Origin: Candidatus Nomurabacteria bacterium | GTDB taxonomy: Bacteria > Patescibacteriota > Saccharimonadia > JAGOAT01 | Length of the DNA stretch: 64,000 bases | NCBI GenBank assembly: GCA_020639315.1 | Contig: JACKGM010000001.1 | Span: 310,767-374,766 of the forward strand | Direction of reading: 5' to 3' | Shown here: piece by piece, positions 1-64,000 of the stretch | Layout of the letters: each line of letters starts with the position of its first letter | Numbering within the stretch: the first letter of the stretch is position 1 | Position numbers and translations under genes: made by a program | Notes under the pieces: generated by a model | The model's database searches: none | What the model was told of the DNA's origin: nothing | What the model saw: the letters and a program-made list of their open reading frames with translations, nothing else

Positions 1-1
1 T

Positions 2-277
2 CAGGTTTTGGGACTACTTATCTGGTATATGACTACCTTGGTCAAAATTGGTTTTGTTGAAGATACGAAGGCGCTCGAAGGTCTAGGTGTCAAGGCCTTT
101 AATCACCGACAGTATCAGAAGACAGCTACTAGACTGGGCAAAAAAAACCTAGAAAAACTACTAGACCAATTGATATCAGCTGACAAGCTCCATAAAAGTT
201 CTTCAGTTGAGGTTCGCTTTGCGGTAGAAAGATTCGTCTTCGAATTTCAGCAAATTCTCAGCAATCAACCAATCTGA
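2..277 (+). CDS. 3' end of a gene cut by the window edge; its C-terminus resembles DNA polymerase III delta subunit (HolA)
   Basis: The frame is open from position 2 to the TGA at 275-277. The pattern LEKLLDQLISADKLHKSS..VRFAVERF looks HolA-C-like by eye only. Confidence 0.35.
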   Translation, partial: QVLGLLIWYMTTLVKIGFVEDTKALEGLGVKAFNHRQYQKTATRLGKKNLEKLLDQLISADKLHKSSSVEVRFAVERFVFEFQQILSNQPI

Positions 278-336
278 TCAGTATATTAGATATTTTTTCA
301 CCTCAAAAAATCGGCCAGGAATCGACCAGGTCGACC

Positions 337-423
337 AGGTGTCACCGTACAAAGTAGCTAACTTATTGCATAATTAAGATATGGAAGCAATTTTAAGGCT
401 AAAAAATGGCTTGAGGTGTCACC
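337..423 (+). repeat. 87-bp element, copy A, bounded by two GGTGTCACC palindromes (338-346 and 415-423)
   Basis: Its block structure is the same length as the copy at 30329-30415: conserved AGGTGTCACCGTACAAA, 9 variable nt, conserved TTATKGCATAATT, 36 variable nt, conserved TGAGGTGTCACC. Confidence 0.6.
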
Positions 424-451
424 TTGCATGAGGTGGGTAGGCATAAGAGGG

Positions 452-480
452 TTGGAGAGACTTGTAAAGTCTAGTAAAAT
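452..480 (+). promoter_or_regulatory. Putative promoter TTGGAG-N17-TAAAAT; the -10 box ends 6 nt before the ATG at 487, implying a leaderless mRNA
   Basis: Hexamers at 452-457 and 475-480. There is no Shine-Dalgarno sequence before 487. Confidence 0.35.
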
Positions 481-486
481 GGTAGT

Positions 487-1233
487 ATGGGTCAATACAA
501 GGTGCCTCAAAATGTGGAAAGTGAAGATAAGATTGTCGGTCCTCTTTCGCTTAAGCAACTAATTTATGTCTTGATTGGGCTGGCGATTATTGGGTTGGCT
601 TGGTTTACTATTGCTGATCCTACAGGAAACTACATATTGTTTGCAATTATCGCTTTGTTTTTGGGTGGGCCTTTTTTGGCTTTGGGATTTCTCAATCGCG
701 AAGAACAAAGCTTTGAAAACTATATGGTAGCTTGGATTAGATTTGTCGCAATTCCTCGTAAGAGGATTTGGCTCAAACAGTCAGTTGAAGACATTGTTAT
801 CACTAACACTCAGCCGGAACAAGTTGACAGTAGTGATCAGCCAGAGGTTGAGAAGGGTCAGCTAGCCAAACTAGCCATGATTGTAGATACACGAGGGGGT
901 ACTAGAAAAAATCCTACTATTCAGATAGAAGATCAAGCATCTGACCAGTTGGCAGCCCGGGTCAATGGCCCAATCAGCCAGGCAAGCAATACGCCGGAAG
1001 TATTCCCTGGAGATGATCTACTCGATATTGAAGGACACAGACAGACTGGCAAGGTCGATCAGATGCTAGCAGTGGCAAACCAGAATCGGATAAGTAACCT
1101 TGAAAAACAGTTGTCAGCTAATAGCAATACAGCTTATCAACCCGAGACCAATCATTCTCCAGATCTTCAGCAGTATATTGCCAAAGACGCCTTGACAGTA
1201 GAGCAATTATCGAGACAATTAAATAATGGCTAA
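487..1233 (+). CDS. PrgI-family / VirB3-like T4SS membrane protein
   Basis: The N-terminus YKVPQNVESEDKIVGPLSLKQLIYVLIG is followed by two TM helices, typical of PrgI-family proteins encoded just upstream of VirB4 in Gram-positive-type T4SS. Confidence 0.6.
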   Translation: MGQYKVPQNVESEDKIVGPLSLKQLIYVLIGLAIIGLAWFTIADPTGNYILFAIIALFLGGPFLALGFLNREEQSFENYMVAWIRFVAIPRKRIWLKQSVEDIVITNTQPEQVDSSDQPEVEKGQLAKLAMIVDTRGGTRKNPTIQIEDQASDQLAARVNGPISQASNTPEVFPGDDLLDIEGHRQTGKVDQMLAVANQNRISNLEKQLSANSNTAYQPETNHSPDLQQYIAKDALTVEQLSRQLNNG

Positions 1234-2014
1234 ACAAAGTCAAACTCAACAATCTAGTAGCCAACAGCTCAAAAGCACCCAGAGTCATTTGCCATTTTCT
1301 GAGATTAAGGACAATCTAGTGATTATGAAAGACGGCTCGATGCGTTCAATCATTCTTGCTTCACCTGTCAACTTTGACTTGATGAGTCCACAAGAGCGAG
1401 ATAGTGTCGAGTACGCTTATCAAGGATTTTTGAATGGACTCCACTTTCCAGTCCAGATTATAATTCGCTCTAGACATGTGGATCTGGATGGTTATCTAGA
1501 AAAACTTGAGCAAATCAAAAGCCAACATTACAATCTATTGCTAGCGGACTTGATGGGGGAATACATCTATAATATTCGTTTGTTGCTCGAACAAGTCAAT
1601 ATTATGCGTAAGGAGTTTTATGTAATTGTCCCTTATTATATCGACGGAGTTGCTAAAGCTAGGGACAATGTATTGACCAAGATTAGTTCAATCTTCAAGC
1701 CAAATCAGCAAGTCAGTCAAACTAGTCAAGAATATCAAGAGCATCGAAGGGATTTGGTTCAAAGAACCAATATGGTTAGTCAAAATCTAGCCCAGATGGG
1801 GATTAGAACTGCTACTCTGAATACCCGTGAAATTATCGAACTATTCTATAGCTCCTATAACCCCGATGAGGCAAGAAGTCAAGAACTAACCGCACCAGAA
1901 GAATTGACCGGGGATTATGTAGCCCGCAAGAGCAACCTTGAGAAGCCAGCAAGTCAACCTCTGGTCAGGGAGCCAGATGACTTATTTGAAGCAGCGAGGT
2001 CAAAAAATGGCTAA
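1226..2014 (+). CDS. Hypothetical T4SS-cluster protein; its N-terminal half resembles the N-domain of Gram-positive VirB4/TrsE-like ATPases
   Basis: The start overlaps the upstream stop as ATGGCTAA. The segment LPFSEIKDNLVIMKDGSMRSIILASPVNFDLMSPQERDSVEYAYQGFLNGL fits the VirB4 N-domain pattern. No ATPase motifs are present. Confidence 0.5.
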   Translation: MAKQSQTQQSSSQQLKSTQSHLPFSEIKDNLVIMKDGSMRSIILASPVNFDLMSPQERDSVEYAYQGFLNGLHFPVQIIIRSRHVDLDGYLEKLEQIKSQHYNLLLADLMGEYIYNIRLLLEQVNIMRKEFYVIVPYYIDGVAKARDNVLTKISSIFKPNQQVSQTSQEYQEHRRDLVQRTNMVSQNLAQMGIRTATLNTREIIELFYSSYNPDEARSQELTAPEELTGDYVARKSNLEKPASQPLVREPDDLFEAARSKNG

Positions 2015-3806
2015 GAATAAGACAGCCCAATCAAGACCCGATCAGAAAATGATCGATCGTAAGCTCGCGAGGCAGGCAAGGGCTAAACAGATCTACGAAA
2101 AAGGGATGCTCGGTATTAGGGATATCATTGCCCCTTCTTCATTTGAGATAGAGAGTAATCATATTCGTTTGGGTAAGGTGATGATTAGGACAATTTTTAT
2201 CTTTGGCTATCCACGGTCACTTTTTACAGGTTGGTTGTCCCCGATAATCAATCTAGATGAGATAGTTGACATTAGCCTCAATATTGTACCAGTCGAGACC
2301 AAGGTCGTTTTGACTAATCTCAAGAAAAAAGTTGCCCAGCTCGAGGCCAGCTATAATATTAATCGAGAGAAAGGTCGAGTCAGAGATCCTCAGCTCGAGG
2401 CTTCGATCCAGGATGCCGAAGAATTAAGAGACAGATTGCAGATCGGGGAAGAAAGATTTTACCGGTTTGGATTATATATCACAATCTATGGTAAAGATTT
2501 GGAGGAATTGGATTTTATCTCTAGAAGGATAGAAAGTATTTTGGCCAATAGTCTAGTCTATACCAAGCCAGCTACTATTCAAATGGAACAAGGGTTCAAC
2601 TCGACATTGCCAATCGGGAGTGATCAGATGGGGATTTATCGCAATATGAATACTGGCGCTTTATCGACTTGTTTCCCTTTTACAACTGCGGAGCTTAGTC
2701 ATAATGATGGGATACTCTATGGGATCAACCGTCACAACAATGGCCTAGTGTTATTCAATCGATTTGCCTTAGAAAACTACAATATGGTAGTATTTGCGAC
2801 TTCTGGTGCGGGTAAGAGTTTTGCCGTCAAGCTTGAGGCACTGAGACAGCTAATGATGGGAACAGAGATTATCGTAATTGATCCCGAGAACGAATATGCT
2901 GGACTTTGTGAAGCAGTCGGAGGAAGCTTTATCAAGGTCTCACTTGCTAGCGATAGTCAGATTAATCCATTTGATCTTCCTCAGGTGGTAGATAGCGAGG
3001 AGGCAGACAATGCTTTGAGAGCTAATATTATTATGCTGCATGGGATGCTCAGGCTGATGATGGGGGAAATGACCTCAAATGAGGAGGCTGACTTGGACTT
3101 AGCCCTCATCAACACTTATGCTCACAAGGGGATTACCAATGACCCATTGACTCATCAGAGTCAGCCACCAACAATCATTGATCTTTATAATGTACTCGCA
3201 TCGATGCAAGGCTCGACAGGCCCACAGCTAGCAGCTAAGCTCAGACGCTACGTCGAAGGAACATTTTCTGGGATATTTTCTCATCAGTCCAATGTCGATA
3301 TGAATAACAACTTTGTGGTATTTAATATTCGTGACCTTGAGGATGAACTGAGGCCAATCGCGATGTATATCATCCTTAACTTTATCTGGAACAAGGTCAA
3401 ATCTGAGTCCAAGCGAAGGATCTTGGTCGTGGATGAAGCTTGGATTATGATGCAGTATCAGGATTCAGCTCAATTTTTGTTTTCGGTAGCCAAAAGAGCT
3501 AGGAAGTACAACCTAGGCCTTACTACTATTTCTCAAGATGTTGAAGACTTCTTGAGTACCAGACTAGGTCGGGCAATCGTCAGTAACGCTTCTTTGCAAC
3601 TTTTGCTCAAGCAAAATCCAAGCTCGGTGGATATTATCGCTGATACTTTCAAGCTAACTAGTGAGGAAAAAAAACGCCTCAGCCAGTTTCCAGTCGGAGA
3701 AGGACTGTTTTTTGCTGGGCTAAGTCATATCGTAATCCAAATCCTAGCGTCGCCGACTGAGGAACAATTTATTACTACAGACCCGAATAAGGGGTGGAAG
3801 GGTTAG
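2007..3806 (+). CDS. virB4: VirB4/TrsE-like T4SS ATPase
   Basis: Walker A is FATSGAGKSFAV and Walker B is RILVVDEAW, with a VirB4-type N-domain (YPRSLFTGWLSPIINL). I prefer the ATG at 2007 (GAGG upstream, ATGGCTAA overlap with the upstream stop) over the ORF-track start at 1938. Confidence 0.85.
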   Translation: MAKNKTAQSRPDQKMIDRKLARQARAKQIYEKGMLGIRDIIAPSSFEIESNHIRLGKVMIRTIFIFGYPRSLFTGWLSPIINLDEIVDISLNIVPVETKVVLTNLKKKVAQLEASYNINREKGRVRDPQLEASIQDAEELRDRLQIGEERFYRFGLYITIYGKDLEELDFISRRIESILANSLVYTKPATIQMEQGFNSTLPIGSDQMGIYRNMNTGALSTCFPFTTAELSHNDGILYGINRHNNGLVLFNRFALENYNMVVFATSGAGKSFAVKLEALRQLMMGTEIIVIDPENEYAGLCEAVGGSFIKVSLASDSQINPFDLPQVVDSEEADNALRANIIMLHGMLRLMMGEMTSNEEADLDLALINTYAHKGITNDPLTHQSQPPTIIDLYNVLASMQGSTGPQLAAKLRRYVEGTFSGIFSHQSNVDMNNNFVVFNIRDLEDELRPIAMYIILNFIWNKVKSESKRRILVVDEAWIMMQYQDSAQFLFSVAKRARKYNLGLTTISQDVEDFLSTRLGRAIVSNASLQLLLKQNPSSVDIIADTFKLTSEEKKRLSQFPVGEGLFFAGLSHIVIQILASPTEEQFITTDPNKGWKG

Positions 3807-6800
3807 ATGTCAACACAAGATAATAAAAGTCAAGACACTGGTTTAGGATATTCTTATATCGAACCTTCATCTAGAGGTAAGGGGGGAGGGAATACAAAAG
3901 ACCAAAACCATTCTCCTTTTGAGCCTACACCTCTCCCTGAGCCTACGCCTCTCCCTGAAAATGAACCGATAGTGCCCATTGCGGGAAGGCAATCTAGTAG
4001 AAATAAAAAAAAAGAACAAACTAATATAGTTGAATCTGAAGATAGTCAAGAAGAAGACAAACCTCTTAGTCGAAAGATAGCTGATGGGGTATGGAAGCGC
4101 AAAAAAGGATTGGCATATGGGGGGCTTAGTGCACTAACGGTGCCGGGACTATTTACCTTAATGTTTACGCTTATGTTACCTTTTAAGTTACTTCACCTTA
4201 AAGAGAACTTTGAAGATTATGTTGGTCAAAAATTACAAGAAATTGTCCAGACTAGGATGGAAAGATTTGTAATTAAGCATGCGCTTTCGGGTTTTACAGG
4301 ACAAGGCTCAAGAAAAACAGGGCATCCTATCAGAGACTTAGTTTATAACTATCGTACAAATAAGATGGAAGCTACTCTTAAGAGTAGAGGGGTAGATATA
4401 GAACTCAATAGAGATGGCACTCTGAGTTCTATTATTGATAATACAGATCCTCATAACCCAATTCGTCATGATTATATTCCGGATGAAGGAGTTAAAGTTG
4501 GTCATGAGAGAAGTGCAGAAAAAAAATTTATTAATAATTTACTAGAAGAAACAAACCTTGATGTCAACATTGGTTCTAGTATAAGGAATGAAGAAAGGCT
4601 TCTTAAGAAGGTACACCATCGTCTGCGGTGGCAAAAAATATTTTTTCCTAAGACGCGTGCAAAGATCCATGCGGCTAAAGTTAATATAGCTGAAAATATT
4701 AAAAGTTTTATTAAAGGTAAGCCGATTTTAGATTTTTTACCAGATGTTTTAACGGAAAGCTCTGAGGGTGGTAAGAAAAACTTGTCGTCTAGGGTAGCTG
4801 ATCGGATAGCTGCTAAGAGTCCAATTTTACAAAAACTTGTAAAGGTAATCAGTGTTGGGGCTGTTGCCACAAAGGTTGTTGGATTTTTTTGTTCCCTAGT
4901 GAACGGAGTGCAGCATATTGTTGACGAAGTAGAAAGTAATCAGTTTGAAGCACTAGCCAACTCTGCAGCAGTACTTTTGACTGGAGCCGATCAAGTAATC
5001 GCAGGTGATGCTAGGTCTGAAGATGTAGGTGCACTAGTTAGTAGATATGTCGGGTCAAGTTTCGATACTAGTGTAGGTACAAAAACTATAATGACACGGG
5101 GAAAAGCAGAGGTTAGTGAGGATGAGCTTAATCCAGCAGCAAATCTAAAGTCAGAAACCGGAGTCAAACAAATACTAGATGGTTTCCTTACATTTATAGA
5201 TGCTGTAAAGCATCCAAAGGGTTTTTTCGCGAGCATTCCAGGGGTTGGATGGATTCTAGATCTTCCTGGTATCGGCGCATTTGCAGGTGCATTATTAGAT
5301 TTTAATGGTTTTATCATTAACCTGGTACTAGATCAGGGCTGTTCTATTTATAATAACAGTATTGGTAAAGGAGAAGAGTTTGTGTCAAATCAGCTGGAAA
5401 AGATTCCAGGTATTAAGCAGGCTTTGGGTTTTGTTAAATCGATAGGAGAAAAAGGGTTTGATATGGTTGTACATGCAGCAACAGGTGATATGTTTGATTT
5501 TGATAATGCTACAGACGAAGAAGCTAGTGATTACATGGGCAGTGCATTTCTTATAGGGGGAGATATTGGAACACAACAAAGTATTAAGGCAACTGGTGGA
5601 TATAAAATTGAGGGACAAGATTTGGAGCAATACAGTGATAGGGTAATAACTAGAATTTTAGATGAAGAGCGCCAAGCAAGTATTGCTGAAAGAATCTTTG
5701 CCATTGATAAACCATACTCTCTAACTGCTACTTTGTTATTTAGTTTACCAACAAGCTGGGGGCAAATGCTTGGAAGTTTACCTGGTATGACCAATGGCAT
5801 ATTCAAGCTGAGTTTTTATACTGGGTTTATTAATCAATTTAAATCTATTATCGTACCAGATTACAATCTTGCGTATGCTACCGCTTACGCCTATCCATTC
5901 AATGACATGGTACCACAGTATGGTATGAGAGTAGATGTTTTAGACTATATTAGCTCAGATGATATAGAAGAAGCATTTGGCTTAGTTGATCGTGTAGACC
6001 AGGCAGAGGCCAATCAGCAGAAGATAGATGCTATATATAGTAAGTATCATAGTTGTTTTAGCGAAGAGATAGACAAGCCGTTATTGAAATACTCAGAAGG
6101 GTGTCAAAAGTTAATAGATAATTCACCTACTATCTTTGATAAGGCAGTTATAGATGACGATGGGAACACTAAGCAAGTAAAGGCTACAGAGTTTGAGCTG
6201 GCTTCATTGTATTGTGTTGACTTGTCCTTGACTATATCTTCCCTCAGTATTAGTGCAGAATCAGACGCCCATGGAACGAAAGACCCATGTATCAGGGAAG
6301 ATATAGAGGAAGATAGGATAGTCAATACTATCTCTGCAGGTTCTGGATTGTTGGTTGAAGATGGTGGTTTGACTAGTACTGGCAATAAAGTAATTGATAA
6401 AAGTCTGGTAGACCCTGATGATATCGTGACAGTCTCAGGCGGGGGTAAGGTTAACGCTAGTATTGCAACCAATATAGAGAAATTACTAGCTGCTGCTAAG
6501 GATGATGGGATTAATTTTGTTGTGGGTGGATATAGGACTGCTGCAGCTCAGATTGAACTTAGAAAGGCCCATTGTGGTACAACTCAATATGATATTTACG
6601 AAAAGCCCTCTAAGCAATGTAATCCCCCTACTGCCCGCCCTGGTCAATCTAACCACGAAAAAGGGTTAGCTATTGACTTTGGCATTGTGGGGGGTCGTAC
6701 TTTGTGCTATGGAAAGACTACCTGTGGGCCGGGTGACCCCGAGAAAGAGGTTGAGGCATATAATTGGCTTGTCAATAATGCAGCAAAATACGGTTTATAT

Positions 6801-6845
6801 AAGCTTAAGGCTGAGGCTTGGCATTGGTCAGTGGATGGTAGGTAG
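3807..6845 (+). CDS. Large polytopic T4SS-associated protein with a C-terminal M15B/VanY-type peptidoglycan peptidase domain
   Basis: Several hydrophobic segments are present (LSALTVPGLFTLMFTLMLPF, VISVGAVATKVVGFFCSLV, GVGWILDLPGIGAFAGALLDF). The C-terminus has GQSNHEKGLAIDF and EAWHW, matching the SxHxxGxAxD and ExxH zinc-peptidase motifs. Confidence 0.65.
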   Translation: MSTQDNKSQDTGLGYSYIEPSSRGKGGGNTKDQNHSPFEPTPLPEPTPLPENEPIVPIAGRQSSRNKKKEQTNIVESEDSQEEDKPLSRKIADGVWKRKKGLAYGGLSALTVPGLFTLMFTLMLPFKLLHLKENFEDYVGQKLQEIVQTRMERFVIKHALSGFTGQGSRKTGHPIRDLVYNYRTNKMEATLKSRGVDIELNRDGTLSSIIDNTDPHNPIRHDYIPDEGVKVGHERSAEKKFINNLLEETNLDVNIGSSIRNEERLLKKVHHRLRWQKIFFPKTRAKIHAAKVNIAENIKSFIKGKPILDFLPDVLTESSEGGKKNLSSRVADRIAAKSPILQKLVKVISVGAVATKVVGFFCSLVNGVQHIVDEVESNQFEALANSAAVLLTGADQVIAGDARSEDVGALVSRYVGSSFDTSVGTKTIMTRGKAEVSEDELNPAANLKSETGVKQILDGFLTFIDAVKHPKGFFASIPGVGWILDLPGIGAFAGALLDFNGFIINLVLDQGCSIYNNSIGKGEEFVSNQLEKIPGIKQALGFVKSIGEKGFDMVVHAATGDMFDFDNATDEEASDYMGSAFLIGGDIGTQQSIKATGGYKIEGQDLEQYSDRVITRILDEERQASIAERIFAIDKPYSLTATLLFSLPTSWGQMLGSLPGMTNGIFKLSFYTGFINQFKSIIVPDYNLAYATAYAYPFNDMVPQYGMRVDVLDYISSDDIEEAFGLVDRVDQAEANQQKIDAIYSKYHSCFSEEIDKPLLKYSEGCQKLIDNSPTIFDKAVIDDDGNTKQVKATEFELASLYCVDLSLTISSLSISAESDAHGTKDPCIREDIEEDRIVNTISAGSGLLVEDGGLTSTGNKVIDKSLVDPDDIVTVSGGGKVNASIATNIEKLLAAAKDDGINFVVGGYRTAAAQIELRKAHCGTTQYDIYEKPSKQCNPPTARPGQSNHEKGLAIDFGIVGGRTLCYGKTTCGPGDPEKEVEAYNWLVNNAAKYGLYKLKAEAWHWSVDGR

Positions 6846-6847
6846 GG

Positions 6848-7801
6848 ATGCGTAGCAATAGATTGCTGATCACTACTATGATAATAGTAGGGTTGATTAG
6901 TATTGGTATTACAATTTTTAATAGGTCTGATAATGATCATAATGTAAGTTTAAGTCGGCATGTGGGAGATTTAAAAGTTGGTCTAGTTACTGATGGGGTG
7001 GATAGGCTTGTCGGAACTTACGAAGAATATATGGTTTACCAGACGTTAGATGTGGTAACCGTATATTCGTTATTCGGACAACAAATAATTAATCAAATAG
7101 ATGGTATAGCTGACTCTTGGTTATTAGGGGACGGTAGGGTTGTTGCAAATTTAATATCAGGTGGTTCTGTAATGATTAAAGAGGGTGTTGTTAGTAAAAG
7201 TGACCGAGAAGTTATCGTACTGTCAGGTACTATGTTTTACCGGGTATACGCAGATTTGGATAATGAAGATTATGGCTATCTTGTAAATCTATATTTTGAA
7301 GATGGCAGACTATTTCTTGACGGTATTCTTACAGATGAACATGGAAAACCCCAGTTATTACTTACTAAATTTAAAAATGGATATATTTATACAACTGATA
7401 ATGTCCAGGCAGATTATTTTTACTGGCATATTCTGGATAGTGAATTTAGGGAAGTTGATGATATTGAGGCAGACTTTGTTAGGGACCAAAAGTTGATTAA
7501 GGGGGTTGGTTTATTGGTTGATATTGGTAATGTTTATTATAAACTGGATCAAGATTATAATCTGGTAAGATTTGATTGGCCCAATAAAGACCTAGACTTT
7601 GAGAGTTTCTTTGAGAATCTATACCTAGACACCAGTAAAGACAACTCTGGTATTTATAACTTTTCAAGTGATAATCCGGTTACTACTAGAATGGAGCTAA
7701 CTTTAGCATCAGGACTAGTATTATCCGATATTACAGATGTAAAAGAATATCAAGAAGGGTATTTATATTTGGCAAAAGGAGCAGTATGGTACACAAGATA
7801 G
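6848..7801 (+). CDS. Hypothetical membrane-anchored protein (single N-terminal TM helix)
   Basis: 317-aa ORF tightly packed in the operon, with the N-terminal helix LLITTMIIVGLISIGITIF. Confidence 0.5.
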   Translation: MRSNRLLITTMIIVGLISIGITIFNRSDNDHNVSLSRHVGDLKVGLVTDGVDRLVGTYEEYMVYQTLDVVTVYSLFGQQIINQIDGIADSWLLGDGRVVANLISGGSVMIKEGVVSKSDREVIVLSGTMFYRVYADLDNEDYGYLVNLYFEDGRLFLDGILTDEHGKPQLLLTKFKNGYIYTTDNVQADYFYWHILDSEFREVDDIEADFVRDQKLIKGVGLLVDIGNVYYKLDQDYNLVRFDWPNKDLDFESFFENLYLDTSKDNSGIYNFSSDNPVTTRMELTLASGLVLSDITDVKEYQEGYLYLAKGAVWYTR

Positions 7802-8706
7802 TGATTTCAATCTTGGTTCTAGTAAACATCTTTATCTATTTTTTTGCAAAAAACTATATTCAACCGGTTAAAGCTGATGTCGAGTTGTGTGGGGAAGCGG
7901 GTAGAGTTAATCGAATCAACCTTGGTATCGAGTATTATGATTGCGAGGATGAATTGCCAGAAATACCACAAAAGGTAGAGAATACAGTTACTTTTGTCGA
8001 GGGCATTCCGCAGCTTTATGATAAAGAAAATAATCTTATCGAATTTGATCAGGACGGGTATCCCTTAGGTGTGGTTGATTATACAAATGTTGCAGACCCA
8101 CAAGCTTTCACTGAGGATGGTAAACCTGTGGTAATTTATGGTATTGACGCATTATATATTGTAACAGGAGGAGGCATTGTGGAGGACGGTATACCAGCAA
8201 AGTTAAGCGATGTGGTTGTCGTAGGTGCTAACGCTTGTACTACTCCCCTAATGCCAAATATTATTGAGACACAAAAGTTAGCTGATGTCATTAATGAATA
8301 CATCAAGTCAAAAAATCCAGGATCGCCATTTGTCGGTTTTGGGTCAGATTTTGTTCAGGCAGGAATGGATTATCAGGTTAACCCGTTGTTAATTGTAGCC
8401 CACGCATTTATTGAAACAAATTTTGGTCAAGCAGGGTCTGGTATTTCTAATGGTAGCCATAATGCTTTTGGTAGGACTGCTGGAGAAGGGCAACCATCGG
8501 CAGGTGGTTTTTATAAGTACGATAGTTTCCAGGAGAGCCTATATCAACAGGCTTATTATATGAAGAAAAAGTATATTGATATAGGGTTATCAAGTTTAGA
8601 ATTATATCTAAAGGAATATGCAGAAGGATGGCGAGAATATATACCTAAGGCTACAAAAGTAATGAATGAAGTAGCTAAAAATGCGGAGATGACTTGTGAC
8701 GATTAA
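7786..8706 (+). CDS. Membrane-anchored protein with a GH73-like (glucosaminidase) peptidoglycan hydrolase domain
   Basis: It has an N-terminal TM helix. The C-terminal pattern NPLLIVAHAFIETNFGQ...HNAFGR...YKYDSFQESL resembles the GH73 catalytic-Glu region. Confidence 0.45.
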   Translation: MVHKIVISILVLVNIFIYFFAKNYIQPVKADVELCGEAGRVNRINLGIEYYDCEDELPEIPQKVENTVTFVEGIPQLYDKENNLIEFDQDGYPLGVVDYTNVADPQAFTEDGKPVVIYGIDALYIVTGGGIVEDGIPAKLSDVVVVGANACTTPLMPNIIETQKLADVINEYIKSKNPGSPFVGFGSDFVQAGMDYQVNPLLIVAHAFIETNFGQAGSGISNGSHNAFGRTAGEGQPSAGGFYKYDSFQESLYQQAYYMKKKYIDIGLSSLELYLKEYAEGWREYIPKATKVMNEVAKNAEMTCDD

Positions 8707-9946
8707 TAAACACAGTGCAATAATTATGGCTGGAGTAATTTCTTTAGTCACAATAACTCTTGTTGGTTATTGGATAGGTCAACCCAAAGGAATTTTAGAT
8801 ATCCAATCACTTGATTTAGGTGATGGGGTTTTAGGTTTGGTTAATTCAGATAGTCAGATTGAATGGCAATTTTATGATGAGTCTCGATTAATAGGGTTTA
8901 ATGGTAGAAGTTTTTTTATTTATAATTTCAATGATAAGACTTTTGATAAATTAGTAGTAGACCAATTTTTGCCAAAGATTAATAACTACTCACTCTCTCC
9001 TGATAAACAGTTTATAATATTTGAATCTAGTGGAGACCTACTTGGTAGCTTAATGTATAATATCTTGGATCAAAAATTTTTAAATAAGGCTGTGAATTAC
9101 CTCTGGACTCTAAATATTCAGACCGGTGAGTATCAGTTGATTGGAGACAATCGAGTAATCGACTGGGTCTGGTCTGATAACCATACAATCTACTACACCC
9201 TGGATCAAGGTAGCTCTATGAATATTATTTATAATCTAGATTTAGAGAGGGGTACCAGGGAAGAGCTAACAAGGGTGGCAAGAGTTCAAAGTTTGGGTAA
9301 GTTGAATAATAAACTTGTTATATATAGACTGTCAGTTGAGGGTCAGGCTGTTACCAGCTTGATAGAAGGTGGCCAAGAGACAATCCTATTTAAGGATAAA
9401 TACGTAGAATTCTCAAAGTATCCCAGTAGGTACTATCTCGAAGAAAAAAATAACAAGCAGTATCACTTGAATAGTTTGGGTCAGGATAAAGGGGTTCTAG
9501 ATACAGGTATTGTTATTGATAATCAGAATTTTTCATTTGTGGGCTTAGACTTGATTAGCTATGATCAAAAATCAAATAAACTTTTAGTATATCAGTTAGC
9601 GAATCATATCTTAGTCGAATACCCCCTGCAGGATAAAATATCAGACCCAGACAGTATATTTGTATTTGATGGTAGTGTACTTATATACACTGAGGATGAT
9701 AATTTATGGCATACAAACCTCGATTTACCAGTTGATAAATTTGAGCCCAAAGAGAGTATTGATAGACAGGGTTACCTGATAGAGTACTATCAAGACAAAC
9801 CAGATTTACAGTTTCTAACCAAAGATATTAGCGAAGTAATGGACGATTTTGATAACTTTTTATCTGATCAAGGAGTGAACCCACTACTTGTACCGATTAC
9901 TGGTTTGCTATCAGATAGTATTTATTACGATCAGTCAATTCTGTAA
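8696..9946 (+). CDS. Hypothetical membrane-anchored protein, possibly beta-propeller-like
   Basis: 416-aa ORF with a GTG start (alternative ATG at 8726). It has an N-terminal TM helix and a repetitive beta-rich sequence. Confidence 0.45.
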   Translation: MTINKHSAIIMAGVISLVTITLVGYWIGQPKGILDIQSLDLGDGVLGLVNSDSQIEWQFYDESRLIGFNGRSFFIYNFNDKTFDKLVVDQFLPKINNYSLSPDKQFIIFESSGDLLGSLMYNILDQKFLNKAVNYLWTLNIQTGEYQLIGDNRVIDWVWSDNHTIYYTLDQGSSMNIIYNLDLERGTREELTRVARVQSLGKLNNKLVIYRLSVEGQAVTSLIEGGQETILFKDKYVEFSKYPSRYYLEEKNNKQYHLNSLGQDKGVLDTGIVIDNQNFSFVGLDLISYDQKSNKLLVYQLANHILVEYPLQDKISDPDSIFVFDGSVLIYTEDDNLWHTNLDLPVDKFEPKESIDRQGYLIEYYQDKPDLQFLTKDISEVMDDFDNFLSDQGVNPLLVPITGLLSDSIYYDQSIL

Positions 9947-10215
9947 ATTAACTCGGAAAACTTCTGACCGGTCCGAATTTCAACTTCTTGAAGCACTTTT
10001 TTCTCAACTAAACGTAGCTCGTTAGCGATGATTGGGCTTGATACCTGGATAATCAGCTTTGACCTATTGGTCTTAATCTGCTTGATTCCAACCCCATCCG
10101 TAAAAGCCAGAATGATTTTACGGATATCTTGATATGGAACAAAGCCAGGTTGCCTAGGAGGAATAATTAAGCTAGCTGAAATATGTTTCATAGTCTTTAT
10201 CTTACCAAAGTTCAA
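9931..10215 (-). CDS. DUF721/DciA-like small protein
   Basis: The pattern KLIIQVSSPIIANELRLVEKKVLQEV is DUF721-like. The true start may be the internal Met at 10191. Confidence 0.4.
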   Translation of the reverse strand: MNFGKIKTMKHISASLIIPPRQPGFVPYQDIRKIILAFTDGVGIKQIKTNRSKLIIQVSSPIIANELRLVEKKVLQEVEIRTGQKFSELIYRID

Positions 10216-10300
10216 AGTTTATCAAAAATAACCCTTCATGCCTGGTCTCAAAAATCAAAAACTGTTTTTTCTTCTTGTTATCTGACGCATAAAAACTGTT

Positions 10301-10328
10301 TTGGTTAAGAGGTGATATCAGGTATAAT
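10301..10328 (+). promoter_or_regulatory. Putative promoter TTGGTT-N16-TATAAT for the giant gene
   Basis: Hexamers at 10301-10306 and 10323-10328. The in-frame ATG at 10339 lies 10 nt after the -10 box. Confidence 0.35.
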
Positions 10329-10338
10329 GATAAGCAGT

Positions 10339-13300
10339 ATGGAGGGAGTTAAAAAGTTTTTTAGTCTGGATAGGCTATTTGATAAATGGCATCTTGTTTT
10401 GCTAGTAAGCTTTAGCTTGGTGATTGCTTATTTTCTGGTAAGGTTTTTGGACAATCAAAATCCGGTAGTCTTGCAGGTTGGGAATCAGGAGCTGAGGGTG
10501 GAAGACCTTCGTCAAAAGTTAGAGCTAGGACTAGATTACGGTAATCAGCCAGAGGACACTGCAAATGCGATAATAGATATGGAGGCGATTAGGCAAGTCA
10601 ATGCTGGGCTTGGGATAATCCCAACAGAATCAGATATAGAACAATACCTTGGCAATTATACGGACAAGGCACTAGCAGAGAATATCGTACTTCAAAAAAA
10701 TCTTTACAAGTATGCTACCGAGAGTAGAATGCTCAAGCAATACTATGGAGAATATCAGGGTCAGGTCTTTATTTTCCCCTTTGATACCATGGATGGTAGT
10801 CTTGATCAAGAGCGGAAGGATTATGCCTACACAAAAGCTCAAGAGTATTTTACAGAGATTCAGACTGGGGAGAATCCAAATCAAGTACTAGCTGCAATAA
10901 AGGCAGATACCAGACTTCAGCCTGGCTCAGATTCGGATAATTCTAGTGCTAGCTTAGATATCGATTCTAGTGAAAACCTCGAAGATATTTATGGGATTAA
11001 CTACCCAGAGATATTAGATGAACTTTGGAGACTAGATAGTCCAGGTTTAAAAGATATTGTAATGATTAGCCAAGTTGATTCGGAATCTGGTGAGGAATAT
11101 TATAGTCAATATTTTTATTTTATTAATATTACAAATTTTAAAGCTCCGAGACTTGATATACAATCAGAGTATCAGCAGGCAATTGACAAGCTGTTAACTG
11201 AAAGCTATAATTTTGAACCGGATAAAATTAAGCAAATTGGATTTAGTGGTCTTAATAACATTGCTGGTAGACTAAAAGGGTCATTAATACCCAATGTTTA
11301 TGCAAGTGCCGCCAAGAATCATCAGGCAGGTCCTAGTATATTCAAGCAAATTACTAAATATAAGACTAAAAGATCTAAGATTCTCAAAACTTTTGGGGAT
11401 ATTAGTGGCCGAGTCCTGGATCCTGACGGTTATGCGGCACCGGGCTCAATAGTTAGACTCAAATATAAGAATGTCGAGAATCCAAACTGCTTGAAGTGTG
11501 ATAGCGCATTTGTAGATATTGGCAAAGCAGGCAGTACTAAAGGTAAAGGATTAGGTGATGAGTCTGCACCCAGGGTAGATTATCGTAAAGTAAATGCTGG
11601 GGTTCTCTATAACACCACTGAGATGCAAGGATATCATGATTATGTCGAATTAATTACCGATAGTAATGGATATTATTCCCTTAGCTCGATTGATTTATTG
11701 ATTGATTGCAATCGTCATATCACAGAGCATGGAGGGGGTATAGCAGTAGAGATTGCGGTTGAAGTAGTAAATCAATATAAGGACGAACTTACTCTTAACC
11801 AGCCAGTTCAAACGATGCAGGTAGGGGGATCTAGCAAATTGAGATTTACCCAAACAAACCAAAAAAAGTCTAATTTAGCATCAAAGCTCCTTAAGGGTTT
11901 AGAATTTAAATTGGGCAAGAGAGTAGAGGCTGCTGATAATAATCAGGTATTAGTATTTGGTGACTCGATTGCCAATGGCATAAGTAGTGTACTGGATGAA
12001 TATTTACCCGAAGGTTGGTCTATGACTGAAGACTCTGATGATTTACTCTCAAAAGATGGTAGGCATGCGTACAATACATCTGATAACCCTAGCCTTAGCG
12101 GGCTTGCTAATGCTGAGACTGTGGTAGCTAGTGACGCTGGCGAACAGGCAGATGTGGTAGTCATATCCTTAGGGGCGAATGATGTTCCAGCAGATGCTAG
12201 TGATCTGTCAGGTAGTAATGGTTATGCTAATGCCATGCAAGACATTATCAGCTTGTTTATCGACAAACAGATTATACTTGTGGGTTTGTATTATGAAGGT
12301 AGTAATTATAATAATACAGTCAATGCTTATTTAGAGGGCATAGCAGAGGCTAATGAAGGTATTAGCTATATTGATTGGGATAGTATGGTTAGCGAGGATA
12401 GTAGCCTAGGTCAAGGTAGGGATCCTCACCCCAGTCCTGCTGGTTATAAGCAGATTGCTCAAGCGATCGGAGATTATCTTAATAATACTACACCGACTGA
12501 AGCTGGCGCCGAAGAGATAGAAGCGATTGAAGTCTCTGGAGTCTCGGCGGAAGCTTTAAATGATATTCCCGAAACAATGCTTTGGAGATACAAAAAGTAT
12601 TCTGAAGAGTACTGTCCCGGTTTGGATTGGACTGTGATTGCTGGAATGTATAAAAAAGAAAGCAATCATGGACGTTACCCAAATAATACCGTGGCCGCTG
12701 ATGGCACAGTATCGAATCCTATCATTGGAGATGTTTTAACTAGGTCTGGGGAAAGGGCTATTGGGCCTGGACAGTTCTTGCCTTCTACTTGGTCTAGTGT
12801 TGGGTTTGATGCAGACGGGGATGGTGAAGTTAATGCCCAGGATGCGGATGACGCAATAGCCAGTAGTGTAAGATACATTTGCCCAGGTGTGGGTAAAAAC
12901 GATAATTACAAATCTGCAGTTGCGATTTATAATGGCTCAAGTTCTTATTATACAGGTGTCATGAACTGGTCTAGCAGATATAAGGGTACTTTAAGTGAGT
13001 CGTTATCAATCACATCAGCTGCAGATGCAGGTGGTTCTTCTGTCAATGAAGGGACTAGTTCTGCAGATGTTAAGTCTAATAATGATCATGTGGTCAAAGC
13101 ACCAGCAATAGCGACCCGCACAAGAACGACTCCAAGGGAAACACCCTCGGGCACTTCTTTTAATTCACGTAATTCAATCAATCCTGATCTAGGTGGTAAG
13201 CCTGAGGATAAGCCAGACCCAGACCCAAATCCTCCTGAGACTCCTGATATCGAGGGTAAACTTCCACCCCTCGAACGCCCCGTCATCTCGATCAAAAAAT

Positions 13301-16300
13301 ACGTCGGTCACAGCACTGATGATCTCAGTGATGCCCAAGACTCAGCTACAGCTGTCAAGTTCTATCCTGGTCAATCGATAGTCTATCAAGTAGTAATTAC
13401 TCATCAGTCTGGAGCAGATGCGACCAAAGTAGTCTGGTCTGACGAAAACCTTGATGGATTTGTCTCAGGTGGACTGATGGAACTAGGAGATTGGACTAGT
13501 GATACTCAAGTAGATGACATCTTCTCATTCCCTCTCAAACAAGGAGAAGAGATCACCTTCTTAAGAGAAGGCACAATCTCCCTAGATGCTGGTCTCTTCG
13601 GTCTAGACCAAGAATCAGTTCTTAACTCAACTGCTGCCCTTGAAAACATCGCCAGTGTCGATGAACTCAATGATGCTGATCCTGGGATTGCTAGTGGTGA
13701 TCCTGCTAATATCTTGCCGACGATAGCCGAAGTCAAGCTCGATAAGCTAGTCAGCAATATTAGTGACAATATCTTGGATCAGCCAGCCGATGACTTAGAA
13801 CATACTGTCTTTTTCGGTCCTGGAGAAGAAATCGAATACAAAATGGTCATCACCAACGAGGGTCCAGACGGAGCAGTCGGTCTGATTTGGGCTGATGATA
13901 GTCTGCCGACTTTTGCTACCTTTGAAGGCTGGAAGCTTGAGGATGGCTCAGATGCTCCCGAGATGCTATTTGACCCTTCAGTATCAGAAGATACACTAGA
14001 GTCAGGAGAATCAATTACCCTGATCAACCGTGGTCGGATCAATCCTGATGCTGGAGACTTCGGAGTCGGTACTAGCCTAGACCCCCGGGGTGGCTATGAG
14101 AATATAGCCTCAGTCGATCCTCTGACCCACGATAGCAACCTAGAAAACAATACCAACCCAGCCTGGATCTCCCCCAAGCTAGTCGACCTCACCATCAAAA
14201 AACAAGTCTCCAACCTCACCGAAACCCCATTCCTCTCCCCAGGCACAAGTCCCTACTACCTCAGTGATGGTCCTATCTACTATGATGCAGATAGTATAGA
14301 CAATGCAGTCTCCTTCGGTCCTAGTGAAGAGATAGAGTACCGTATAGAGATAATAAACAACGGTCCAGACGAAGCCACCTCTATCAGCTTCACTGATCCT
14401 GATCTCCCAGATGAGCTAGTAGACTGGGAGTCAGACGGCTGGATCAACGCTGAGACTGGTGAAACCGTATCCTCAGGAGATACCATCTTCCCAATCCCAG
14501 CCGAAGGAGCTCCGACTGAATTCCTCTGGCCTGAAGAGTCCAAGACGATTGATCCTGAGACCAAAGCAGAAACCACAGTCAACAATATCACTGAAGGTAA
14601 GAGAGTCAGAATAGTCCTAACCAAGAAAGGTAGAATCAAGAACGACCTAGCTAATACCGATTGGTTCCAGTCTAATACTGCTCACCAAAACACTGCAGAA
14701 GTCTCTACTATCAATCCAGAAACCAACTATGACAACAATACCAACGATGCCTACATCGACCCCAAGGTCACAGACATCATCATCGGTAAAGTCGGTCAGA
14801 CTGGTAATGACACTGGTCTAGCAGGTAAAGAACTAACTTGGACGATTAGAGTAGTCAACAATGGTAAAGACTCAGCTATCTCTCTCGTAGACAATGGAGG
14901 AATCAAGCTAACCGACTACCTCAACCTCAAAGACACCTACAATGAAACAGTTACCTATCAATGTGTCCCTGCCTATGCCTGCAGTGTCCCAACCGGAGAA
15001 ATCAACTCCACTGACAATCCCGAAGGTATCCTAGACCTAGAACTCTACCTCGGCCCTGGCTTTGGAGACATGGAGCAAGTAGACTTCATCGATATCCTCT
15101 CAGATGAGGAGCTGTCAGCCAACCAAACCGACACTACCAACAACAACACCACCACCAACAACAACACTAACACCACTAACACCAATAACACCAACACCAC
15201 CACCAACACTAACACTACCAACAACACTACCAACAACACTGACACCACCCAAACCACCAATACTGATCTAACCACCCTCCCCGTCTGTGAGACTGGTAGA
15301 TTCATCGGTATTAACAAGGCTACTGACACTACTACAGGCTTCAACCCCGATATCAACGAGGATGGCAATGGAGACCTCTATGTTCTCTTCAATACCAATT
15401 GCTTTAGCTCCTACCCTGACCTCAGCCACTTCGAGCTAACAGACCTCTCCCTTAGCAGTGATGAAGTAGTCAACTACCTCACCCAGTATCAAGGTGGTAA
15501 AATTGCTTACTATCAAACCCCTACTCACCTAAACACCACCAATCAAGTAGACATCCAAATCACCGCTAGACTAGCTGACCATGTCACCTATGGTGATGAT
15601 GTCACTACTCAAGCAGTAGATGAGATCTGTAATCCTAGTGACAAGAACAACCCTGATCAAAAAGTCCATGTCGAAAAGACCGAAACCGTAGCCTGGGAAT
15701 TGTCACTAGACAATAACACCGCTCCCCTAAGATGTATCCCAGTAATGCTCTGTTACAACGAAGATGGTCAAGCCTTAGCTAGCTATCCCGGTAAAGAAGG
15801 AGAAGACTTCTATCTCTCATTCGTCGGAGTAGACAATGAAGGTAACAAACTCTATGATCAATCTCTAGATGAACTAATCGCTAGAGATGACTTAGCAGGA
15901 CTAGATGTGATCTGTCGTAAGCCTACTACCTGTGAGCTTAAAGTAACGCGGACGATAGTACTAGCCAATGGTACAGAAGAAACCACTGATGTCGAAGTCA
16001 CCGAACTATTTGATGGCTCAGCTGCTGGTGCTGATACCACTGACCTCGGATACTACAACTTTAGCCTAGAGTGTCAAAACCTCGAAGACGGACAATCCCC
16101 CAACCTCACGATTGAAGTCATCCGCCGTCTCTTCGGTCCCTACTTCGCGATCGAAGATGGTTCAGCCACAGTGCTCGGAGAAATAGTCAAAGGTGTCTAT
16201 CCTGAAGACAATGACCTAGACATCACTCGTCATACCCACATCCTGACCGCTACCAATGAAATCTCTTCAATCTTCTGCTCACTAACCGAGATCATGGCAG

Positions 16301-17109
16301 CCGGAGAGAGTGTAGACTGTACTAGTCCTAGTGACCTAGCTGGAGCCGGATACCCAATCCGTCTAGACGGAGGTAGCAAGGACAACTTTGTCAATGTACT
16401 TGACTCAATAGAGAGTCTAATCGCAGAACCAGACTCCTCCCCCTATGAAGTAGTTACTATTAACAACCTAAACCAAATCCCCCTTGACCTCAGTGATGGT
16501 AAGAGCCCAGACTTCGAACCTGATCCCAACTCCACCACTACCCCAGTCCCTTACCCCACCCTCTATGTCTATGATGGAGATCTAGAGATCTCAGCTAGTC
16601 AAGCTATGCACTACAATGCAGGTCTAGCTACTATCTACGTCAGGGGTAATGTCTACATCAATGGAGACATCATCAGAGATGACAATACAGTGATAGAAGA
16701 CATAGATGAGTATCCCAACCTAGGTATTATCTCTACTGGCAATATCTACATCAGACCAGACACCTCCAAATCAGTAGAGACTCCCCAAGTAATTGACGCC
16801 AGTCTCTTCGCCCAAGGTATGATCGAAACAGCCTACCGTCAAACCACTCAAACCCCAATCCCCGAATACTATACCAACCAACCCCTAATCTTCCATGGTA
16901 CAGTAGCCTCCAAGGGAGATGAGAGTGTCCCAGGAGTCAAAGACCCAATCACCAATCAAGTCTATGCCTTCAAACTAAACAGGACCAATGTCTCAGTCAC
17001 CCTAGGACAAGACTGTAACAATACTCAAGTCTCTGAATGCTTTGCACCAGACAACTCAATCTTTATTGCTACTCCTCCGGGGTTTGAGGATCGGCTTAGC
17101 TCGGAGTGA
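10339..17109 (+). CDS. Giant surface protein (about 2250 aa): N-terminal TM anchor, SGNH/GDSL hydrolase, lytic transglycosylase, four DUF11-type repeats, an Asn/Thr tract and a large C-terminal region
   Basis: One uninterrupted ORF; the ORF track starts it at GTG 10312. SGNH blocks are VLVFGDSIANG, ISLGANDV and DPHPSPAGY (about 11940-12480). Transglycosylase motifs are YKKESNHG, IGPGQFLPSTW, DADGDGEVNAQDADDAI and AIYNGSS (about 12580-12960). Repeats end in ENIASVD or NTAEV...DNNTND. Confidence 0.8.
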   Translation: MEGVKKFFSLDRLFDKWHLVLLVSFSLVIAYFLVRFLDNQNPVVLQVGNQELRVEDLRQKLELGLDYGNQPEDTANAIIDMEAIRQVNAGLGIIPTESDIEQYLGNYTDKALAENIVLQKNLYKYATESRMLKQYYGEYQGQVFIFPFDTMDGSLDQERKDYAYTKAQEYFTEIQTGENPNQVLAAIKADTRLQPGSDSDNSSASLDIDSSENLEDIYGINYPEILDELWRLDSPGLKDIVMISQVDSESGEEYYSQYFYFINITNFKAPRLDIQSEYQQAIDKLLTESYNFEPDKIKQIGFSGLNNIAGRLKGSLIPNVYASAAKNHQAGPSIFKQITKYKTKRSKILKTFGDISGRVLDPDGYAAPGSIVRLKYKNVENPNCLKCDSAFVDIGKAGSTKGKGLGDESAPRVDYRKVNAGVLYNTTEMQGYHDYVELITDSNGYYSLSSIDLLIDCNRHITEHGGGIAVEIAVEVVNQYKDELTLNQPVQTMQVGGSSKLRFTQTNQKKSNLASKLLKGLEFKLGKRVEAADNNQVLVFGDSIANGISSVLDEYLPEGWSMTEDSDDLLSKDGRHAYNTSDNPSLSGLANAETVVASDAGEQADVVVISLGANDVPADASDLSGSNGYANAMQDIISLFIDKQIILVGLYYEGSNYNNTVNAYLEGIAEANEGISYIDWDSMVSEDSSLGQGRDPHPSPAGYKQIAQAIGDYLNNTTPTEAGAEEIEAIEVSGVSAEALNDIPETMLWRYKKYSEEYCPGLDWTVIAGMYKKESNHGRYPNNTVAADGTVSNPIIGDVLTRSGERAIGPGQFLPSTWSSVGFDADGDGEVNAQDADDAIASSVRYICPGVGKNDNYKSAVAIYNGSSSYYTGVMNWSSRYKGTLSESLSITSAADAGGSSVNEGTSSADVKSNNDHVVKAPAIATRTRTTPRETPSGTSFNSRNSINPDLGGKPEDKPDPDPNPPETPDIEGKLPPLERPVISIKKYVGHSTDDLSDAQDSATAVKFYPGQSIVYQVVITHQSGADATKVVWSDENLDGFVSGGLMELGDWTSDTQVDDIFSFPLKQGEEITFLREGTISLDAGLFGLDQESVLNSTAALENIASVDELNDADPGIASGDPANILPTIAEVKLDKLVSNISDNILDQPADDLEHTVFFGPGEEIEYKMVITNEGPDGAVGLIWADDSLPTFATFEGWKLEDGSDAPEMLFDPSVSEDTLESGESITLINRGRINPDAGDFGVGTSLDPRGGYENIASVDPLTHDSNLENNTNPAWISPKLVDLTIKKQVSNLTETPFLSPGTSPYYLSDGPIYYDADSIDNAVSFGPSEEIEYRIEIINNGPDEATSISFTDPDLPDELVDWESDGWINAETGETVSSGDTIFPIPAEGAPTEFLWPEESKTIDPETKAETTVNNITEGKRVRIVLTKKGRIKNDLANTDWFQSNTAHQNTAEVSTINPETNYDNNTNDAYIDPKVTDIIIGKVGQTGNDTGLAGKELTWTIRVVNNGKDSAISLVDNGGIKLTDYLNLKDTYNETVTYQCVPAYACSVPTGEINSTDNPEGILDLELYLGPGFGDMEQVDFIDILSDEELSANQTDTTNNNTTTNNNTNTTNTNNTNTTTNTNTTNNTTNNTDTTQTTNTDLTTLPVCETGRFIGINKATDTTTGFNPDINEDGNGDLYVLFNTNCFSSYPDLSHFELTDLSLSSDEVVNYLTQYQGGKIAYYQTPTHLNTTNQVDIQITARLADHVTYGDDVTTQAVDEICNPSDKNNPDQKVHVEKTETVAWELSLDNNTAPLRCIPVMLCYNEDGQALASYPGKEGEDFYLSFVGVDNEGNKLYDQSLDELIARDDLAGLDVICRKPTTCELKVTRTIVLANGTEETTDVEVTELFDGSAAGADTTDLGYYNFSLECQNLEDGQSPNLTIEVIRRLFGPYFAIEDGSATVLGEIVKGVYPEDNDLDITRHTHILTATNEISSIFCSLTEIMAAGESVDCTSPSDLAGAGYPIRLDGGSKDNFVNVLDSIESLIAEPDSSPYEVVTINNLNQIPLDLSDGKSPDFEPDPNSTTTPVPYPTLYVYDGDLEISASQAMHYNAGLATIYVRGNVYINGDIIRDDNTVIEDIDEYPNLGIISTGNIYIRPDTSKSVETPQVIDASLFAQGMIETAYRQTTQTPIPEYYTNQPLIFHGTVASKGDESVPGVKDPITNQVYAFKLNRTNVSVTLGQDCNNTQVSECFAPDNSIFIATPPGFEDRLSSE
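15121..15270 (+). repeat. Low-complexity ACC/AAC/ACT codon tract encoding an Asn/Thr-only linker inside the giant CDS
   Basis: It translates to TDTTNNNTTTNNNTNTTNTNNTNTTTNTNTTNNTTNNTDTTQTTNTD. Confidence 0.9.
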
Positions 17110-17140
17110 TTTTCTGGAATCAGGCTAATGAGGGGGGTAT

Positions 17141-17310
17141 TGTCATCCTCCAGTTAAATACTGGATCTCCGGTATTACCCTCCGGGTAATCCGAAGATGA
17201 CAGGAGGAGGGCATTGTCATCCTCCGAAGTTCGGAGAACTTACGGGGGATCCAGTATCTTGCATCGTGCATTGTCATCCTCCGAATTCTCCTTGTCCTGT
17301 CATTCTCCAA
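17141..17310. repeat. REP/BIME-like hairpin repeat cluster A
   Basis: There is a full forward unit at 17216-17257 (GTCATCCTCCGAA-hairpin-TTACGGGGGATCCAGTAT) and a reverse subtype-2 unit at 17158-17202. Half units GTCATCCTCC are also present. Confidence 0.8.
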
Positions 17311-17385
17311 AATCCCCTATTCCCCTTGCCAAGACTATGGCGGTTGTGGTTAAATGAAATAGTAGGAATTTGAAAACAAATAAAA

Positions 17386-18426
17386 ATGAAAAATATAGAT
17401 AGCGTCAAGGAATATTTTGGACTGGACATCGGTAACAGTAGTATTAAGCTTGTCCAATTAAAGGCCGGACACCCCAAGCCCGAGCTGGTGACCATTGGTA
17501 GTGCTCAGACCCCAGATGGATTGATTGGTAGAGATACTCCGGAGTCAAAGAGGGAGGTAGCTAAGTTAATTGTAAAATTAGTCAAAGATAGTCAGGTCAC
17601 TTCTAATAATGTGATAGCCTCACTCCCCAATTCGATAGTTTCAGCCAATATTGTCAGGGCGCCCAAGCTCAAAAAACAAGAATTAGATCAGTCTATTAAG
17701 TTTCAGGCTGAGAAATATATTCCAATTCCAATTGACCAAGCCAAGATTGATTGGGCTCATTTGGGGGAGACCCCAGACGGTAAAGAAGTAGAAGTGCTTT
17801 TGGTAGCTGCTCCTTTGGAAAAAGCTAATAAATATCTAGATATTTTGCAGTTAGCCGGGCTTGAGCTGTTGGCTCTGGAGATTAACCCATTAGCCCATAT
17901 TAGATGCTTTAGTAGTGTTAAGAATAGTAGATATTGCATAGTCGATCTTGGCATGAGTGAGACTGGGATTACGATTGTTGATAACCATATACCGAAGCTT
18001 ATTAGATCAGTCAATATTGGTATTCGTAATTTGATCTCTAATCTTGCAGAAAATCTTAATCTTCCACCGGATCAGGCCAATAACTACCTTTGGCGGTTAG
18101 GCATCGGACAGAGCCAGATGCAGAGCCAGATCTTTTCCAGTGTTCAGCAACTTAGCGATACTATAATCCAAGAGATTAGCCGCTCGATTAACTTTTATAA
18201 TAATCAAGTCGGAGCTGAGGCGGTCAAAAAATTAATCTTTACTGGTGGGGGTATTAGTGTACCCGGACTAGTTAGCTACTATAGTGGCAGTCTAAAAATA
18301 CCTACCGAATATGGTAATCCATGGCAACATATTAGCTATAGTCCATCACGAAAACAATATATCGATAAGACTATCCCAACCTTTGCTACAGCAGTTGGTC
18401 TAGCGATGAGGAATCTAATCGAATGA
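17386..18426 (+). CDS. pilM: Type IV pilus assembly protein PilM (actin-like ATPase fold)
   Basis: It has FGLDIGNSSIKLVQLK near the N-terminus, is 346 aa long and is followed by pilN and pilO. Confidence 0.8.
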   Translation: MKNIDSVKEYFGLDIGNSSIKLVQLKAGHPKPELVTIGSAQTPDGLIGRDTPESKREVAKLIVKLVKDSQVTSNNVIASLPNSIVSANIVRAPKLKKQELDQSIKFQAEKYIPIPIDQAKIDWAHLGETPDGKEVEVLLVAAPLEKANKYLDILQLAGLELLALEINPLAHIRCFSSVKNSRYCIVDLGMSETGITIVDNHIPKLIRSVNIGIRNLISNLAENLNLPPDQANNYLWRLGIGQSQMQSQIFSSVQQLSDTIIQEISRSINFYNNQVGAEAVKKLIFTGGGISVPGLVSYYSGSLKIPTEYGNPWQHISYSPSRKQYIDKTIPTFATAVGLAMRNLIE

Positions 18427-19022
18427 ACATTATTATCAACCTTTTGCCTGAAGTCTATCAAAATCATCTCAAGGAAAAATTTTATCGTCGCTTGATTTTT
18501 AGTGGGGCGGTTGTGGCAACTATTGTGATGGCAACAATCAACCTTGCTCTTAGTAGCCTATTTATCTCCAGTAAGCTAGAGCTTGATAACGCCAAAGAGA
18601 ATATTAGCGCCAAACAGGAGATAATCAGTCAAAACCAAGATTTGATCAATCAGACTACTACTCTGCAACATAATTTAGACGCAGCCTATCAGCTTGATCT
18701 CAATCGGGCTCATCATTCCAAGCTGGTAGATAAGATTTTTAACATCTTACCTTCAGGGATTCGTCCAGCTTCAATTAAGATTAAAGATGATCTGGAAATA
18801 AGTATTGTCGGAAGGGCAAATTCGACTGAAGAGGTAGCGGATAAACTGGTTGGAAACTTACGAGATGCTAAAGATTCAAACTCGGGAGAAGACTTGTTTA
18901 CGGATATTAAGACTGAGTCAGTCTCGAGCTCTACTGGTAGTAGCCAAGTGGGATTCGAAATCGTTTTTACAGCTAATCCAGTGATATTACAAGTACAGGA
19001 AGAGGTAGTAGGTGGCAGTTGA
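18423..19022 (+). CDS. pilN: PilN-like pilus assembly protein
   Basis: INLLPE start motif, a single TM helix and an ATGA overlap with pilM. Confidence 0.65.
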   Translation: MNIIINLLPEVYQNHLKEKFYRRLIFSGAVVATIVMATINLALSSLFISSKLELDNAKENISAKQEIISQNQDLINQTTTLQHNLDAAYQLDLNRAHHSKLVDKIFNILPSGIRPASIKIKDDLEISIVGRANSTEEVADKLVGNLRDAKDSNSGEDLFTDIKTESVSSSTGSSQVGFEIVFTANPVILQVQEEVVGGS

Positions 19023-19707
19023 TTTTAAAAATCTTACTAGTAAGCAAGTGACACTTGATGATATTAAGCATCTCAAGTTCAATCTGACTGCGGCCTTTGT
19101 GATTTGGTTAGTTATCGTAGTGGCAGTTGGTCTAGTTGGGATTACCCAGTTCGCTTCTCTTAGTGTTAAAAACCAGAAAGAAACTGAAGCCCTAGCAATA
19201 ACTGGTCAAGATTTGGATAAGAATATTGCAAATCTTGATGCACTTAAGCAGTCTTATCAGAAGCTTACTGATTCTGGGCTGGCCTCCAATCAGACAGATG
19301 AAGAATTAATCTTATCGGCTCTCCCGACAGAATTCGATGAGAATGATATCTATCTGATCATGAATCAACTAGCCAGACAAAGCTCGGTCGAACTGGGAAA
19401 TGCTTTTACTGAAAACAAAAATTCCAAGGAGGCACTAATCAATGTCCCGCCAAAAGGGGTTCAGACGATTAGTTTCTCAAGTAAGATCAATGATGCTTCG
19501 ATCGGTAATTTCTTGAAATTTTTAGAAAACTCAGAAGGCTCACTAAGAACCTTGGATATTACTAGTATGGATATTGCTATTTCAGATAATTCTGGTGTTC
19601 AGTCTAGTAGCTACAAACTTAGTGACCAGTCAGTCAAGGTCAAGCTCAATTTGACTGCTTACTTCAGTCCGGCGATTACGCCAAAGTCGACTACGGAGGT
19701 CTTATAA
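19012..19707 (+). CDS. pilO: PilO-like pilus assembly protein
   Basis: GTG start, a TM helix then a coiled-coil region, and its position after pilN. Confidence 0.5.
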   Translation: MAVDFKNLTSKQVTLDDIKHLKFNLTAAFVIWLVIVVAVGLVGITQFASLSVKNQKETEALAITGQDLDKNIANLDALKQSYQKLTDSGLASNQTDEELILSALPTEFDENDIYLIMNQLARQSSVELGNAFTENKNSKEALINVPPKGVQTISFSSKINDASIGNFLKFLENSEGSLRTLDITSMDIAISDNSGVQSSSYKLSDQSVKVKLNLTAYFSPAITPKSTTEVL

Positions 19708-19892
19708 TGAAATCTACCAAACAACTCATTATCGTGATTGCTGGCTCAGCTCTCATAACAATTGCGATATTTGTTTATATTAGATTCTTTGGTCCAAACT
19801 CAGGCATTACTGTAGAAAGACCTTACCAATTTAAGACTGAATTTGACACGGAGACGATCAGGTATCTAAGGGGCCTGATTGATTATAGTTGA
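19707..19892 (+). CDS. Small single-TM protein in the pilus operon
   Basis: 61-aa ORF with TAATG coupling upstream and TGATG coupling downstream. Its TM helix is LIIVIAGSALITIAIFVYI. Confidence 0.4.
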   Translation: MKSTKQLIIVIAGSALITIAIFVYIRFFGPNSGITVERPYQFKTEFDTETIRYLRGLIDYS

Positions 19893-21673
19893 TGTTATCT
19901 AGAGAGGTTGAGACCCAGATTGTCAACTATCTAGTCTCACAAAAAATCCTGACCAATCAATCACTTGAAGAGCAAAAACAGCTTGCTAATGTCAAGCGCC
20001 GAGGATTACTTCAACAACTGATTGACAGTCAGATTATCAGTGAGAATGATAGTGTTAAATTGCTAGCAAGTGCTACTAAGACCCCCTATGTAGAGCTAAT
20101 AGACAAAAATATTCCCCAGGAAGCCTTGCTCAAGATACCGAAGCAATTGGCCAAAGAGTATATGGCGGCTCCCTTTGGGATAGTTGATCGTAACCTTAAT
20201 ATTGCCATGCTCGATCCGAGCAATCTTCACGCAATTGATTTCTTGGCTAAGCGGACTGGGATGCATATCAATGCCTATATGGCAAATCGTCAGAGTATTG
20301 ATTATGTAATCAATAAGATGAGTGATAATATTGACCAGGAAGTCACGAAGGCATTTGGAGGAGACTCGGGAGGTCAAAAGGAGGGTGACCCGATCGATCA
20401 AGAAACCCTTTCTCAGCTCGAGGGGACTGATATCGTTCAAGATGCCCCGATTACTCGCGCTCTCAATGGAATACTCGAAAGCGCGATTGAGCAAAAAGCT
20501 TCAGACATTCATATTGAGCCACGAGAGCATAACCTGAAGATCAGATTTAGAATTGATGGACTACTCAAAGAAGTAATGACTTTGCCCAAAAATGTTGAGC
20601 CAGCTCTGATTTCAAGGATCAAAATTATGTCCAAGCTCAAGATTGATGAACATAGAATACCCCAGGATGGTCAAGCTCAAATCAATGTGGCTGATCGTGA
20701 CGTTGATTTGCGGATTGCAATTGCTCCAATCACTTATGGTGAACAAGTGGTAATCAGAATCTTGGATAAAGGTAGCTTGTCAATCGAGCTTAGCAAGCTG
20801 GGATTTAGGGGGATGGCGCTTGAAAGAATTTATGAAGGAATTAGACAACCACATGGGATGGTGCTCTCGACTGGTCCGACTGGTTCGGGTAAGTCGACTA
20901 CACTCTATGCTGTCTTAAATCAAGTCAAAGATGAGACTGTCAATATCGTGACCCTTGAAGATCCTGTAGAATATAAAATGGATGGGATCAATCAGACCCA
21001 GATCAATACAGCGGTCGGCCTGACCTTTGCTTCGGGCTTAAGGTCTATCCTTCGTCAAGATCCCAATATCATTATGGTCGGAGAAATTCGTGACCGAGAA
21101 ACAGCTGATTTGGCGGTCCAATCAGCCTTGACTGGACACTTAGTGCTTTCAACCTTACACACCAATTCAGCCGCCGGTGTATTGCCAAGATTTCTTGATA
21201 TGGAAATCGAGCCATTTTTAATCGCTTCTACTGTCAATACGGTAATTGGTCAGAGGTTGGTCAGGAAAATTTGTGAAAAATGTAAGGTTAGCTATCAGGC
21301 TGATCCAGCGGCAGTTGAGATTATTAATAAAACCCTAGAGACAATCTTGGCCAAAGATAGCCAAGACCTTGAGCGAGTAGCGCAGTGGACTGGCTATCAG
21401 GATTTGCCTCTATTTAGTAATACATATCAAGTCTACAAAGGACAAGGGTGCAATAATTGCAGTAATGGCTATAAGGGTAGATTAGGTATCTGCGAAGTAT
21501 ACAGTATGACTCAAACGCTTGAAGAAATGCTACTGAAGCGCGCAACTACAGCCGAAATCCAAGACCAGACCATAAGTGAGGGAATGATTACAATGCAACA
21601 AGACGGTTATCTAAAAGCCCTAGTCGGGATGACAACTATTGAGGAGGTAGAGCGTGTCGCCTCAGAATTTTGA
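19892..21673 (+). CDS. pilB: Type IV pilus assembly ATPase PilB (GspE family)
   Basis: Walker A is GPTGSGKSTTLYA. A tetracysteine motif CEKCK...CNNC is present, with GspE-type N-terminal domains. Confidence 0.9.
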   Translation: MLSREVETQIVNYLVSQKILTNQSLEEQKQLANVKRRGLLQQLIDSQIISENDSVKLLASATKTPYVELIDKNIPQEALLKIPKQLAKEYMAAPFGIVDRNLNIAMLDPSNLHAIDFLAKRTGMHINAYMANRQSIDYVINKMSDNIDQEVTKAFGGDSGGQKEGDPIDQETLSQLEGTDIVQDAPITRALNGILESAIEQKASDIHIEPREHNLKIRFRIDGLLKEVMTLPKNVEPALISRIKIMSKLKIDEHRIPQDGQAQINVADRDVDLRIAIAPITYGEQVVIRILDKGSLSIELSKLGFRGMALERIYEGIRQPHGMVLSTGPTGSGKSTTLYAVLNQVKDETVNIVTLEDPVEYKMDGINQTQINTAVGLTFASGLRSILRQDPNIIMVGEIRDRETADLAVQSALTGHLVLSTLHTNSAAGVLPRFLDMEIEPFLIASTVNTVIGQRLVRKICEKCKVSYQADPAAVEIINKTLETILAKDSQDLERVAQWTGYQDLPLFSNTYQVYKGQGCNNCSNGYKGRLGICEVYSMTQTLEEMLLKRATTAEIQDQTISEGMITMQQDGYLKALVGMTTIEEVERVASEF

Positions 21674-22724
21674 TATCAATTTCTTACTTGGTGAAGTAGT
21701 TAGAGTCCAGGCTAGTGACTTGCATCTTCAAATCAATTTGCCACCAATTATTAGAAAACATGGTCATCTGTCCCCAATTTCTAATCTAGACCCTTTGGAT
21801 CAAAATACCGTTAGCAGTTTGATTTTCTCGACCTTGACTAGTGATCAGCAACAAATCTTGCAGACAGATCGCGAGCTAGATTATTCAATTAGCTACGGAG
21901 ATATTGCCAGGTTTCGAGTCAACGCTTTTTATGAGCGCAGCAATCTAGCAGCTGCTTTTCGCCTAATTCCGACTAAGATCCCGGTATTGTCTGAGCTTGG
22001 GTTGCCACGATCTGTCCAACAATTTGCCAATATGACTCAAGGATTAATCCTGTTTACTGGGCCGACCGGATCTGGTAAATCAACGACAATGGCAGCCCTA
22101 ATCGATAATATCAATACCAATCGTACCACTAGAATTATTACAATCGAGGATCCAGTCGAATTTGTTCATCAAAATAAGCGTTCGATTATTGCCCAAAGAG
22201 AAGTTAACTTTGATACAAAGTCATTTGAAAAAGCGCTCAAGTCTTGCTTGCGGGAAGATATAGATGTCGTGCTAATCGGTGAAATGAGGGATCTTGAGAC
22301 GATAGCAGCTGCGATGACTATCGCTGAAACAGGGCACTTGGTCTTTGCTACCCTCCATACTAATTCTGCAGCCCAAACTATTGACCGGATTATTGATGTA
22401 TTTCCGGCTGATCAACAAGGCCAGATTAGGACTCAGCTTTCAATGATCTTAGCGGGTATTGTCTCTCAGAGATTAGTCCCCAACAATGAAGGCAAGCGCA
22501 GTCTAGCGACAGAGGTATTGCTGGCTACTTCAGCAATTAGCAACCTGATTAGGGAGTCTAAGACTTATCAGATCGACTCTGCAATCTCGACTGGAGCTGC
22601 TATGGGGATGCAATCAATGAATCGCTCTTTGGTAGATCTGATCAGGGCGGGTAAGATTACGGCCAATCAAGCCAAAGATTATAGTATTAATCCAAGTGAA
22701 TTAGAAAGGTTAATGAGGTCATAA
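21654..22724 (+). CDS. pilT: Twitching-motility retraction ATPase PilT
   Basis: 356 aa, with Walker A GPTGSGKSTTMAA and GHLVFATLHTNSA. Confidence 0.85.
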   Translation: MSPQNFDINFLLGEVVRVQASDLHLQINLPPIIRKHGHLSPISNLDPLDQNTVSSLIFSTLTSDQQQILQTDRELDYSISYGDIARFRVNAFYERSNLAAAFRLIPTKIPVLSELGLPRSVQQFANMTQGLILFTGPTGSGKSTTMAALIDNINTNRTTRIITIEDPVEFVHQNKRSIIAQREVNFDTKSFEKALKSCLREDIDVVLIGEMRDLETIAAAMTIAETGHLVFATLHTNSAAQTIDRIIDVFPADQQGQIRTQLSMILAGIVSQRLVPNNEGKRSLATEVLLATSAISNLIRESKTYQIDSAISTGAAMGMQSMNRSLVDLIRAGKITANQAKDYSINPSELERLMRS

Positions 22725-22725
22725 T

Positions 22726-23946
22726 ATGCAAGAGTTTAGTTATTTAGCCAAAGATTTGGCAACTGGTCAACAAATCAAAGGGGATATTTCAGCTGAGAGT
22801 GAGATTGCGGCAGCCAGACTCCTTAATGAGCGTAATTTGTACCCAATCAGTATTAAACTAAAATCTAGTCGATCAGGATTTAGCTTCAATCGTGGTGTCA
22901 AGGTCAAGGCTAAAGAAAAGGTACTCTTTACTAGGCAATTAGCTACCCTGATCAATGCCGGGTTGCCGATTACCACTGCGATTTCGACTGCAGCTGAACA
23001 GCTGAGCAACCAAGGGTTTAGAGATATTGTAGATAAGATAGAAGCTATGATCCAGGGGGGTAGCAGTATTTCGGAAGCTTTTGCCCAATTCCCAAAAGTC
23101 TTTGATAATATCTATATCAGTATGCTTAGTGCAGGTGAAGCTTCTGGTACTCTTGACCAATCGTTAGATAGATTATCTCAGCAATTAGAGAATCAAGAAC
23201 AGATTAATTCTAAGGTCAAGGGAGCAATGGTCTATCCGATGGTTGTCTTGGTGGTGATTGGTGGGGTCTTAGTATTTATGCTTACAGCTGTCTTGCCTCA
23301 AGTCGCAACTCTTTACGATGACTTGGGGGCAGAATTGCCAGCCTTGACTCAGGCCTTGCAGAGTCTTGGGGTTTTTATGACTGATTCTTGGTTTTTTGCA
23401 ATCTTAATCTTTGCGGGGATTGTTTTGGGGATTAGGGCATTTATCAAGTCTCCGTTGGGTCATGGTATGGTTGACCAGCTCAAGGTTCGGATGCCAGTGT
23501 TTAAGGATTTGGTTTATAAGATGTACATGGCGACTTTTTGTCGTACTCTTAGCTCACTGATCAAGAGTGGGGTGCAGATTTTGGATGCTTTGGCAATCAC
23601 CAAGCAAGCTTTGACCAACAAAATCTTACAAGATGAGCTCGATGAGGTGATTGTCAAGGTGCGTGGTGGGGTACCAATGAGTCAGACCCTCAAGGAGCAA
23701 GAGCACTTCTTGCCCCTAGTCAGTCAGATGACCAGGATCGGTGAGGAGTCAGGTACCCTAGGAGAGATGCTTGAAAAGGTCGCAAACTTTTATGAGGAAG
23801 AGGTCAATCAGACTGTCAAAAATATCTCGACTTTGATCGAACCTGCGATGATGGTGATTATGGGGGTGATTGTGATGGGGATTATTGGGGCAATCCTTTA
23901 CCCAATCTATAGCTTGGTCGGGCAGGGATTTGATTCGGGCGTTTAG
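22726..23946 (+). CDS. pilC: Type IV pilus platform protein PilC (GspF family)
   Basis: 406 aa with two GspF-type repeats and three TM segments. Confidence 0.85.
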   Translation: MQEFSYLAKDLATGQQIKGDISAESEIAAARLLNERNLYPISIKLKSSRSGFSFNRGVKVKAKEKVLFTRQLATLINAGLPITTAISTAAEQLSNQGFRDIVDKIEAMIQGGSSISEAFAQFPKVFDNIYISMLSAGEASGTLDQSLDRLSQQLENQEQINSKVKGAMVYPMVVLVVIGGVLVFMLTAVLPQVATLYDDLGAELPALTQALQSLGVFMTDSWFFAILIFAGIVLGIRAFIKSPLGHGMVDQLKVRMPVFKDLVYKMYMATFCRTLSSLIKSGVQILDALAITKQALTNKILQDELDEVIVKVRGGVPMSQTLKEQEHFLPLVSQMTRIGEESGTLGEMLEKVANFYEEEVNQTVKNISTLIEPAMMVIMGVIVMGIIGAILYPIYSLVGQGFDSGV

Positions 23947-23949
23947 CTA

Positions 23950-23978
23950 TTGACTTAAATCGCTAGTTAAAATAAACT
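23950..23978 (+). promoter_or_regulatory. Putative promoter TTGACT-N17-TAAACT upstream of the major pilin gene
   Basis: Hexamers at 23950-23955 and 23973-23978. The pilin ATG at 24033 has a strong AAGGAG Shine-Dalgarno sequence. Confidence 0.45.
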
Positions 23979-24032
23979 ATAGACATAAGGGGTATCACTA
24001 ATAATTTAATAAAACAAAACTAAGGAGTAATA

Positions 24033-24494
24033 ATGCAAACGGCAAAAAAAGGTTTTACCCTGATCGAAGTAATCATTGTTTTGGCTATTGCGGCTTTGAT
24101 TATGGTAGTAGTATTCAATTCAGTAGGGGGTGCTCAGAAATCTCAAAGGGATAGTCAGAGAAGAACAGACTTGGGGTATTTGGTGTCTCAGCTTGAACAA
24201 TATGCAGGTAACAACAATGGGGACTATCCTGACCCAGGAGACCTCAGTAACTTTACTGCTAACTATATCGATAACAATGATAAGAGTTTTAGGGATCCTG
24301 TAGCGGGTGAGCATTATGTCTTGGAAGAAAATACCACCCTGGAGTCCCAAGAGAGCCCTAGTGGCTTATGTGGGGGTGGTGAAGACCTTACTGAAAGTGG
24401 ATATCAACCTGTCTACTACAACCGATTGAGCCGTAGAAGTTTTGTGGTAGAAATTTGTTTAGAGAGCGGTAACTACGTTCAAACCAACAAGTAG
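24033..24494 (+). CDS. pilA: Type IV pilin (major pilin candidate)
   Basis: The class III signal MQTAKKG|FTLIEVIIVLAIAALI has Glu at +5. The gene has its own promoter and a strong SD. Confidence 0.8.
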   Translation: MQTAKKGFTLIEVIIVLAIAALIMVVVFNSVGGAQKSQRDSQRRTDLGYLVSQLEQYAGNNNGDYPDPGDLSNFTANYIDNNDKSFRDPVAGEHYVLEENTTLESQESPSGLCGGGEDLTESGYQPVYYNRLSRRSFVVEICLESGNYVQTNK

Positions 24495-24503
24495 GCGGTT
24501 ACC

Positions 24504-25292
24504 TTGGCTAGGTCTAAAATCAAGTTAGGCCGTCATCCTATGCTAAGCTCAGGAATGAGCTTGGTCGAAGTGATGATAGTACTGGCAATCTCGATGGGAG
24601 TGGCGGCTTCGGTTTATGCCAATTTTGGGCCTCAGAGAGATCGGGTATCATTCGATAATTCTATTCGTAGTACAGAGGCTATATTTGCTGGCATCAAAAA
24701 TGAGGTTCGTGCTGGAGTCTGGACTGGAGGAGATACCGAAAATCAGACTAGCTGTAGTGATGTAGAGCTTGGTAATAACCTTTCACTCGGTCAAGATCAA
24801 ATATTTGGTAGAAGTATTACGATTGAAGAATATAGTAATGGTGAGTATTATCTAGATAGCTCGGTACTTCGTTTGGTGGCTAATACTGCTGAAGGATTCA
24901 ATCAATACTACGAACAACTTTGTAGTTATCAGCCAGAGAGGGTTAATCTGCCGAAGGGCTTAATCCCTTTTTTGCCCAATCCGGATCCAGATGATCTCGA
25001 TTATCCAGCTAAGGACCCGACTAGGATTAGGATTGTTTTTCAAGCTCAACCCAATGAGATATGGTGGTGGGAGGATAAGTATGATCAAGACTACTTGGAT
25101 ATTACCAATTATGGGTCAAGTAGGGCCAATGGTCAGCTAGGTGATCGGTCGAATTTTGCTTTGTATTTTAAAGATCTTGATTTTTTGGATAAACAAGATT
25201 TGCGTCTGAGTGCCGGCGAGGATCAGGTTAAGATTTGGGGAAAGCTCAAGTTTACACCTGCTAATAATAATCTTGAGCTTGAGATCAACTAA
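24504..25292 (+). CDS. Prepilin-type protein (minor pilin candidate)
   Basis: It contains SSG|MSLVEVMIVLAISMGV. The TTG at 24504 and the ATG at 24540 are both possible starts. Confidence 0.6.
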   Translation: MARSKIKLGRHPMLSSGMSLVEVMIVLAISMGVAASVYANFGPQRDRVSFDNSIRSTEAIFAGIKNEVRAGVWTGGDTENQTSCSDVELGNNLSLGQDQIFGRSITIEEYSNGEYYLDSSVLRLVANTAEGFNQYYEQLCSYQPERVNLPKGLIPFLPNPDPDDLDYPAKDPTRIRIVFQAQPNEIWWWEDKYDQDYLDITNYGSSRANGQLGDRSNFALYFKDLDFLDKQDLRLSAGEDQVKIWGKLKFTPANNNLELEIN

Positions 25293-25795
25293 TGAGCAGA
25301 CAGGTTAAAAGAGGTGATACAATTTTAGAGGTCTTAATTGCCTTGGTAATTCTTGGCTCGATTTTGGCAATTGCCATCGTCAGCGTGACTAGGTCAGTCC
25401 GGCAGACTAGGGCAGCTCGAGAGAGGATTCAGGTCGACTTGCTGATAGAAGAACAGGCCGAATACTTGGACTTTTTGGTCAGAAGCTTGCCTTGGGACAC
25501 TAATGATATCCCGGTGGGAAAGACTGCTCAAGATTATCCATTTTTTATCGGGGATCGGGTCGATGGCTGTGGTCAGAAATGCTATATTGAAAAGTCAGAG
25601 AGTAGTGATGCTCTCTCAGTGAAGAGTGGAGAATATACCGAGATAGCTCCATATAGGATTTATTTTCAAAAAAAGGATTACCCAAGCGCTTTTCAAACTA
25701 CCGAGTCAATGCTGGTAGCGATTCAGGCAGAGTGGATTGACCCTAATAATGAGACCCAGTACACAGTAATTACCAAGGAATACAGCAAGAGATGA
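25292..25795 (+). CDS. Prepilin-type protein (minor pilin candidate)
   Basis: N-terminus KRG|DTILEVLIALVILG. Confidence 0.6.
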   Translation: MSRQVKRGDTILEVLIALVILGSILAIAIVSVTRSVRQTRAARERIQVDLLIEEQAEYLDFLVRSLPWDTNDIPVGKTAQDYPFFIGDRVDGCGQKCYIEKSESSDALSVKSGEYTEIAPYRIYFQKKDYPSAFQTTESMLVAIQAEWIDPNNETQYTVITKEYSKR

Positions 25796-26550
25796 TAAAC
25801 GATAAAAAAACCATAAAACATCAAAAAGGTTTTACTCTAGTAGAGCTTTTGATAGCCTCATCGATATTTTCTTTTCTCTTGGCGATTAGTCTAGCTGGAT
25901 TTATGAATATTACCAATCTTTTTCGTCAGGCTGCCACAATGCGAGCTTTGCAACAGGATACTGATGAGATTATTAACGAGATTAGAGATGACATCAATAG
26001 TGCTAGGGGGGTCAAGATTTGCCGGGCAGGAGAGGATTATATCAATATCGATAACCCGGTGGAAAACTGTATGGAGGGGTTAGAAGAAAATCGAGCGACC
26101 TACCTCAATGATCCTGAAGATCTAATCAATATCGATAGTGACTTGCTTTGTCTGAAGGGAGATAGAGAAGGCCAGGATATTGTTTATCGGACTGAACTAG
26201 TAGATAATAATGAACTAATCGAAAATACCCCTACGACAGTTTTGGTCAAATATACCAATGTCACTCATTGTAACCTCAGTGTTACTGGTGGAGTGAGAAC
26301 CCCTCAGGTTATCACTAGTCAGAGGAATAGAATCTATAGTTTAAACTTTAGTCGGGTACATGGGGTAGAAAAGAGAGGGAAGTTGGAGATTGATTCAATC
26401 GAGATTATGCTTGATATTAGACAGGCTCGGATTTTGGAAAAAGCTTCAAGTAGTGGGGCAAGGGCATTTACTGCTAGCCTTTATCTAGAGACCTCGGCTA
26501 ATACTCGAGGTTGCTATGCTGGCACTACCACTTGTCCACCTGCCAATTAG
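25792..26550 (+). CDS. Prepilin-type protein (minor pilin candidate)
   Basis: N-terminus HQKG|FTLVELLIASSIF. Confidence 0.65.
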   Translation: MINDKKTIKHQKGFTLVELLIASSIFSFLLAISLAGFMNITNLFRQAATMRALQQDTDEIINEIRDDINSARGVKICRAGEDYINIDNPVENCMEGLEENRATYLNDPEDLINIDSDLLCLKGDREGQDIVYRTELVDNNELIENTPTTVLVKYTNVTHCNLSVTGGVRTPQVITSQRNRIYSLNFSRVHGVEKRGKLEIDSIEIMLDIRQARILEKASSSGARAFTASLYLETSANTRGCYAGTTTCPPAN

Positions 26551-26560
26551 TAGCCCTATT

Positions 26561-26664
26561 CTGTCGTCCTCCGAATTCTAAACCTGTATTGTCATCCTCT
26601 GAAACCTACTACTCTTCTGTCATCCTCCAAAGCTCAGAGAGCTTACGGGGGATCCAGTATTTGA
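26561..26664. repeat. REP/BIME-like hairpin repeat cluster B
   Basis: Half units start at 26563 and 26591. A full forward unit lies at 26619-26660. Confidence 0.75.
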
Positions 26665-26724
26665 ATTATAGAACGATTTATTTCGAGTTTGCCATAGCTG
26701 TGTTAAAATATCCTACAGGCATAT

Positions 26725-26800
26725 GCCCGTGTAGCTCAGCGGATAGAGCAGTGGTTTTCTAAACCATTGGTCGGGAGTTCGATTCTCTCCACGGGTACCA
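26725..26800 (+). tRNA. tRNA-Arg (anticodon TCT) with an encoded CCA
   Basis: A manual cloverleaf gives acceptor GCCCGTG/CACGGGT, D arm GCTC/GAGC, anticodon stem GTGGT/ACCAT with loop TTTCTAA, and T arm GGGAG-TTCGATT-CTCTC. Confidence 0.85.
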
Positions 26801-26812
26801 TTAAATGTCTAT

Positions 26813-26889
26813 GGTGGACGTAGCTCAGTTGGTAGAGCGCCGGGTTGTGGTCCCGTAGGTCGTGGGTTCGAGACCCATCGTCCACACCA
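26813..26889 (+). tRNA. tRNA-His (anticodon GTG) with an encoded G-1 and CCA
   Basis: A manual cloverleaf gives acceptor GTGGACG/CGTCCAC preceded by G, anticodon loop TTGTGGT, T arm GTGGG-TTCGAGA-CCCAT and discriminator A. Confidence 0.8.
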
Positions 26890-26902
26890 TTTCTCACAAT
26901 TT

Positions 26903-28591
26903 ATGACAATTGATAAACTCAATCAAAATATTGCCGAAGCTTTAAATATTCCTTTAGAGGATTTGGTTTGGAAGCTAGATCAGGCTAAGTTTAAGGCTGA
27001 TTTAGTCTTGGTTTTGGCTCCCTTACTATCAAAGTATCATCTAGGGATCAAAGAGTTGCAGAATAGTCTGATCGAGGTCTTGGAAGATTATTCGGATGAT
27101 CTGAGCTATAACTTCGTAGGGGCTTATCTTAATATTCAGCTCAAATTAGAAGTTCAAATCAATCTTTTGATTGAAAAGTTGAGACAGGCAAACGGTTTGG
27201 GCTTGGAGTATGGACAAGCTCCCGCTAAAGGCCAGCTGGCGATAGTTGATTTTATTGGTCTAAATATAGCTAAGCCGTTTTCGGTAGGGCATCTTAGGCC
27301 GACGGTTCAAGGTTGGGCAATTATTCAGATCTTAAGAAATGCTGGCTATCAAGTGATTGGGGACAATCATCTGGGGGATTGGGGGACCCCCTTCGGGATG
27401 TGGGTTTATGCCTATTTGCATTGGGGGAGTAAAGAAGCGATTGAAAAGCGAGGGGTCTATGAACTTAATGACTTATATATCAAATTTCGCCAAGCACTTA
27501 AAAAGAAGCCAGAGTTAATCGAGGAAGCGAAATTAATCTTGCGTAAGCTAGAGAACGGTGATCCAAAAGTCAAAGAGCTTTATGACTGGTTTTATCAATT
27601 ATCAGTCAAGGATATGGATCAAATGCTATCTACGCTTGGGGTCAAGGCTGATCAGACGATTGGTGAGTCATTTTACCAAGATCGAGCCAATCGGATGGTC
27701 GAGGAATTGCTTCAATCGGGGGTTGCTAGGAAGGGAGACGGTGGAGCAGTCATTGTAGAGCTTGACGACCAAGGGATTGAGACACCGATCATGCTCAAGA
27801 AATCAGACGGTAGCAACTTATACAGTACTAGTGATCTGGCCACTATTGATTACCGTCTTGAGCATTGGCATCCAGATCGGATTATTTATGTAGTATCTAC
27901 AGAACAAAGCTTTCACTTTAATCAGCTATTTGCTCTAGCCAAAAAATTAGGCTTAGATCAGGCCAAACTAATCCATGCCGGATTTGGCAATATCGATGAA
28001 ATCACGGATGGTAAGCGGGCAAAGATCTCCTCTCGTAAAGGGGTGATCCTGCTCAAGGACTTGATTAGCCAAGTCTTGGAGTATACCAAGCAACAATTCT
28101 CAAATGATCAGCTCTCAGATCAGGACTATAGCAAGATTGCGATTGGGGCGATCAAGTTTGCCGATCTAGCCCAACATCGCAAGACTAGTATCCTCTATGA
28201 TTTTGATAAGATGTTTGCACTCAATGGCTATTCATCAGTATATTTACAATATACCGTAGTCAGACTGAGGTCTCTAATTAATAAAGCTGGTATAGACACA
28301 AGTATTAAAGATTTATCAAAATTGGATCAAAATGCTAAGTCAGTTGTAGTTGAGCTGTCACGCTTCGGTCAGGTACTAGAAGATAGTGCCAATGAACTAT
28401 TGCCTCATCGGGTATCAGAGTATCTCTATGGACTAGCCAAAGAAGCTAACCGACTCTATGAGCATTCTAGAGTATTATCAGAAGATAACTTAGAGCTTAA
28501 AAGAGCCAAGCTCAAACTATTCGGATTGTCAGCTCAGGTAATTACTAGGGGGCTTGAGCTTCTAGGAATCGAAGTCCCTGACAGGATGTAG
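26903..28591 (+). CDS. argS: Arginyl-tRNA synthetase
   Basis: 562 aa with the FSVGHLRP (HIGH-like) motif, GDNHLGDWG, KISSRKG (KMSKS-like) and a DALR-type C-terminus. Confidence 0.9.
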   Translation: MTIDKLNQNIAEALNIPLEDLVWKLDQAKFKADLVLVLAPLLSKYHLGIKELQNSLIEVLEDYSDDLSYNFVGAYLNIQLKLEVQINLLIEKLRQANGLGLEYGQAPAKGQLAIVDFIGLNIAKPFSVGHLRPTVQGWAIIQILRNAGYQVIGDNHLGDWGTPFGMWVYAYLHWGSKEAIEKRGVYELNDLYIKFRQALKKKPELIEEAKLILRKLENGDPKVKELYDWFYQLSVKDMDQMLSTLGVKADQTIGESFYQDRANRMVEELLQSGVARKGDGGAVIVELDDQGIETPIMLKKSDGSNLYSTSDLATIDYRLEHWHPDRIIYVVSTEQSFHFNQLFALAKKLGLDQAKLIHAGFGNIDEITDGKRAKISSRKGVILLKDLISQVLEYTKQQFSNDQLSDQDYSKIAIGAIKFADLAQHRKTSILYDFDKMFALNGYSSVYLQYTVVRLRSLINKAGIDTSIKDLSKLDQNAKSVVVELSRFGQVLEDSANELLPHRVSEYLYGLAKEANRLYEHSRVLSEDNLELKRAKLKLFGLSAQVITRGLELLGIEVPDRM

Positions 28592-28622
28592 TATTATTGG
28601 GCTTGTTCTCTAATATTTGTAT

Positions 28623-28954
28623 TATAGCAAGTTAAAAACAAAACCAGACTTTTGACCCAACTCTAGAGTCTATAACCCTGTTGCCATATAAACTTGCGAG
28701 GTCAAAGCTGATGATTTTTATTCCAGAATACCAAAACACGACAAAGCATAACAGGAGTTACGCTGCGAAGTGTTTTGCTAGTCTGGGGCAAAAATGGCAG
28801 TTTTGAAGCCGTGAGGTTATATGGCAACAGGGTTAGTTTATCAAGCTAGTTTTCTTACTCACCATATCTATGGATATGGCTCTTAAGAAGAACTACCTTT
28901 CTAGTTCTCTATAGTACAGCTCAAATTGTCTGGTTTTGGTTTGAGCTTGCTATA
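28623..28954. mobile_element. MITE-like element family 1, long copy (332 bp), carrying a nested palindromic insertion at 28674-28834
   Basis: The terminal inverted repeats are TATAGCAAGTTAAAAACAAAACCAGAC and GTCTGGTTTTGGTTTGAGCTTGCTATA. The internal element is bounded by a perfect 18-bp inverted repeat, AACCCTGTTGCCATATAA / TTATATGGCAACAGGGTT. Confidence 0.75.
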
Positions 28955-28963
28955 GATCCATGG

Positions 28964-29210
28964 TAATGCGGAGATACTGGATCCCCCGTAATCCTCTTCA
29001 TAGGATTCGGAGGATGACAATGCACCTCTCTCCTGTCATCTTCGGATTTCTCTAAAAGAGAAATACCGGAGATCCAGTATTTGAATTTGGTATTAAAGTA
29101 ATGCGGAGATACTGGTTCCCCCGTAAGTTCTCCGAACTTCGGAGGATGACAAGATAAGGGACGGGTTTCGGAGGATGACAATGCCCGGGTTGGTTCTAGG
29201 AGGATGAGAA
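28964..29210. repeat. REP/BIME-like hairpin repeat cluster C, with units in alternating orientation
   Basis: Units lie at 28974-29018 (reverse), about 29036-29080 (forward, subtype 2) and about 29109-29150 (reverse). Half units are also present. Confidence 0.8.
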
Positions 29211-29219
29211 CTTCTGGAA

Positions 29220-29663
29220 CTAGGCTGCGACGACTTTGATCTTGCGAACTTTTTCTTGAGCAACCTTTGGAATCTTGATAGTTACTACACCGTTTTCCAT
29301 TTTGGCTTCTGCCTTATCGGCAATTGCAGGGGTAGGTAAGATTACCGATCTCGAGAAAGATCCCCAGAAACACTCTTGGATATAGTAGTCTCGACCTTTG
29401 GTCTGAGAGGACTCCTCTCGACTTCCCCTGATAGTTACTACATCGTCGCTAATCGCAATGTCAAGCTTGTCTGGGCTAATCCCAGCAATCGGAGCCATAA
29501 TGACCACATGGGTCTTGGTCTGATAGACATCTACATTGAGCTGTCCTTCAACATCATCATCTCCATCAATCCAGCCATCATTGTCGGTTTCATCCATATC
29601 AAGAAATGAATCATCTACTACCAAATCATCGTCATCTTGAACTATTGTACTTTTTCTAGCCAC
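29220..29663 (-). CDS. Small heat-shock protein (Hsp20/alpha-crystallin family) with an acidic N-terminal extension
   Basis: The alpha-crystallin core is VDVYQTKTHVVIMAPIAGISPDKLDIAISDDVVTIRG...ENGVVTIKIPK. The gene has a GTG start preceded by GGAGG. Confidence 0.85.
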   Translation of the reverse strand: MARKSTIVQDDDDLVVDDSFLDMDETDNDGWIDGDDDVEGQLNVDVYQTKTHVVIMAPIAGISPDKLDIAISDDVVTIRGSREESSQTKGRDYYIQECFWGSFSRSVILPTPAIADKAEAKMENGVVTIKIPKVAQEKVRKIKVVAA

Positions 29664-29722
29664 TCTCCTCCTTTGCGCGGTTGCTACTAGCTTAATTGTT
29701 ATAAGATTTTGTTTACAATCTG

Positions 29723-29751
29723 ATTATACTTGAGTAATTATAGATAGTAAA
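29723..29751 (-). promoter_or_regulatory. Putative hsp20 promoter TTTACT-N17-TATAAT (minus strand), back-to-back with the rpsT promoter
   Basis: Reverse complement of 29746-29751 and 29723-29728. Confidence 0.4.
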
Positions 29752-29753
29752 GC

Positions 29754-29782
29754 TTTACATTTCTTAATTTATAAGGTAATAT
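29754..29782 (+). promoter_or_regulatory. Putative rpsT promoter TTTACA-N17-TAATAT; the -10 box ends 7 nt before the ATG (leaderless geometry)
   Basis: Hexamers at 29754-29759 and 29777-29782. The ATG is at 29790 and has no SD. Confidence 0.45.
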
Positions 29783-29789
29783 AACCATT

Positions 29790-30200
29790 ATGCCAATTAT
29801 AAAGTCAGCAATCAAGCGTTCCAAGCAGGAAGTAAGAAGACGAGCCAATAATCGCCTGGTCAAATCTGAATTTCGAGGACTAACTAAGGAGTTTATGATT
29901 GAAGTGAAGGCTGGCAAATACGATCAAGAGCAATTTAAGAAGGTAATTTCTAGTTTAGATCGAGCTGTCAAGAAGGGAGTGTTACACCGTAACACAGCAG
30001 CCCGTAAGAAATCTAGCTTAGCCAAGCTAGCTAATACTGTCAAAAAGTCCAGTAATCTAGTAGACGATCAAGCTAAGGTAGTTGCCAGCAAAAAAACTGA
30101 AGCTCCAAAGAAAGCTGTCAAGAAAAGTACCAAAACTCCTACTGCTGATACTAAGAAAACTCCAGTCAAAAAGACTTCAGCCAAGAAAACAACTGCTTAG
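29790..30200 (+). CDS. rpsT: 30S ribosomal protein S20 with a Lys/Ala/Thr-rich C-terminal extension
   Basis: The N-terminus MPIIKSAIKRSKQEVRRRANNRL is typical of S20. Residues from about 88 to 136 form a basic low-complexity tail. Confidence 0.85.
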   Translation: MPIIKSAIKRSKQEVRRRANNRLVKSEFRGLTKEFMIEVKAGKYDQEQFKKVISSLDRAVKKGVLHRNTAARKKSSLAKLANTVKKSSNLVDDQAKVVASKKTEAPKKAVKKSTKTPTADTKKTPVKKTSAKKTTA

Positions 30201-30201
30201 T

Positions 30202-30310
30202 TATAGCAAGTTAAAAACAAAACCAGACTTTTGACCCAACTCAGGAGTCTATAAAGCTAATTTTCTATAGTACAGCTCAAATTGTCCGGTTTTGTTTTGA
30301 GCTTGCTATA
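30202..30310. mobile_element. MITE-like element family 1, short copy (109 bp)
   Basis: It has the same terminal inverted repeats as 28623-28954 with most of the interior missing. It starts 1 nt after the rpsT stop codon. Confidence 0.75.
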
Positions 30311-30328
30311 CTTAGCTCTTCTTTTCCA

Positions 30329-30415
30329 AGGTGTCACCGTACAAATCAAGTGAATTATGGCATAATTCAGGTCAATAGTATCTTTTTGTGTTAAAAATAA
30401 CTGTGAGGTGTCACC
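30329..30415 (+). repeat. 87-bp element, copy B, with GGTGTCACC palindromes at 30330-30338 and 30407-30415
   Basis: It has the same block lengths and the same 77-bp palindrome spacing as copy A at 337-423. Confidence 0.6.
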
Positions 30416-30445
30416 CCGATGACGACCCAGATGACGATGAAGGTC

Positions 30446-30860
30446 AAATACTGGATCCCCCGTAAACCCTTCGGGTTTCGGAGGATGACAAGACAAGAGA
30501 GAGTTTCGGAGGATGACAAGACCCTCCCCGTGTCATCTTCGGATTTCTCTAAAAGAGAAATACCGGAGATCCAGTATTTGAATTTGGTATTAAAGTAATG
30601 CGGAGATACTGGTTCCCCCGTAAGTTCTCCGAGCTTCGGAGGATGACGAGAGTTGGGTCACTAAGCCAAAATTTCGCAGGGATTTATGTGAGATCCAGTA
30701 TTTGGGTTAGGAATTAGGACAATGCAGAGATACTGGATCCCCCGTAAACCCTCTGGGTTTCGGAGGATGACAATGCACTATGCCAGATACTGTGTCACCG
30801 TAAGTTTTTTGAACTTCGGAGGATGACAAGACAGGTGGCAGGTTTCGAGGGACGACAAAA
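30446..30860. repeat. REP/BIME-like hairpin repeat cluster D, the largest cluster
   Basis: Reverse units lie at about 30448-30490, 30606-30647, 30730-30772 and 30787-30828. A forward subtype-2 unit lies at about 30533-30577. The segment 30531-30650 differs from 29034-29153 at only 2 of 120 positions. Confidence 0.8.
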
Positions 30861-30883
30861 TAGGGGTGGCACAGATTAAGGCT

Positions 30884-31237
30884 CTAACCGCCAATACTCT
30901 TTAGAACAAAGCCGATAATCGCGTAAGACAGTAGGGCAATCACTATCCCAATGATTGCATAGAGAATAGTATTTCTAGCAGATTCAAATGCCTTGGGGTC
31001 TCCTTGAGACAGTATCATCCTCAGCCCAGCAATAATAATCACTATCACTGACGCGATGCCGATGATTACTAAAAGAACTTGGGTAACCTTAGAAAAGGTT
31101 GTGTCAATACTCTTGCCTTCAAGATCAGTTCCATTAGCAGCACAGCTTGCTCCACCTGCAATACTTGAGAAATCTGTACACGCAGCGTAAACTTTCCAGC
31201 TAAATAGTCCAAGTGTGTTATATATAAAATCTATCAA
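30884..31237 (-). CDS. VirB2/TrbC-like T4SS pilin paralog 1 (no obvious signal peptide, TTG start)
   Basis: It has a Cys-X12-Cys loop followed by two TM helices, VLLVIIGIASVIVIIIAGL and ILYAIIGIVIALLSYAIIGFV, flanking QGDPKAFESARN. Confidence 0.6.
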   Translation of the reverse strand: MIDFIYNTLGLFSWKVYAACTDFSSIAGGASCAANGTDLEGKSIDTTFSKVTQVLLVIIGIASVIVIIIAGLRMILSQGDPKAFESARNTILYAIIGIVIALLSYAIIGFVLKSIGG

Positions 31238-31242
31238 AATAT

Positions 31243-31596
31243 TTACCCAATACTAGTCAAGACAAAGTTGATAATCGCGTAAGACAGTAGGGCAATCACT
31301 ATCCCAATGATTGCATAGAGAATAGTATTTCTAGCAGATTCAAATGCCTTGGGGTCTCCTTGAGAGAAGACCATTCTCAGCCCAGCAATAATAATCACTA
31401 TCACTGACGCGATGCCGATCACTACCAAAAGTACTTGGGTAACACTCGAAAATACTTCACCAATAGTCTTACTCTTATCAATGTCTTCAACATTATTTAC
31501 AGCACAGTTAACTCCACCTTGAATAGTCCCACCACAAAGATCAGCAAAACTGCCATGAAAAAGATTACTAAGCATATTGGCAATACTAGAAAACAT
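31243..31596 (-). CDS. VirB2/TrbC-like T4SS pilin paralog 2 (no obvious signal peptide)
   Basis: Its C-terminal half matches paralog 1, including an identical DNA stretch of about 95 nt. The N-terminal part has diverged and carries a Cys-X10-Cys loop. Confidence 0.6.
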   Translation of the reverse strand: MFSSIANMLSNLFHGSFADLCGGTIQGGVNCAVNNVEDIDKSKTIGEVFSSVTQVLLVVIGIASVIVIIIAGLRMVFSQGDPKAFESARNTILYAIIGIVIALLSYAIINFVLTSIG

Positions 31597-31604
31597 CTGC
31601 CCTT

Positions 31605-32003
31605 CTAGTTGCCAGTTTCAAATTGACCGACGACGAATCGAACGATTGCAAAGGCAAGTATGGCGATCACGATCCCAATAATTGCGTAGAGAATAGTATT
31701 TCTGGCAGATTCGGCAGCCTTTTGATCACCTTGACTCAGGACATAACGAAAGCCCCCAATGATCAGCATGATGACCGAGACCACCCCGATAGCATATAGT
31801 AAGAAATTGGTAATGTTTTCGATATTGACTGTTAAGTCTGATTGTTGTGAATCATCTTTGGCTTGACAGGCGCCTTGCAGAATTGGGTTACCACCGCTAC
31901 TATCACAATCAGCACCTGAGCTAGGTGCGGCGTAAGCCATATGCACAGCCAGGAAGCTGGAGGCACTAGCAAGTGAGTAGTTAATTTTATTTAATAGTGT
32001 CAT
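31605..32003 (-). CDS. VirB2/TrbC-like T4SS pilin paralog 3 (has a signal peptide and a strong SD)
   Basis: I prefer the ATG at 32003, preceded by AGGAGA, over the ORF-track start at 32078. The signal-like N-terminus is MTLLNKINYSLASASSFLAVHMAYA, followed by a Cys-X13-Cys loop and two TM helices. Confidence 0.65.
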   Translation of the reverse strand: MTLLNKINYSLASASSFLAVHMAYAAPSSGADCDSSGGNPILQGACQAKDDSQQSDLTVNIENITNFLLYAIGVVSVIMLIIGGFRYVLSQGDQKAAESARNTILYAIIGIVIAILAFAIVRFVVGQFETGN

Positions 32004-32115
32004 TTGATCTCCTATGATTATACTTTTATTGACCTTAAGCATTATTGTACCAAGTTTTATGATTTCTGCAAGGGGCAAATAATCACAAGCAAAATTTTGT
32101 GCTATGCTAGTTTTG

Positions 32116-33933
32116 ATGCAGATTAAACAATTCTTCTCCGACCATCATCGTTTGGTTTCCTTTATAGCTGGAAGCCTGATTGGAGGCTTAGTTTTTGTCA
32201 AAGTTTTTGGGCTACTGGTTCTAAACCCGACCAATGTTGGCTGGCTACTAAATGGTAATGATTTGGCGCAACATTACTTGGGCTGGGCATTTTATCAGCA
32301 GTCTCCCGTAAGCTTTCCGCTTGGGTCTATTGGTAATTTGGCCTATCCCTTACCTATGTCAATAGTATTTCTAGATTCTATTCCGTTGCTCGCTATCCCT
32401 CTAAAGCTTCTAACCTCTTGGGTCCAGACTCCTATTCAGTACTTTGGGATCTGGGGATTGGTTAGCTTTGGTTTGCAGGGTGGTATTGCAGCTTTGATAG
32501 TGTCGCGCTGGACAAAGAACCAGTTGGTTACTAGTCTAGCAGGACTAATTATCGTAATGTCACCGATTATGCTCGCTAGGATGTTTGTTCATACCGCACT
32601 AGGTGGACAGTGGATATTGCTATTGGGATTACTGGTGGCATTAGAGGCTAGACTTGATTTACGCAAAATCCCTAAGTCCTCAGGATCGCCTCCGAAGTCC
32701 GAACTACTTTTTAATGCTGTCACCGATGCATCAGCATCGCTCCCATTAGATAAAAGGACTTTCAAGTCTGCGGAAGGCAAGCCTGGAGTATCTGAGGTTT
32801 TGCGTAAGTCGAGTAGACACTGGAGGTTAACGGTTGCAGTGAGTGTCTGGACAATGGTTTTGGTTTTATCATCTATGATCCATCCATATTTTACACTGAT
32901 GATAGGGGTATTATACTTGACCTGGTTGATATTGCAGCCGATCTCATGGGTTAAGAAATTACTTAGCTTGATTATTGCAATCAGTATTGTAGCAATCAGC
33001 TTTTGGATTATCGGTGGATTTATGGTCAAGAATGTGGAGGGTACTGGACTGGGCAACTTTTCGTATACCCTAATCTCGTTTATAGATAGTGCAGGTTGGT
33101 CTAGATTTTTGCAACCAATGGGTACCAAACCTGAGGGTATGGGGTATGCTGGCTTGGGGGTAATCATGCTGACGGTTGTATCGTCTATGATTCTGGCTTT
33201 TCAATCAAAGGAGACTGCAAAACTACTAAATTGGCGCAATATCTTAGCGTCGATACCGCTGATAGGGTTGATGATTTTTGCGCTTGGGCCTGTGATTAAG
33301 ATGGGATCACAAGATTTATGGGCTTACTCAGTTCCAGGTATGGTTGAGGGTATTTGGTCGATCTTTAGAGCCACAGGGCGAATGGCATGGGTTCATTATT
33401 ATCTGGTTACTTTTAGTGCAATCTGGGTGATTTGTAGGAGACTTCGATATCCTATGGTCATCCTTGTATTATTTATAAGTGCCGGAGTGTTACAAACTAT
33501 TGATATATCTGGATCGGCTCAATGGCTCAACAAGTCCAGTCAAATCAAGGAACGTTCTATGATCAAGGATTTACCAATAGTATCAGAAGAATGGGATCAG
33601 ATATCAAAAAACAGACAACATATTATATATTTGGGTAAATTGGTTGACCCACAGTATTTTACCGAGGTTAGTAGTGTTGCCCTCAAGTATCACCTTACTT
33701 TAAACACAGGATATTTTGCCCGAACACCGAGTGACATGATTCAAACAGGAATTGATTCAGCAATAGCATCCCTAGAGGAAGGGAATGCTCAGATTGATAC
33801 CATCTACATGACCAGGGACCAAGGATTAACTGACTCATTGACCGGAGTGCGGGGGTTAAAAATTACTAAAGTCGATAGCTATTGGGTCATTACTAATATA
33901 GCTAATATAGCTCCCGAAAAACAAAATCTGTAA
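32116..33933 (+). CDS. Polytopic membrane protein (DUF6311-like, likely glycan-assembly related) carrying an in-frame palindromic-element insertion
   Basis: The protein has many TM helices. I prefer the ATG at 32116, which lies 7 nt after TGcTATGCT (32100-32108); the ORF track starts at 32104. Residues LDLRKIPKSS...EVLRKSSRH are encoded by the element at 32653-32813. Confidence 0.6.
   Translation: MQIKQFFSDHHRLVSFIAGSLIGGLVFVKVFGLLVLNPTNVGWLLNGNDLAQHYLGWAFYQQSPVSFPLGSIGNLAYPLPMSIVFLDSIPLLAIPLKLLTSWVQTPIQYFGIWGLVSFGLQGGIAALIVSRWTKNQLVTSLAGLIIVMSPIMLARMFVHTALGGQWILLLGLLVALEARLDLRKIPKSSGSPPKSELLFNAVTDASASLPLDKRTFKSAEGKPGVSEVLRKSSRHWRLTVAVSVWTMVLVLSSMIHPYFTLMIGVLYLTWLILQPISWVKKLLSLIIAISIVAISFWIIGGFMVKNVEGTGLGNFSYTLISFIDSAGWSRFLQPMGTKPEGMGYAGLGVIMLTVVSSMILAFQSKETAKLLNWRNILASIPLIGLMIFALGPVIKMGSQDLWAYSVPGMVEGIWSIFRATGRMAWVHYYLVTFSAIWVICRRLRYPMVILVLFISAGVLQTIDISGSAQWLNKSSQIKERSMIKDLPIVSEEWDQISKNRQHIIYLGKLVDPQYFTEVSSVALKYHLTLNTGYFARTPSDMIQTGIDSAIASLEEGNAQIDTIYMTRDQGLTDSLTGVRGLKITKVDSYWVITNIANIAPEKQNL
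32653..32813. mobile_element. Palindromic element family 2, copy a (about 161 bp), inside a CDS with the reading frame preserved
   Basis: Its termini are CTTGATTTACGCAAAATCC and GGTTTTGCGTAAGTCGAG. It is homologous to the intergenic copy at 63043-63204 in reverse orientation. Confidence 0.7.
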
Positions 33934-33975
33934 TTTTGACTGTACTGTATCATAATGTTAGCGAATAACTGTGAA

Positions 33976-34010
33976 AATCCTGGGGATTCAGGGATTTTGT
34001 GTAATTCGAG
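33976..34010. repeat. Partial copy (right end) of palindromic element family 2
   Basis: TTCAGGGATTTTGTGTAATTCGAG matches the right terminus seen at 37673-37696 and 63181-63204. Confidence 0.5.
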
Positions 34011-34022
34011 TATAATAACAAC

Positions 34023-34817
34023 ATGGCATTTAAAAGACATGATTTAGCAATCTTAAGAGAGCTAGTGATCACTGATTTTAAACTTCGTTACCAAGGCTCT
34101 AGCTTGGGTTATTTGTGGTCATTGATGCGGCCATTAACTTTATTCACTATTTATTACCTAGTTTTTACCAAATTTTTGAGATTCGGTGATTCGATGGAAC
34201 ATTATACTACCTATCTATTGTCTGGTATTATGCTTTGGAGCTTTTTTAGCGAAGCTACGGTAGTCGGGATGCAGTCAATCGTCAGTCGTGCTGGGTTGAT
34301 TAGGAAATTGAATATCAATAAATCAGTGATTGTAATCTCGACCATTGTTTCAGCTCTAATCAATTTGCTAATCAATCTTCTGGTATTGGGGTTATTTCTT
34401 TGGTTGACTGGAGGGACGTATTTCGCGGGGATTTCGGTGATACTGGTGCCAGTGTATTTAGCTGGGCTAGTAATGCTAACGGTGGCAGTGGCATTTATCT
34501 TGGCTACCGGATATGTTTATTATCGTGATATTGGGCATTTGTGGGAAGTAGGCCTGCAGGCAATTTTTTATCTCACACCATTTATTTACCCAGTCAGTAT
34601 TATTCCTGAGCATTTTCGTAAGGTGATTATGCTGAGCCCATTAGCTTGTTTTGTCCAGGGTATACGAGAGCTGACAATTACCGATCAAGTGATTACTAGC
34701 TATCAAGTGGGTGGGTGGACCTATCTTGGGATAATAGGATTACTGATGGTAGCTATTATTGGGTTTGCTTGGATGATATTTGCTAAACAATCAAAGAAGT
34801 TTGCGGAGAATATATGA
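34023..34817 (+). CDS. ABC-2 type polysaccharide/teichoic-acid export permease (Wzm/TagG-like), copy 1
   Basis: It has six TM segments and the family-typical N-terminus ILRELVITDFKLRYQGSSLGYLWSLMRPL. TATAAT at 34011-34016 ends 6 nt before the ATG. Confidence 0.8.
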   Translation: MAFKRHDLAILRELVITDFKLRYQGSSLGYLWSLMRPLTLFTIYYLVFTKFLRFGDSMEHYTTYLLSGIMLWSFFSEATVVGMQSIVSRAGLIRKLNINKSVIVISTIVSALINLLINLLVLGLFLWLTGGTYFAGISVILVPVYLAGLVMLTVAVAFILATGYVYYRDIGHLWEVGLQAIFYLTPFIYPVSIIPEHFRKVIMLSPLACFVQGIRELTITDQVITSYQVGGWTYLGIIGLLMVAIIGFAWMIFAKQSKKFAENI

Positions 34818-36037
34818 CAAATAGTAAGCATCAAATATCCGTACAAGACTTGGTCAAGAGATTTAAGGTTCCGATCGATAAACCAAATTCTTTGAGGGGG
34901 AGAGCTTTGACGCTGGGCAAGCTTGATCAACGCGAGTTTTTGGCTTTGGATAAGGTCAGCTTTGGAATTAAGCGGGGAGAGTTCGTGGGGATAGTCGGCA
35001 AAAATGGTAGTGGCAAGTCTACCTTGCTTAAACTCATTGCTGGGATTTATCAACCCAGCTCTGGCAAAGTCAAGGTTAGGGGGCATTTGATACCTTTTAT
35101 CGAGCTAGGAGTGGGGTTCAATCTTGAACTGACTGGGAGAGAAAATGTTTATCTCAATGCCACCTTGATGGGCCTTAGCCATCAGTCGATTGATCGATTG
35201 TATGATCAAATAGTAGAATTTGCAGAGCTAGGGGACTTCATGGAGCAGAAGCTCAAAAATTATTCATCAGGTATGCAGGTTCGTTTGGCATTTTCAATTG
35301 CGATCAGGGCCAATGCAGACATCTTGCTGATCGATGAGGTTTTGGCAGTCGGAGATAGTAGTTTCCAGCAGAAATGTTTGGATTATTTTTATCAAGTTAA
35401 GCAATCAGATACTACTGTGATCCTAGTCACACACGATATGAGTATTGTTGAACAGTTTTGTGACCGAGCAATCCTCTTAGATCAGGGTAAGGTTAGTAAA
35501 GTAGGTAGTCCAAAGGAAATATCTTTGAGCTACCAAGCACTTAATTTTGGCTTAAGGCTAGAAGATCAGACCGTATCAGGTAAGCATCACCTTGTGAGCA
35601 ATAGATTGAAAGCCAAAAATGATCAAGGTGATGAGGTCAGTATTATCACTGGCGGAGTAGTAGTCGATAATCAGTACTGTAACCAAGTTCAATTTGGTCA
35701 ATCAATTTCGCTGAGGCTGGAGTGCCTTAGTAGTGTTTCGCAACAATGCTCGATTGGGATTGGTATTTATGATAGTAAGAATCAGTATCTGATTGATTTG
35801 AATTCAAAACATACCAAACGGGCTTTAGATTTAAAGAAGGGTAGGATAATAGTAGACATTAATCCTGAGGGCTTACAGCTCAACCCAGGTAAATATCGGA
35901 TAGCAGTTGGTGTTTATAATAGCTCTGGTTTGACCTTTGATTATGTGGAAAATCTATTTGAATTTATAGTGTTAGGGGCTGAAAGATGGGGGCTAATTAG
36001 TGTGGATAGTGTTTGGGAGCTAAACTCCAATGTCTAG
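34814..36037 (+). CDS. ABC export ATP-binding protein (Wzt/TagH-like) with an extra C-terminal domain, copy 1
   Basis: Walker A is GKNGSGKSTLLK, the signature is YSSGMQVRLAFS and Walker B is ILLIDEVLAVGD. About 150 extra C-terminal residues follow. Confidence 0.85.
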   Translation: MTNSKHQISVQDLVKRFKVPIDKPNSLRGRALTLGKLDQREFLALDKVSFGIKRGEFVGIVGKNGSGKSTLLKLIAGIYQPSSGKVKVRGHLIPFIELGVGFNLELTGRENVYLNATLMGLSHQSIDRLYDQIVEFAELGDFMEQKLKNYSSGMQVRLAFSIAIRANADILLIDEVLAVGDSSFQQKCLDYFYQVKQSDTTVILVTHDMSIVEQFCDRAILLDQGKVSKVGSPKEISLSYQALNFGLRLEDQTVSGKHHLVSNRLKAKNDQGDEVSIITGGVVVDNQYCNQVQFGQSISLRLECLSSVSQQCSIGIGIYDSKNQYLIDLNSKHTKRALDLKKGRIIVDINPEGLQLNPGKYRIAVGVYNSSGLTFDYVENLFEFIVLGAERWGLISVDSVWELNSNV

Positions 36038-37061
36038 TACTGACAGAATACTAGTAATTATTCCGAATTGGAATGGAGCAGACTGGATCGGGGATTGCCT
36101 AAGATCACTTTCAAAGATTAATAAACCAGAAAATACAATAGTAGATACTGTAGTGGTAGACAATGGCTCGACTGATAATTCTCTCAAGCTGATTGATAGA
36201 TATTATTCAGAAGTAAAGGTTTTGAAGCTGGACTCCAATCAGGGTTTTACCGGCGGCGTAAATGTTGGTCTTAATTATGCTATCTCTGAGAGCTATCAAT
36301 TTGCAGCAGTACTCAATAATGACGCAATAGTTGATACGAATTGGATTGTAGAACTATATCAGACATTTTTTGATTCTGAGGATATTGCTGCAGTTGCACC
36401 AAAAACCCTGATGACTCGTAAGTCTTCAGGCAAATATTTAATCGATAGTGCTGGAGATCACTATTCAATCTGGGGGGTTGCCTTCCCTAGGGGAAGAGGA
36501 CAAGAAGACAATTCTCAGTTTGACCAAAAGATCGAAGTTTTTGCAGCTAGTGGTTGTGCTAGTATGTTCAGGGTCAGTGCCTTACTAGAAGTCGGGCTAT
36601 TAGATCAAAAATTCTTTGCTTATTATGAGGATGTAGATTTGTCTTTCAGGTTAAGATTAGCAGGATACAAAGTGCTTTACCAGCCAAAAGCAGTAGTCTA
36701 TCATTACCTAAGTAAAACTTCTGGTCAGGGAATGAATAGCTTTAAGCAGTATCATGCAATCAAAAATATGCTCTATGTTTATAATAAAGATATGCCAGGC
36801 TGGCTGTGGGCCAAATACTTACCAAGATTTGGGTTGTTAAATCTGATCTGGTTAGTTGGGGCTACAAGGAGGGGGTTATTTATCCCAACCATTAGAGCCT
36901 ACTTGGTTGCTAGTTTTAATCTACCCTATATCATCAGCAAAAGATCAATCTATCAGAGTAAAAGAATTGTGAATAGCCAAGATATTGAAGTACTACTAGA
37001 TCGAGAATATTATCGGCCATTTGCCAGTATCATAGGCAAACTAAAGGGTAAGAGGAGTTAA
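36030..37061 (+). CDS. Family 2 glycosyltransferase
   Basis: Motifs VIIPNWNG, VVDNGSTDNS, NQGFTGGVN and an ED-containing acceptor region. Confidence 0.75.
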   Translation: MSSTDRILVIIPNWNGADWIGDCLRSLSKINKPENTIVDTVVVDNGSTDNSLKLIDRYYSEVKVLKLDSNQGFTGGVNVGLNYAISESYQFAAVLNNDAIVDTNWIVELYQTFFDSEDIAAVAPKTLMTRKSSGKYLIDSAGDHYSIWGVAFPRGRGQEDNSQFDQKIEVFAASGCASMFRVSALLEVGLLDQKFFAYYEDVDLSFRLRLAGYKVLYQPKAVVYHYLSKTSGQGMNSFKQYHAIKNMLYVYNKDMPGWLWAKYLPRFGLLNLIWLVGATRRGLFIPTIRAYLVASFNLPYIISKRSIYQSKRIVNSQDIEVLLDREYYRPFASIIGKLKGKRS

Positions 37062-37064
37062 AGA

Positions 37065-38480
37065 TTGGAAAATAAGAAGAAATTTGTAGTTATCTCAATG
37101 GATCAGGTCAATAAGATCATGTCTGGTCCTGGGCAAAGGGCCTGGGAACTGGCCATAAGGCTATCAGAGCAGTATCAGGTCACATTGTATACACCAAACA
37201 TTTCAGATCTAACAAGTGAGCAATTCCAGATAAAAAGTTTTGATTTGTTGAACCCGATTGAGCTTAGGGCTGATTGCGGGAGTGCAGATTATATATTGTA
37301 TCAGACTGTCAGGTTGTATCTAAGGGAGTGGGCTGGCAAGGATACCAAGATCATTGCAGACCTTTTTGACCCAATATTTTTAGAGGCACTTGAAGTCTAT
37401 AAGTATAAGAGTCTAAAGTACCAATCTGAGATTCATCAGGCACTCATTGAGGAGATCAAACAAACTATTATCAATTCGGACTATTTCATCTGTGCCAATC
37501 AGCGTCAAAAAGATCTATGGTTAGGATTTATTTTTTTACTAGGTAAGACTAATCCTGCTAGCTACCATGATTATCCTAACCTGGAAAATTTGATTACGAT
37601 TGTCCCATTTGGCTTGCCAGAGAAACTCGACTTACGCAAAACCTCGAATACTCCAGGCTTGCCTTCCAAAGATTCAGGGATTTTGCGTAATTCGAGTAAA
37701 GGAAATCTCAACAGTAAGGCTAGTCTCCGCAAGAAATTCGGCTTTTCGGATCATGATAAGTTAGTAGTCTGGACAGGAGGTCTCTGGAACTGGTTTGATA
37801 CGGAGATTATCATCGAGGCGTTTAAGATAATTAGCCAGACCAGACGAGATATCAAGATGGTTTTTTATGGTTATAAACTTGTCAATACCGATATGGGATC
37901 TGAGGTCACGATGTCTGCGGATAAGGCCTACGCCTTAGCAAAAAAATACAGGCTACTTGATAGCGCGGTATTTTATTATCCTGATTGGATTAGCCCTTCT
38001 GAGATGCTTAATCACCTCGAAGAAGCTGACATTGGGATTAGTACCCACTATGACAACCTTGAGACTAGGTTTTCCAATCGGACTAGGGCTTTATATTTCA
38101 TTAAGGCAAGATTGCCTTTTATTACGACCAAGGGTGACATCTTTGCTGAGTTAGTGGAGCAAAAACAGCTTGGTCGCGTGGTAGATCAGGGCGATACTAA
38201 TCAGCTGGCTAATACGATAATCGAATTGCTAGACTCGGACTTGAATTCGATTAAAGGTCAATTTGATCTGATAGACCAAGAGTTAAGCTGGGATCAGGGA
38301 GTAGCCAACCTTAATCAAATGCTTGCAATAGACAATACCAAGTATCAACAGTTTAAATTGAAGCCCAAAAAAGATACCAAACTCAAGTACTTGATCAGAG
38401 AAACCCTAAGAAAGCTGGGTTTACTAGGTATTGTTAGGTCACTTCGGATTAAGGTTAAAGAGAGGCAAATAAATGAATAG
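37065..38480 (+). CDS. GT-B fold (GT4-like) glycosyltransferase with an in-frame palindromic-element insertion
   Basis: TTG start. Residues LDLRKTSNTPGLPSKDSGILRNSS, encoded at 37626-37696, sit between the two Rossmann-like halves. Confidence 0.6.
   Translation: MENKKKFVVISMDQVNKIMSGPGQRAWELAIRLSEQYQVTLYTPNISDLTSEQFQIKSFDLLNPIELRADCGSADYILYQTVRLYLREWAGKDTKIIADLFDPIFLEALEVYKYKSLKYQSEIHQALIEEIKQTIINSDYFICANQRQKDLWLGFIFLLGKTNPASYHDYPNLENLITIVPFGLPEKLDLRKTSNTPGLPSKDSGILRNSSKGNLNSKASLRKKFGFSDHDKLVVWTGGLWNWFDTEIIIEAFKIISQTRRDIKMVFYGYKLVNTDMGSEVTMSADKAYALAKKYRLLDSAVFYYPDWISPSEMLNHLEEADIGISTHYDNLETRFSNRTRALYFIKARLPFITTKGDIFAELVEQKQLGRVVDQGDTNQLANTIIELLDSDLNSIKGQFDLIDQELSWDQGVANLNQMLAIDNTKYQQFKLKPKKDTKLKYLIRETLRKLGLLGIVRSLRIKVKERQINE
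37626..37696. mobile_element. Palindromic element family 2, copy b (about 71 bp, short form), inside a CDS with the frame preserved
   Basis: The sequence is CTCGACTTACGCAAAACCTCGAATACTCCAGGCTTGCCTTCC...GGGATTTTGCGTAATTCGAG. Its left 42 nt match the reverse complement of 32772-32813 apart from two substitutions. Confidence 0.7.
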
Positions 38481-40194
38481 ATACCCAGATGACTATTCAC
38501 CTAAGGTATCATTTGTGGTTTTGAGCTATAATTCCTCTCAGTATTTGGAGGCTTGCCTAAAGTCTATTAAACGTCAAACCTATCAAAACTGGGAACTTAT
38601 CGTAGTCGATAATAACTCTAGTGATGACTCTTCTCGGATTGTGAAAGAGTTAGATTTCGTCGATAGTTTTTACCAAAATACTGCCAACTCTGGCTATGCC
38701 GAAGGTCAACGGATTGCTTTAGGGTTAATTAGTCCAAAGTCAGAGTGGGTAGCCCTGATCAATGCTGATAGTATTTTGGATGAGCAGTGGCTAATGTCTC
38801 TAATAGATTTTTTAAGAGGCAAGCAGTATATTGGAGCAATTAGAGGTGCCTCATACCCCTACCAAGATCACTTTAAGTCAGCTAAAAGGACTGATCCCAA
38901 AGCAAGGATTTCTTACCAATCAATCGATCCTCTGACTGCTTACACTAGTATGATATCAGATGACGGGTCCAGACTCAGTGTCAATAACCTTGCAGGGGAC
39001 GCTGTACTCGTCAATCTTTCTGTCTCTCAGATCTTGGGATATTTTGACTCGGATTTTTTTGCTTACTATGAGGAGACCGATTTGTTTGCTAGGATCAAAC
39101 GCCATGGCTGGAACTTGTCTTATACACCAGAGGCAGCTAGCTGGCATTTGGGTAGAGGGAGCAATATATCAGATGAGTTTTATTATTATCTAATTCAACG
39201 CAATAGATTTAGGTATGCAGTCAAAAACTTTGACACAAGCTATCTAGTCAGGTTTTTATTTTACTATTACCTGGAAACATTTTATTTTCTGAGGATTATT
39301 TATCATAATCATCGAGATAAATATGCAATCGCTAGCTTGAGAGCGATTGCTGTCAATACATTGAGATTTTTTACTACCCTAAGGTCAAGGAAAGAAGTGG
39401 TGGATTATGGCTATAGTTATTCAACTATTCTGGAGATTGAGGCAATGGCTGATATTACAATTGTAATTACTTGCTATAATAAGGCAAGCTATATCAAGCA
39501 AGCAATTGATAGTGCGCTTAGTCAGTCTTATGCTCCAGCCGAGGTGATAGTGATCGATGATTGCTCGACTGATAGCTCCAGGGATCTGATTCAAGAATTT
39601 CAAGGTAGGGTTACGATCATAGATAATGCTAAGAATCTTGGCGTGTCTAAGGTTAAAAATATGGCAATTGATCAAGCAAAGACCAAATATCTTGTGATTC
39701 TAGACGGGGATGATTATTTGGAGCCGGATTATCTTAGGCAACTGGGATATAAGATCAAACATGAAACTCTAGATGTGGTCTATAGTGCTGCTTGGCATAA
39801 GGGAGAAAGAGATAATATTTCACCAATCCCAGCAACAACTTCAATTTTGAAATTGTTAGAGCGTAATTACATTAATAGTAGTGCACTCTTAAACCTCGAG
39901 TTTGTTAAGGGGATGAATATTAGATTTGATCAGGATATGAAGCTCGGAGCAGAGGATTGGGAATTTTTCTTGCAGATGATGAAGTCTGGGGCAAGGTTTG
40001 GTTCGCTAGGACAAGCTCTAATCAATATTAGAATCAATAGTCAGGGGGTAAACTCAAAATTTGTCAAAAACTTTGAACAGGTCAATGACTATATCAAGGG
40101 TAAGCACCGCTTATTGTTTGGATTAAGGGGACTGTATGTACCAGTCATTTATCTAAGAAGGGGGTTAGCTCATTGGCTATTTTTATATAGGTAG
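38473..40194 (+). CDS. Bifunctional glycosyltransferase with two GT2 domains
   Basis: The two GT2 N-terminal signatures are VSFVVLSYNS...VVDNNSSDDS and ITIVITCYNK...VIDDCSTDSS. Confidence 0.75.
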   Translation: MNRYPDDYSPKVSFVVLSYNSSQYLEACLKSIKRQTYQNWELIVVDNNSSDDSSRIVKELDFVDSFYQNTANSGYAEGQRIALGLISPKSEWVALINADSILDEQWLMSLIDFLRGKQYIGAIRGASYPYQDHFKSAKRTDPKARISYQSIDPLTAYTSMISDDGSRLSVNNLAGDAVLVNLSVSQILGYFDSDFFAYYEETDLFARIKRHGWNLSYTPEAASWHLGRGSNISDEFYYYLIQRNRFRYAVKNFDTSYLVRFLFYYYLETFYFLRIIYHNHRDKYAIASLRAIAVNTLRFFTTLRSRKEVVDYGYSYSTILEIEAMADITIVITCYNKASYIKQAIDSALSQSYAPAEVIVIDDCSTDSSRDLIQEFQGRVTIIDNAKNLGVSKVKNMAIDQAKTKYLVILDGDDYLEPDYLRQLGYKIKHETLDVVYSAAWHKGERDNISPIPATTSILKLLERNYINSSALLNLEFVKGMNIRFDQDMKLGAEDWEFFLQMMKSGARFGSLGQALINIRINSQGVNSKFVKNFEQVNDYIKGKHRLLFGLRGLYVPVIYLRRGLAHWLFLYR

Positions 40195-40215
40195 TAGTCG
40201 TATATAATGATTAGT

Positions 40216-41742
40216 ATGGATTTGATTAATAGCTTGTCTTACAGTCCTCAAGAACTAAGCTTTGGAACATCTGGACTGAGGGGTCTAGTGGCAGACATGA
40301 CTGATTTGGAATGCTATATCAATACTATGGGGTTTATTGATTATCTAAAAAAAACCGATCAAGATATCAAAAAGATTGCAATAGCAGGAGATCTGAGGAG
40401 CTCAACTCCTAGAATTCTTGAGGCAATCGTGGTAGCAATCACTGATCAAGGAATAGAATATGATTATTGTGGCTTAATTCCAACCCCGGCATTAGCTTAT
40501 TATGCAATCAATCAATCAACACCATCAATCATGGTCACCGGGTCCCATATCCCCGATGATCGCAATGGAATCAAATATTACAAGTCTGATGGTGAAATTT
40601 TAAAATCAGATGAAGCTGAAATCAAGCAGTCGGTAGCCAGGGTTCGATCACGACTTTATAGTAGTACTAGCTTTGATTTTGATTCTATGGGTAGATTGAA
40701 AACCAGACCAACCTTGCCCGAGCCAAATCTTGAGGCTGAGACTATATACAAACAGCGTTATTTAGACTTTTTTGACAGTCAGGCTTTGGCTGGAAGACAA
40801 ATTGTTTTTTATCAGCATTCAGCTGTCGGCAGAGAGCTAATTCCAGAAATCTTGACTGGGCTGGGAGCTGAGGTGATTACAGTAGGTCTTTCAGAAGAAT
40901 TTATCCCGGTGGATTCAGAGAATATTGATATTAAAAAACAGAAATTTTACCACCAAATCGCTGATCAGTACCCAGATGCCTTTGCGATTGTCTCAACAGA
41001 CGGAGACAGTGATCGCCCGCTGGTCTTCGATCAGGATGGTAATTTTCAGATGGGAGATATCTTAGGTCTGGCAGTCGCTAGAGAGCTGGGGGCTAGGGTA
41101 GTAGCTTTCCCAGTTAGTTCCAATAGCGCGCTTGCGAATTATTGCCAAGATAATGATATTAACTATCAATTGACCAAGATAGGATCGCCTTATGTGATTA
41201 AGAGTCTGGAAGACAGCGAGGGTCAAGTAATCAAGGCTGGCTGGGAGGTCAATGGGGGATTTATCTTAGGCTCAGATATATCTGAGGCGGGAAGGCAACT
41301 CAAGGCTTTGCTGACTAGAGACGCAACCTTACCAATCATCGTCAGTCTACTTGCAAGTATCAATCAAGGTCAATCAGTCTCAGAGTATTTCAAAAGGCTC
41401 ACAACTAGCTATACCCAGGTAGGGTTAATTGATAATTTCCCAGTAACTAGTAGTCAAGCTATTGTGGAGCTGTTATCTAGCCGATCAGATAATAGCAGTA
41501 AGATTATCGAGCAGATTTTTAGCCAAGAGCATGGATTCGGCAAGTATCAGTCTATTGATTTAACCGATGGAGTTAGGATATTATTTGATAATGGAGAGAT
41601 AGCCCACATCAGACCATCTGGAAACGCACCTCAGCTCAGGATTTATAGCAATGCCACTTCTCAGGCTAGGGCTAATCAGATCGTCGAGCTGGGGATCAAA
41701 GAACCCGATGGGTTGCTCAGGCAGCTAGAGCAAGAGATCTAG
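40216..41742 (+). CDS. Phosphomannomutase/phosphoglucomutase family enzyme
   Basis: The active-site loop is TGSHIPDDRNGIKYY and the metal loop is STDGDSDRP. The ORF track starts at 40207; I prefer the ATG at 40216, which lies 7 nt after TATAAT (40203-40208). Confidence 0.8.
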   Translation: MDLINSLSYSPQELSFGTSGLRGLVADMTDLECYINTMGFIDYLKKTDQDIKKIAIAGDLRSSTPRILEAIVVAITDQGIEYDYCGLIPTPALAYYAINQSTPSIMVTGSHIPDDRNGIKYYKSDGEILKSDEAEIKQSVARVRSRLYSSTSFDFDSMGRLKTRPTLPEPNLEAETIYKQRYLDFFDSQALAGRQIVFYQHSAVGRELIPEILTGLGAEVITVGLSEEFIPVDSENIDIKKQKFYHQIADQYPDAFAIVSTDGDSDRPLVFDQDGNFQMGDILGLAVARELGARVVAFPVSSNSALANYCQDNDINYQLTKIGSPYVIKSLEDSEGQVIKAGWEVNGGFILGSDISEAGRQLKALLTRDATLPIIVSLLASINQGQSVSEYFKRLTTSYTQVGLIDNFPVTSSQAIVELLSSRSDNSSKIIEQIFSQEHGFGKYQSIDLTDGVRILFDNGEIAHIRPSGNAPQLRIYSNATSQARANQIVELGIKEPDGLLRQLEQEI

Positions 41743-41818
41743 GCATGTTATAATAATGGTTGTAAAGCTGTATGGCAACCGGATTGGTTTAGTTGTCAGA
41801 TAAAATGGAGGGTGAATT

Positions 41819-42859
41819 ATGATAAAAAAGGCATTGATTACGGGCGTAGCGGGTCAGGATGGCAGACATCTAGCGAAGTTGCTAGATAAAAAAGGTTATC
41901 AGGTATTTGGAACACTCAGAGGGCAGCTTGAGGCTAGTCACCCTCGGTACCAGGGAGTTCAAAGAGATATGCCATTCCTTAAGATTATGATTGCAGATTC
42001 CTTGGATCTGAGTGCTCTGACTAGGGCGGTTAAGGAAATCAAACCAGATGAGGTTTATAATCTTGCTGCGATTAGCCATGTGGGTTATTCTTTTCATAAC
42101 CCCTTGTTGACGGCTGATGTTACAGCCAAGGGGGTATTAAATATCCTAGAGGCAATTAGATTGGCTGGCCTTCAAGATAAAACAAGATTTTATCAAGCCT
42201 CAACCTCAGAAATGTTTGGAGGGCTAGAGTATAATCGTCCAGACCAAGGATATGATGAAAGCGCAGCATTTCATCCTCGTAGTCCCTATGGTGTTGCCAA
42301 ATTATATGGGTATTGGATTACGAGAAATTATCGAGAGAGCTATGGTATGTATGCGACCAATGGTATTCTTTTTAACCACGAAGGGGAGAATCGAGGCCCA
42401 GAATTTGTGACTAGGAAGATTAGTCTAGCAGTAGCTAGAATTAAGGCAGGGGATCAGGAATATCTGGAGCTAGGCAATCTAGATGCTAAGCGTGATTGGG
42501 GTTATGCTGGAGATTATGTAGAGGGAATGTGGCGAATCTTGCAGCAAGATCAGCCTGAAGATTACGTTTTAGCAACTGGAGAGACCCATTCAGTCAGGGA
42601 TTTTTGTAATCTAGCTTTCCAGGTTATTGGCTTGACAATAACCTGGAAAGGAGAGGGAGAAGATGAGGTTGGCTTAGATCAAGATGGCATTATGCGTATT
42701 AAGATTAATTCAGAATACTATCGTCCAGCTGAAGTTGATCTTTTACTTGGAGATCCGAGTAAAGCAGAGCAGAAGCTTGGCTGGAGTAGACATACTAGCT
42801 TTGGCGATCTAGTCAAGTTGATGGTAGATAAAGATCTAGAGAGATTATCTGCTAGCTAA
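41819..42859 (+). CDS. gmd: GDP-mannose 4,6-dehydratase
   Basis: Motifs ALITGVAGQDGRHLAKLL, FYQASTSEMFG and SPYGVAKLYGYWITRNYRESYG...LFNHEGENRG. The SD is GGAGGG. Confidence 0.9.
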   Translation: MIKKALITGVAGQDGRHLAKLLDKKGYQVFGTLRGQLEASHPRYQGVQRDMPFLKIMIADSLDLSALTRAVKEIKPDEVYNLAAISHVGYSFHNPLLTADVTAKGVLNILEAIRLAGLQDKTRFYQASTSEMFGGLEYNRPDQGYDESAAFHPRSPYGVAKLYGYWITRNYRESYGMYATNGILFNHEGENRGPEFVTRKISLAVARIKAGDQEYLELGNLDAKRDWGYAGDYVEGMWRILQQDQPEDYVLATGETHSVRDFCNLAFQVIGLTITWKGEGEDEVGLDQDGIMRIKINSEYYRPAEVDLLLGDPSKAEQKLGWSRHTSFGDLVKLMVDKDLERLSAS

Positions 42860-43759
42860 ATAGTCTCTAATAGTTTGTTTGATAGTATATTTTGGCTGCC
42901 AGTTGTATTCATTGACTAGCCTAAGATTATTACCCCTGATCTCGGGTATATCATTGGGTCTAATCAGGGATTGCTCTACTATAATGCTTGGCATTTTGAT
43001 CTTAAGCAAATGAACGATGTAGTTTAAAATCTCTTCGCCGCTATAACTAACCCCAGAGCAAACATTATATAGGAAATGGTTAGGTAGCTTATCCGCTGCA
43101 ATAATCAATCTATAGGCTCTTACTACGTCACGCACATCAGTATAATCCCGTTTTGTGGTTAAGTTCCCCACTGTAATCTCGTTTGACCCATTATCTGATT
43201 TGATTATCCGATCTGTCAAATCTGGTATTAGAAATCCCAAACCTTGTTCCGGTCCAATGTGATTGAAGGGTCGGACTACGGTACAATGCATCCCTCTGGA
43301 GTTGTAGTACTGAGCCTGGTTCTCTAATAGCACTTTGCTTACACTATAAGGGGAAGTGAAGACAACTGGAGAGGTTTCATCAATCGGCATTGGCTGGTGG
43401 GGATCATAAATAGATGCACTGCTGACGACAAGTATTCTTGGATCTTCGTTTTTACCTAGGTAGTACTCGCAGATATTGGTAAAAATTGCCGAATTAATTG
43501 AAATATAAGCTTGAGGTTGGTCAAAAGATGGACCAACTGCTGCTAACCCTGCTAGATGAATAATCGCGTCAATTCGATGACTTGAGGGTGGAAATTTCCT
43601 AGATAGATCAGCGGATTGATAATCGGCAATCAAGGATTCAATTTGTTGATTTGGTAGATCTTCAGTACCAATTCCGTAGACTTGATGACCAAAGTTAACT
43701 AACTCTTTAGTCAGGTGTTTCCCCACAAACCCATTAATACCCGTTATCAAAATATTCAT
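42845..43759 (-). CDS. NAD-dependent epimerase/reductase, a candidate GDP-4-keto-6-deoxy-D-mannose reductase (Rmd-like)
   Basis: Motifs ILITGINGFVGKHL, SPYSVSKVLLE and RPFNHIGPEQ. The gene is convergent with gmd and overlaps it by 15 bp. Confidence 0.55.
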   Translation of the reverse strand: MNILITGINGFVGKHLTKELVNFGHQVYGIGTEDLPNQQIESLIADYQSADLSRKFPPSSHRIDAIIHLAGLAAVGPSFDQPQAYISINSAIFTNICEYYLGKNEDPRILVVSSASIYDPHQPMPIDETSPVVFTSPYSVSKVLLENQAQYYNSRGMHCTVVRPFNHIGPEQGLGFLIPDLTDRIIKSDNGSNEITVGNLTTKRDYTDVRDVVRAYRLIIAADKLPNHFLYNVCSGVSYSGEEILNYIVHLLKIKMPSIIVEQSLIRPNDIPEIRGNNLRLVNEYNWQPKYTIKQTIRDYLASR

Positions 43760-43816
43760 ATACTAATCTTGCCATAAGACTAGGGAGTAAGGCAACCAGT
43801 ACATATAGCTTTGACA

Positions 43817-43825
43817 TGCTATAAT
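43817..43825 (+). promoter_or_regulatory. Extended -10 element TGCTATAAT, ending 7 nt before the ATG at 43833 (leaderless geometry)
   Basis: Read directly from the sequence; there is no SD before 43833. Confidence 0.4.
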
Positions 43826-43832
43826 AAACAAG

Positions 43833-44654
43833 ATGAATAAGTATCAAACTATCAGGCAGCGCTACCATTACCCCATGATAATTCTCAAGCAAATGGTAGT
43901 AACTGATTTTCAACTTCGTTATCAGGGTTCGGCCCTAGGGTATGCTTGGTCACTGCTCAAGCCACTATTCATGTTTGCGATTTTATATGGAGTATTTGGG
44001 TTTGTCTTAAAAACTGGTGGTAGTGTGGATAATTTTCCGGTCTATTTATTGCTTGGAATACTACTGTGGAATTTTTTTGCCGAAGTAACGACAATTAGTG
44101 TCGGGGCAATCGTCGGTAAGGGTGATATCATTCGCAAATTGAATTTTCCCAAGTTTGTCTTAATACTCTCAGGGGTATTTAGTGCTATGATCAATCTCGG
44201 GATTAGCTTTATCGTAATGATTGTTTTTATGGCTATTAGCCATGTACATATTAGTAATCTAGCATTTCTTTTCCCTTTACTGATTATAGAATTAGTAATA
44301 TTCGCTTTTAGTATTGGCTTAATATTGAGTGCGATGTTTGTTAGGTATCGTGATATTAGCTATATCTGGGAGATCTTTTTGCAAATATTTTTTTATTTAA
44401 CCCCAATCATTTATACTGTAGATTATGTCAGTAACCAATCTAGGCTACTAGCTAAGATACAAATGGTTAATCCCCTAGCCCAGATTATCCAAGATTCTCG
44501 TCACTTGTTAGTAACACCACAAGCTCAAACAGGGGTGACAATATTTGGTTCTTATACCTATTACCTAGTACCAATATCCATAGTAATATTAGCGATGATT
44601 TTCGGGGTATCGTATTTTAGAAAAAAAGCCCCAAGATTTGCTGAGGAGGTTTGA
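43833..44654 (+). CDS. ABC-2 type export permease (Wzm/TagG-like), copy 2
   Basis: Paralog of 34023-34817, with ILKQMVVTDFQLRYQGSALGYAWSLLKPL. Confidence 0.8.
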   Translation: MNKYQTIRQRYHYPMIILKQMVVTDFQLRYQGSALGYAWSLLKPLFMFAILYGVFGFVLKTGGSVDNFPVYLLLGILLWNFFAEVTTISVGAIVGKGDIIRKLNFPKFVLILSGVFSAMINLGISFIVMIVFMAISHVHISNLAFLFPLLIIELVIFAFSIGLILSAMFVRYRDISYIWEIFLQIFFYLTPIIYTVDYVSNQSRLLAKIQMVNPLAQIIQDSRHLLVTPQAQTGVTIFGSYTYYLVPISIVILAMIFGVSYFRKKAPRFAEEV

Positions 44655-45901
44655 TAATGAGTAAAAAGATTGCAGTTAATGTCAAAGGTGTTTCAAAACA
44701 GTTTATCTTGCCACACGAGAAAATTAATACAATCAAGTCAACCTTTACAGGAATATTAAAAAAACGAGTTTCGCATAGCACTTCGATCCAGCAGGCCTTA
44801 AAGGATATTAGCTTTGAGGTCAAGGAAGGAGAATTTTTTGGTATAGTAGGACGCAATGGTTCGGGCAAAAGTACACTCCTTAAGATAATTGCTGGGATTT
44901 ACCAGCCTACGAGTGGAATAGTTAAGCAAGATGGAAGATTGGTACCTTTTATTGAGCTTGGTGTAGGGTTTAATCCAGAATTAACGGGTCGTCAAAATGT
45001 TTACCTCAATGGTGCATTACTCGGTTATTCCTCAAAAGAAGTAGATAGTATATATAGTGACATTGTCGATTTTGCTGAGCTAGAAGACTTCATGGATCAA
45101 AAGCTGAAAAATTACTCATCAGGTATGCAGGTTAGATTGGCATTTTCGGTAGCTACTAGAGCAAAGGCAGATATCCTCTTGATTGATGAGGTGCTTGCTG
45201 TCGGTGATGCTGACTTTCAGAAGAAGTGCTTTAGCTATTTTAGGAAACTAAAAAAGATGGGGAAGACTGTGATTTTTGTAAGCCATGACATGGATGCTGT
45301 TCGTGAATACTGTGATCGAGCTATTTTGATAGAGAATAGCAAGCTAGTAAAAGAAGGTAATTCGGAAGAAATTGCTAAGGAATATACCAAATTATTTATC
45401 CCAACTTTGCCCAAGGAACAACAGGATGCTATTCAAGCAGAGAGTCACAATCAAGAGCATGCCAAGGTGGGCGATTCGGGTGTGTGGGGTGTAGGCGGGG
45501 TCAAGATAGTGAATCTCAAGACAGATAAGGGTTACTACGAAGAGATTGATCAAAAGATTGAGTTATCATTTGGAGTTTTGGCAGACAAGGATTTTGAGGA
45601 TGAGATTATCCCTGGGTTTACGATTAAGGATCAAACAGGGCAAGCGATTTTGGGTACAAATACGCAAATTCTTCGAGTAGATAAAGGCCGGGTTACAATT
45701 AAGCCAAAAGAGAAGATTATCGTCAAATGGATTATACCGAATATTTTTAGTGACGGTACATATATTGTAGAACCAGCAGTGCTTTCCGGATCAATTTTAG
45801 AAACCTTGCAGTGGTGGGATAATGCCTTGAGTTTTGAAGTGAAAAATCAATATAATACACCCCATATCACTAGTCCCGAGATTGAAGTTACTATTAGTTA
45901 A
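44651..45901 (+). CDS. ABC export ATP-binding protein (Wzt/TagH-like) with an extra C-terminal domain, copy 2
   Basis: Motifs GRNGSGKSTLLK, YSSGMQVRLAFS and ILLIDEVLAVGD. Its C-terminal extension of about 170 aa is unrelated in sequence to that of copy 1. Confidence 0.85.
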   Translation: MIMSKKIAVNVKGVSKQFILPHEKINTIKSTFTGILKKRVSHSTSIQQALKDISFEVKEGEFFGIVGRNGSGKSTLLKIIAGIYQPTSGIVKQDGRLVPFIELGVGFNPELTGRQNVYLNGALLGYSSKEVDSIYSDIVDFAELEDFMDQKLKNYSSGMQVRLAFSVATRAKADILLIDEVLAVGDADFQKKCFSYFRKLKKMGKTVIFVSHDMDAVREYCDRAILIENSKLVKEGNSEEIAKEYTKLFIPTLPKEQQDAIQAESHNQEHAKVGDSGVWGVGGVKIVNLKTDKGYYEEIDQKIELSFGVLADKDFEDEIIPGFTIKDQTGQAILGTNTQILRVDKGRVTIKPKEKIIVKWIIPNIFSDGTYIVEPAVLSGSILETLQWWDNALSFEVKNQYNTPHITSPEIEVTIS

Positions 45902-47114
45902 AGCTATCTTTTAGCTGTTGTGTAAAGTTTGACCAGCTATACTGTGTGACTTCTTGGTAACCAGCTTGGATCATAGCCTCACGCCTATCTTGATCAAAAA
46001 GCTGGTTGATAGCTTCTGCAATCTCTTGGTATGACCCTGTTTTGACGAGCAATGCAGAGTTTTTCCCAATTTCAGCAATCGCAGAGTTTTTATAGGCAAC
46101 CACTGGACACCCCAAGAGATTGGCTTCAAGTATAGGCAACCCAAAACCTTCATATCTAGATGCCAGAATAAAGGCATGGGCATTTTGGTAGATAAATTTT
46201 TTGTCTTGTTCTGACAAGTAGCCTAGTAGATGTATTTGGTCTCGATAAGGGCTATTAGTAATTGCCTGCCTGATAGTATGGTTGGGTATCATTTTCAGTG
46301 ACTTTAGCTCATTGCCGACAAGGACTAGGTCTAGCTTTCTCCCCCTTCCATTGACAAGGTTTAACGCATAGATGATATCCTCGATCGATTTCCTACTATC
46401 TGTGCCACCCAAATAAAAGATATAAGGATTTTGAAAGTGGTAGTCACTCTTGATAGTGGTATCAGCTGAGTCACTTCTGACCGCGGGAGCTTCATAGGAT
46501 ACTTCAATTTTTTCTGGGTTAACTTTTAAGATATCTATCAGGGAATCACGTGTAGAATTGGAGATTGCTAATACTTTATCTGATCGCTTGAATAGTTTAT
46601 AGCTTCTCTTAGCTCTTTGCTGGTAATAAATTGCTCTTAAAAAATATTTGAGCTTTTGTTTTTTGCCGTGACCACGAGATGCGGCAAGACTTGGGCTGGG
46701 AAGATAGATATTTGGCATAATTAGTGGTATTAGGTCATGGGCAATACTAATCAATTTGATTTTTCTGAATCTAGGAGCGCCTAGGTTGAAATCAAATTGA
46801 ACAAAGTAGTCAGGCTTAAAGGGTTTGAGCTCATTAAATCGGTGAAAGATCAGCTTTAGAACATTTGGTATATCGCTAATCTTCTTTATATTAATCTTGA
46901 GGTAGGGAGTTGTGACAATTGTGTAATTAAGTTGGTTAAGGTTAATCCCCAGATCACCAATCGGATTTGAGCTATCAAACATATAGAGCAAGTAGTGATT
47001 GTTGTCATCCTTAAGGTTTTCAAGAGCATTGATTATAACCATACCCACACCTCTACTCTCGTGACCTATCTGCAGGGCTCTCAGATCTATTACAATTGTT
47101 TTTGACTTACTCAT
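45894..47114 (-). CDS. GT4-family (GT-B) glycosyltransferase
   Basis: The C-terminal EX7E-type region is SRYEGFGLPILEANLLGCPVV. Confidence 0.75.
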   Translation of the reverse strand: MSKSKTIVIDLRALQIGHESRGVGMVIINALENLKDDNNHYLLYMFDSSNPIGDLGINLNQLNYTIVTTPYLKINIKKISDIPNVLKLIFHRFNELKPFKPDYFVQFDFNLGAPRFRKIKLISIAHDLIPLIMPNIYLPSPSLAASRGHGKKQKLKYFLRAIYYQQRAKRSYKLFKRSDKVLAISNSTRDSLIDILKVNPEKIEVSYEAPAVRSDSADTTIKSDYHFQNPYIFYLGGTDSRKSIEDIIYALNLVNGRGRKLDLVLVGNELKSLKMIPNHTIRQAITNSPYRDQIHLLGYLSEQDKKFIYQNAHAFILASRYEGFGLPILEANLLGCPVVAYKNSAIAEIGKNSALLVKTGSYQEIAEAINQLFDQDRREAMIQAGYQEVTQYSWSNFTQQLKDSFN

Positions 47115-48273
47115 TTGCTACTTCCAAGGTAAGCTCTAGTAGTTTTTCTGCTTGCTCTTGCCATGAGAATTTATCCACTTGTTTATAACCCTCTTCAACC
47201 ATCGTTTGTCTTTTTGCTTGATTCCCTTCTTCAGAGAGTATGTGCTGGATTGTAGTTTGGAGTTGGTCAATTGAATCAGCGTTTACATATTTTGCAGCTT
47301 TACCAGCTGCCTCTGGGAGTGAAGAATTGTCGCTAGTGACTACTGGTACACCGCAAGCCATTGCTTCGACCGGGGGAATCCCAAATCCTTCATACTTACT
47401 TGGGTAGACGAAAAGAGAGGCACCACTATACAAAGCAGCCCGATCCTTATCTTCTACCCAGCCAAGAGGCTGTTGAATAAAATTACCAGCAATTCTTAGG
47501 CGTTCAATGATTTTAAATATCTCATCATCAAGCCAACCTCTAGCTCCAACCAAAAGCAAGGAGTACTCTTTTCGAGTGGATTTGGGTAATTTTTCGTAGG
47601 CTAGAAGTAAGTTTTTAAGATTTTTACGAGGTTCTATATTACCAACAAACAAGATGTATTTGCCATGTATCCCATAGCGAGCCTTTACTTTTGCTATTTC
47701 ATTTTTAGGCCAGCGAAAAAAACTAGATTGGTCTACCCCAGGATAAACAATTTTGATCTTAGATGGATCGAGGTTGTAAAAATCTAGGATCTCCTTTTTG
47801 CTATTTTCCGAAATTGTAACTATCCGGGTTGAGTTTTTGACTGTCTTTTTTACATTGTCACTTAAGAATTTTTGGTTTCGAGGTTCGACATATTCAGAAT
47901 GATATTCAAAAGAAAGGTCATAAATCATAGATATAGATTTGGAAAAAAGTAGTGGCCACGAGGTATAGTTTGGGAAAATATAAATATATCTGCCAAAGAA
48001 TAAATCATAATAAGGTTGTAAGCCTCTGATCTTAAGTCCATTACTGATACGCATCGGGAAAGGAGTTTTACGAAAGCGAAAATTTCTAAATCCATAAGAT
48101 TTAATTTTACCAATATTACGGAAATAAACACCTAGTGTGATTTGGATATCATTTCTATCTTCTATAATGTCATCAAGTGCTCTAAGTAGCTCCAGGGTAT
48201 AGTGACCAATGCCACTAAAATGAGGCACTACTAGTACTTCTGCATCCAGGTAAATTTTTAGTTTCTTTGCCAT
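47107..48273 (-). CDS. GT4-family (GT-B) glycosyltransferase
   Basis: It contains SKYEGFGIPPVEAMACGVPVV. Confidence 0.75.
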   Translation of the reverse strand: MAKKLKIYLDAEVLVVPHFSGIGHYTLELLRALDDIIEDRNDIQITLGVYFRNIGKIKSYGFRNFRFRKTPFPMRISNGLKIRGLQPYYDLFFGRYIYIFPNYTSWPLLFSKSISMIYDLSFEYHSEYVEPRNQKFLSDNVKKTVKNSTRIVTISENSKKEILDFYNLDPSKIKIVYPGVDQSSFFRWPKNEIAKVKARYGIHGKYILFVGNIEPRKNLKNLLLAYEKLPKSTRKEYSLLLVGARGWLDDEIFKIIERLRIAGNFIQQPLGWVEDKDRAALYSGASLFVYPSKYEGFGIPPVEAMACGVPVVTSDNSSLPEAAGKAAKYVNADSIDQLQTTIQHILSEEGNQAKRQTMVEEGYKQVDKFSWQEQAEKLLELTLEVANE

Positions 48274-48337
48274 TATTCAGATATTGATTATACAGATTTA
48301 TTGCAGATATAGCCACATATTATTTAGCTAGGCATGC

Positions 48338-50362
48338 TTAATTGGTAAAAGTTTGAGTACTCCATCTGGCCAACCAAGGGTGTTGTAGGATAAAATATAG
48401 TACTAAATTGCCATCATCTTGCATGACAAGGTTATTGGCATCAGTATTAGGGGTTTTGGTGTGCCAAATTGGTTTCCAGGGGTTGGTAGATTTATTATAT
48501 AAGACCAGGTTGCCGTCAGATTGCATTCTTAGGATATTTGCACCTGATCCAACTGTCCTTGCACTCCAGATAGGCTTCCAGGGTGTTTTGAAGGTGTCAT
48601 AAGTCACCAAGTTACCGTCATCTTGTAAGATTAATCTGAGACGACCATTAGTAGAGGCTATAGTTTGCCCTGTAGTAATAGATTGGTTTGTGCCTAGCAT
48701 TGACTGAGGTCTAGATTCTACATTGAGATTGATGCCACCTATATTGTCATTTACCCATATTATGCCATCTACTACAAAACCGAATTGCTCTGAGTATACA
48801 CCTGGATCATTCGGTGCAGTGATAGAGAAATTAAAGCTACCAGATTGTCCGGGCTGGATATCTCCCTCATTTGCATTACTAGCTCTATTGCTTGACAACC
48901 AACTCTGATCTTTGATTGCGCTAATTCTATTGAGGGGATTTGTAGTAGCGATTCTTGAGATCGACTTTGGAAAAACTTGGTTGCCAGTATTTTTTAGCTT
49001 GATTGATGCATAAAGTTTATTTCCTGCCAAGATCTTAGGACTGTTACCAGATACTGGTAGAGTTCTACTAGCGTCATAATATAAATCAAAATTTTGAATA
49101 CTTACTTGATAGTAAGGAGTAGCTGAAGCAACGGTATAATTAATAGGGATTGAACCTGAAAACCAACGCACGCCATCGTCAACCATACTAAAGGATTCTT
49201 GGTATTGTCCAATGCTACTAGTGACGCTAGCCATAAAGCTAAAGCTACCTAATTCTCCTGGCTTGACGGTAGTTTGATCGATTTTGGTCGGCCGGTTATT
49301 ACTAATCCAAGAGCTATTACTAAGGTCAGAAGGGTGGTTATCGGGGTTGATGGTTCCTAGTCTCAAGGTGTTACTTTGCCAGACCTGATTACCAGTGTTC
49401 TTGACGGTTACCTTGATATAGACATTGGAGCCAGGATTGAGGCTAACAGAATTGACACCTATTTGGGTTGTCTGCTGCGAATCAGAATAGAATTTTACAT
49501 CTTGGAGGCTATAGCTATAGACTTGGCCAGTGTTTGGCTGTCCAAACCAACTAGAGTAGTAAAGGAAAAAGTTACGATTGCCGTAGGCACCACAGTTTGC
49601 AGTACCCCAGCCTGCATCAAGGGCGGCTTGGTTTGGCTGGTAAGGTGTGTAATTGTACAGTGCTTTTGTAGCTCTATTTTGGATATTGACTGTACTTCCG
49701 CCACAGGCGGCATTTGGATTGTATTGGATATAATTATTGCCTAGGATATAAGGTGTATACCAGTTGGGTGAGTCAGTCATGATCGCATTAAACATTGTAG
49801 CTGCCCATTTAATTTGATTGATTAGACCGTAGTATTTCTGATCACAGACGGCAGTATCCGGACAGCCATAGCCAGTGGCAGAACGATATTGTATATTAAA
49901 GGGCCAGGCATCGGTGATTAGGCTTTGTTCCTTTTGAATTAACACCAAAAGAACTTGAGGGTTGATCTGGTATTGTTGGGCAGTGTCGTAGATAACTTGA
50001 GCTGCAGTTCTGCCATCTTCAGCTCTGTAATCCTTGAGGCAAGTAAAAGTGGTCTGATTGTGGTGATATTTACCAAATTCCCAACGCTGGATTTTGCCAT
50101 CGCCATTGTAATCTGGTACACCAGAGTTATTGAGCTCAGAAGTTGCTTGACCCTGGGTATCACAATTAGTAACTTTTGAGTTAAGAAAGTTCTGGATTTG
50201 GGTTGCAGTCATCGAATCTTTTGCAGTCATATTACTGTCAGATATAATATTACCAGCTTGCCAGTTGCTGATAGCCGCCTGACTGACTGGGCTTAAGCCG
50301 AGATTGATCCAGCCAACAATTATCATCAAGCTTACTACGATTAGGTTCAATCGTAATTTCAT
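48338..50362 (-). CDS. Secreted multidomain protein: a Cys-containing N-terminal domain, two Ig-like repeats and a C-terminal bulb-type (beta-prism II) mannose-binding lectin domain
   Basis: It has a signal or TM anchor at the N-terminus. Three lectin subdomain motifs are present: LQDDGNLVTY, MQSDGNLVLY and MQDDGNLVLY. Two repeats match VKNTGNQVW...S.W.S.NR...G..G.F.F. Confidence 0.7.
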   Translation of the reverse strand: MKLRLNLIVVSLMIIVGWINLGLSPVSQAAISNWQAGNIISDSNMTAKDSMTATQIQNFLNSKVTNCDTQGQATSELNNSGVPDYNGDGKIQRWEFGKYHHNQTTFTCLKDYRAEDGRTAAQVIYDTAQQYQINPQVLLVLIQKEQSLITDAWPFNIQYRSATGYGCPDTAVCDQKYYGLINQIKWAATMFNAIMTDSPNWYTPYILGNNYIQYNPNAACGGSTVNIQNRATKALYNYTPYQPNQAALDAGWGTANCGAYGNRNFFLYYSSWFGQPNTGQVYSYSLQDVKFYSDSQQTTQIGVNSVSLNPGSNVYIKVTVKNTGNQVWQSNTLRLGTINPDNHPSDLSNSSWISNNRPTKIDQTTVKPGELGSFSFMASVTSSIGQYQESFSMVDDGVRWFSGSIPINYTVASATPYYQVSIQNFDLYYDASRTLPVSGNSPKILAGNKLYASIKLKNTGNQVFPKSISRIATTNPLNRISAIKDQSWLSSNRASNANEGDIQPGQSGSFNFSITAPNDPGVYSEQFGFVVDGIIWVNDNIGGINLNVESRPQSMLGTNQSITTGQTIASTNGRLRLILQDDGNLVTYDTFKTPWKPIWSARTVGSGANILRMQSDGNLVLYNKSTNPWKPIWHTKTPNTDANNLVMQDDGNLVLYFILQHPWLARWSTQTFTN

Positions 50363-50931
50363 TGGATTTCTACCTCTTGACTAGTAGATCCGGAGTGGGA
50401 TTGGCTACTATAGGTTATAGTGACTGTCCAATGTCCTTGACTAAGGTTTTGTTTGTCTAGATCAAATCCCTGACAAGTGGAAGTATTGGCTAGTGGTTGA
50501 GTTGCGCTAGACTCAGTATAGGTTTCACCTGTATCTTTACGGAGCTCTAGTTTGCACTGACCAGTACTATCCAGATCTTGGATGAGAGCTCGCACCTGTA
50601 GAGTAGTGTCGGTCTGTTGCAGTGCGCTAATCTGGATATCTACGGCTTGATTGTTTTGATTGGTATCATTCACTTCAGACGTATTAGGTTCTACAGTTTC
50701 AGCTTCAGGTTGTTTGATAGCATCTTCACTAGTCTTTTGTTCTTCCGGATCTAGGTTCAGAAGGTCTTCGTTGGTATCACTAATATTTGATTGAGATTCT
50801 TGGTTGTCGGTATTAGAATTATCACTTGATTTATAGTATATAAATCCTAGTGTAGCCAATAGTATGAGCATAAAAGTAGCTATCAGCCATTGTTTGTGAT
50901 ATTTATTTTTGGTGTTTTGCCCTCTTTTCAT
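50359..50931 (-). CDS. Hypothetical membrane-anchored protein with an acidic/polar linker and a small 2-Cys C-terminal domain
   Basis: 190-aa ORF whose stop overlaps the start of the lectin gene. Confidence 0.45.
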   Translation of the reverse strand: MKRGQNTKNKYHKQWLIATFMLILLATLGFIYYKSSDNSNTDNQESQSNISDTNEDLLNLDPEEQKTSEDAIKQPEAETVEPNTSEVNDTNQNNQAVDIQISALQQTDTTLQVRALIQDLDSTGQCKLELRKDTGETYTESSATQPLANTSTCQGFDLDKQNLSQGHWTVTITYSSQSHSGSTSQEVEIQ

Positions 50932-51015
50932 AATAGTTTGCCCTTATCTAATTCCCTAATTAGATAATACTACATAGGTGTTATTGGAGCAAGTTTTATG
51001 GTATCCTACTAAGTA

Positions 51016-53283
51016 ATGAAAAATGATATTGGCCCTGAATTGACCAAATCAGAATCAGTAAAAAAGAATCGATTGGCAGTAGGGCCTTTAGGCACAAAAT
51101 TGTTACTGGTAATACTTGCTATATCATTCTTGATTTTTGTGATTTTTCTTTGGGTTGGATTAGGTTTTGGCGGGCCGGCTTACTTGACCGATGAAATAGG
51201 CTACCTAGTAAAGGCGGCAGCTCTTGCTGGTAGTAAGATCGATTCAACCTCGGCTTGGCATAGTGGATACTCATTTTTTATTGCTCCATTTTTTGTCATC
51301 TTTGATAATCCTCTACGAGTATGGAAAGGGGTAGCATTAATCAATGCGATGTTTTGGGCAGCTAGCTATCTATTGAATGTCTTTGTGTTACGATCAATAT
51401 TTCCTAGCAAATCTGATAAACAGATTATTTTAGCGAGTTTAGTGGCATTCCTTTATCCTAGTTGGTTAAGTATCACCGGATACGCCTTCCCGAGTAGCCT
51501 TTTTACATTTATTTTGATGCTTACTCTTATTTTATACTTAAAAAGTAACCTGGAGTTTAACCGCTATCTAGCTTTGGCATTGGTTCTGAGTGGCTTTCTG
51601 TATTGGGTTCACCCGATTGGTATTATATTTGTCTTTCTTAGCTTGATTGTGGTGAGTTTTGCTGGGTTTACTAGAAAGGAAAAGTTATTTAGATGGTTAT
51701 TATATTTATTGGTGCCTATCGCGGTCACACTGGTATACATGCTAGTCATTAGACCCTTTATAACCGATCTACTCAGTCCAAGTGGGATTATTGAGATAGA
51801 TCACTATACTAGAGATAAAGATAGAATCTTGCAAAACCTTCTTACCTTAGAATTTTATCAAGAAATTTTGATTGTATTAGCTGGACACCTTGGCTATTTA
51901 CTAGTATCAAGTTTTGGGGTGGTAAGTTTCTTGCTAGTATATTTAGTTTCTAGATTAAAAGCAGCAGGACGAAGCCAGAAAAGAATATTTAGTAGTCTAC
52001 TGAATCCAGAACTATATATACCAATTATTAGCTTAATGGGAGTAATTGGGGTGATTATTTTGGTGTCTATTACTTCTTCAGGGACTTCTATATTAAGAAT
52101 TGATCAATGGATCTATGGTCGTTATCTAGAGATGACTTTATTACCAGTGATTGGTATCAGCCTGTTGGTCCCTTGGCAGAAGAATACAGCCTTTATGAGT
52201 GCTACAATACTATTACTAATCGGCATTATTTTAAATCTATTTACAAATTCTCATAATACTACTCCTGTGATTAATGAGGTTAATATCCAATCATTTTGGC
52301 CTTTTGTTATTGCAGGTGATGGAAATTATCTTGATTGGTTTATTTTTGGGGCAGTTGGAGTAGCACTACTTGGATTATTGATTTGGGTCAATAAAAGAAT
52401 ACTAATCTTGCCAATTTTCATCTTGTTAGCAATAGCTTCATTTAATGTTCAAAAAGACTGGCACCAGAGTATAATTAGCAACTATTCATATACAACAGAA
52501 CTTTATCCAATGGTTACTAATCATTTTGCCCCAGACACAACTAGCTGTATTGGATTTGATGACTCAGACCATTCAATTGATCCAGAGAGGGGAGAGAGAC
52601 TGAGGCTATACAGTTTTTATCTCAAAAACTATAGCTTACTTAAGATAGATTTTCAGGAGTGGCTAGATCAATGTAATGGTCCATATTTGACCTATTCATT
52701 AGATGATTTAGATTTTGAGCAAGCTCAGGTAGTAGGCAGAGAAGTTCCTTCGGGTCTTTATTTTGTAGTTAAGAAATCTTCGCTTGATCAGTTTGTAGAC
52801 TATCAAGAACTGGTGCCGACTTCAAATTTTTACTTTAATTTGTCGGATCAAGATTGTGTGATTCAGGGTTGTTTTGATTGGTATGCTCGTGAAGGGGGTC
52901 AGGCTGTTGGTTTCCCGGTAACAGGAGAGTATTATGCTGGTTTACTAATCAGTAAGCCATCTATGCTGCCTACACTCTATGGTCCTTATACTAGGGTCAA
53001 ACAAGGTGAATATCTACTAAGTATATCTGCTCGCTACCTGGATTTTAGTAGTCAGCAGGAGGTGATGCAGGTATCTATAGTATATGATAAAGGACGCAAG
53101 GTTAGTAAGTCGGTAGAAATCAGCAAGCAAGAAATGTTGACCGAGTCTGGGGAGATTAAGATTCCATTTAGCCTGGATAGTGACGTAGAGGATTTGGAGG
53201 TACAGATTGGAGTTATTGACCCAAGACTGATAGACAGAAGTATTTTTGCTCTAGACTCATATAAGGTTGAGATTAGACCCTGA
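51016..53283 (+). CDS. Large polytopic membrane protein, GT-C-like (ArnT/PMT-like) glycosyltransferase candidate with a soluble C-terminal domain
   Basis: 755 aa, with more than 10 predicted TM helices followed by about 270 soluble residues. It lies within the glycan locus. Confidence 0.5.
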   Translation: MKNDIGPELTKSESVKKNRLAVGPLGTKLLLVILAISFLIFVIFLWVGLGFGGPAYLTDEIGYLVKAAALAGSKIDSTSAWHSGYSFFIAPFFVIFDNPLRVWKGVALINAMFWAASYLLNVFVLRSIFPSKSDKQIILASLVAFLYPSWLSITGYAFPSSLFTFILMLTLILYLKSNLEFNRYLALALVLSGFLYWVHPIGIIFVFLSLIVVSFAGFTRKEKLFRWLLYLLVPIAVTLVYMLVIRPFITDLLSPSGIIEIDHYTRDKDRILQNLLTLEFYQEILIVLAGHLGYLLVSSFGVVSFLLVYLVSRLKAAGRSQKRIFSSLLNPELYIPIISLMGVIGVIILVSITSSGTSILRIDQWIYGRYLEMTLLPVIGISLLVPWQKNTAFMSATILLLIGIILNLFTNSHNTTPVINEVNIQSFWPFVIAGDGNYLDWFIFGAVGVALLGLLIWVNKRILILPIFILLAIASFNVQKDWHQSIISNYSYTTELYPMVTNHFAPDTTSCIGFDDSDHSIDPERGERLRLYSFYLKNYSLLKIDFQEWLDQCNGPYLTYSLDDLDFEQAQVVGREVPSGLYFVVKKSSLDQFVDYQELVPTSNFYFNLSDQDCVIQGCFDWYAREGGQAVGFPVTGEYYAGLLISKPSMLPTLYGPYTRVKQGEYLLSISARYLDFSSQQEVMQVSIVYDKGRKVSKSVEISKQEMLTESGEIKIPFSLDSDVEDLEVQIGVIDPRLIDRSIFALDSYKVEIRP

Positions 53284-54415
53284 CCTGGTTGATCAAATCG
53301 ATGATTGATTTTGCCATTGCATTCCAATCGTTGCCGTTGACCTGGAGGTTTTTACTAAGCCTTAGATAATCTTGAGATTTTATCTGATGTAGGAGATCAC
53401 TCAGCGCTTGACTGTTTGGCTCTATTAGCCACCCAGTTTGGTTGGGTATTACTACATCACTAATCCCACCGACTTTTGTAGCAATTACTGGTCGGTTGAG
53501 ATGATAAGCTAGAGGTATAATACCACTACCACTAGCACTCTTATAAGGCAATACGACTATATCAGAATTGTTGATATAGTTGACCATTGATTGGGAAGAG
53601 GCATAGGCTAGATTATGAGAGATACCAAGAGAATCCAATTGTTGAGCTAGTTGAGTTTTGTCTCCCCAGACTTCACCAACTACTTGGAGGTTAATTCTCT
53701 TGCGATCAGATTCTGAGAGTTTGGCATACGCTTCTATCAGAAGGTCTAGCCCTTTATAGGGGCGGATAAATCCGATAAAAAGTAGTTCTAGCTTGTCGCT
53801 AGGTAGCTTCTTACTGGTCGGCTCTGGAAAAGTTGTAGGCGAAGGTAGAGGTTTCTGGACAACTGGTTTTTTGTTTCCGATTATCTTTATCAACTCTTTG
53901 GCGTCTAGCGAACTATGGACAAGATATCCATCAGCTACCTTGAGTAGCCACTTGGAGCTAGTCTTGAGTAGCCGTTCGGGTATTTTGTGGCCAAATATCG
54001 TAATATCGTGGTCATAGAGATTGTGACAGATGAATATTACGGGTATATTAGATCTCTGTAATTTTTTTGAGATATACCAGAAAGCAGGTTGCCAAAATAG
54101 GGTCCACCAGTTGATTAAAAGCACATCTGGATTTTGCTTCTTGATCGTATTGACTGTAGTTTGCCAGGATCTAGGATTGTTGGAGTCTAGGATATAGGAG
54201 ATATCTTGAGCGAAGTCCTCGTCTTCTTGGTTGTTGGTAGCTCCAGGATATAAAAATGTAGGATATTGTCTCTTGAAGGAGATCAAGTCGACCTTAGCGA
54301 GCTTTTTGAGAGTATATGCTAAATCTGTATTATACTGTACTATCCCTCCTCGGTAGGGCAAGGTAGGACCGATGATTGATATTTTTAGTTGAGGTTGCTG
54401 GTTTGTAGATGGCAT
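53273..54415 (-). CDS. GT4-family (GT-B) glycosyltransferase
   Basis: It contains YKSASGSGIIPLAYHLNRPVIATKVGG, within a GT-B architecture. Confidence 0.65.
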   Translation of the reverse strand: MPSTNQQPQLKISIIGPTLPYRGGIVQYNTDLAYTLKKLAKVDLISFKRQYPTFLYPGATNNQEDEDFAQDISYILDSNNPRSWQTTVNTIKKQNPDVLLINWWTLFWQPAFWYISKKLQRSNIPVIFICHNLYDHDITIFGHKIPERLLKTSSKWLLKVADGYLVHSSLDAKELIKIIGNKKPVVQKPLPSPTTFPEPTSKKLPSDKLELLFIGFIRPYKGLDLLIEAYAKLSESDRKRINLQVVGEVWGDKTQLAQQLDSLGISHNLAYASSQSMVNYINNSDIVVLPYKSASGSGIIPLAYHLNRPVIATKVGGISDVVIPNQTGWLIEPNSQALSDLLHQIKSQDYLRLSKNLQVNGNDWNAMAKSIIDLINQVRV

Positions 54416-54420
54416 ATTGG

Positions 54421-55371
54421 TTAATCAGTATTATTTTTTAGTTTACTCGAGGTATTGAAGGGATTGATCTTAGTATAATGTTTTGTAATAAGGATAATTA
54501 GGAAAATCATAAAAAGAAATATTACATAGTATGCTCGATCGATAATGCTAGCTGCAACTATGTCTTGAGTGGATACGCCATGTAAGTTTTGGCTTAGTAC
54601 TAGAAAAGATTCTCGAAATCCAATTGCTCCTGGAGTCAGAGATACAAAGAGGGCTAAGTTTGCTGCTCCAGTGTATACTAGTGACTGTTGATAACTGACA
54701 GCCCCAGCACTCACTGTCGATAATTCTATATAATAAACTAGTGAGCTAGATAAGACTAATAATCCAGTCATTAGGCCAATCATCCAAAGATTCTGGTTGT
54801 AGAGGCTTAGGTTAGTCAGATGGTTCTTTATGGTTTGAGATATCAACTTGTCTTTGTGTAGGTCTACTGTGTAGGCAATAGACAGTATTATGATTGCAGT
54901 TAAGCTTAGGGCGGTCACGATTTTTGGATACTGTGAAAGCCCAGCAATCAGTAAGATTAGACTATTGATCAGGGCAAAGAATAGATAAAATATTAAAGTA
55001 GCACGAATAAAGTGTCGGTATTTTATCTGGTATTTCTTATTGAGGTAGATAGCTCTGAAGCCCGGTCCACTCTGGAGTGGTCCGAAAAAGTTGACTATCG
55101 AAGAATACCCGGTCAGGAAGAGATTATCAGTCAGTGGTGTTTTTTTGTTTAGATAGGAAAGCGTAAAGTGCAGGATGAGGGAGTTCGCTATGATTGTCAT
55201 GATGAAAGCTATAGTCAGCCCAATAGCAGTGATTGGGGAAATATGAATAATAACTGAAAGGGTATTTGGGTTATTATGTAGGTACAATCCAAAGATGCCA
55301 ATCGTCAAGATGATCATCCCTAAAATCACAAGATTGCGAATCTGTTTATTATCGAGCAGTCTTGTAATCAT
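54421..55371 (-). CDS. Flippase-like polytopic membrane protein (UPF0104 / LPG-synthase-TM-like)
   Basis: It has about eight TM helices and is translationally coupled to the upstream GT2 gene, a common pairing. Confidence 0.5.
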   Translation of the reverse strand: MITRLLDNKQIRNLVILGMIILTIGIFGLYLHNNPNTLSVIIHISPITAIGLTIAFIMTIIANSLILHFTLSYLNKKTPLTDNLFLTGYSSIVNFFGPLQSGPGFRAIYLNKKYQIKYRHFIRATLIFYLFFALINSLILLIAGLSQYPKIVTALSLTAIIILSIAYTVDLHKDKLISQTIKNHLTNLSLYNQNLWMIGLMTGLLVLSSSLVYYIELSTVSAGAVSYQQSLVYTGAANLALFVSLTPGAIGFRESFLVLSQNLHGVSTQDIVAASIIDRAYYVIFLFMIFLIILITKHYTKINPFNTSSKLKNNTD

Positions 55372-56315
55372 TTTTGGTCTTTATATTGCAGGTCTTTTAT
55401 TCTTTCAAGTTGATCTTCTAGTAAGGTTCGGTTGGTTTGTAACATGTCAGCAATAATCAATAAAGAGATTGACAAAAGCGATCCGACTAGCATAGTCGAA
55501 CCAAAGACGAGAGATTGGAGATGTCCACTACCTTCACCTTGGATTGCAAACAACCCATAGCGAATAAAAGGTATCCCTCCTAGGATTAAAAATATTATTG
55601 CTAAGCCACCAAATACTTTTTTGGAATGAAACATTATGTAGCTGCGTACTATTGCTGATCCAGATTTGAACATATGTTGCCAAATACTATTGAACAGCCT
55701 GGACTCTCGCGTTTTTGGATTGGTACTAATAGGTATACTGACAATCTTAAGACGTTTGTTGCCAGCCTGGATAATAGTCTCCATGCAGTAGCTAAATTCT
55801 GTAATGATGTTGATTCGATAGAGTGAATAGCGTGAATAGGCTCTAAAGCCACTGGCAGCGTCAGGTAAGTCGGTTTGGGCTGCTTGGTTGACAACCCAAC
55901 TACCAAAGCGTTGCATAATTTTCTTGAAGCCAGAGAAGTGACTAATCTCAGCAGTCTGTCTATCACCGATCACAATTTCTGCTCGTTGATCAATAATTGG
56001 TTTGACCAATTCTCCAATCATTGCCTGGGGGTATTGATTGTCGCCATCCGTATTGACGACAATGTCAGCACCATGCTTTAGTGCATAGTTGACCCCATCG
56101 TGAAAACTACGAGCAAGGCCCATATTGCGTTGGTGTTTGACGAAGTGCCTGACTCCATGGTCTTTTGCTATCTGGATAGTTTGATCAGATGACCCATCAT
56201 CTATGACTAAGATCTCAATCTGGTCTATCCCGGAAATCTTTTTTGGTATGGACTCTAGAACTAGGCCCAGAGTTTTTTCTTCATTGAGGCAAGGTATTTG
56301 GACGAACAGTTTCAT
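55368..56315 (-). CDS. Polyprenol-phosphate glycosyltransferase (GT2; Dpm1/ArnC/GtrB-like)
   Basis: Motifs VQIPCLNEEKTLG, VIDDGSSDQT and NTDGDNQYP, plus two C-terminal TM helices. Confidence 0.75.
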   Translation of the reverse strand: MKLFVQIPCLNEEKTLGLVLESIPKKISGIDQIEILVIDDGSSDQTIQIAKDHGVRHFVKHQRNMGLARSFHDGVNYALKHGADIVVNTDGDNQYPQAMIGELVKPIIDQRAEIVIGDRQTAEISHFSGFKKIMQRFGSWVVNQAAQTDLPDAASGFRAYSRYSLYRINIITEFSYCMETIIQAGNKRLKIVSIPISTNPKTRESRLFNSIWQHMFKSGSAIVRSYIMFHSKKVFGGLAIIFLILGGIPFIRYGLFAIQGEGSGHLQSLVFGSTMLVGSLLSISLLIIADMLQTNRTLLEDQLERIKDLQYKDQK

Positions 56316-56332
56316 ATCTTGTATTATATCAT

Positions 56333-57691
56333 CTAGGATCTTCGTCCGACACCAATATATCTAATATCATACTGAGCTAATGACTTGGGATTATAGGCGT
56401 TGATTGCGTCTACCAGGATGCCTTCTTTACCTAATAGATTGATGATTTGGGTTGGGGTGAAGTTGCAAAACTCTGGCCACTCAGTAGCGATAATTATTGC
56501 GTCAGGGTTTGCAGGTAACTCGGAAATAGAATCAACTATCCGGGTGCTTGTATCAAGCTGATCAAGATCTTCTCGATTAACGATTGGGTCAAATACGGTG
56601 ATACTAGCTTGATTTTTTGCACAAATATTGGCTAGGGCGATACCAGGGGACATTCTAGTGTCGCTGGTCCCTGCTTTAAATGATAATCCTAGGATAATAA
56701 TTTGCTTATTTTTTAGGGTGGTCAATCTAGTTTTAAGTTTATCAATGATGTATCCTGGCATCTTGGCATTGATTTCTTGAGTAGATCGCATTAGCTTGAG
56801 CTCAACACCGTGATCTTGAGCACTCGAGACAAGCCCACTAACATCTTTTGGGAAACAGCCTCCGCCATACCCTCGACCAGCCCTTAGGAAGGCAGTACCT
56901 ATTCTAGGGTCTAATCCAATCCCATCCATTATTTCTACCACATCAGCATCAACTTGATCAGACAAAATAGCAATCGAATTAGCAAAGCTAATCTTCATAG
57001 CCAGGAAGGCGTTGGCCGTGACTTTGATCAATTCTGCACTACTAAGCTCTGTGCTAATATAGCGACAGACTTTGGCTTGGTTAGCGATACCAGATAGCTC
57101 AGCAATTGCTTGACGATTCAATTCTACCCGGCGATAGAGATCGGTCAAGGTACTAATGGCAGCAGAGCTATCTCCACCTATAATAATTCGATCTGGGTAT
57201 AGTGTATCGGCGATAGCAGTACCTTCACGTAAAAATTCAGGATTGGATAGATAGTCAACTTTAAGACCAGACTTAGCAAAGATATCAATCAGACGATTGC
57301 CTGTGCCAACGGGTACAGTGCTTTTTTGGACATAAATGGCCTTTGGTTTCAGGTATTGCAAAGCAGTTTTGGCAGCCTCGAAGACATATTCTAGATTTGG
57401 GCTACCATCCGGGTTGTCTGGTGTACCAACGCAAGAGAAGATTATATCTGACTGTGGTATAGAATGCGCATAGGAATCGGTCGGCAAGAGCATTTTTGTT
57501 TTTAAACCTTTTTCAATCAAGGTATCAAGACCGTCTTCAAAGAAGAATGACCTTCCGGATTTGATAGTAGCCAAACGTTTTTGGTTGGGCTCTATCAAGT
57601 AAGTCTGGTACCCAGCTTGCGCAAGGATTGACCCAGTGGTCAGACCGACATAGCCGGCTCCCAGGATGGTAATCGTCGGTAAGTTATTCAT
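56333..57691 (-). CDS. ugd: UDP-glucose/GDP-mannose dehydrogenase family enzyme (probable UDP-glucose 6-dehydrogenase)
   Basis: The NAD-binding motif is ITILGAGYVGLTTG and the catalytic region is GGGCFPKD. Confidence 0.8.
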   Translation of the reverse strand: MNNLPTITILGAGYVGLTTGSILAQAGYQTYLIEPNQKRLATIKSGRSFFFEDGLDTLIEKGLKTKMLLPTDSYAHSIPQSDIIFSCVGTPDNPDGSPNLEYVFEAAKTALQYLKPKAIYVQKSTVPVGTGNRLIDIFAKSGLKVDYLSNPEFLREGTAIADTLYPDRIIIGGDSSAAISTLTDLYRRVELNRQAIAELSGIANQAKVCRYISTELSSAELIKVTANAFLAMKISFANSIAILSDQVDADVVEIMDGIGLDPRIGTAFLRAGRGYGGGCFPKDVSGLVSSAQDHGVELKLMRSTQEINAKMPGYIIDKLKTRLTTLKNKQIIILGLSFKAGTSDTRMSPGIALANICAKNQASITVFDPIVNREDLDQLDTSTRIVDSISELPANPDAIIIATEWPEFCNFTPTQIINLLGKEGILVDAINAYNPKSLAQYDIRYIGVGRRS

Positions 57692-57724
57692 GTGGGGTAG
57701 GCTTTTTGAATTTAATAATCTACC

Positions 57725-58399
57725 TTAGAGGACTTTATCCTTGATTAAGTGGTAGACGGAAGGGAGGACGGAAATAATAACAATCACAATCGTAGTAGGC
57801 AAGAGATACTCTTCGGCTTGGGGTATAGTACTGCCCAAAATAAAGCCAAGCCAAGTGATTCCGATTGCCCAGAGTACTGCACCGATTAGGTTAAAAATAA
57901 GAAATCTTTTGTAGTGCATTCCGCTTACTCCAGCTAAGATTGGGGCAAAGGTCCGGATGATTGGCATAAATCTAGCGATGATAATTGCTTTGCCGCCATG
58001 TTTTTCATAAAAGCCTTGAGCTTTTATTAGATGAGATTTCTTAAAAATCATTGAGTCTTTACGCTCAAAAATTCTTGGACCGACCCGCTTACCAAAACTA
58101 TAGCCTACGCTATCTCCAGCTACTGCCCCGATAAAAGTTGCAATTGAGAGGAAGAAAATATTAAAAAATCCTTGTGAAGCTAAGAAGCCAGCCGTGAAGA
58201 GTAGACTATCTCCTGGAAGCATGAAACCAATCAGTAAACCAGATTCGGCAAATGCCGTGAAGGCAATGATCAGGACTCCGACAATAGTACCAAACTCCTT
58301 GGCCCTGTCAGCAATGTCAAAGAATTCTAAGGCTGCTAGGGATTGGATAATTTGGTTTAAAATCTGATTTAGGACATTCATCAAACAGTATTTTAGCAT
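57725..58399 (-). CDS. DedA-family membrane protein
   Basis: Motifs LPGDSLLFTAGFLA and GKAIIIARFMPIIRTFAPILAG. Confidence 0.75.
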   Translation of the reverse strand: MLKYCLMNVLNQILNQIIQSLAALEFFDIADRAKEFGTIVGVLIIAFTAFAESGLLIGFMLPGDSLLFTAGFLASQGFFNIFFLSIATFIGAVAGDSVGYSFGKRVGPRIFERKDSMIFKKSHLIKAQGFYEKHGGKAIIIARFMPIIRTFAPILAGVSGMHYKRFLIFNLIGAVLWAIGITWLGFILGSTIPQAEEYLLPTTIVIVIISVLPSVYHLIKDKVL

Positions 58400-58414
58400 A
58401 ACACCTAGATTTGT

Positions 58415-58578
58415 TATAGTAAGCTCAAAACCAAACCGGACAATTTGAGCTGTACTATAGAGAACTAGAAAGGTAGTTCTTCTTAAGAGCCATATCCATA
58501 GATATGGTGAGTAAGAAAACTAGCTTGATAGACTCTAGAGTTGGGTCAAAAGTCTGGTTTTGTTTTTAACTTGCTATA
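58415..58578. mobile_element. MITE-like element family 1, medium copy (164 bp, inverted relative to 28623-28954), between divergent dedA and sortase
   Basis: It has the same terminal inverted repeats and the internal block AGAACTAGAAAGGTAGTTCTTCTTAAGAGCCATATCCATAGATATGGTGAGTAAG. It lacks the nested 161-bp insertion. Confidence 0.75.
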
Positions 58579-58589
58579 TAATATTTGAT

Positions 58590-59276
58590 ATGGCGAAACT
58601 AAGAAAACAAATCACTAGAGTAGAAAAAACGCCAAAGGCAAAATTGACTAAAGGGTATCGATCACTAAGATTTTTTAACGATCTCTTAAGTATCTTAATA
58701 TTTTGCTTGGCGATTTATATCATCATCACACCTTTCTTGCCTGAGTTGAGGCTGAGATTAGACCAATGGCTTCATGGAGATAGTCAGCTAGTCTATCAAA
58801 GTGCTCTAGCTCAAGGTAATAATCAAGATTTGCTCCCAGTACCAGAAGTCAATACGCTGGTCATCCCGAAGATCGGTGTCAATGGGGAGGTTTACGAAGG
58901 AGCTGATGCTAGTACCTTGGAGCTTGGTATTTGGCGTCGACCCAATACTTCGACTCCAGATCAGGGGGGAAATACAGTAATAGTCGCCCATAGGTTTATG
59001 TATACCAATGGACCAAAGACTTTCTACCACTTAGACAAGCTTGAGGATGGAGATAAGATCCAAGTTTACTGGGAAGGACAAGAGTATATTTATCAAGTCT
59101 ACGAAACTGAAGTGGTTGCACCGACGGCGGTAGAGGTCGAGGATCCAAGTGATCAGCCAATCTTAACACTCTATACCTGTACTCCTTTGTGGACAGCCAA
59201 GGATCGATTGGTTGTCCGCGCTAAATTGATTTATGGACCAGATACCAATTTGATTGAGTCAGAGGAGGGGCTATGA
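58590..59276 (+). CDS. Sortase-family transpeptidase
   Basis: The catalytic motifs are VIVAHR (His), TLYTCTP (Cys) and RLVVRA (Arg). I prefer the ATG at 58590, because the ORF-track start at 58560 lies inside the MITE terminus. Confidence 0.8.
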   Translation: MAKLRKQITRVEKTPKAKLTKGYRSLRFFNDLLSILIFCLAIYIIITPFLPELRLRLDQWLHGDSQLVYQSALAQGNNQDLLPVPEVNTLVIPKIGVNGEVYEGADASTLELGIWRRPNTSTPDQGGNTVIVAHRFMYTNGPKTFYHLDKLEDGDKIQVYWEGQEYIYQVYETEVVAPTAVEVEDPSDQPILTLYTCTPLWTAKDRLVVRAKLIYGPDTNLIESEEGL

Positions 59277-59392
59277 TTAAAAAAGAAGCGATTAGGCTGG
59301 TGCTACTAATACTATTGTTAGTGATAACGATCGGAGTGATAGTCTTGATGCAAAGGGGTTATGATGCAAACTTTACAGAAACATTTAGTTAA
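59273..59392 (+). CDS. Small (39 aa) single-TM protein, below the ORF-track length cutoff
   Basis: ATGA overlap with the sortase stop, with GAGGAGGGG immediately upstream. It translates to MIKKEAIRLVLLILLLVITIGVIVLMQRGYDANFTETFS. Confidence 0.4.
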   Translation: MIKKEAIRLVLLILLLVITIGVIVLMQRGYDANFTETFS

Positions 59393-59401
59393 GGTTCATT
59401 G

Positions 59402-61135
59402 ATGAGCCAAGCCGTAGAGCAAGTAAAGTCCCGGCTTGATTTAGTAGAGTTTCTTGCTCGTTATCTTAGTCTCAAAAAAGCTGGCTCAAGCTACAAGGGA
59501 TTGTCCCCCTTCAATCCAGAAAAAACTCCAAGCTTTGTCGTCAACCCAGATAAAGGCGTTTGGTATGATTTTTCAGCTGGTTTCGGTGGGGATATCTTTG
59601 ATTTTGTGATGCGGATTGAAGGAGTTGATTTTTATCAAGCCCTGAAACAACTTGCAGAGATTGCCGGAGTGGAAATAGAGCCTACCTTGATCAGCAAGGG
59701 CAAGCAGGTCAATAAAAAATTGCTTTACGAGCTCAATCAATTAGCCAGAAACTTTTATCAGCATAGGTTACTCAAAACTGATCAAGCACTAGAGTATTTG
59801 AAACAGCGAGGGATTAATCGACAAGCAATTATTGACTTTGGGATTGGTTATGCTCCAGCTAGTGGTCAGGAACTATATAAATTTTTATTGGCCAAAGGCT
59901 ACAAGTCAGAGGATTTGTTGGAGGTAAGCCTGGTCGGCAAAAGTAGTCGTGGGTATTATGATTTTTTCAGAGATAGGATTACTTTGCCAGTCAATGATTT
60001 GCAGGGTCGGGTGATTGGATTTTCGGCTAGGCTAATAAAGCCTAAAGATGGAGTAGGTAAATATATCAATACTTCCAATAACCCTATCTACCAGAAATCT
60101 GAGGCAATCTATGGAATTGTTCAGGCAAGAGAGGAGATCAAGCGAGAGGATCAAGTGATCGTAGTCGAGGGCAACTTGGATGTGATTAGCCTCAGTCAGG
60201 CTGGCGTCAAGAATGTGGTCGCTGGGTCTGGAACAGCGGTTGGTAGGGGACAGATTAAATTACTCTCCAGATATACATCGAATATCACCCTCTGCTTTGA
60301 TGGTGATCGGGCAGGGAGAGAAGCTACTGACAAGCTGATCAAGGCAGTTTTTGATCTAGAGCTCAATTTGAAGATCGTTTTTATGCCAGATGGAGAAGAT
60401 CCAGATTCCTTGGTCGGTCAAGGGTTGGAAGCTTGGCAGAAAGTGGTAGATCAGGCAGTAAGCCTTGAAGACTATCTACTTAAGCTCAAGCCACGGGATT
60501 TTGATTTGGCAGATTTGAGATCAAGACTAAGCTACATCAAGTATATTTTTGGATTTTTGGAGTGTAGTAAAAGCCAATCGGAAGTCGAGAGTTATATCCA
60601 AGCCCTAGCGAAGGTAACCAGACTATCGAGAGCCAGTGTATTACGAGATTTCAAAGCCTATCTCAAGGGGCAACCCCCTCAGTCAAACGATCAGGAAGTA
60701 GCTTCAGCTAAAGCTGAGGCAAAGGCAGCAACCCTTGAAGATGATCTGAAGATGTTAATTTTGGGCTACAAAGAGATTTTTGAAGATTTTAAGACCCAAG
60801 ACCTCCTACACTTGGATTTGGATCAGGAGTGGTTTGCCAATATTATCACTGAGGACTTGTCAGATACTAGTAAAGATGTTAATCTATTAATATTGAAAGC
60901 GCAGGAGCGTTTTGTCGCCCTGTCTATGCAAGACGCATTTAGTCAATATCGATTTATTATCGCAAAATTATTTGATCAATGGTATGATCAGCAGTTATCC
61001 GAGCTAAGAAGTAGCTTAAATCAGGCTGAGCTTGAAGGGGATCAAGCTCGTAGCCACCAATTATTGGAAACCTATCAAAAATTATTAAAGGAGAAGAATG
61101 AACGACGACAATCTAGATCTAGGTCAAATTACTGA
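59402..61135 (+). CDS. dnaG: DNA primase DnaG with all four zinc-ribbon ligands substituted
   Basis: The zinc-binding-domain-like N-terminus is [45 protein letters not shown] region is present ([22 protein letters not shown]). Confidence 0.85.
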
Positions 61136-62189
61136 TGCCCTAGTCAAGGTCTACAAAAAAAATAAAAAAGTTACCTACCAAGATATTATTAAAGTTGTTC
61201 CCAATGTCGAGGAGGATATTGAGCTAGTCGATCAAATCTATGCCAATTTACTCGAACAAGGGATTGAGGTTCATGGTAAGAATGAAGATGAACAGGCTGC
61301 GGATTTCTCAGAAGACAATGCCCGAGCAGGTGGCTACTTAACAGAAGAAGATTTCAAGGATATTTCTGACGATTCAATCCGGATGTATCTTAGAGAGATT
61401 GGTAAAATCCCTCTAATCGATTCCGACAAAGAGGTAGAGCTTGCCAAAAGGATTGAGGATGGGGACAGTCGGGCGAAAGCGGAACTAGCTGAAGCTAATA
61501 TGCGCTTGGTCGTCAGTATTGCTAAGCGGTATGTTGGTAGGGGTCTAGATTTATTAGACCTGATCCAAGAGGGTAATATCGGCTTGCTTCGAGCAGTCGA
61601 GAAGTTTGATTACACTCGAGGATTTAAGTTTTCCACCTATGCTACTTGGTGGATTCGCCAAGCAATCACTCGGGCGATAGCTGATCAGGCTAGGACTATT
61701 AGGATTCCTGTACATATGGTCGAGACTATCAACAAGCTAGTCCGTACCCAAAGGAGGATGACTCAAGAGCTTGGACGAGAGCCAACCAACAAGGAGCTGG
61801 GTAAGGCAATGGATATGGATGCTAAGAAAGTTGCTCATATCTTTAAGATTGCCCAAGAGACTGCTTCGCTCGATTCGACGATTGGAGATGATAAGGATTC
61901 GACACTGGGGGACTTTATTGAAGATGGTGATACCTTGAAGCCAGAGGAGGCCACTTCGGCTCAGCTACTCAAGGAGCAATTGCATAGTGCACTTGAGAAG
62001 GTTGTGTCGGATCGTGAGAGGTTGATACTAAGGATGAGGTTTGGCTTGGAGGATGGCAGGAGTCATACTCTGGAAGAAGTAGGGAAGTATTTTGGAGTGA
62101 CTAGAGAGAGAATTCGACAGATTGAAGCTAAGGCTCTTGCACGGCTGCGTAACAACCGCGATACCATCAGGCTCAAAGAGCATCTTTAA
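61098..62189 (+). CDS. rpoD: Primary RNA polymerase sigma factor (sigma-70 family, RpoD)
   Basis: Motifs [41 protein letters not shown] and a region 4 helix-turn-helix, [20 protein letters not shown]. The SD is AAGGAG. Confidence 0.9.
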
Positions 62190-62235
62190 AATCAGACTCT
62201 TTTCCAGCGCAGAATGAGCCTAAACAAGGTTCACC

Positions 62236-62256
62236 TTTTGTTTTTAACTTGCTATA
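62236..62256. repeat. Solo terminal fragment of MITE family 1
   Basis: CTTTTGTTTTTAACTTGCTATA matches the terminus at 58557-58578. Confidence 0.5.
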
Positions 62257-62378
62257 TGCTCTAGGTAAGCTAATTACCCTGTCGGATCCGATCACTTTTG
62301 AGGTGGCCCTACACTCATCAAGCCACCGACAAAGTCGGTGGTGCCTGACTTGTGACATAAAGCCACTAGTCGGTAGCC

Positions 62379-62407
62379 TTGACTATCGACTAATTCGTAC
62401 CTACAAT
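62379..62407 (+). promoter_or_regulatory. Promoter TTGACT-N17-TACAAT; the -10 box ends 8 nt before the mazE-like ATG (leaderless geometry)
   Basis: Hexamers at 62379-62384 and 62402-62407. The ATG is at 62416 and has no SD. Confidence 0.5.
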
Positions 62408-62415
62408 GTAATTAT

Positions 62416-62658
62416 ATGCAGACTTCAATTATTCAGATAGGCAACTCAAAAGGCATAAGAATACCAAAGCCTCTTTTAGAACAAAGTGGTCTTAATAAAG
62501 ATGTAGTAATCAAGGCTGAGAAAGGTAGAATTCTCATAGAGAGACCCCCTTTTTCTGACAAGTTGGATATATCTGAGACAATGTTCCTCAGTCAATCCAG
62601 TCTAGCACTTGACTGGCTTAGGCCAGAAGAGGACGAAGCATGGGAAGACTTAGAGTAG
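62416..62658 (+). CDS. AbrB/MazE-family antitoxin
   Basis: It has the SpoVT/AbrB-type N-terminus MQTSIIQIGNSKGIRIPKPLLEQSGL and overlaps the downstream toxin gene. Confidence 0.7.
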   Translation: MQTSIIQIGNSKGIRIPKPLLEQSGLNKDVVIKAEKGRILIERPPFSDKLDISETMFLSQSSLALDWLRPEEDEAWEDLE

Positions 62659-62966
62659 GAACTGTTTTGTCTTGCAGGTTTCCTTTTACCGATCTTAGCT
62701 CGGATAAGGTAAGGCCGGCGGTTATTGTAGCAAAAGCTGAGCTGGGAGATATCATTTTGTGCCAAATTACTTCAAGGAATTATTCAAGCAAGAAAGCGAT
62801 TGCTCTAAAGTCAACCGATTTCGAATCCGGGGCATTGCCGATTGATAGCTATATCCGACCAGACAAGCTATTTACTGCCAATACTACCATCATAAAAACC
62901 GTTTACGGGGTTATATCAAAAGTAAAGCAAGAGCAACTATCTGATTCTATTAAGAGCTTATTCTAG
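62640..62966 (+). CDS. MazF/PemK-family toxin (endoribonuclease)
   Basis: 108 aa. The pattern GTVLSCRFPFTDLSSDKVRPAVIV...ILCQITS is PemK-like. Confidence 0.65.
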   Translation: MGRLRVGTVLSCRFPFTDLSSDKVRPAVIVAKAELGDIILCQITSRNYSSKKAIALKSTDFESGALPIDSYIRPDKLFTANTTIIKTVYGVISKVKQEQLSDSIKSLF

Positions 62967-63006
62967 CTAACCAGACTTCTTAGGGAAACTACGCACAGAA
63001 ACAAAA

Positions 63007-63037
63007 AACCACTCTCCTCACGATGAGAGAAGTGGTT
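63007..63037 (-). terminator. Hairpin followed by a T-run on the minus strand (intrinsic-terminator-like)
   Basis: AACCACTCTCCTC-ACGA-TGAGAGAAGTGGTT. The plus-strand A-run just 5' of and running into the stem (63003-63008) reads as TTTTTTG just after the stem on the minus strand. No clear minus-strand gene feeds into it. Confidence 0.3.
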
Positions 63038-63042
63038 CTAGG

Positions 63043-63204
63043 CTCGACTTACGCAAAACCTTGGTCTATACAGGGTCACTTTCCAGTGATTCAGAAGTTC
63101 TTTTATCTGATGGAAGCGATACCTTAGTATCGGTGACAGCTTAAAAAAGGAGTTCTGGACGCTGGAGGTGAGTCTGGGAGTTCAGGGATTTTGCGTAAGT
63201 CGAG
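63043..63204. mobile_element. Palindromic element family 2, copy c (162 bp), intergenic, at the compositional boundary
   Basis: Its termini are CTCGACTTACGCAAAACC and GGATTTTGCGTAAGTCGAG. The interior is homologous to 32653-32813. Confidence 0.7.
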
Positions 63205-63453
63205 TAGAGAGACCGTTATGGTGGCCCTACTGAGACACCTCTCGCGACGACCGCCGCAGATTCCGACCACGTCCGTTCAACGGCTGATCGCTGGGACATC
63301 GTGCAATGTCAACCCGAACCCAGCGAAGCACTTTTCGGAAACCGAGACGCAGTGGTATGTAGTTGAAACTGTGCGCAGTCACGCGCTACGAGTCGTCGAG
63401 TGGGGCCCCCATGACCTTGACTAATTGAATTGTTGCTGTATCCTTCTTCTTAG

Positions 63454-63927
63454 ATGGGAAATTTTCAACGTCGGTTACCAAATCCAGTAGTGACCTTCCT
63501 TCCAACTTTTGAAGAAAGGGTTATGCTATATCGACGCCGCGACAGTGAGCGAAACTTTCCAGGACTTTGGGCCTTCCCTGGTGGAAAGGTCGAAATAGGC
63601 GAGACCTTTGTGGACGCTGTTTTCCGAGAGTTGAACGAAGAGACAGGCCTTTCTGCAACGGGTGAGATACTCGTTCTGAATTCGTACTGCTTTGGGACGT
63701 CGACCGGCATGACATTTGGTGTCCGGGTAGCAAGCCCAAAGCTCGGTTTCGGTGCAGAGATCAAAGAGCCGCTCTGGGTAACATCTGTTGCCGATCTTGA
63801 AAGGCTCGACCGAATCCCTGGCATTGATAACCACTATCACGACCTGCGGCGATTGCTTTTCGATCGCCAAGCTTGGATCGACGCCTCTAGCTTTAATTTG
63901 ACATCCGACAAGTACCTGAACACCTGA
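63454..63927 (+). CDS. Nudix hydrolase encoded in GC-rich DNA
   Basis: The Nudix box is [24 protein letters not shown]. Codon usage is visibly GC-richer than in the rest of the window. Confidence 0.7.
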
Positions 63928-64000
63928 AGTCATATTCCAAGCATCGATCTCCCTGCCGTTTCAAGGGCCTCCATTAGACGACGCATGTGGTCGTTCTTCA

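What the first reader, a model, noticed from the sequence alone, without database searches (positions are those of the whole stretch)
32653..32813. Palindromic elements sitting in-frame inside two protein-coding genes (RPE-like behaviour)
The element with termini CTCGACTTACGCAAAA...TTTTGCGTAAGTCGAG occurs intergenically (63043-63204, plus a partial copy at 33976-34010). It also occurs inside the polytopic membrane protein gene (32653-32813) and, as a 71-bp short form in the opposite orientation, inside the GT4-like gene (37626-37696). In both genes the frame stays open. The element adds a hydrophilic peptide between TM helices or between the two Rossmann halves, in each case starting LDLRK and ending (V/I)LR(K/N)SS. 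The two left-terminus differences in the copy at 32653 (CTT/CTC and GAT/GAC) fall on third codon positions. The element is also stop-free on the antisense strand, which produces the spurious ORF 32589-33167. This mirrors Rickettsia palindromic elements, which insert in-frame into genes. I am not aware of an equivalent described for this lineage.
Basis: partly seen in the sequence, partly recalled or inferred. Interest (0 to 1): 0.65.

Follow-up and report, generated by a model that had tools for sequence, protein, structure and literature searches.

The report
Gene-dwelling palindromic mini-transposon in Saccharibacteria
A 161-base palindromic mini-transposon of Saccharibacteria sits inside apparently intact genes without breaking their reading frame, much as the palindromic elements of Rickettsia do: a known kind of element, apparently not yet described in this lineage of tiny-genome bacteria.

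Summary
The repeat is a MITE-type element. Its standard form is exactly 161 bp, has 16-nt perfect terminal inverted repeats, and is flanked by a 4-bp T-N-N-A target duplication. It folds into one long hairpin with strong covariation. Real matches come from Saccharibacteria/Saccharimonadales MAGs or from unassigned metagenome contigs; one partial match lies in an Ignavibacteriota-labelled MAG.

Because 161+4 = 165 bp (55 codons) and 71+4 = 75 bp (25 codons), insertion keeps the reading frame. The frame that reads LDLRK...LRKSS is stop-free on both strands in most copies, including intergenic ones.

Sixteen homologues of the DUF6311 membrane protein and sixteen of the GT4 protein all lack the inserted peptide. 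AlphaFold places both inserts in low-confidence loops. A second assembly of the same species (GCA_020428505.1) carries the same GT4 insert. It also carries a further 161-bp in-frame copy inside glutamate racemase (murI). A metagenome contig has a copy at the 3' end of a shikimate-kinase ORF.

In-frame MITEs are a known kind, so this is a new member. No autonomous transposase was found. A strand asymmetry in folding remains unexplained.

The parts
32653..32813 (-). 161-bp full-length copy of the palindromic element, in-frame inside the DUF6311 membrane-protein gene. Its canonical orientation is on the minus strand. It encodes residues 184-237, LDLRKIPKSS...SEVLRKSS.
   Evidence: nhmmer E = 2e-32. 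The homologue alignment shows a clean gap. The AlphaFold low-confidence segment 186-224 lies inside the insert. The hairpin is -57.3 kcal/mol, z = -5.5.
32649..32652 (.). Left copy of the 4-bp target-site duplication TAGA. The right copy is at 32814-32817.
   Evidence: flanks: gcTAGA|CTTGAT ... GTCGAG|TAGAca.
32814..32817 (.). Right copy of the target-site duplication TAGA.
37626..37696 (+). 71-bp short form of the element: 161 bp minus 90 bp, apparently deleted between TTCAG direct repeats (the repeats are read in copy C). It lies in-frame inside the GT4-type glycosyltransferase gene and encodes residues 188-211, LDLRKTSNTPGLPSKDSGILRNSS. The flanks are GAAA/TAAA.
   Evidence: The homologue alignment gap is about 25 aa. 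The AlphaFold low-confidence segment 189-217 lies between the two Rossmann halves. The same insert is present in the independent assembly GCA_020428505.1 at L029 521-591.
63043..63204 (+). 162-bp intergenic copy with a near-perfect hairpin. The flanks are TAGG/TAGA. It has stop codons in all frames.
   Evidence: -84.5 kcal/mol, z = -10.1; E = 1e-38.
33974..34010 (+). Truncated right end of the element, in the 89-bp spacer between the DUF6311 gene stop and the ABC-2 permease start. It shares the junction GATTCAGGGATTTTG with the 71-bp short form.
   Evidence: D14: 96% identity to 37671-37698; E = 2e-4.
32104..33933 (+). Host gene 1: polytopic membrane protein of family DUF6311, 609 aa, in a cell-envelope polysaccharide cluster.
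37065..38480 (+). Host gene 2: GT4-type glycosyltransferase (Glycos_transf_1 / Glyco_trans_1_4), 471 aa.
32589..33167 (-). Spurious antisense ORF of 192 aa. It stays open because the element is stop-free on both strands.
   Evidence: It is antisense to a gene with conserved homologues.

Best explanation
This is a non-autonomous transposable element (a MITE) specific to Saccharibacteria.

Anatomy (shown). The standard form is 161 bp with 16-nt perfect terminal inverted repeats, CTCGACTTACGCAAAA...TTTTGCGTAAGTCGAG. The whole element is one long imperfect palindrome. It inserts at T-N-N-A sites and duplicates those 4 bp.

Mobilisation (inferred). It is presumably moved in trans by a DDE-type transposase. 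That transposase has not been identified.

Why it can sit in genes. Three properties are shown:
1. Element plus duplication is 165 bp, or 55 codons. The short form gives 75 bp, or 25 codons. The downstream frame is therefore never shifted.
2. The frame starting CTC GAC TTA CGC AAA (LDLRK) and ending ..CTN CGT AAG TCG AGT (LRKSS) is free of stop codons on both strands in most family members. An insertion in either orientation is therefore read through whenever the T of the target is a third codon position.
3. The encoded 24-55 residues are hydrophilic and are predicted to be disordered.

Consequence (inferred). Insertions that land in loops are tolerated.

Genic copies (shown). In this species at least three genes carry such copies: the DUF6311 membrane protein, a GT4 glycosyltransferase and glutamate racemase MurI.

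Origin of the translatable design (inferred). In a genome that is about 92% coding, sub-families whose new copies do not truncate genes leave more surviving copies. On this view the translatable design is a family-level adaptation of a selfish element, not a host function.
For: Significance, TIR, TSD and length:
- 7 matches against 0.4 expected.
- 19 of 21 long copies from the window, 6 MAGs and metagenomes are exactly 161 bp.
- Flanking 4-mers match perfectly in about half of the copies (TAGA, TAAA, TCAA, TGAA, TTTA, TCTA, TTAA, TATA, TTCA). Most of the others differ at one position, and three differ at two to three.

Lineage:
- 16 of 19 genome hits are in Saccharibacteria/Saccharimonadales MAGs.
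- Two of the other three match over only 19-20 nt and look like chance (about 4 chance matches are expected, my estimate from the collection size).
- The third (L003, an Ignavibacteriota-labelled MAG) matches about 57 nt of the profile at E = 1e-4. It may be a partial copy or a mis-binned contig.

Insertion rather than ancestral sequence:
- Clean gaps in 16 + 16 homologues.
- For MurI, solved structures align to residues 3-24 and 83-267 on either side of the insert.

Frame properties:
- Frame 0 is open in 13/21 copies (canonical strand) and 18/21 (reverse strand). Shuffled interiors give 1.4 and 2.65. Frame 1 is open in only 1/21 and 6/21.
- The copies fall into 12 lineages with mean interior identity 54%. 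By my tally of the per-copy results onto those lineages, 8 are open on both strands.
- Simulated neutral substitution keeps both strands open with probability only 0.09-0.26 at 20-40% divergence.

Loop location: the inserts coincide with the longest low-pLDDT segments of otherwise confident models (pLDDT 82 and 79).

Recurrence and persistence:
- The same GT4 insert is in a second assembly whose neighbouring genes differ by up to about 5%.
- murI in that assembly carries a 161-bp in-frame copy, L035 660-820.
- L022 carries a copy 13 nt before the stop of a shikimate-kinase ORF that overlaps the aroE start.
- All four genic copies are in the same codon phase.

Compact genome: ORFs cover 92.5% of the window, and 93% of TNNA sites are in ORFs.
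Against: - No autonomous element with the same ends, and no transposase gene, was found near any copy. Mobilisation in trans is therefore inferred only.
- No nucleotide-level empty site was found. The nearest homologues of the host proteins are under 40% identical.
- Most copies outside this species are intergenic. A profile search with the reverse-strand peptide found only short spurious ORFs. Genic residence is therefore a minority state, and it is unclear how selection against stops is sustained.
- No expression or proteomic data were available.
- The hairpin is conserved by covariation and folds better on one strand. A simple double-stranded cut-and-paste model neither needs nor explains this.
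Confidence: 0.85

Rival explanations
1. The host ORFs are inactivated genes (pseudogenes). They stay open only because the element is frame-neutral and stop-free by construction, so an open frame says nothing about function.
For: The element keeps any ORF open in one of three phases regardless of selection. No expression data exist. The genic copies have the weakest hairpins (-57, -68 and -78 kcal/mol, against -80 to -96 for most intergenic copies). This could simply mean they are old and decaying.
Against: Both host proteins keep every column that is invariant among their homologues, on both sides of the insert (41 and 52 columns). AlphaFold folds both confidently apart from the insert. The GT4 ORF, insert included, is intact in two assemblies whose neighbouring genes have diverged. 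murI is normally a single essential gene for peptidoglycan synthesis (established knowledge), and its active-site regions align with solved racemases. All inserts fall in loops, not in core elements.
Confidence: 0.07
2. The peptide segment is ancestral or lineage-specific protein sequence (a linker), and the intergenic copies derive from it rather than the reverse.
For: The frame is open and the peptide ends are conserved (LDLRK, LRKSS) in many copies.
Against: No homologue of any of the three host families has the segment. Three unrelated proteins carry the same DNA in two orientations. The copies have TIRs and 4-bp target duplications. Most copies are intergenic.
Confidence: 0.02
3. The element is kept because it does something for the cell. 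It might act as a structured RNA (an mRNA stabiliser, an RNase III site or a small RNA) or as a flexible protein linker recruited by envelope-biosynthesis enzymes.
For: There is strong covariation: 25 of 52 pairs show double changes, and the covariation score is 0.417 against 0.163 for shuffles. The fold is strand-specific: G.U to A.C is 94:20, and the canonical strand is more stable in 20 of 21 copies. Three of the four window copies lie in one polysaccharide gene cluster.
Against: Orientation relative to neighbouring genes is mixed, about 11 to 8 (my tally from the neighbouring-ORF table). No promoter or terminator consensus lies in the element and there is no Rfam match. The interior peptide sequence is poorly conserved, 31-48% to the window copy. 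The insertion sites are unrelated. Clustering in one region is equally explained by local transposition.
Confidence: 0.1
4. The element is not moved by a classical double-strand cut-and-paste transposase. It moves through a single-stranded hairpin intermediate of one particular strand, as the IS200/IS605-type palindrome-associated elements do.
For: The whole-length hairpin is conserved by compensatory change, and G.U wobble is tolerated on one strand only.
Against: IS200/IS605-type elements insert next to a fixed tetra- or pentanucleotide without duplicating it (established knowledge). Here the flanking 4-mers vary from copy to copy and match each other within a copy, which is the signature of staggered double-strand cleavage. 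The 16-nt perfect TIRs are typical of DDE transposon ends.
Confidence: 0.06

Closest known systems
Rickettsia palindromic elements (RPE; Ogata et al. 2000, 2002), and the protein-coding palindromic repeats reported in Wolbachia (Ogata et al. 2005). As summarised in PMC2229807 and PMC10969869.
   Same: Both are palindromic elements of roughly 100-160 bp that fold into a long stem-loop, occur in intergenic regions, and are fused in-frame inside conserved protein genes. Both have stop-free reading frames. In both, the inserted peptide is compatible with the fold of the host protein. Both occur in small, host-dependent genomes.
   Different: This family has an unambiguous 4-bp T-N-N-A target duplication, whereas the review table marks TSD as '?' for RPE. 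It has 16-nt perfect TIRs (12 bp listed for RPE). Its length is almost invariant at 161 bp. Genic copies are a minority outside this one species, whereas nearly half of R. conorii RPEs are genic.
Classical bacterial MITEs: Correia/NEMIS (Neisseria), ERIC, RUP and BOX (pneumococcus), Nezha (Nostoc/Anabaena), QMITE1/2 (Coxiella).
   Same: Small size, TIRs, TSD, a long hairpin transcript, mostly intergenic location, and occasional in-frame fusions or C-terminal extensions of genes (PMC3184786, PMC5896051, PMC10969869).
   Different: For several of those a partner IS is known; here none was found. Element plus TSD being a multiple of three, together with family-wide avoidance of stops in one frame on both strands, is not a general MITE property. 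RUP, for example, has stops in all six frames (PMC2229807).
[quoted passage not shown]
   Same: Coding DNA with dyad symmetry that can be read on either strand and spreads among genes of small-genome bacteria.
   Different: PARCELs are tandem arrays of a 25-residue amphipathic domain within surface proteins. They are not single dispersed insertions with TIRs and target duplications.

Membership tests
MITE (bacterial miniature inverted-repeat transposable element) | Small size (about 50-500 bp) with no transposase gene | tested here: met
   161 bp standard form, with short forms of 58-73 bp. The only open frames encode a low-complexity peptide of up to 54 aa.
MITE (bacterial miniature inverted-repeat transposable element) | Terminal inverted repeats | tested here: met
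   16-nt perfect TIR CTCGACTTACGCAAAA / TTTTGCGTAAGTCGAG, conserved across copies.
MITE (bacterial miniature inverted-repeat transposable element) | Target-site duplication flanking each copy | tested here: met
   4-bp T-N-N-A direct repeats that differ between copies. They are identical within a copy in about half of the cases and one mismatch apart in most others.
MITE (bacterial miniature inverted-repeat transposable element) | Many dispersed copies within and between related genomes | tested here: met
   4 copies in the 64-kb window. One MAG gave 7 exact-end hits. Copies occur in 6 Saccharibacteria MAGs and 9 metagenome contigs.
MITE (bacterial miniature inverted-repeat transposable element) | A cognate autonomous IS with the same ends | tested here: inconclusive
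   No pair of ends 0.2-4 kb apart encloses a transposase in any held locus. Lone ends are truncated copies. The public collections could not be scanned again.
MITE (bacterial miniature inverted-repeat transposable element) | Filled versus empty sites in close relatives | tested here: inconclusive
   Only protein-level empty sites were found, in homologues under 40% identical and in PDB racemases. The one close relative (GCA_020428505.1) has the same filled GT4 site.
RPE (Rickettsia palindromic elements) in the strict sense | Belongs to one of the RPE sequence families of Rickettsia | tested here: not met
   All identifiable hosts are Saccharibacteria. There is no Rfam match. Direct sequence comparison with RPE consensus sequences was not possible with these tools.
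RPE-like behaviour (protein-coding palindromes) | Palindromic element inserted in-frame inside conserved protein genes | tested here: met
   DUF6311, GT4 and MurI in this species, plus the shikimate-kinase 3' end in L022.
RPE-like behaviour (protein-coding palindromes) | Element frames free of stop codons beyond chance | tested here: met
   13/21 and 18/21 copies are open, against 1.4 and 2.65 expected. 8 of 12 lineages are open on both strands (my tally onto the lineages), against a neutral expectation of 0.09-0.26.
RPE-like behaviour (protein-coding palindromes) | Inserted peptide lies where it does not disturb the fold | tested here: met
   This rests on prediction only. The inserts coincide with the longest low-pLDDT loops of the AlphaFold models. 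The MurI insert lies between the first helix and the next strand when aligned to 2gzm.
RPE-like behaviour (protein-coding palindromes) | Host protein is translated with the insert and remains active | not testable with these tools
   Needs proteomics or enzyme assays.
Intein or self-splicing intron | Conserved splice-junction residues or a ribozyme fold | tested here: not met
   The insert starts with Leu-Asp and ends Ser-Ser, followed by Arg or Lys. This does not fit the Cys/Ser ... His-Asn + Cys/Ser/Thr pattern of inteins (sequence). No intron family is found in Rfam.
REP / IS200-IS605-associated palindromes | Short (20-40 bp) tagged palindrome inserted next to a fixed tetranucleotide, with no duplication | tested here: not met
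   161 bp, with variable duplicated flanks.

The most novel reading that the evidence does not exclude
This MITE family has been shaped by selection to live inside coding sequence of ultra-compact Saccharibacteria genomes. It has a fixed length that, with its 4-bp duplication, equals 55 codons. One frame is kept stop-free in both orientations. The product is a disordered, hydrophilic peptide. In addition, a single-stranded form of one particular strand (its own RNA or a DNA intermediate) is under structural selection, which would point to a mobilisation or maintenance mechanism not described for MITEs.
Probability: 0.35. Interest if true: 0.65.

Novelty: new member of a known kind. Interest (0 to 1): 0.55.

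Why it matters
Saccharibacteria and other Patescibacteria have genomes of about 1 Mb that are usually described as streamlined. Here a selfish element persists by being translatable instead of staying out of genes.

- It shows that the "protein-coding palindrome" strategy, once called unique to Rickettsia, arose independently in a very distant small-genome lineage. This supports the idea that high coding density selects for ORF-compatible mobile DNA.
- It adds 24-55-residue disordered segments to envelope-biosynthesis enzymes, including the normally essential MurI. This is raw material for protein change, and a caution for annotation and for structure-based inference in these uncultured organisms.
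- In practice the family produces spurious antisense and intergenic ORFs in databases (70-93-aa "hypothetical proteins"). It may also contribute to fragmentation of MAG assemblies, although this was not tested.
- Cultivable Saccharibacteria with genetic tools now exist. The tolerance of MurI or GT4 to the insert, and the mobility of the element, are therefore testable.

Tried and rejected
- Exact look-up of the 609-aa membrane protein found nothing on record. The DUF6311 site could therefore not be checked in a second assembly.
- Search for an autonomous partner: ends 0.2-4 kb apart were sought in all held loci, and ORFs were inspected at L017 and L019. No transposase was found. Pfam scans of window ORFs near repeats gave only housekeeping genes.
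- Orientation bias of copies relative to neighbouring genes is mixed, about 11 co-oriented to 8 anti (my tally). This gives no support for a terminator- or stabiliser-type role.
- Rfam at gathering and at E up to 1 gave only tRNAs and one chance miRNA hit. The promoter/terminator scan found nothing inside the element.
- Profile search with the reverse-strand peptide against 5.8 billion proteins returned 11 hits. All are 70-93-aa ORFs made by intergenic copies, and none is a long host protein.
- L001 and L008/L028 at first looked genic. On inspection the element lies upstream of the likely start (L001) or downstream of yidC (L008/L028).
- dN/dS across the GT4 insert could not be computed. The two assemblies differ at only 4 codons in GT4, none of them in the element.
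- The viral-contig scan gave one full copy, on a contig that is the same record as metagenome locus L020. The other four hits are single 16-mers that show no further match to the element profile.
- Non-Saccharibacteria genome hits: L002 and L011 match over 19-20 nt only and were treated as chance. L003 matches about 57 nt and is left open.
Full report
**1. Observation**

The 16-mer CTCGACTTACGCAAAA has 7 matches in the window at up to 3 mismatches, against 0.40 expected; none of 100 shuffles reached 7.

The matches pair into three complete copies and one lone right end:
- 32653-32813 (161 bp)
- 37626-37696 (71 bp)
- 63043-63204 (162 bp)
- a lone right end, which a profile built from 21 copies extends to 33974-34010

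That profile finds nothing else in the window. The copy in the membrane gene is inverted relative to the other two.

ORF 32104-33933 (609 aa) and ORF 37065-38480 (471 aa) read through the element. The peptides are LDLRKIPKSS...SEVLRKSS and LDLRKTSNTPGLPSKDSGILRNSS. The antisense ORF 32589-33167 also exists.

The two left-end differences of the 32653 copy are synonymous third-position changes, because 32653 is a first codon position.

The intergenic copy is a near-perfect hairpin (-84.5 kcal/mol, z = -10.1). The genic ones are weaker (-57.3 and -25.7 kcal/mol).

**2. Organism and distribution**

The window encodes rpsT, ArgRS, DnaG, RpoD, three T4SS-pilin-like proteins and an envelope-polysaccharide cluster: DUF6311, an ABC-2 permease, a Wzt-like ATPase, GT2, GT4 and GT2-GT2.

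The GT4 protein is essentially identical to an NCBI entry from 'Candidatus Saccharibacteria bacterium', assembly GCA_020428505.1. Contig 50 of that assembly matches window 37106-41930 at 96.5% nucleotide identity.

An exact 19-mer of the element end was scanned over 185,579 species genomes and gave 19 loci. Sixteen are in Saccharibacteria/Saccharimonadales MAGs, including seven from a single MAG. Two of the other three match over only 19-20 nt and look like chance matches (I estimate about 4 by chance from the collection size). The third, L003 in an Ignavibacteriota-labelled MAG, matches about 57 nt of the profile and is left open. The metagenome scan added 9 loci.

**3. Anatomy of the family**

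Of 21 long copies, 19 are exactly 161 bp.

Every copy is flanked by a 4-bp direct repeat of the form T-N-N-A. The repeat differs between copies: TAGA, TAAA, TCAA, TGAA, TTTA, TCTA, TTAA, TATA, TTCA. It is identical on the two sides in about half of the copies. Most of the others are one mismatch apart.

This is a target-site duplication. Together with the 16-nt perfect TIRs, it identifies a MITE-type element.

The whole element forms one hairpin. Measured on 20 copies over 52 consensus pairs:
- 94.8% of cells are paired, against 81.8% for shuffles.
- 25 pairs show compensatory double changes.
- The covariation score is 0.417, against 0.163 for shuffles and 0.05-0.11 for slid partners.

Short forms of 58, 71 and 73 bp are internal deletions. 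The 71-bp form lacks 90 bp. In the 162-bp copy C, TTCAG direct repeats lie at the matching positions, so the deletion probably arose between such repeats. The truncated copy at 33974-34010 shares the junction of the 71-bp form.

**4. Why the frame survives**

161+4 = 165 bp and 71+4 = 75 bp, so insertion never shifts the downstream frame.

One of the three frames is closed by a TAA in the right TIR. Of the other two, the frame CTC GAC TTA CGC AAA (frame 0) is the one that stays open:
- Frame 0 is stop-free in 13/21 copies on the canonical strand and 18/21 on the reverse strand.
- Shuffled interiors give 1.4 and 2.65.
- Frame 1 is open in only 1/21 and 6/21.

The copies fall into 12 lineages whose interiors are on average 54% identical. 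Tallying the per-copy results onto those lineages, I count 8 that are open on both strands. Simulated neutral substitution from open copies keeps both strands open with probability 0.26, 0.14 and 0.09 at 20, 30 and 40% divergence. Stop codons are therefore avoided at the level of the family, including in copies that are now intergenic.

The encoded peptides are hydrophilic. GRAVY is -0.35 to -0.85, and 67-79% of residues are S, T, P, G, D, E, K, R, N or Q.

**5. The inserts are insertions, and they lie in loops**

- *DUF6311.* Sixteen homologues (31-39% identity) all have a gap of 53-55 residues exactly at LDLRK...LRKSS. 41 invariant columns are retained on both sides.
- *GT4.* Sixteen homologues lack about 25 residues at the insert. 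52 invariant columns are retained.
- *GT4 model.* AlphaFold with these alignments gives mean pLDDT 82.1. The longest low-confidence stretch is residues 189-217 (insert = 188-211); the only other is residues 434-438. It lies between the N-terminal Rossmann half (last strand 177-179) and the C-terminal half (first strand 232-236).
- *DUF6311 model.* Mean pLDDT is 78.8. The longest low-confidence stretch is 186-224, inside the insert (184-237); three others of 3-8 residues lie elsewhere. It lies between helices 164-181 and 229-259.

The short loop of the homologues is positively charged, and so is the insert. By the positive-inside rule the loop is probably cytoplasmic. This is an inference.

**6. 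More genic copies**

A search of 1.84 billion representative proteins with the canonical-strand peptide of the window copy found P0252. It is a 269-aa glutamate racemase (Pfam Asp_Glu_race) from the same assembly, GCA_020428505.1.

Its gene carries a 161-bp copy at L035 660-820, in-frame, with flanks TCAA/TAAA. The copy is 91% identical to window copy A. Solved racemases align to residues 3-24 and 83-267 on either side of the insert.

In metagenome locus L022, an ORF whose sequence looks like an EPSP-synthase/shikimate-kinase fusion (assigned by eye, not scanned against Pfam) reads through a 161-bp copy. It stops 13 nt later, overlapping the start of the next ORF, which looks like aroE.

All four genic copies have the target T at a third codon position. 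One is in reverse orientation and three are canonical.

The GT4 insert is identical in the two assemblies of the species. The neighbouring GT2 and PGM genes differ at 37 and 80 codons. The insertion is therefore neither an assembly artefact nor brand new.

**7. Limits**

- Outside this species most copies are intergenic, often directly abutting a stop codon that is part of the duplicated TNNA.
- A profile search with the reverse-strand peptide found only 70-93-aa spurious ORFs.
- ORFs cover 92.5% of the window and 93% of TNNA sites are genic. Two genic copies out of four therefore still means that most genic insertions are purged.
- No transposase or autonomous partner was found.
- No nucleotide-level empty site was found.
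- No expression data were available.

**8. An unexplained feature**

The canonical strand folds 10-30 kcal/mol better than its complement in 20 of 21 copies. Paired cells contain 94 G.U against 20 A.C. The consensus fold is -45.8 kcal/mol with 52 pairs, against -34.2 kcal/mol with 37 pairs for the other strand.

Orientation relative to neighbouring genes is mixed (my tally). The element holds no promoter or terminator consensus and has no Rfam match.

This suggests selection on a single-stranded form of one particular strand. I cannot say whether that form is RNA or DNA.

**9. Comparison with known systems**

The behaviour is that of the Rickettsia palindromic elements: palindromic, stop-free, and in-frame inside conserved genes. 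RPEs are 105-146 bp with 12-bp TIRs, and whether they make a TSD is uncertain (PMC2229807).

In-frame fusions are also reported for ERIC, BOX/RUP, Anabaena MITEs and Coxiella QMITEs. A 2024 review calls them 'not unusual' (PMC10969869; PMC3184786; PMC5896051).

This family is not an RPE by lineage. By every structural criterion tested it is a MITE.

Two full-text searches returned no description of such an element in Saccharibacteria. One search found no paper, and the 10 listed of the 21 hits concern arthropod mites.

**10. Verdict**

This is a new family (a new member) of a known kind. The mobilising enzyme and the strand-specific structural conservation remain open.

Noticed in passing
window 17188-17318, 26585-26664, 28963-29210, 30437-30858: A second dispersed repeat family. 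Its units contain TTCGGAGGATGACAA and CCGTAAG...GGATCCAGTAT, in both orientations. It is clustered in the intergenic regions around tRNA-Arg/His, hsp20, rpsT and the pilin genes (families D3, D5, D7, D8, D17, I3, I7-I16).
   Followed up: no
window 28622-28954, 30201-30310, 58414-58578, 62236-62257: A third repeat family, TATAGCAAGTTAAAAACAAAACCAGAC.... Arms 28835-28954 and 58415-58534 are 96% complementary over 120 nt, and 28623-28673 / 58528-58578 are 100% complementary (D9, D10, D18, I1, I4-I6). The window is unusually rich in repeats for a small genome.
   Followed up: no
all long copies of the element (window 63043-63204, 32653-32813; loci L001-L028): One strand of the palindrome folds much better than the other in 20 of 21 copies. 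G.U to A.C is 94:20 at paired positions. There is no orientation bias relative to neighbouring genes.
   Followed up: partly
L014 2548, L016 3577, L025 1632 (also L007 1659-1819): Several intergenic copies start 1-2 nt after the upstream ORF. The duplicated target (TAAA, TTAA, CTAA) therefore contains that gene's stop codon. Stop codons may be among the few safe TNNA targets in these dense genomes.
   Followed up: partly
L034 5458-7098 (Ga0209386_1000071, also listed as IMG/VR UViG_3300025582_000056): A 161-bp copy (6938-7098) lies 50 nt from a bAvd gene (6537-6887) and a reverse transcriptase (5458-6573), which is a DGR-like cassette. The 53-kb contig is also catalogued as viral.
   Followed up: partly
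window 30884-32078: Three tandem paralogous genes for small T4SS-pilin-like proteins (117, 117 and 157 aa) with near-identical C-terminal halves. They lie directly upstream of the DUF6311 gene on the opposite strand (D2/D4, 47).
   Followed up: no
window 15113-15268, inside ORF 10312-17109: A 9-nt periodic repeat (ACC/AAC-rich, 12 overlapping copies) inside a 2265-aa ORF. It probably encodes a Thr/Asn/Pro-type low-complexity tract of a giant surface protein (D1).
   Followed up: no
window 37106-41930 compared with L029: Divergence between the two assemblies of the species is mosaic. GT4 differs at 4 codons, the adjacent GT2-GT2 gene at 37 and PGM at 80. Small indels lie near 40150-40245. This suggests recombination within the polysaccharide cluster.
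   Followed up: no
P0241-P0249, P0253, P0254, P0256 (public protein databases): Intergenic copies of the element are annotated in public collections as 61-93-aa hypothetical proteins, because the element is stop-free. One BrnA antitoxin entry (P0250) is extended into an upstream copy.
   Followed up: partly
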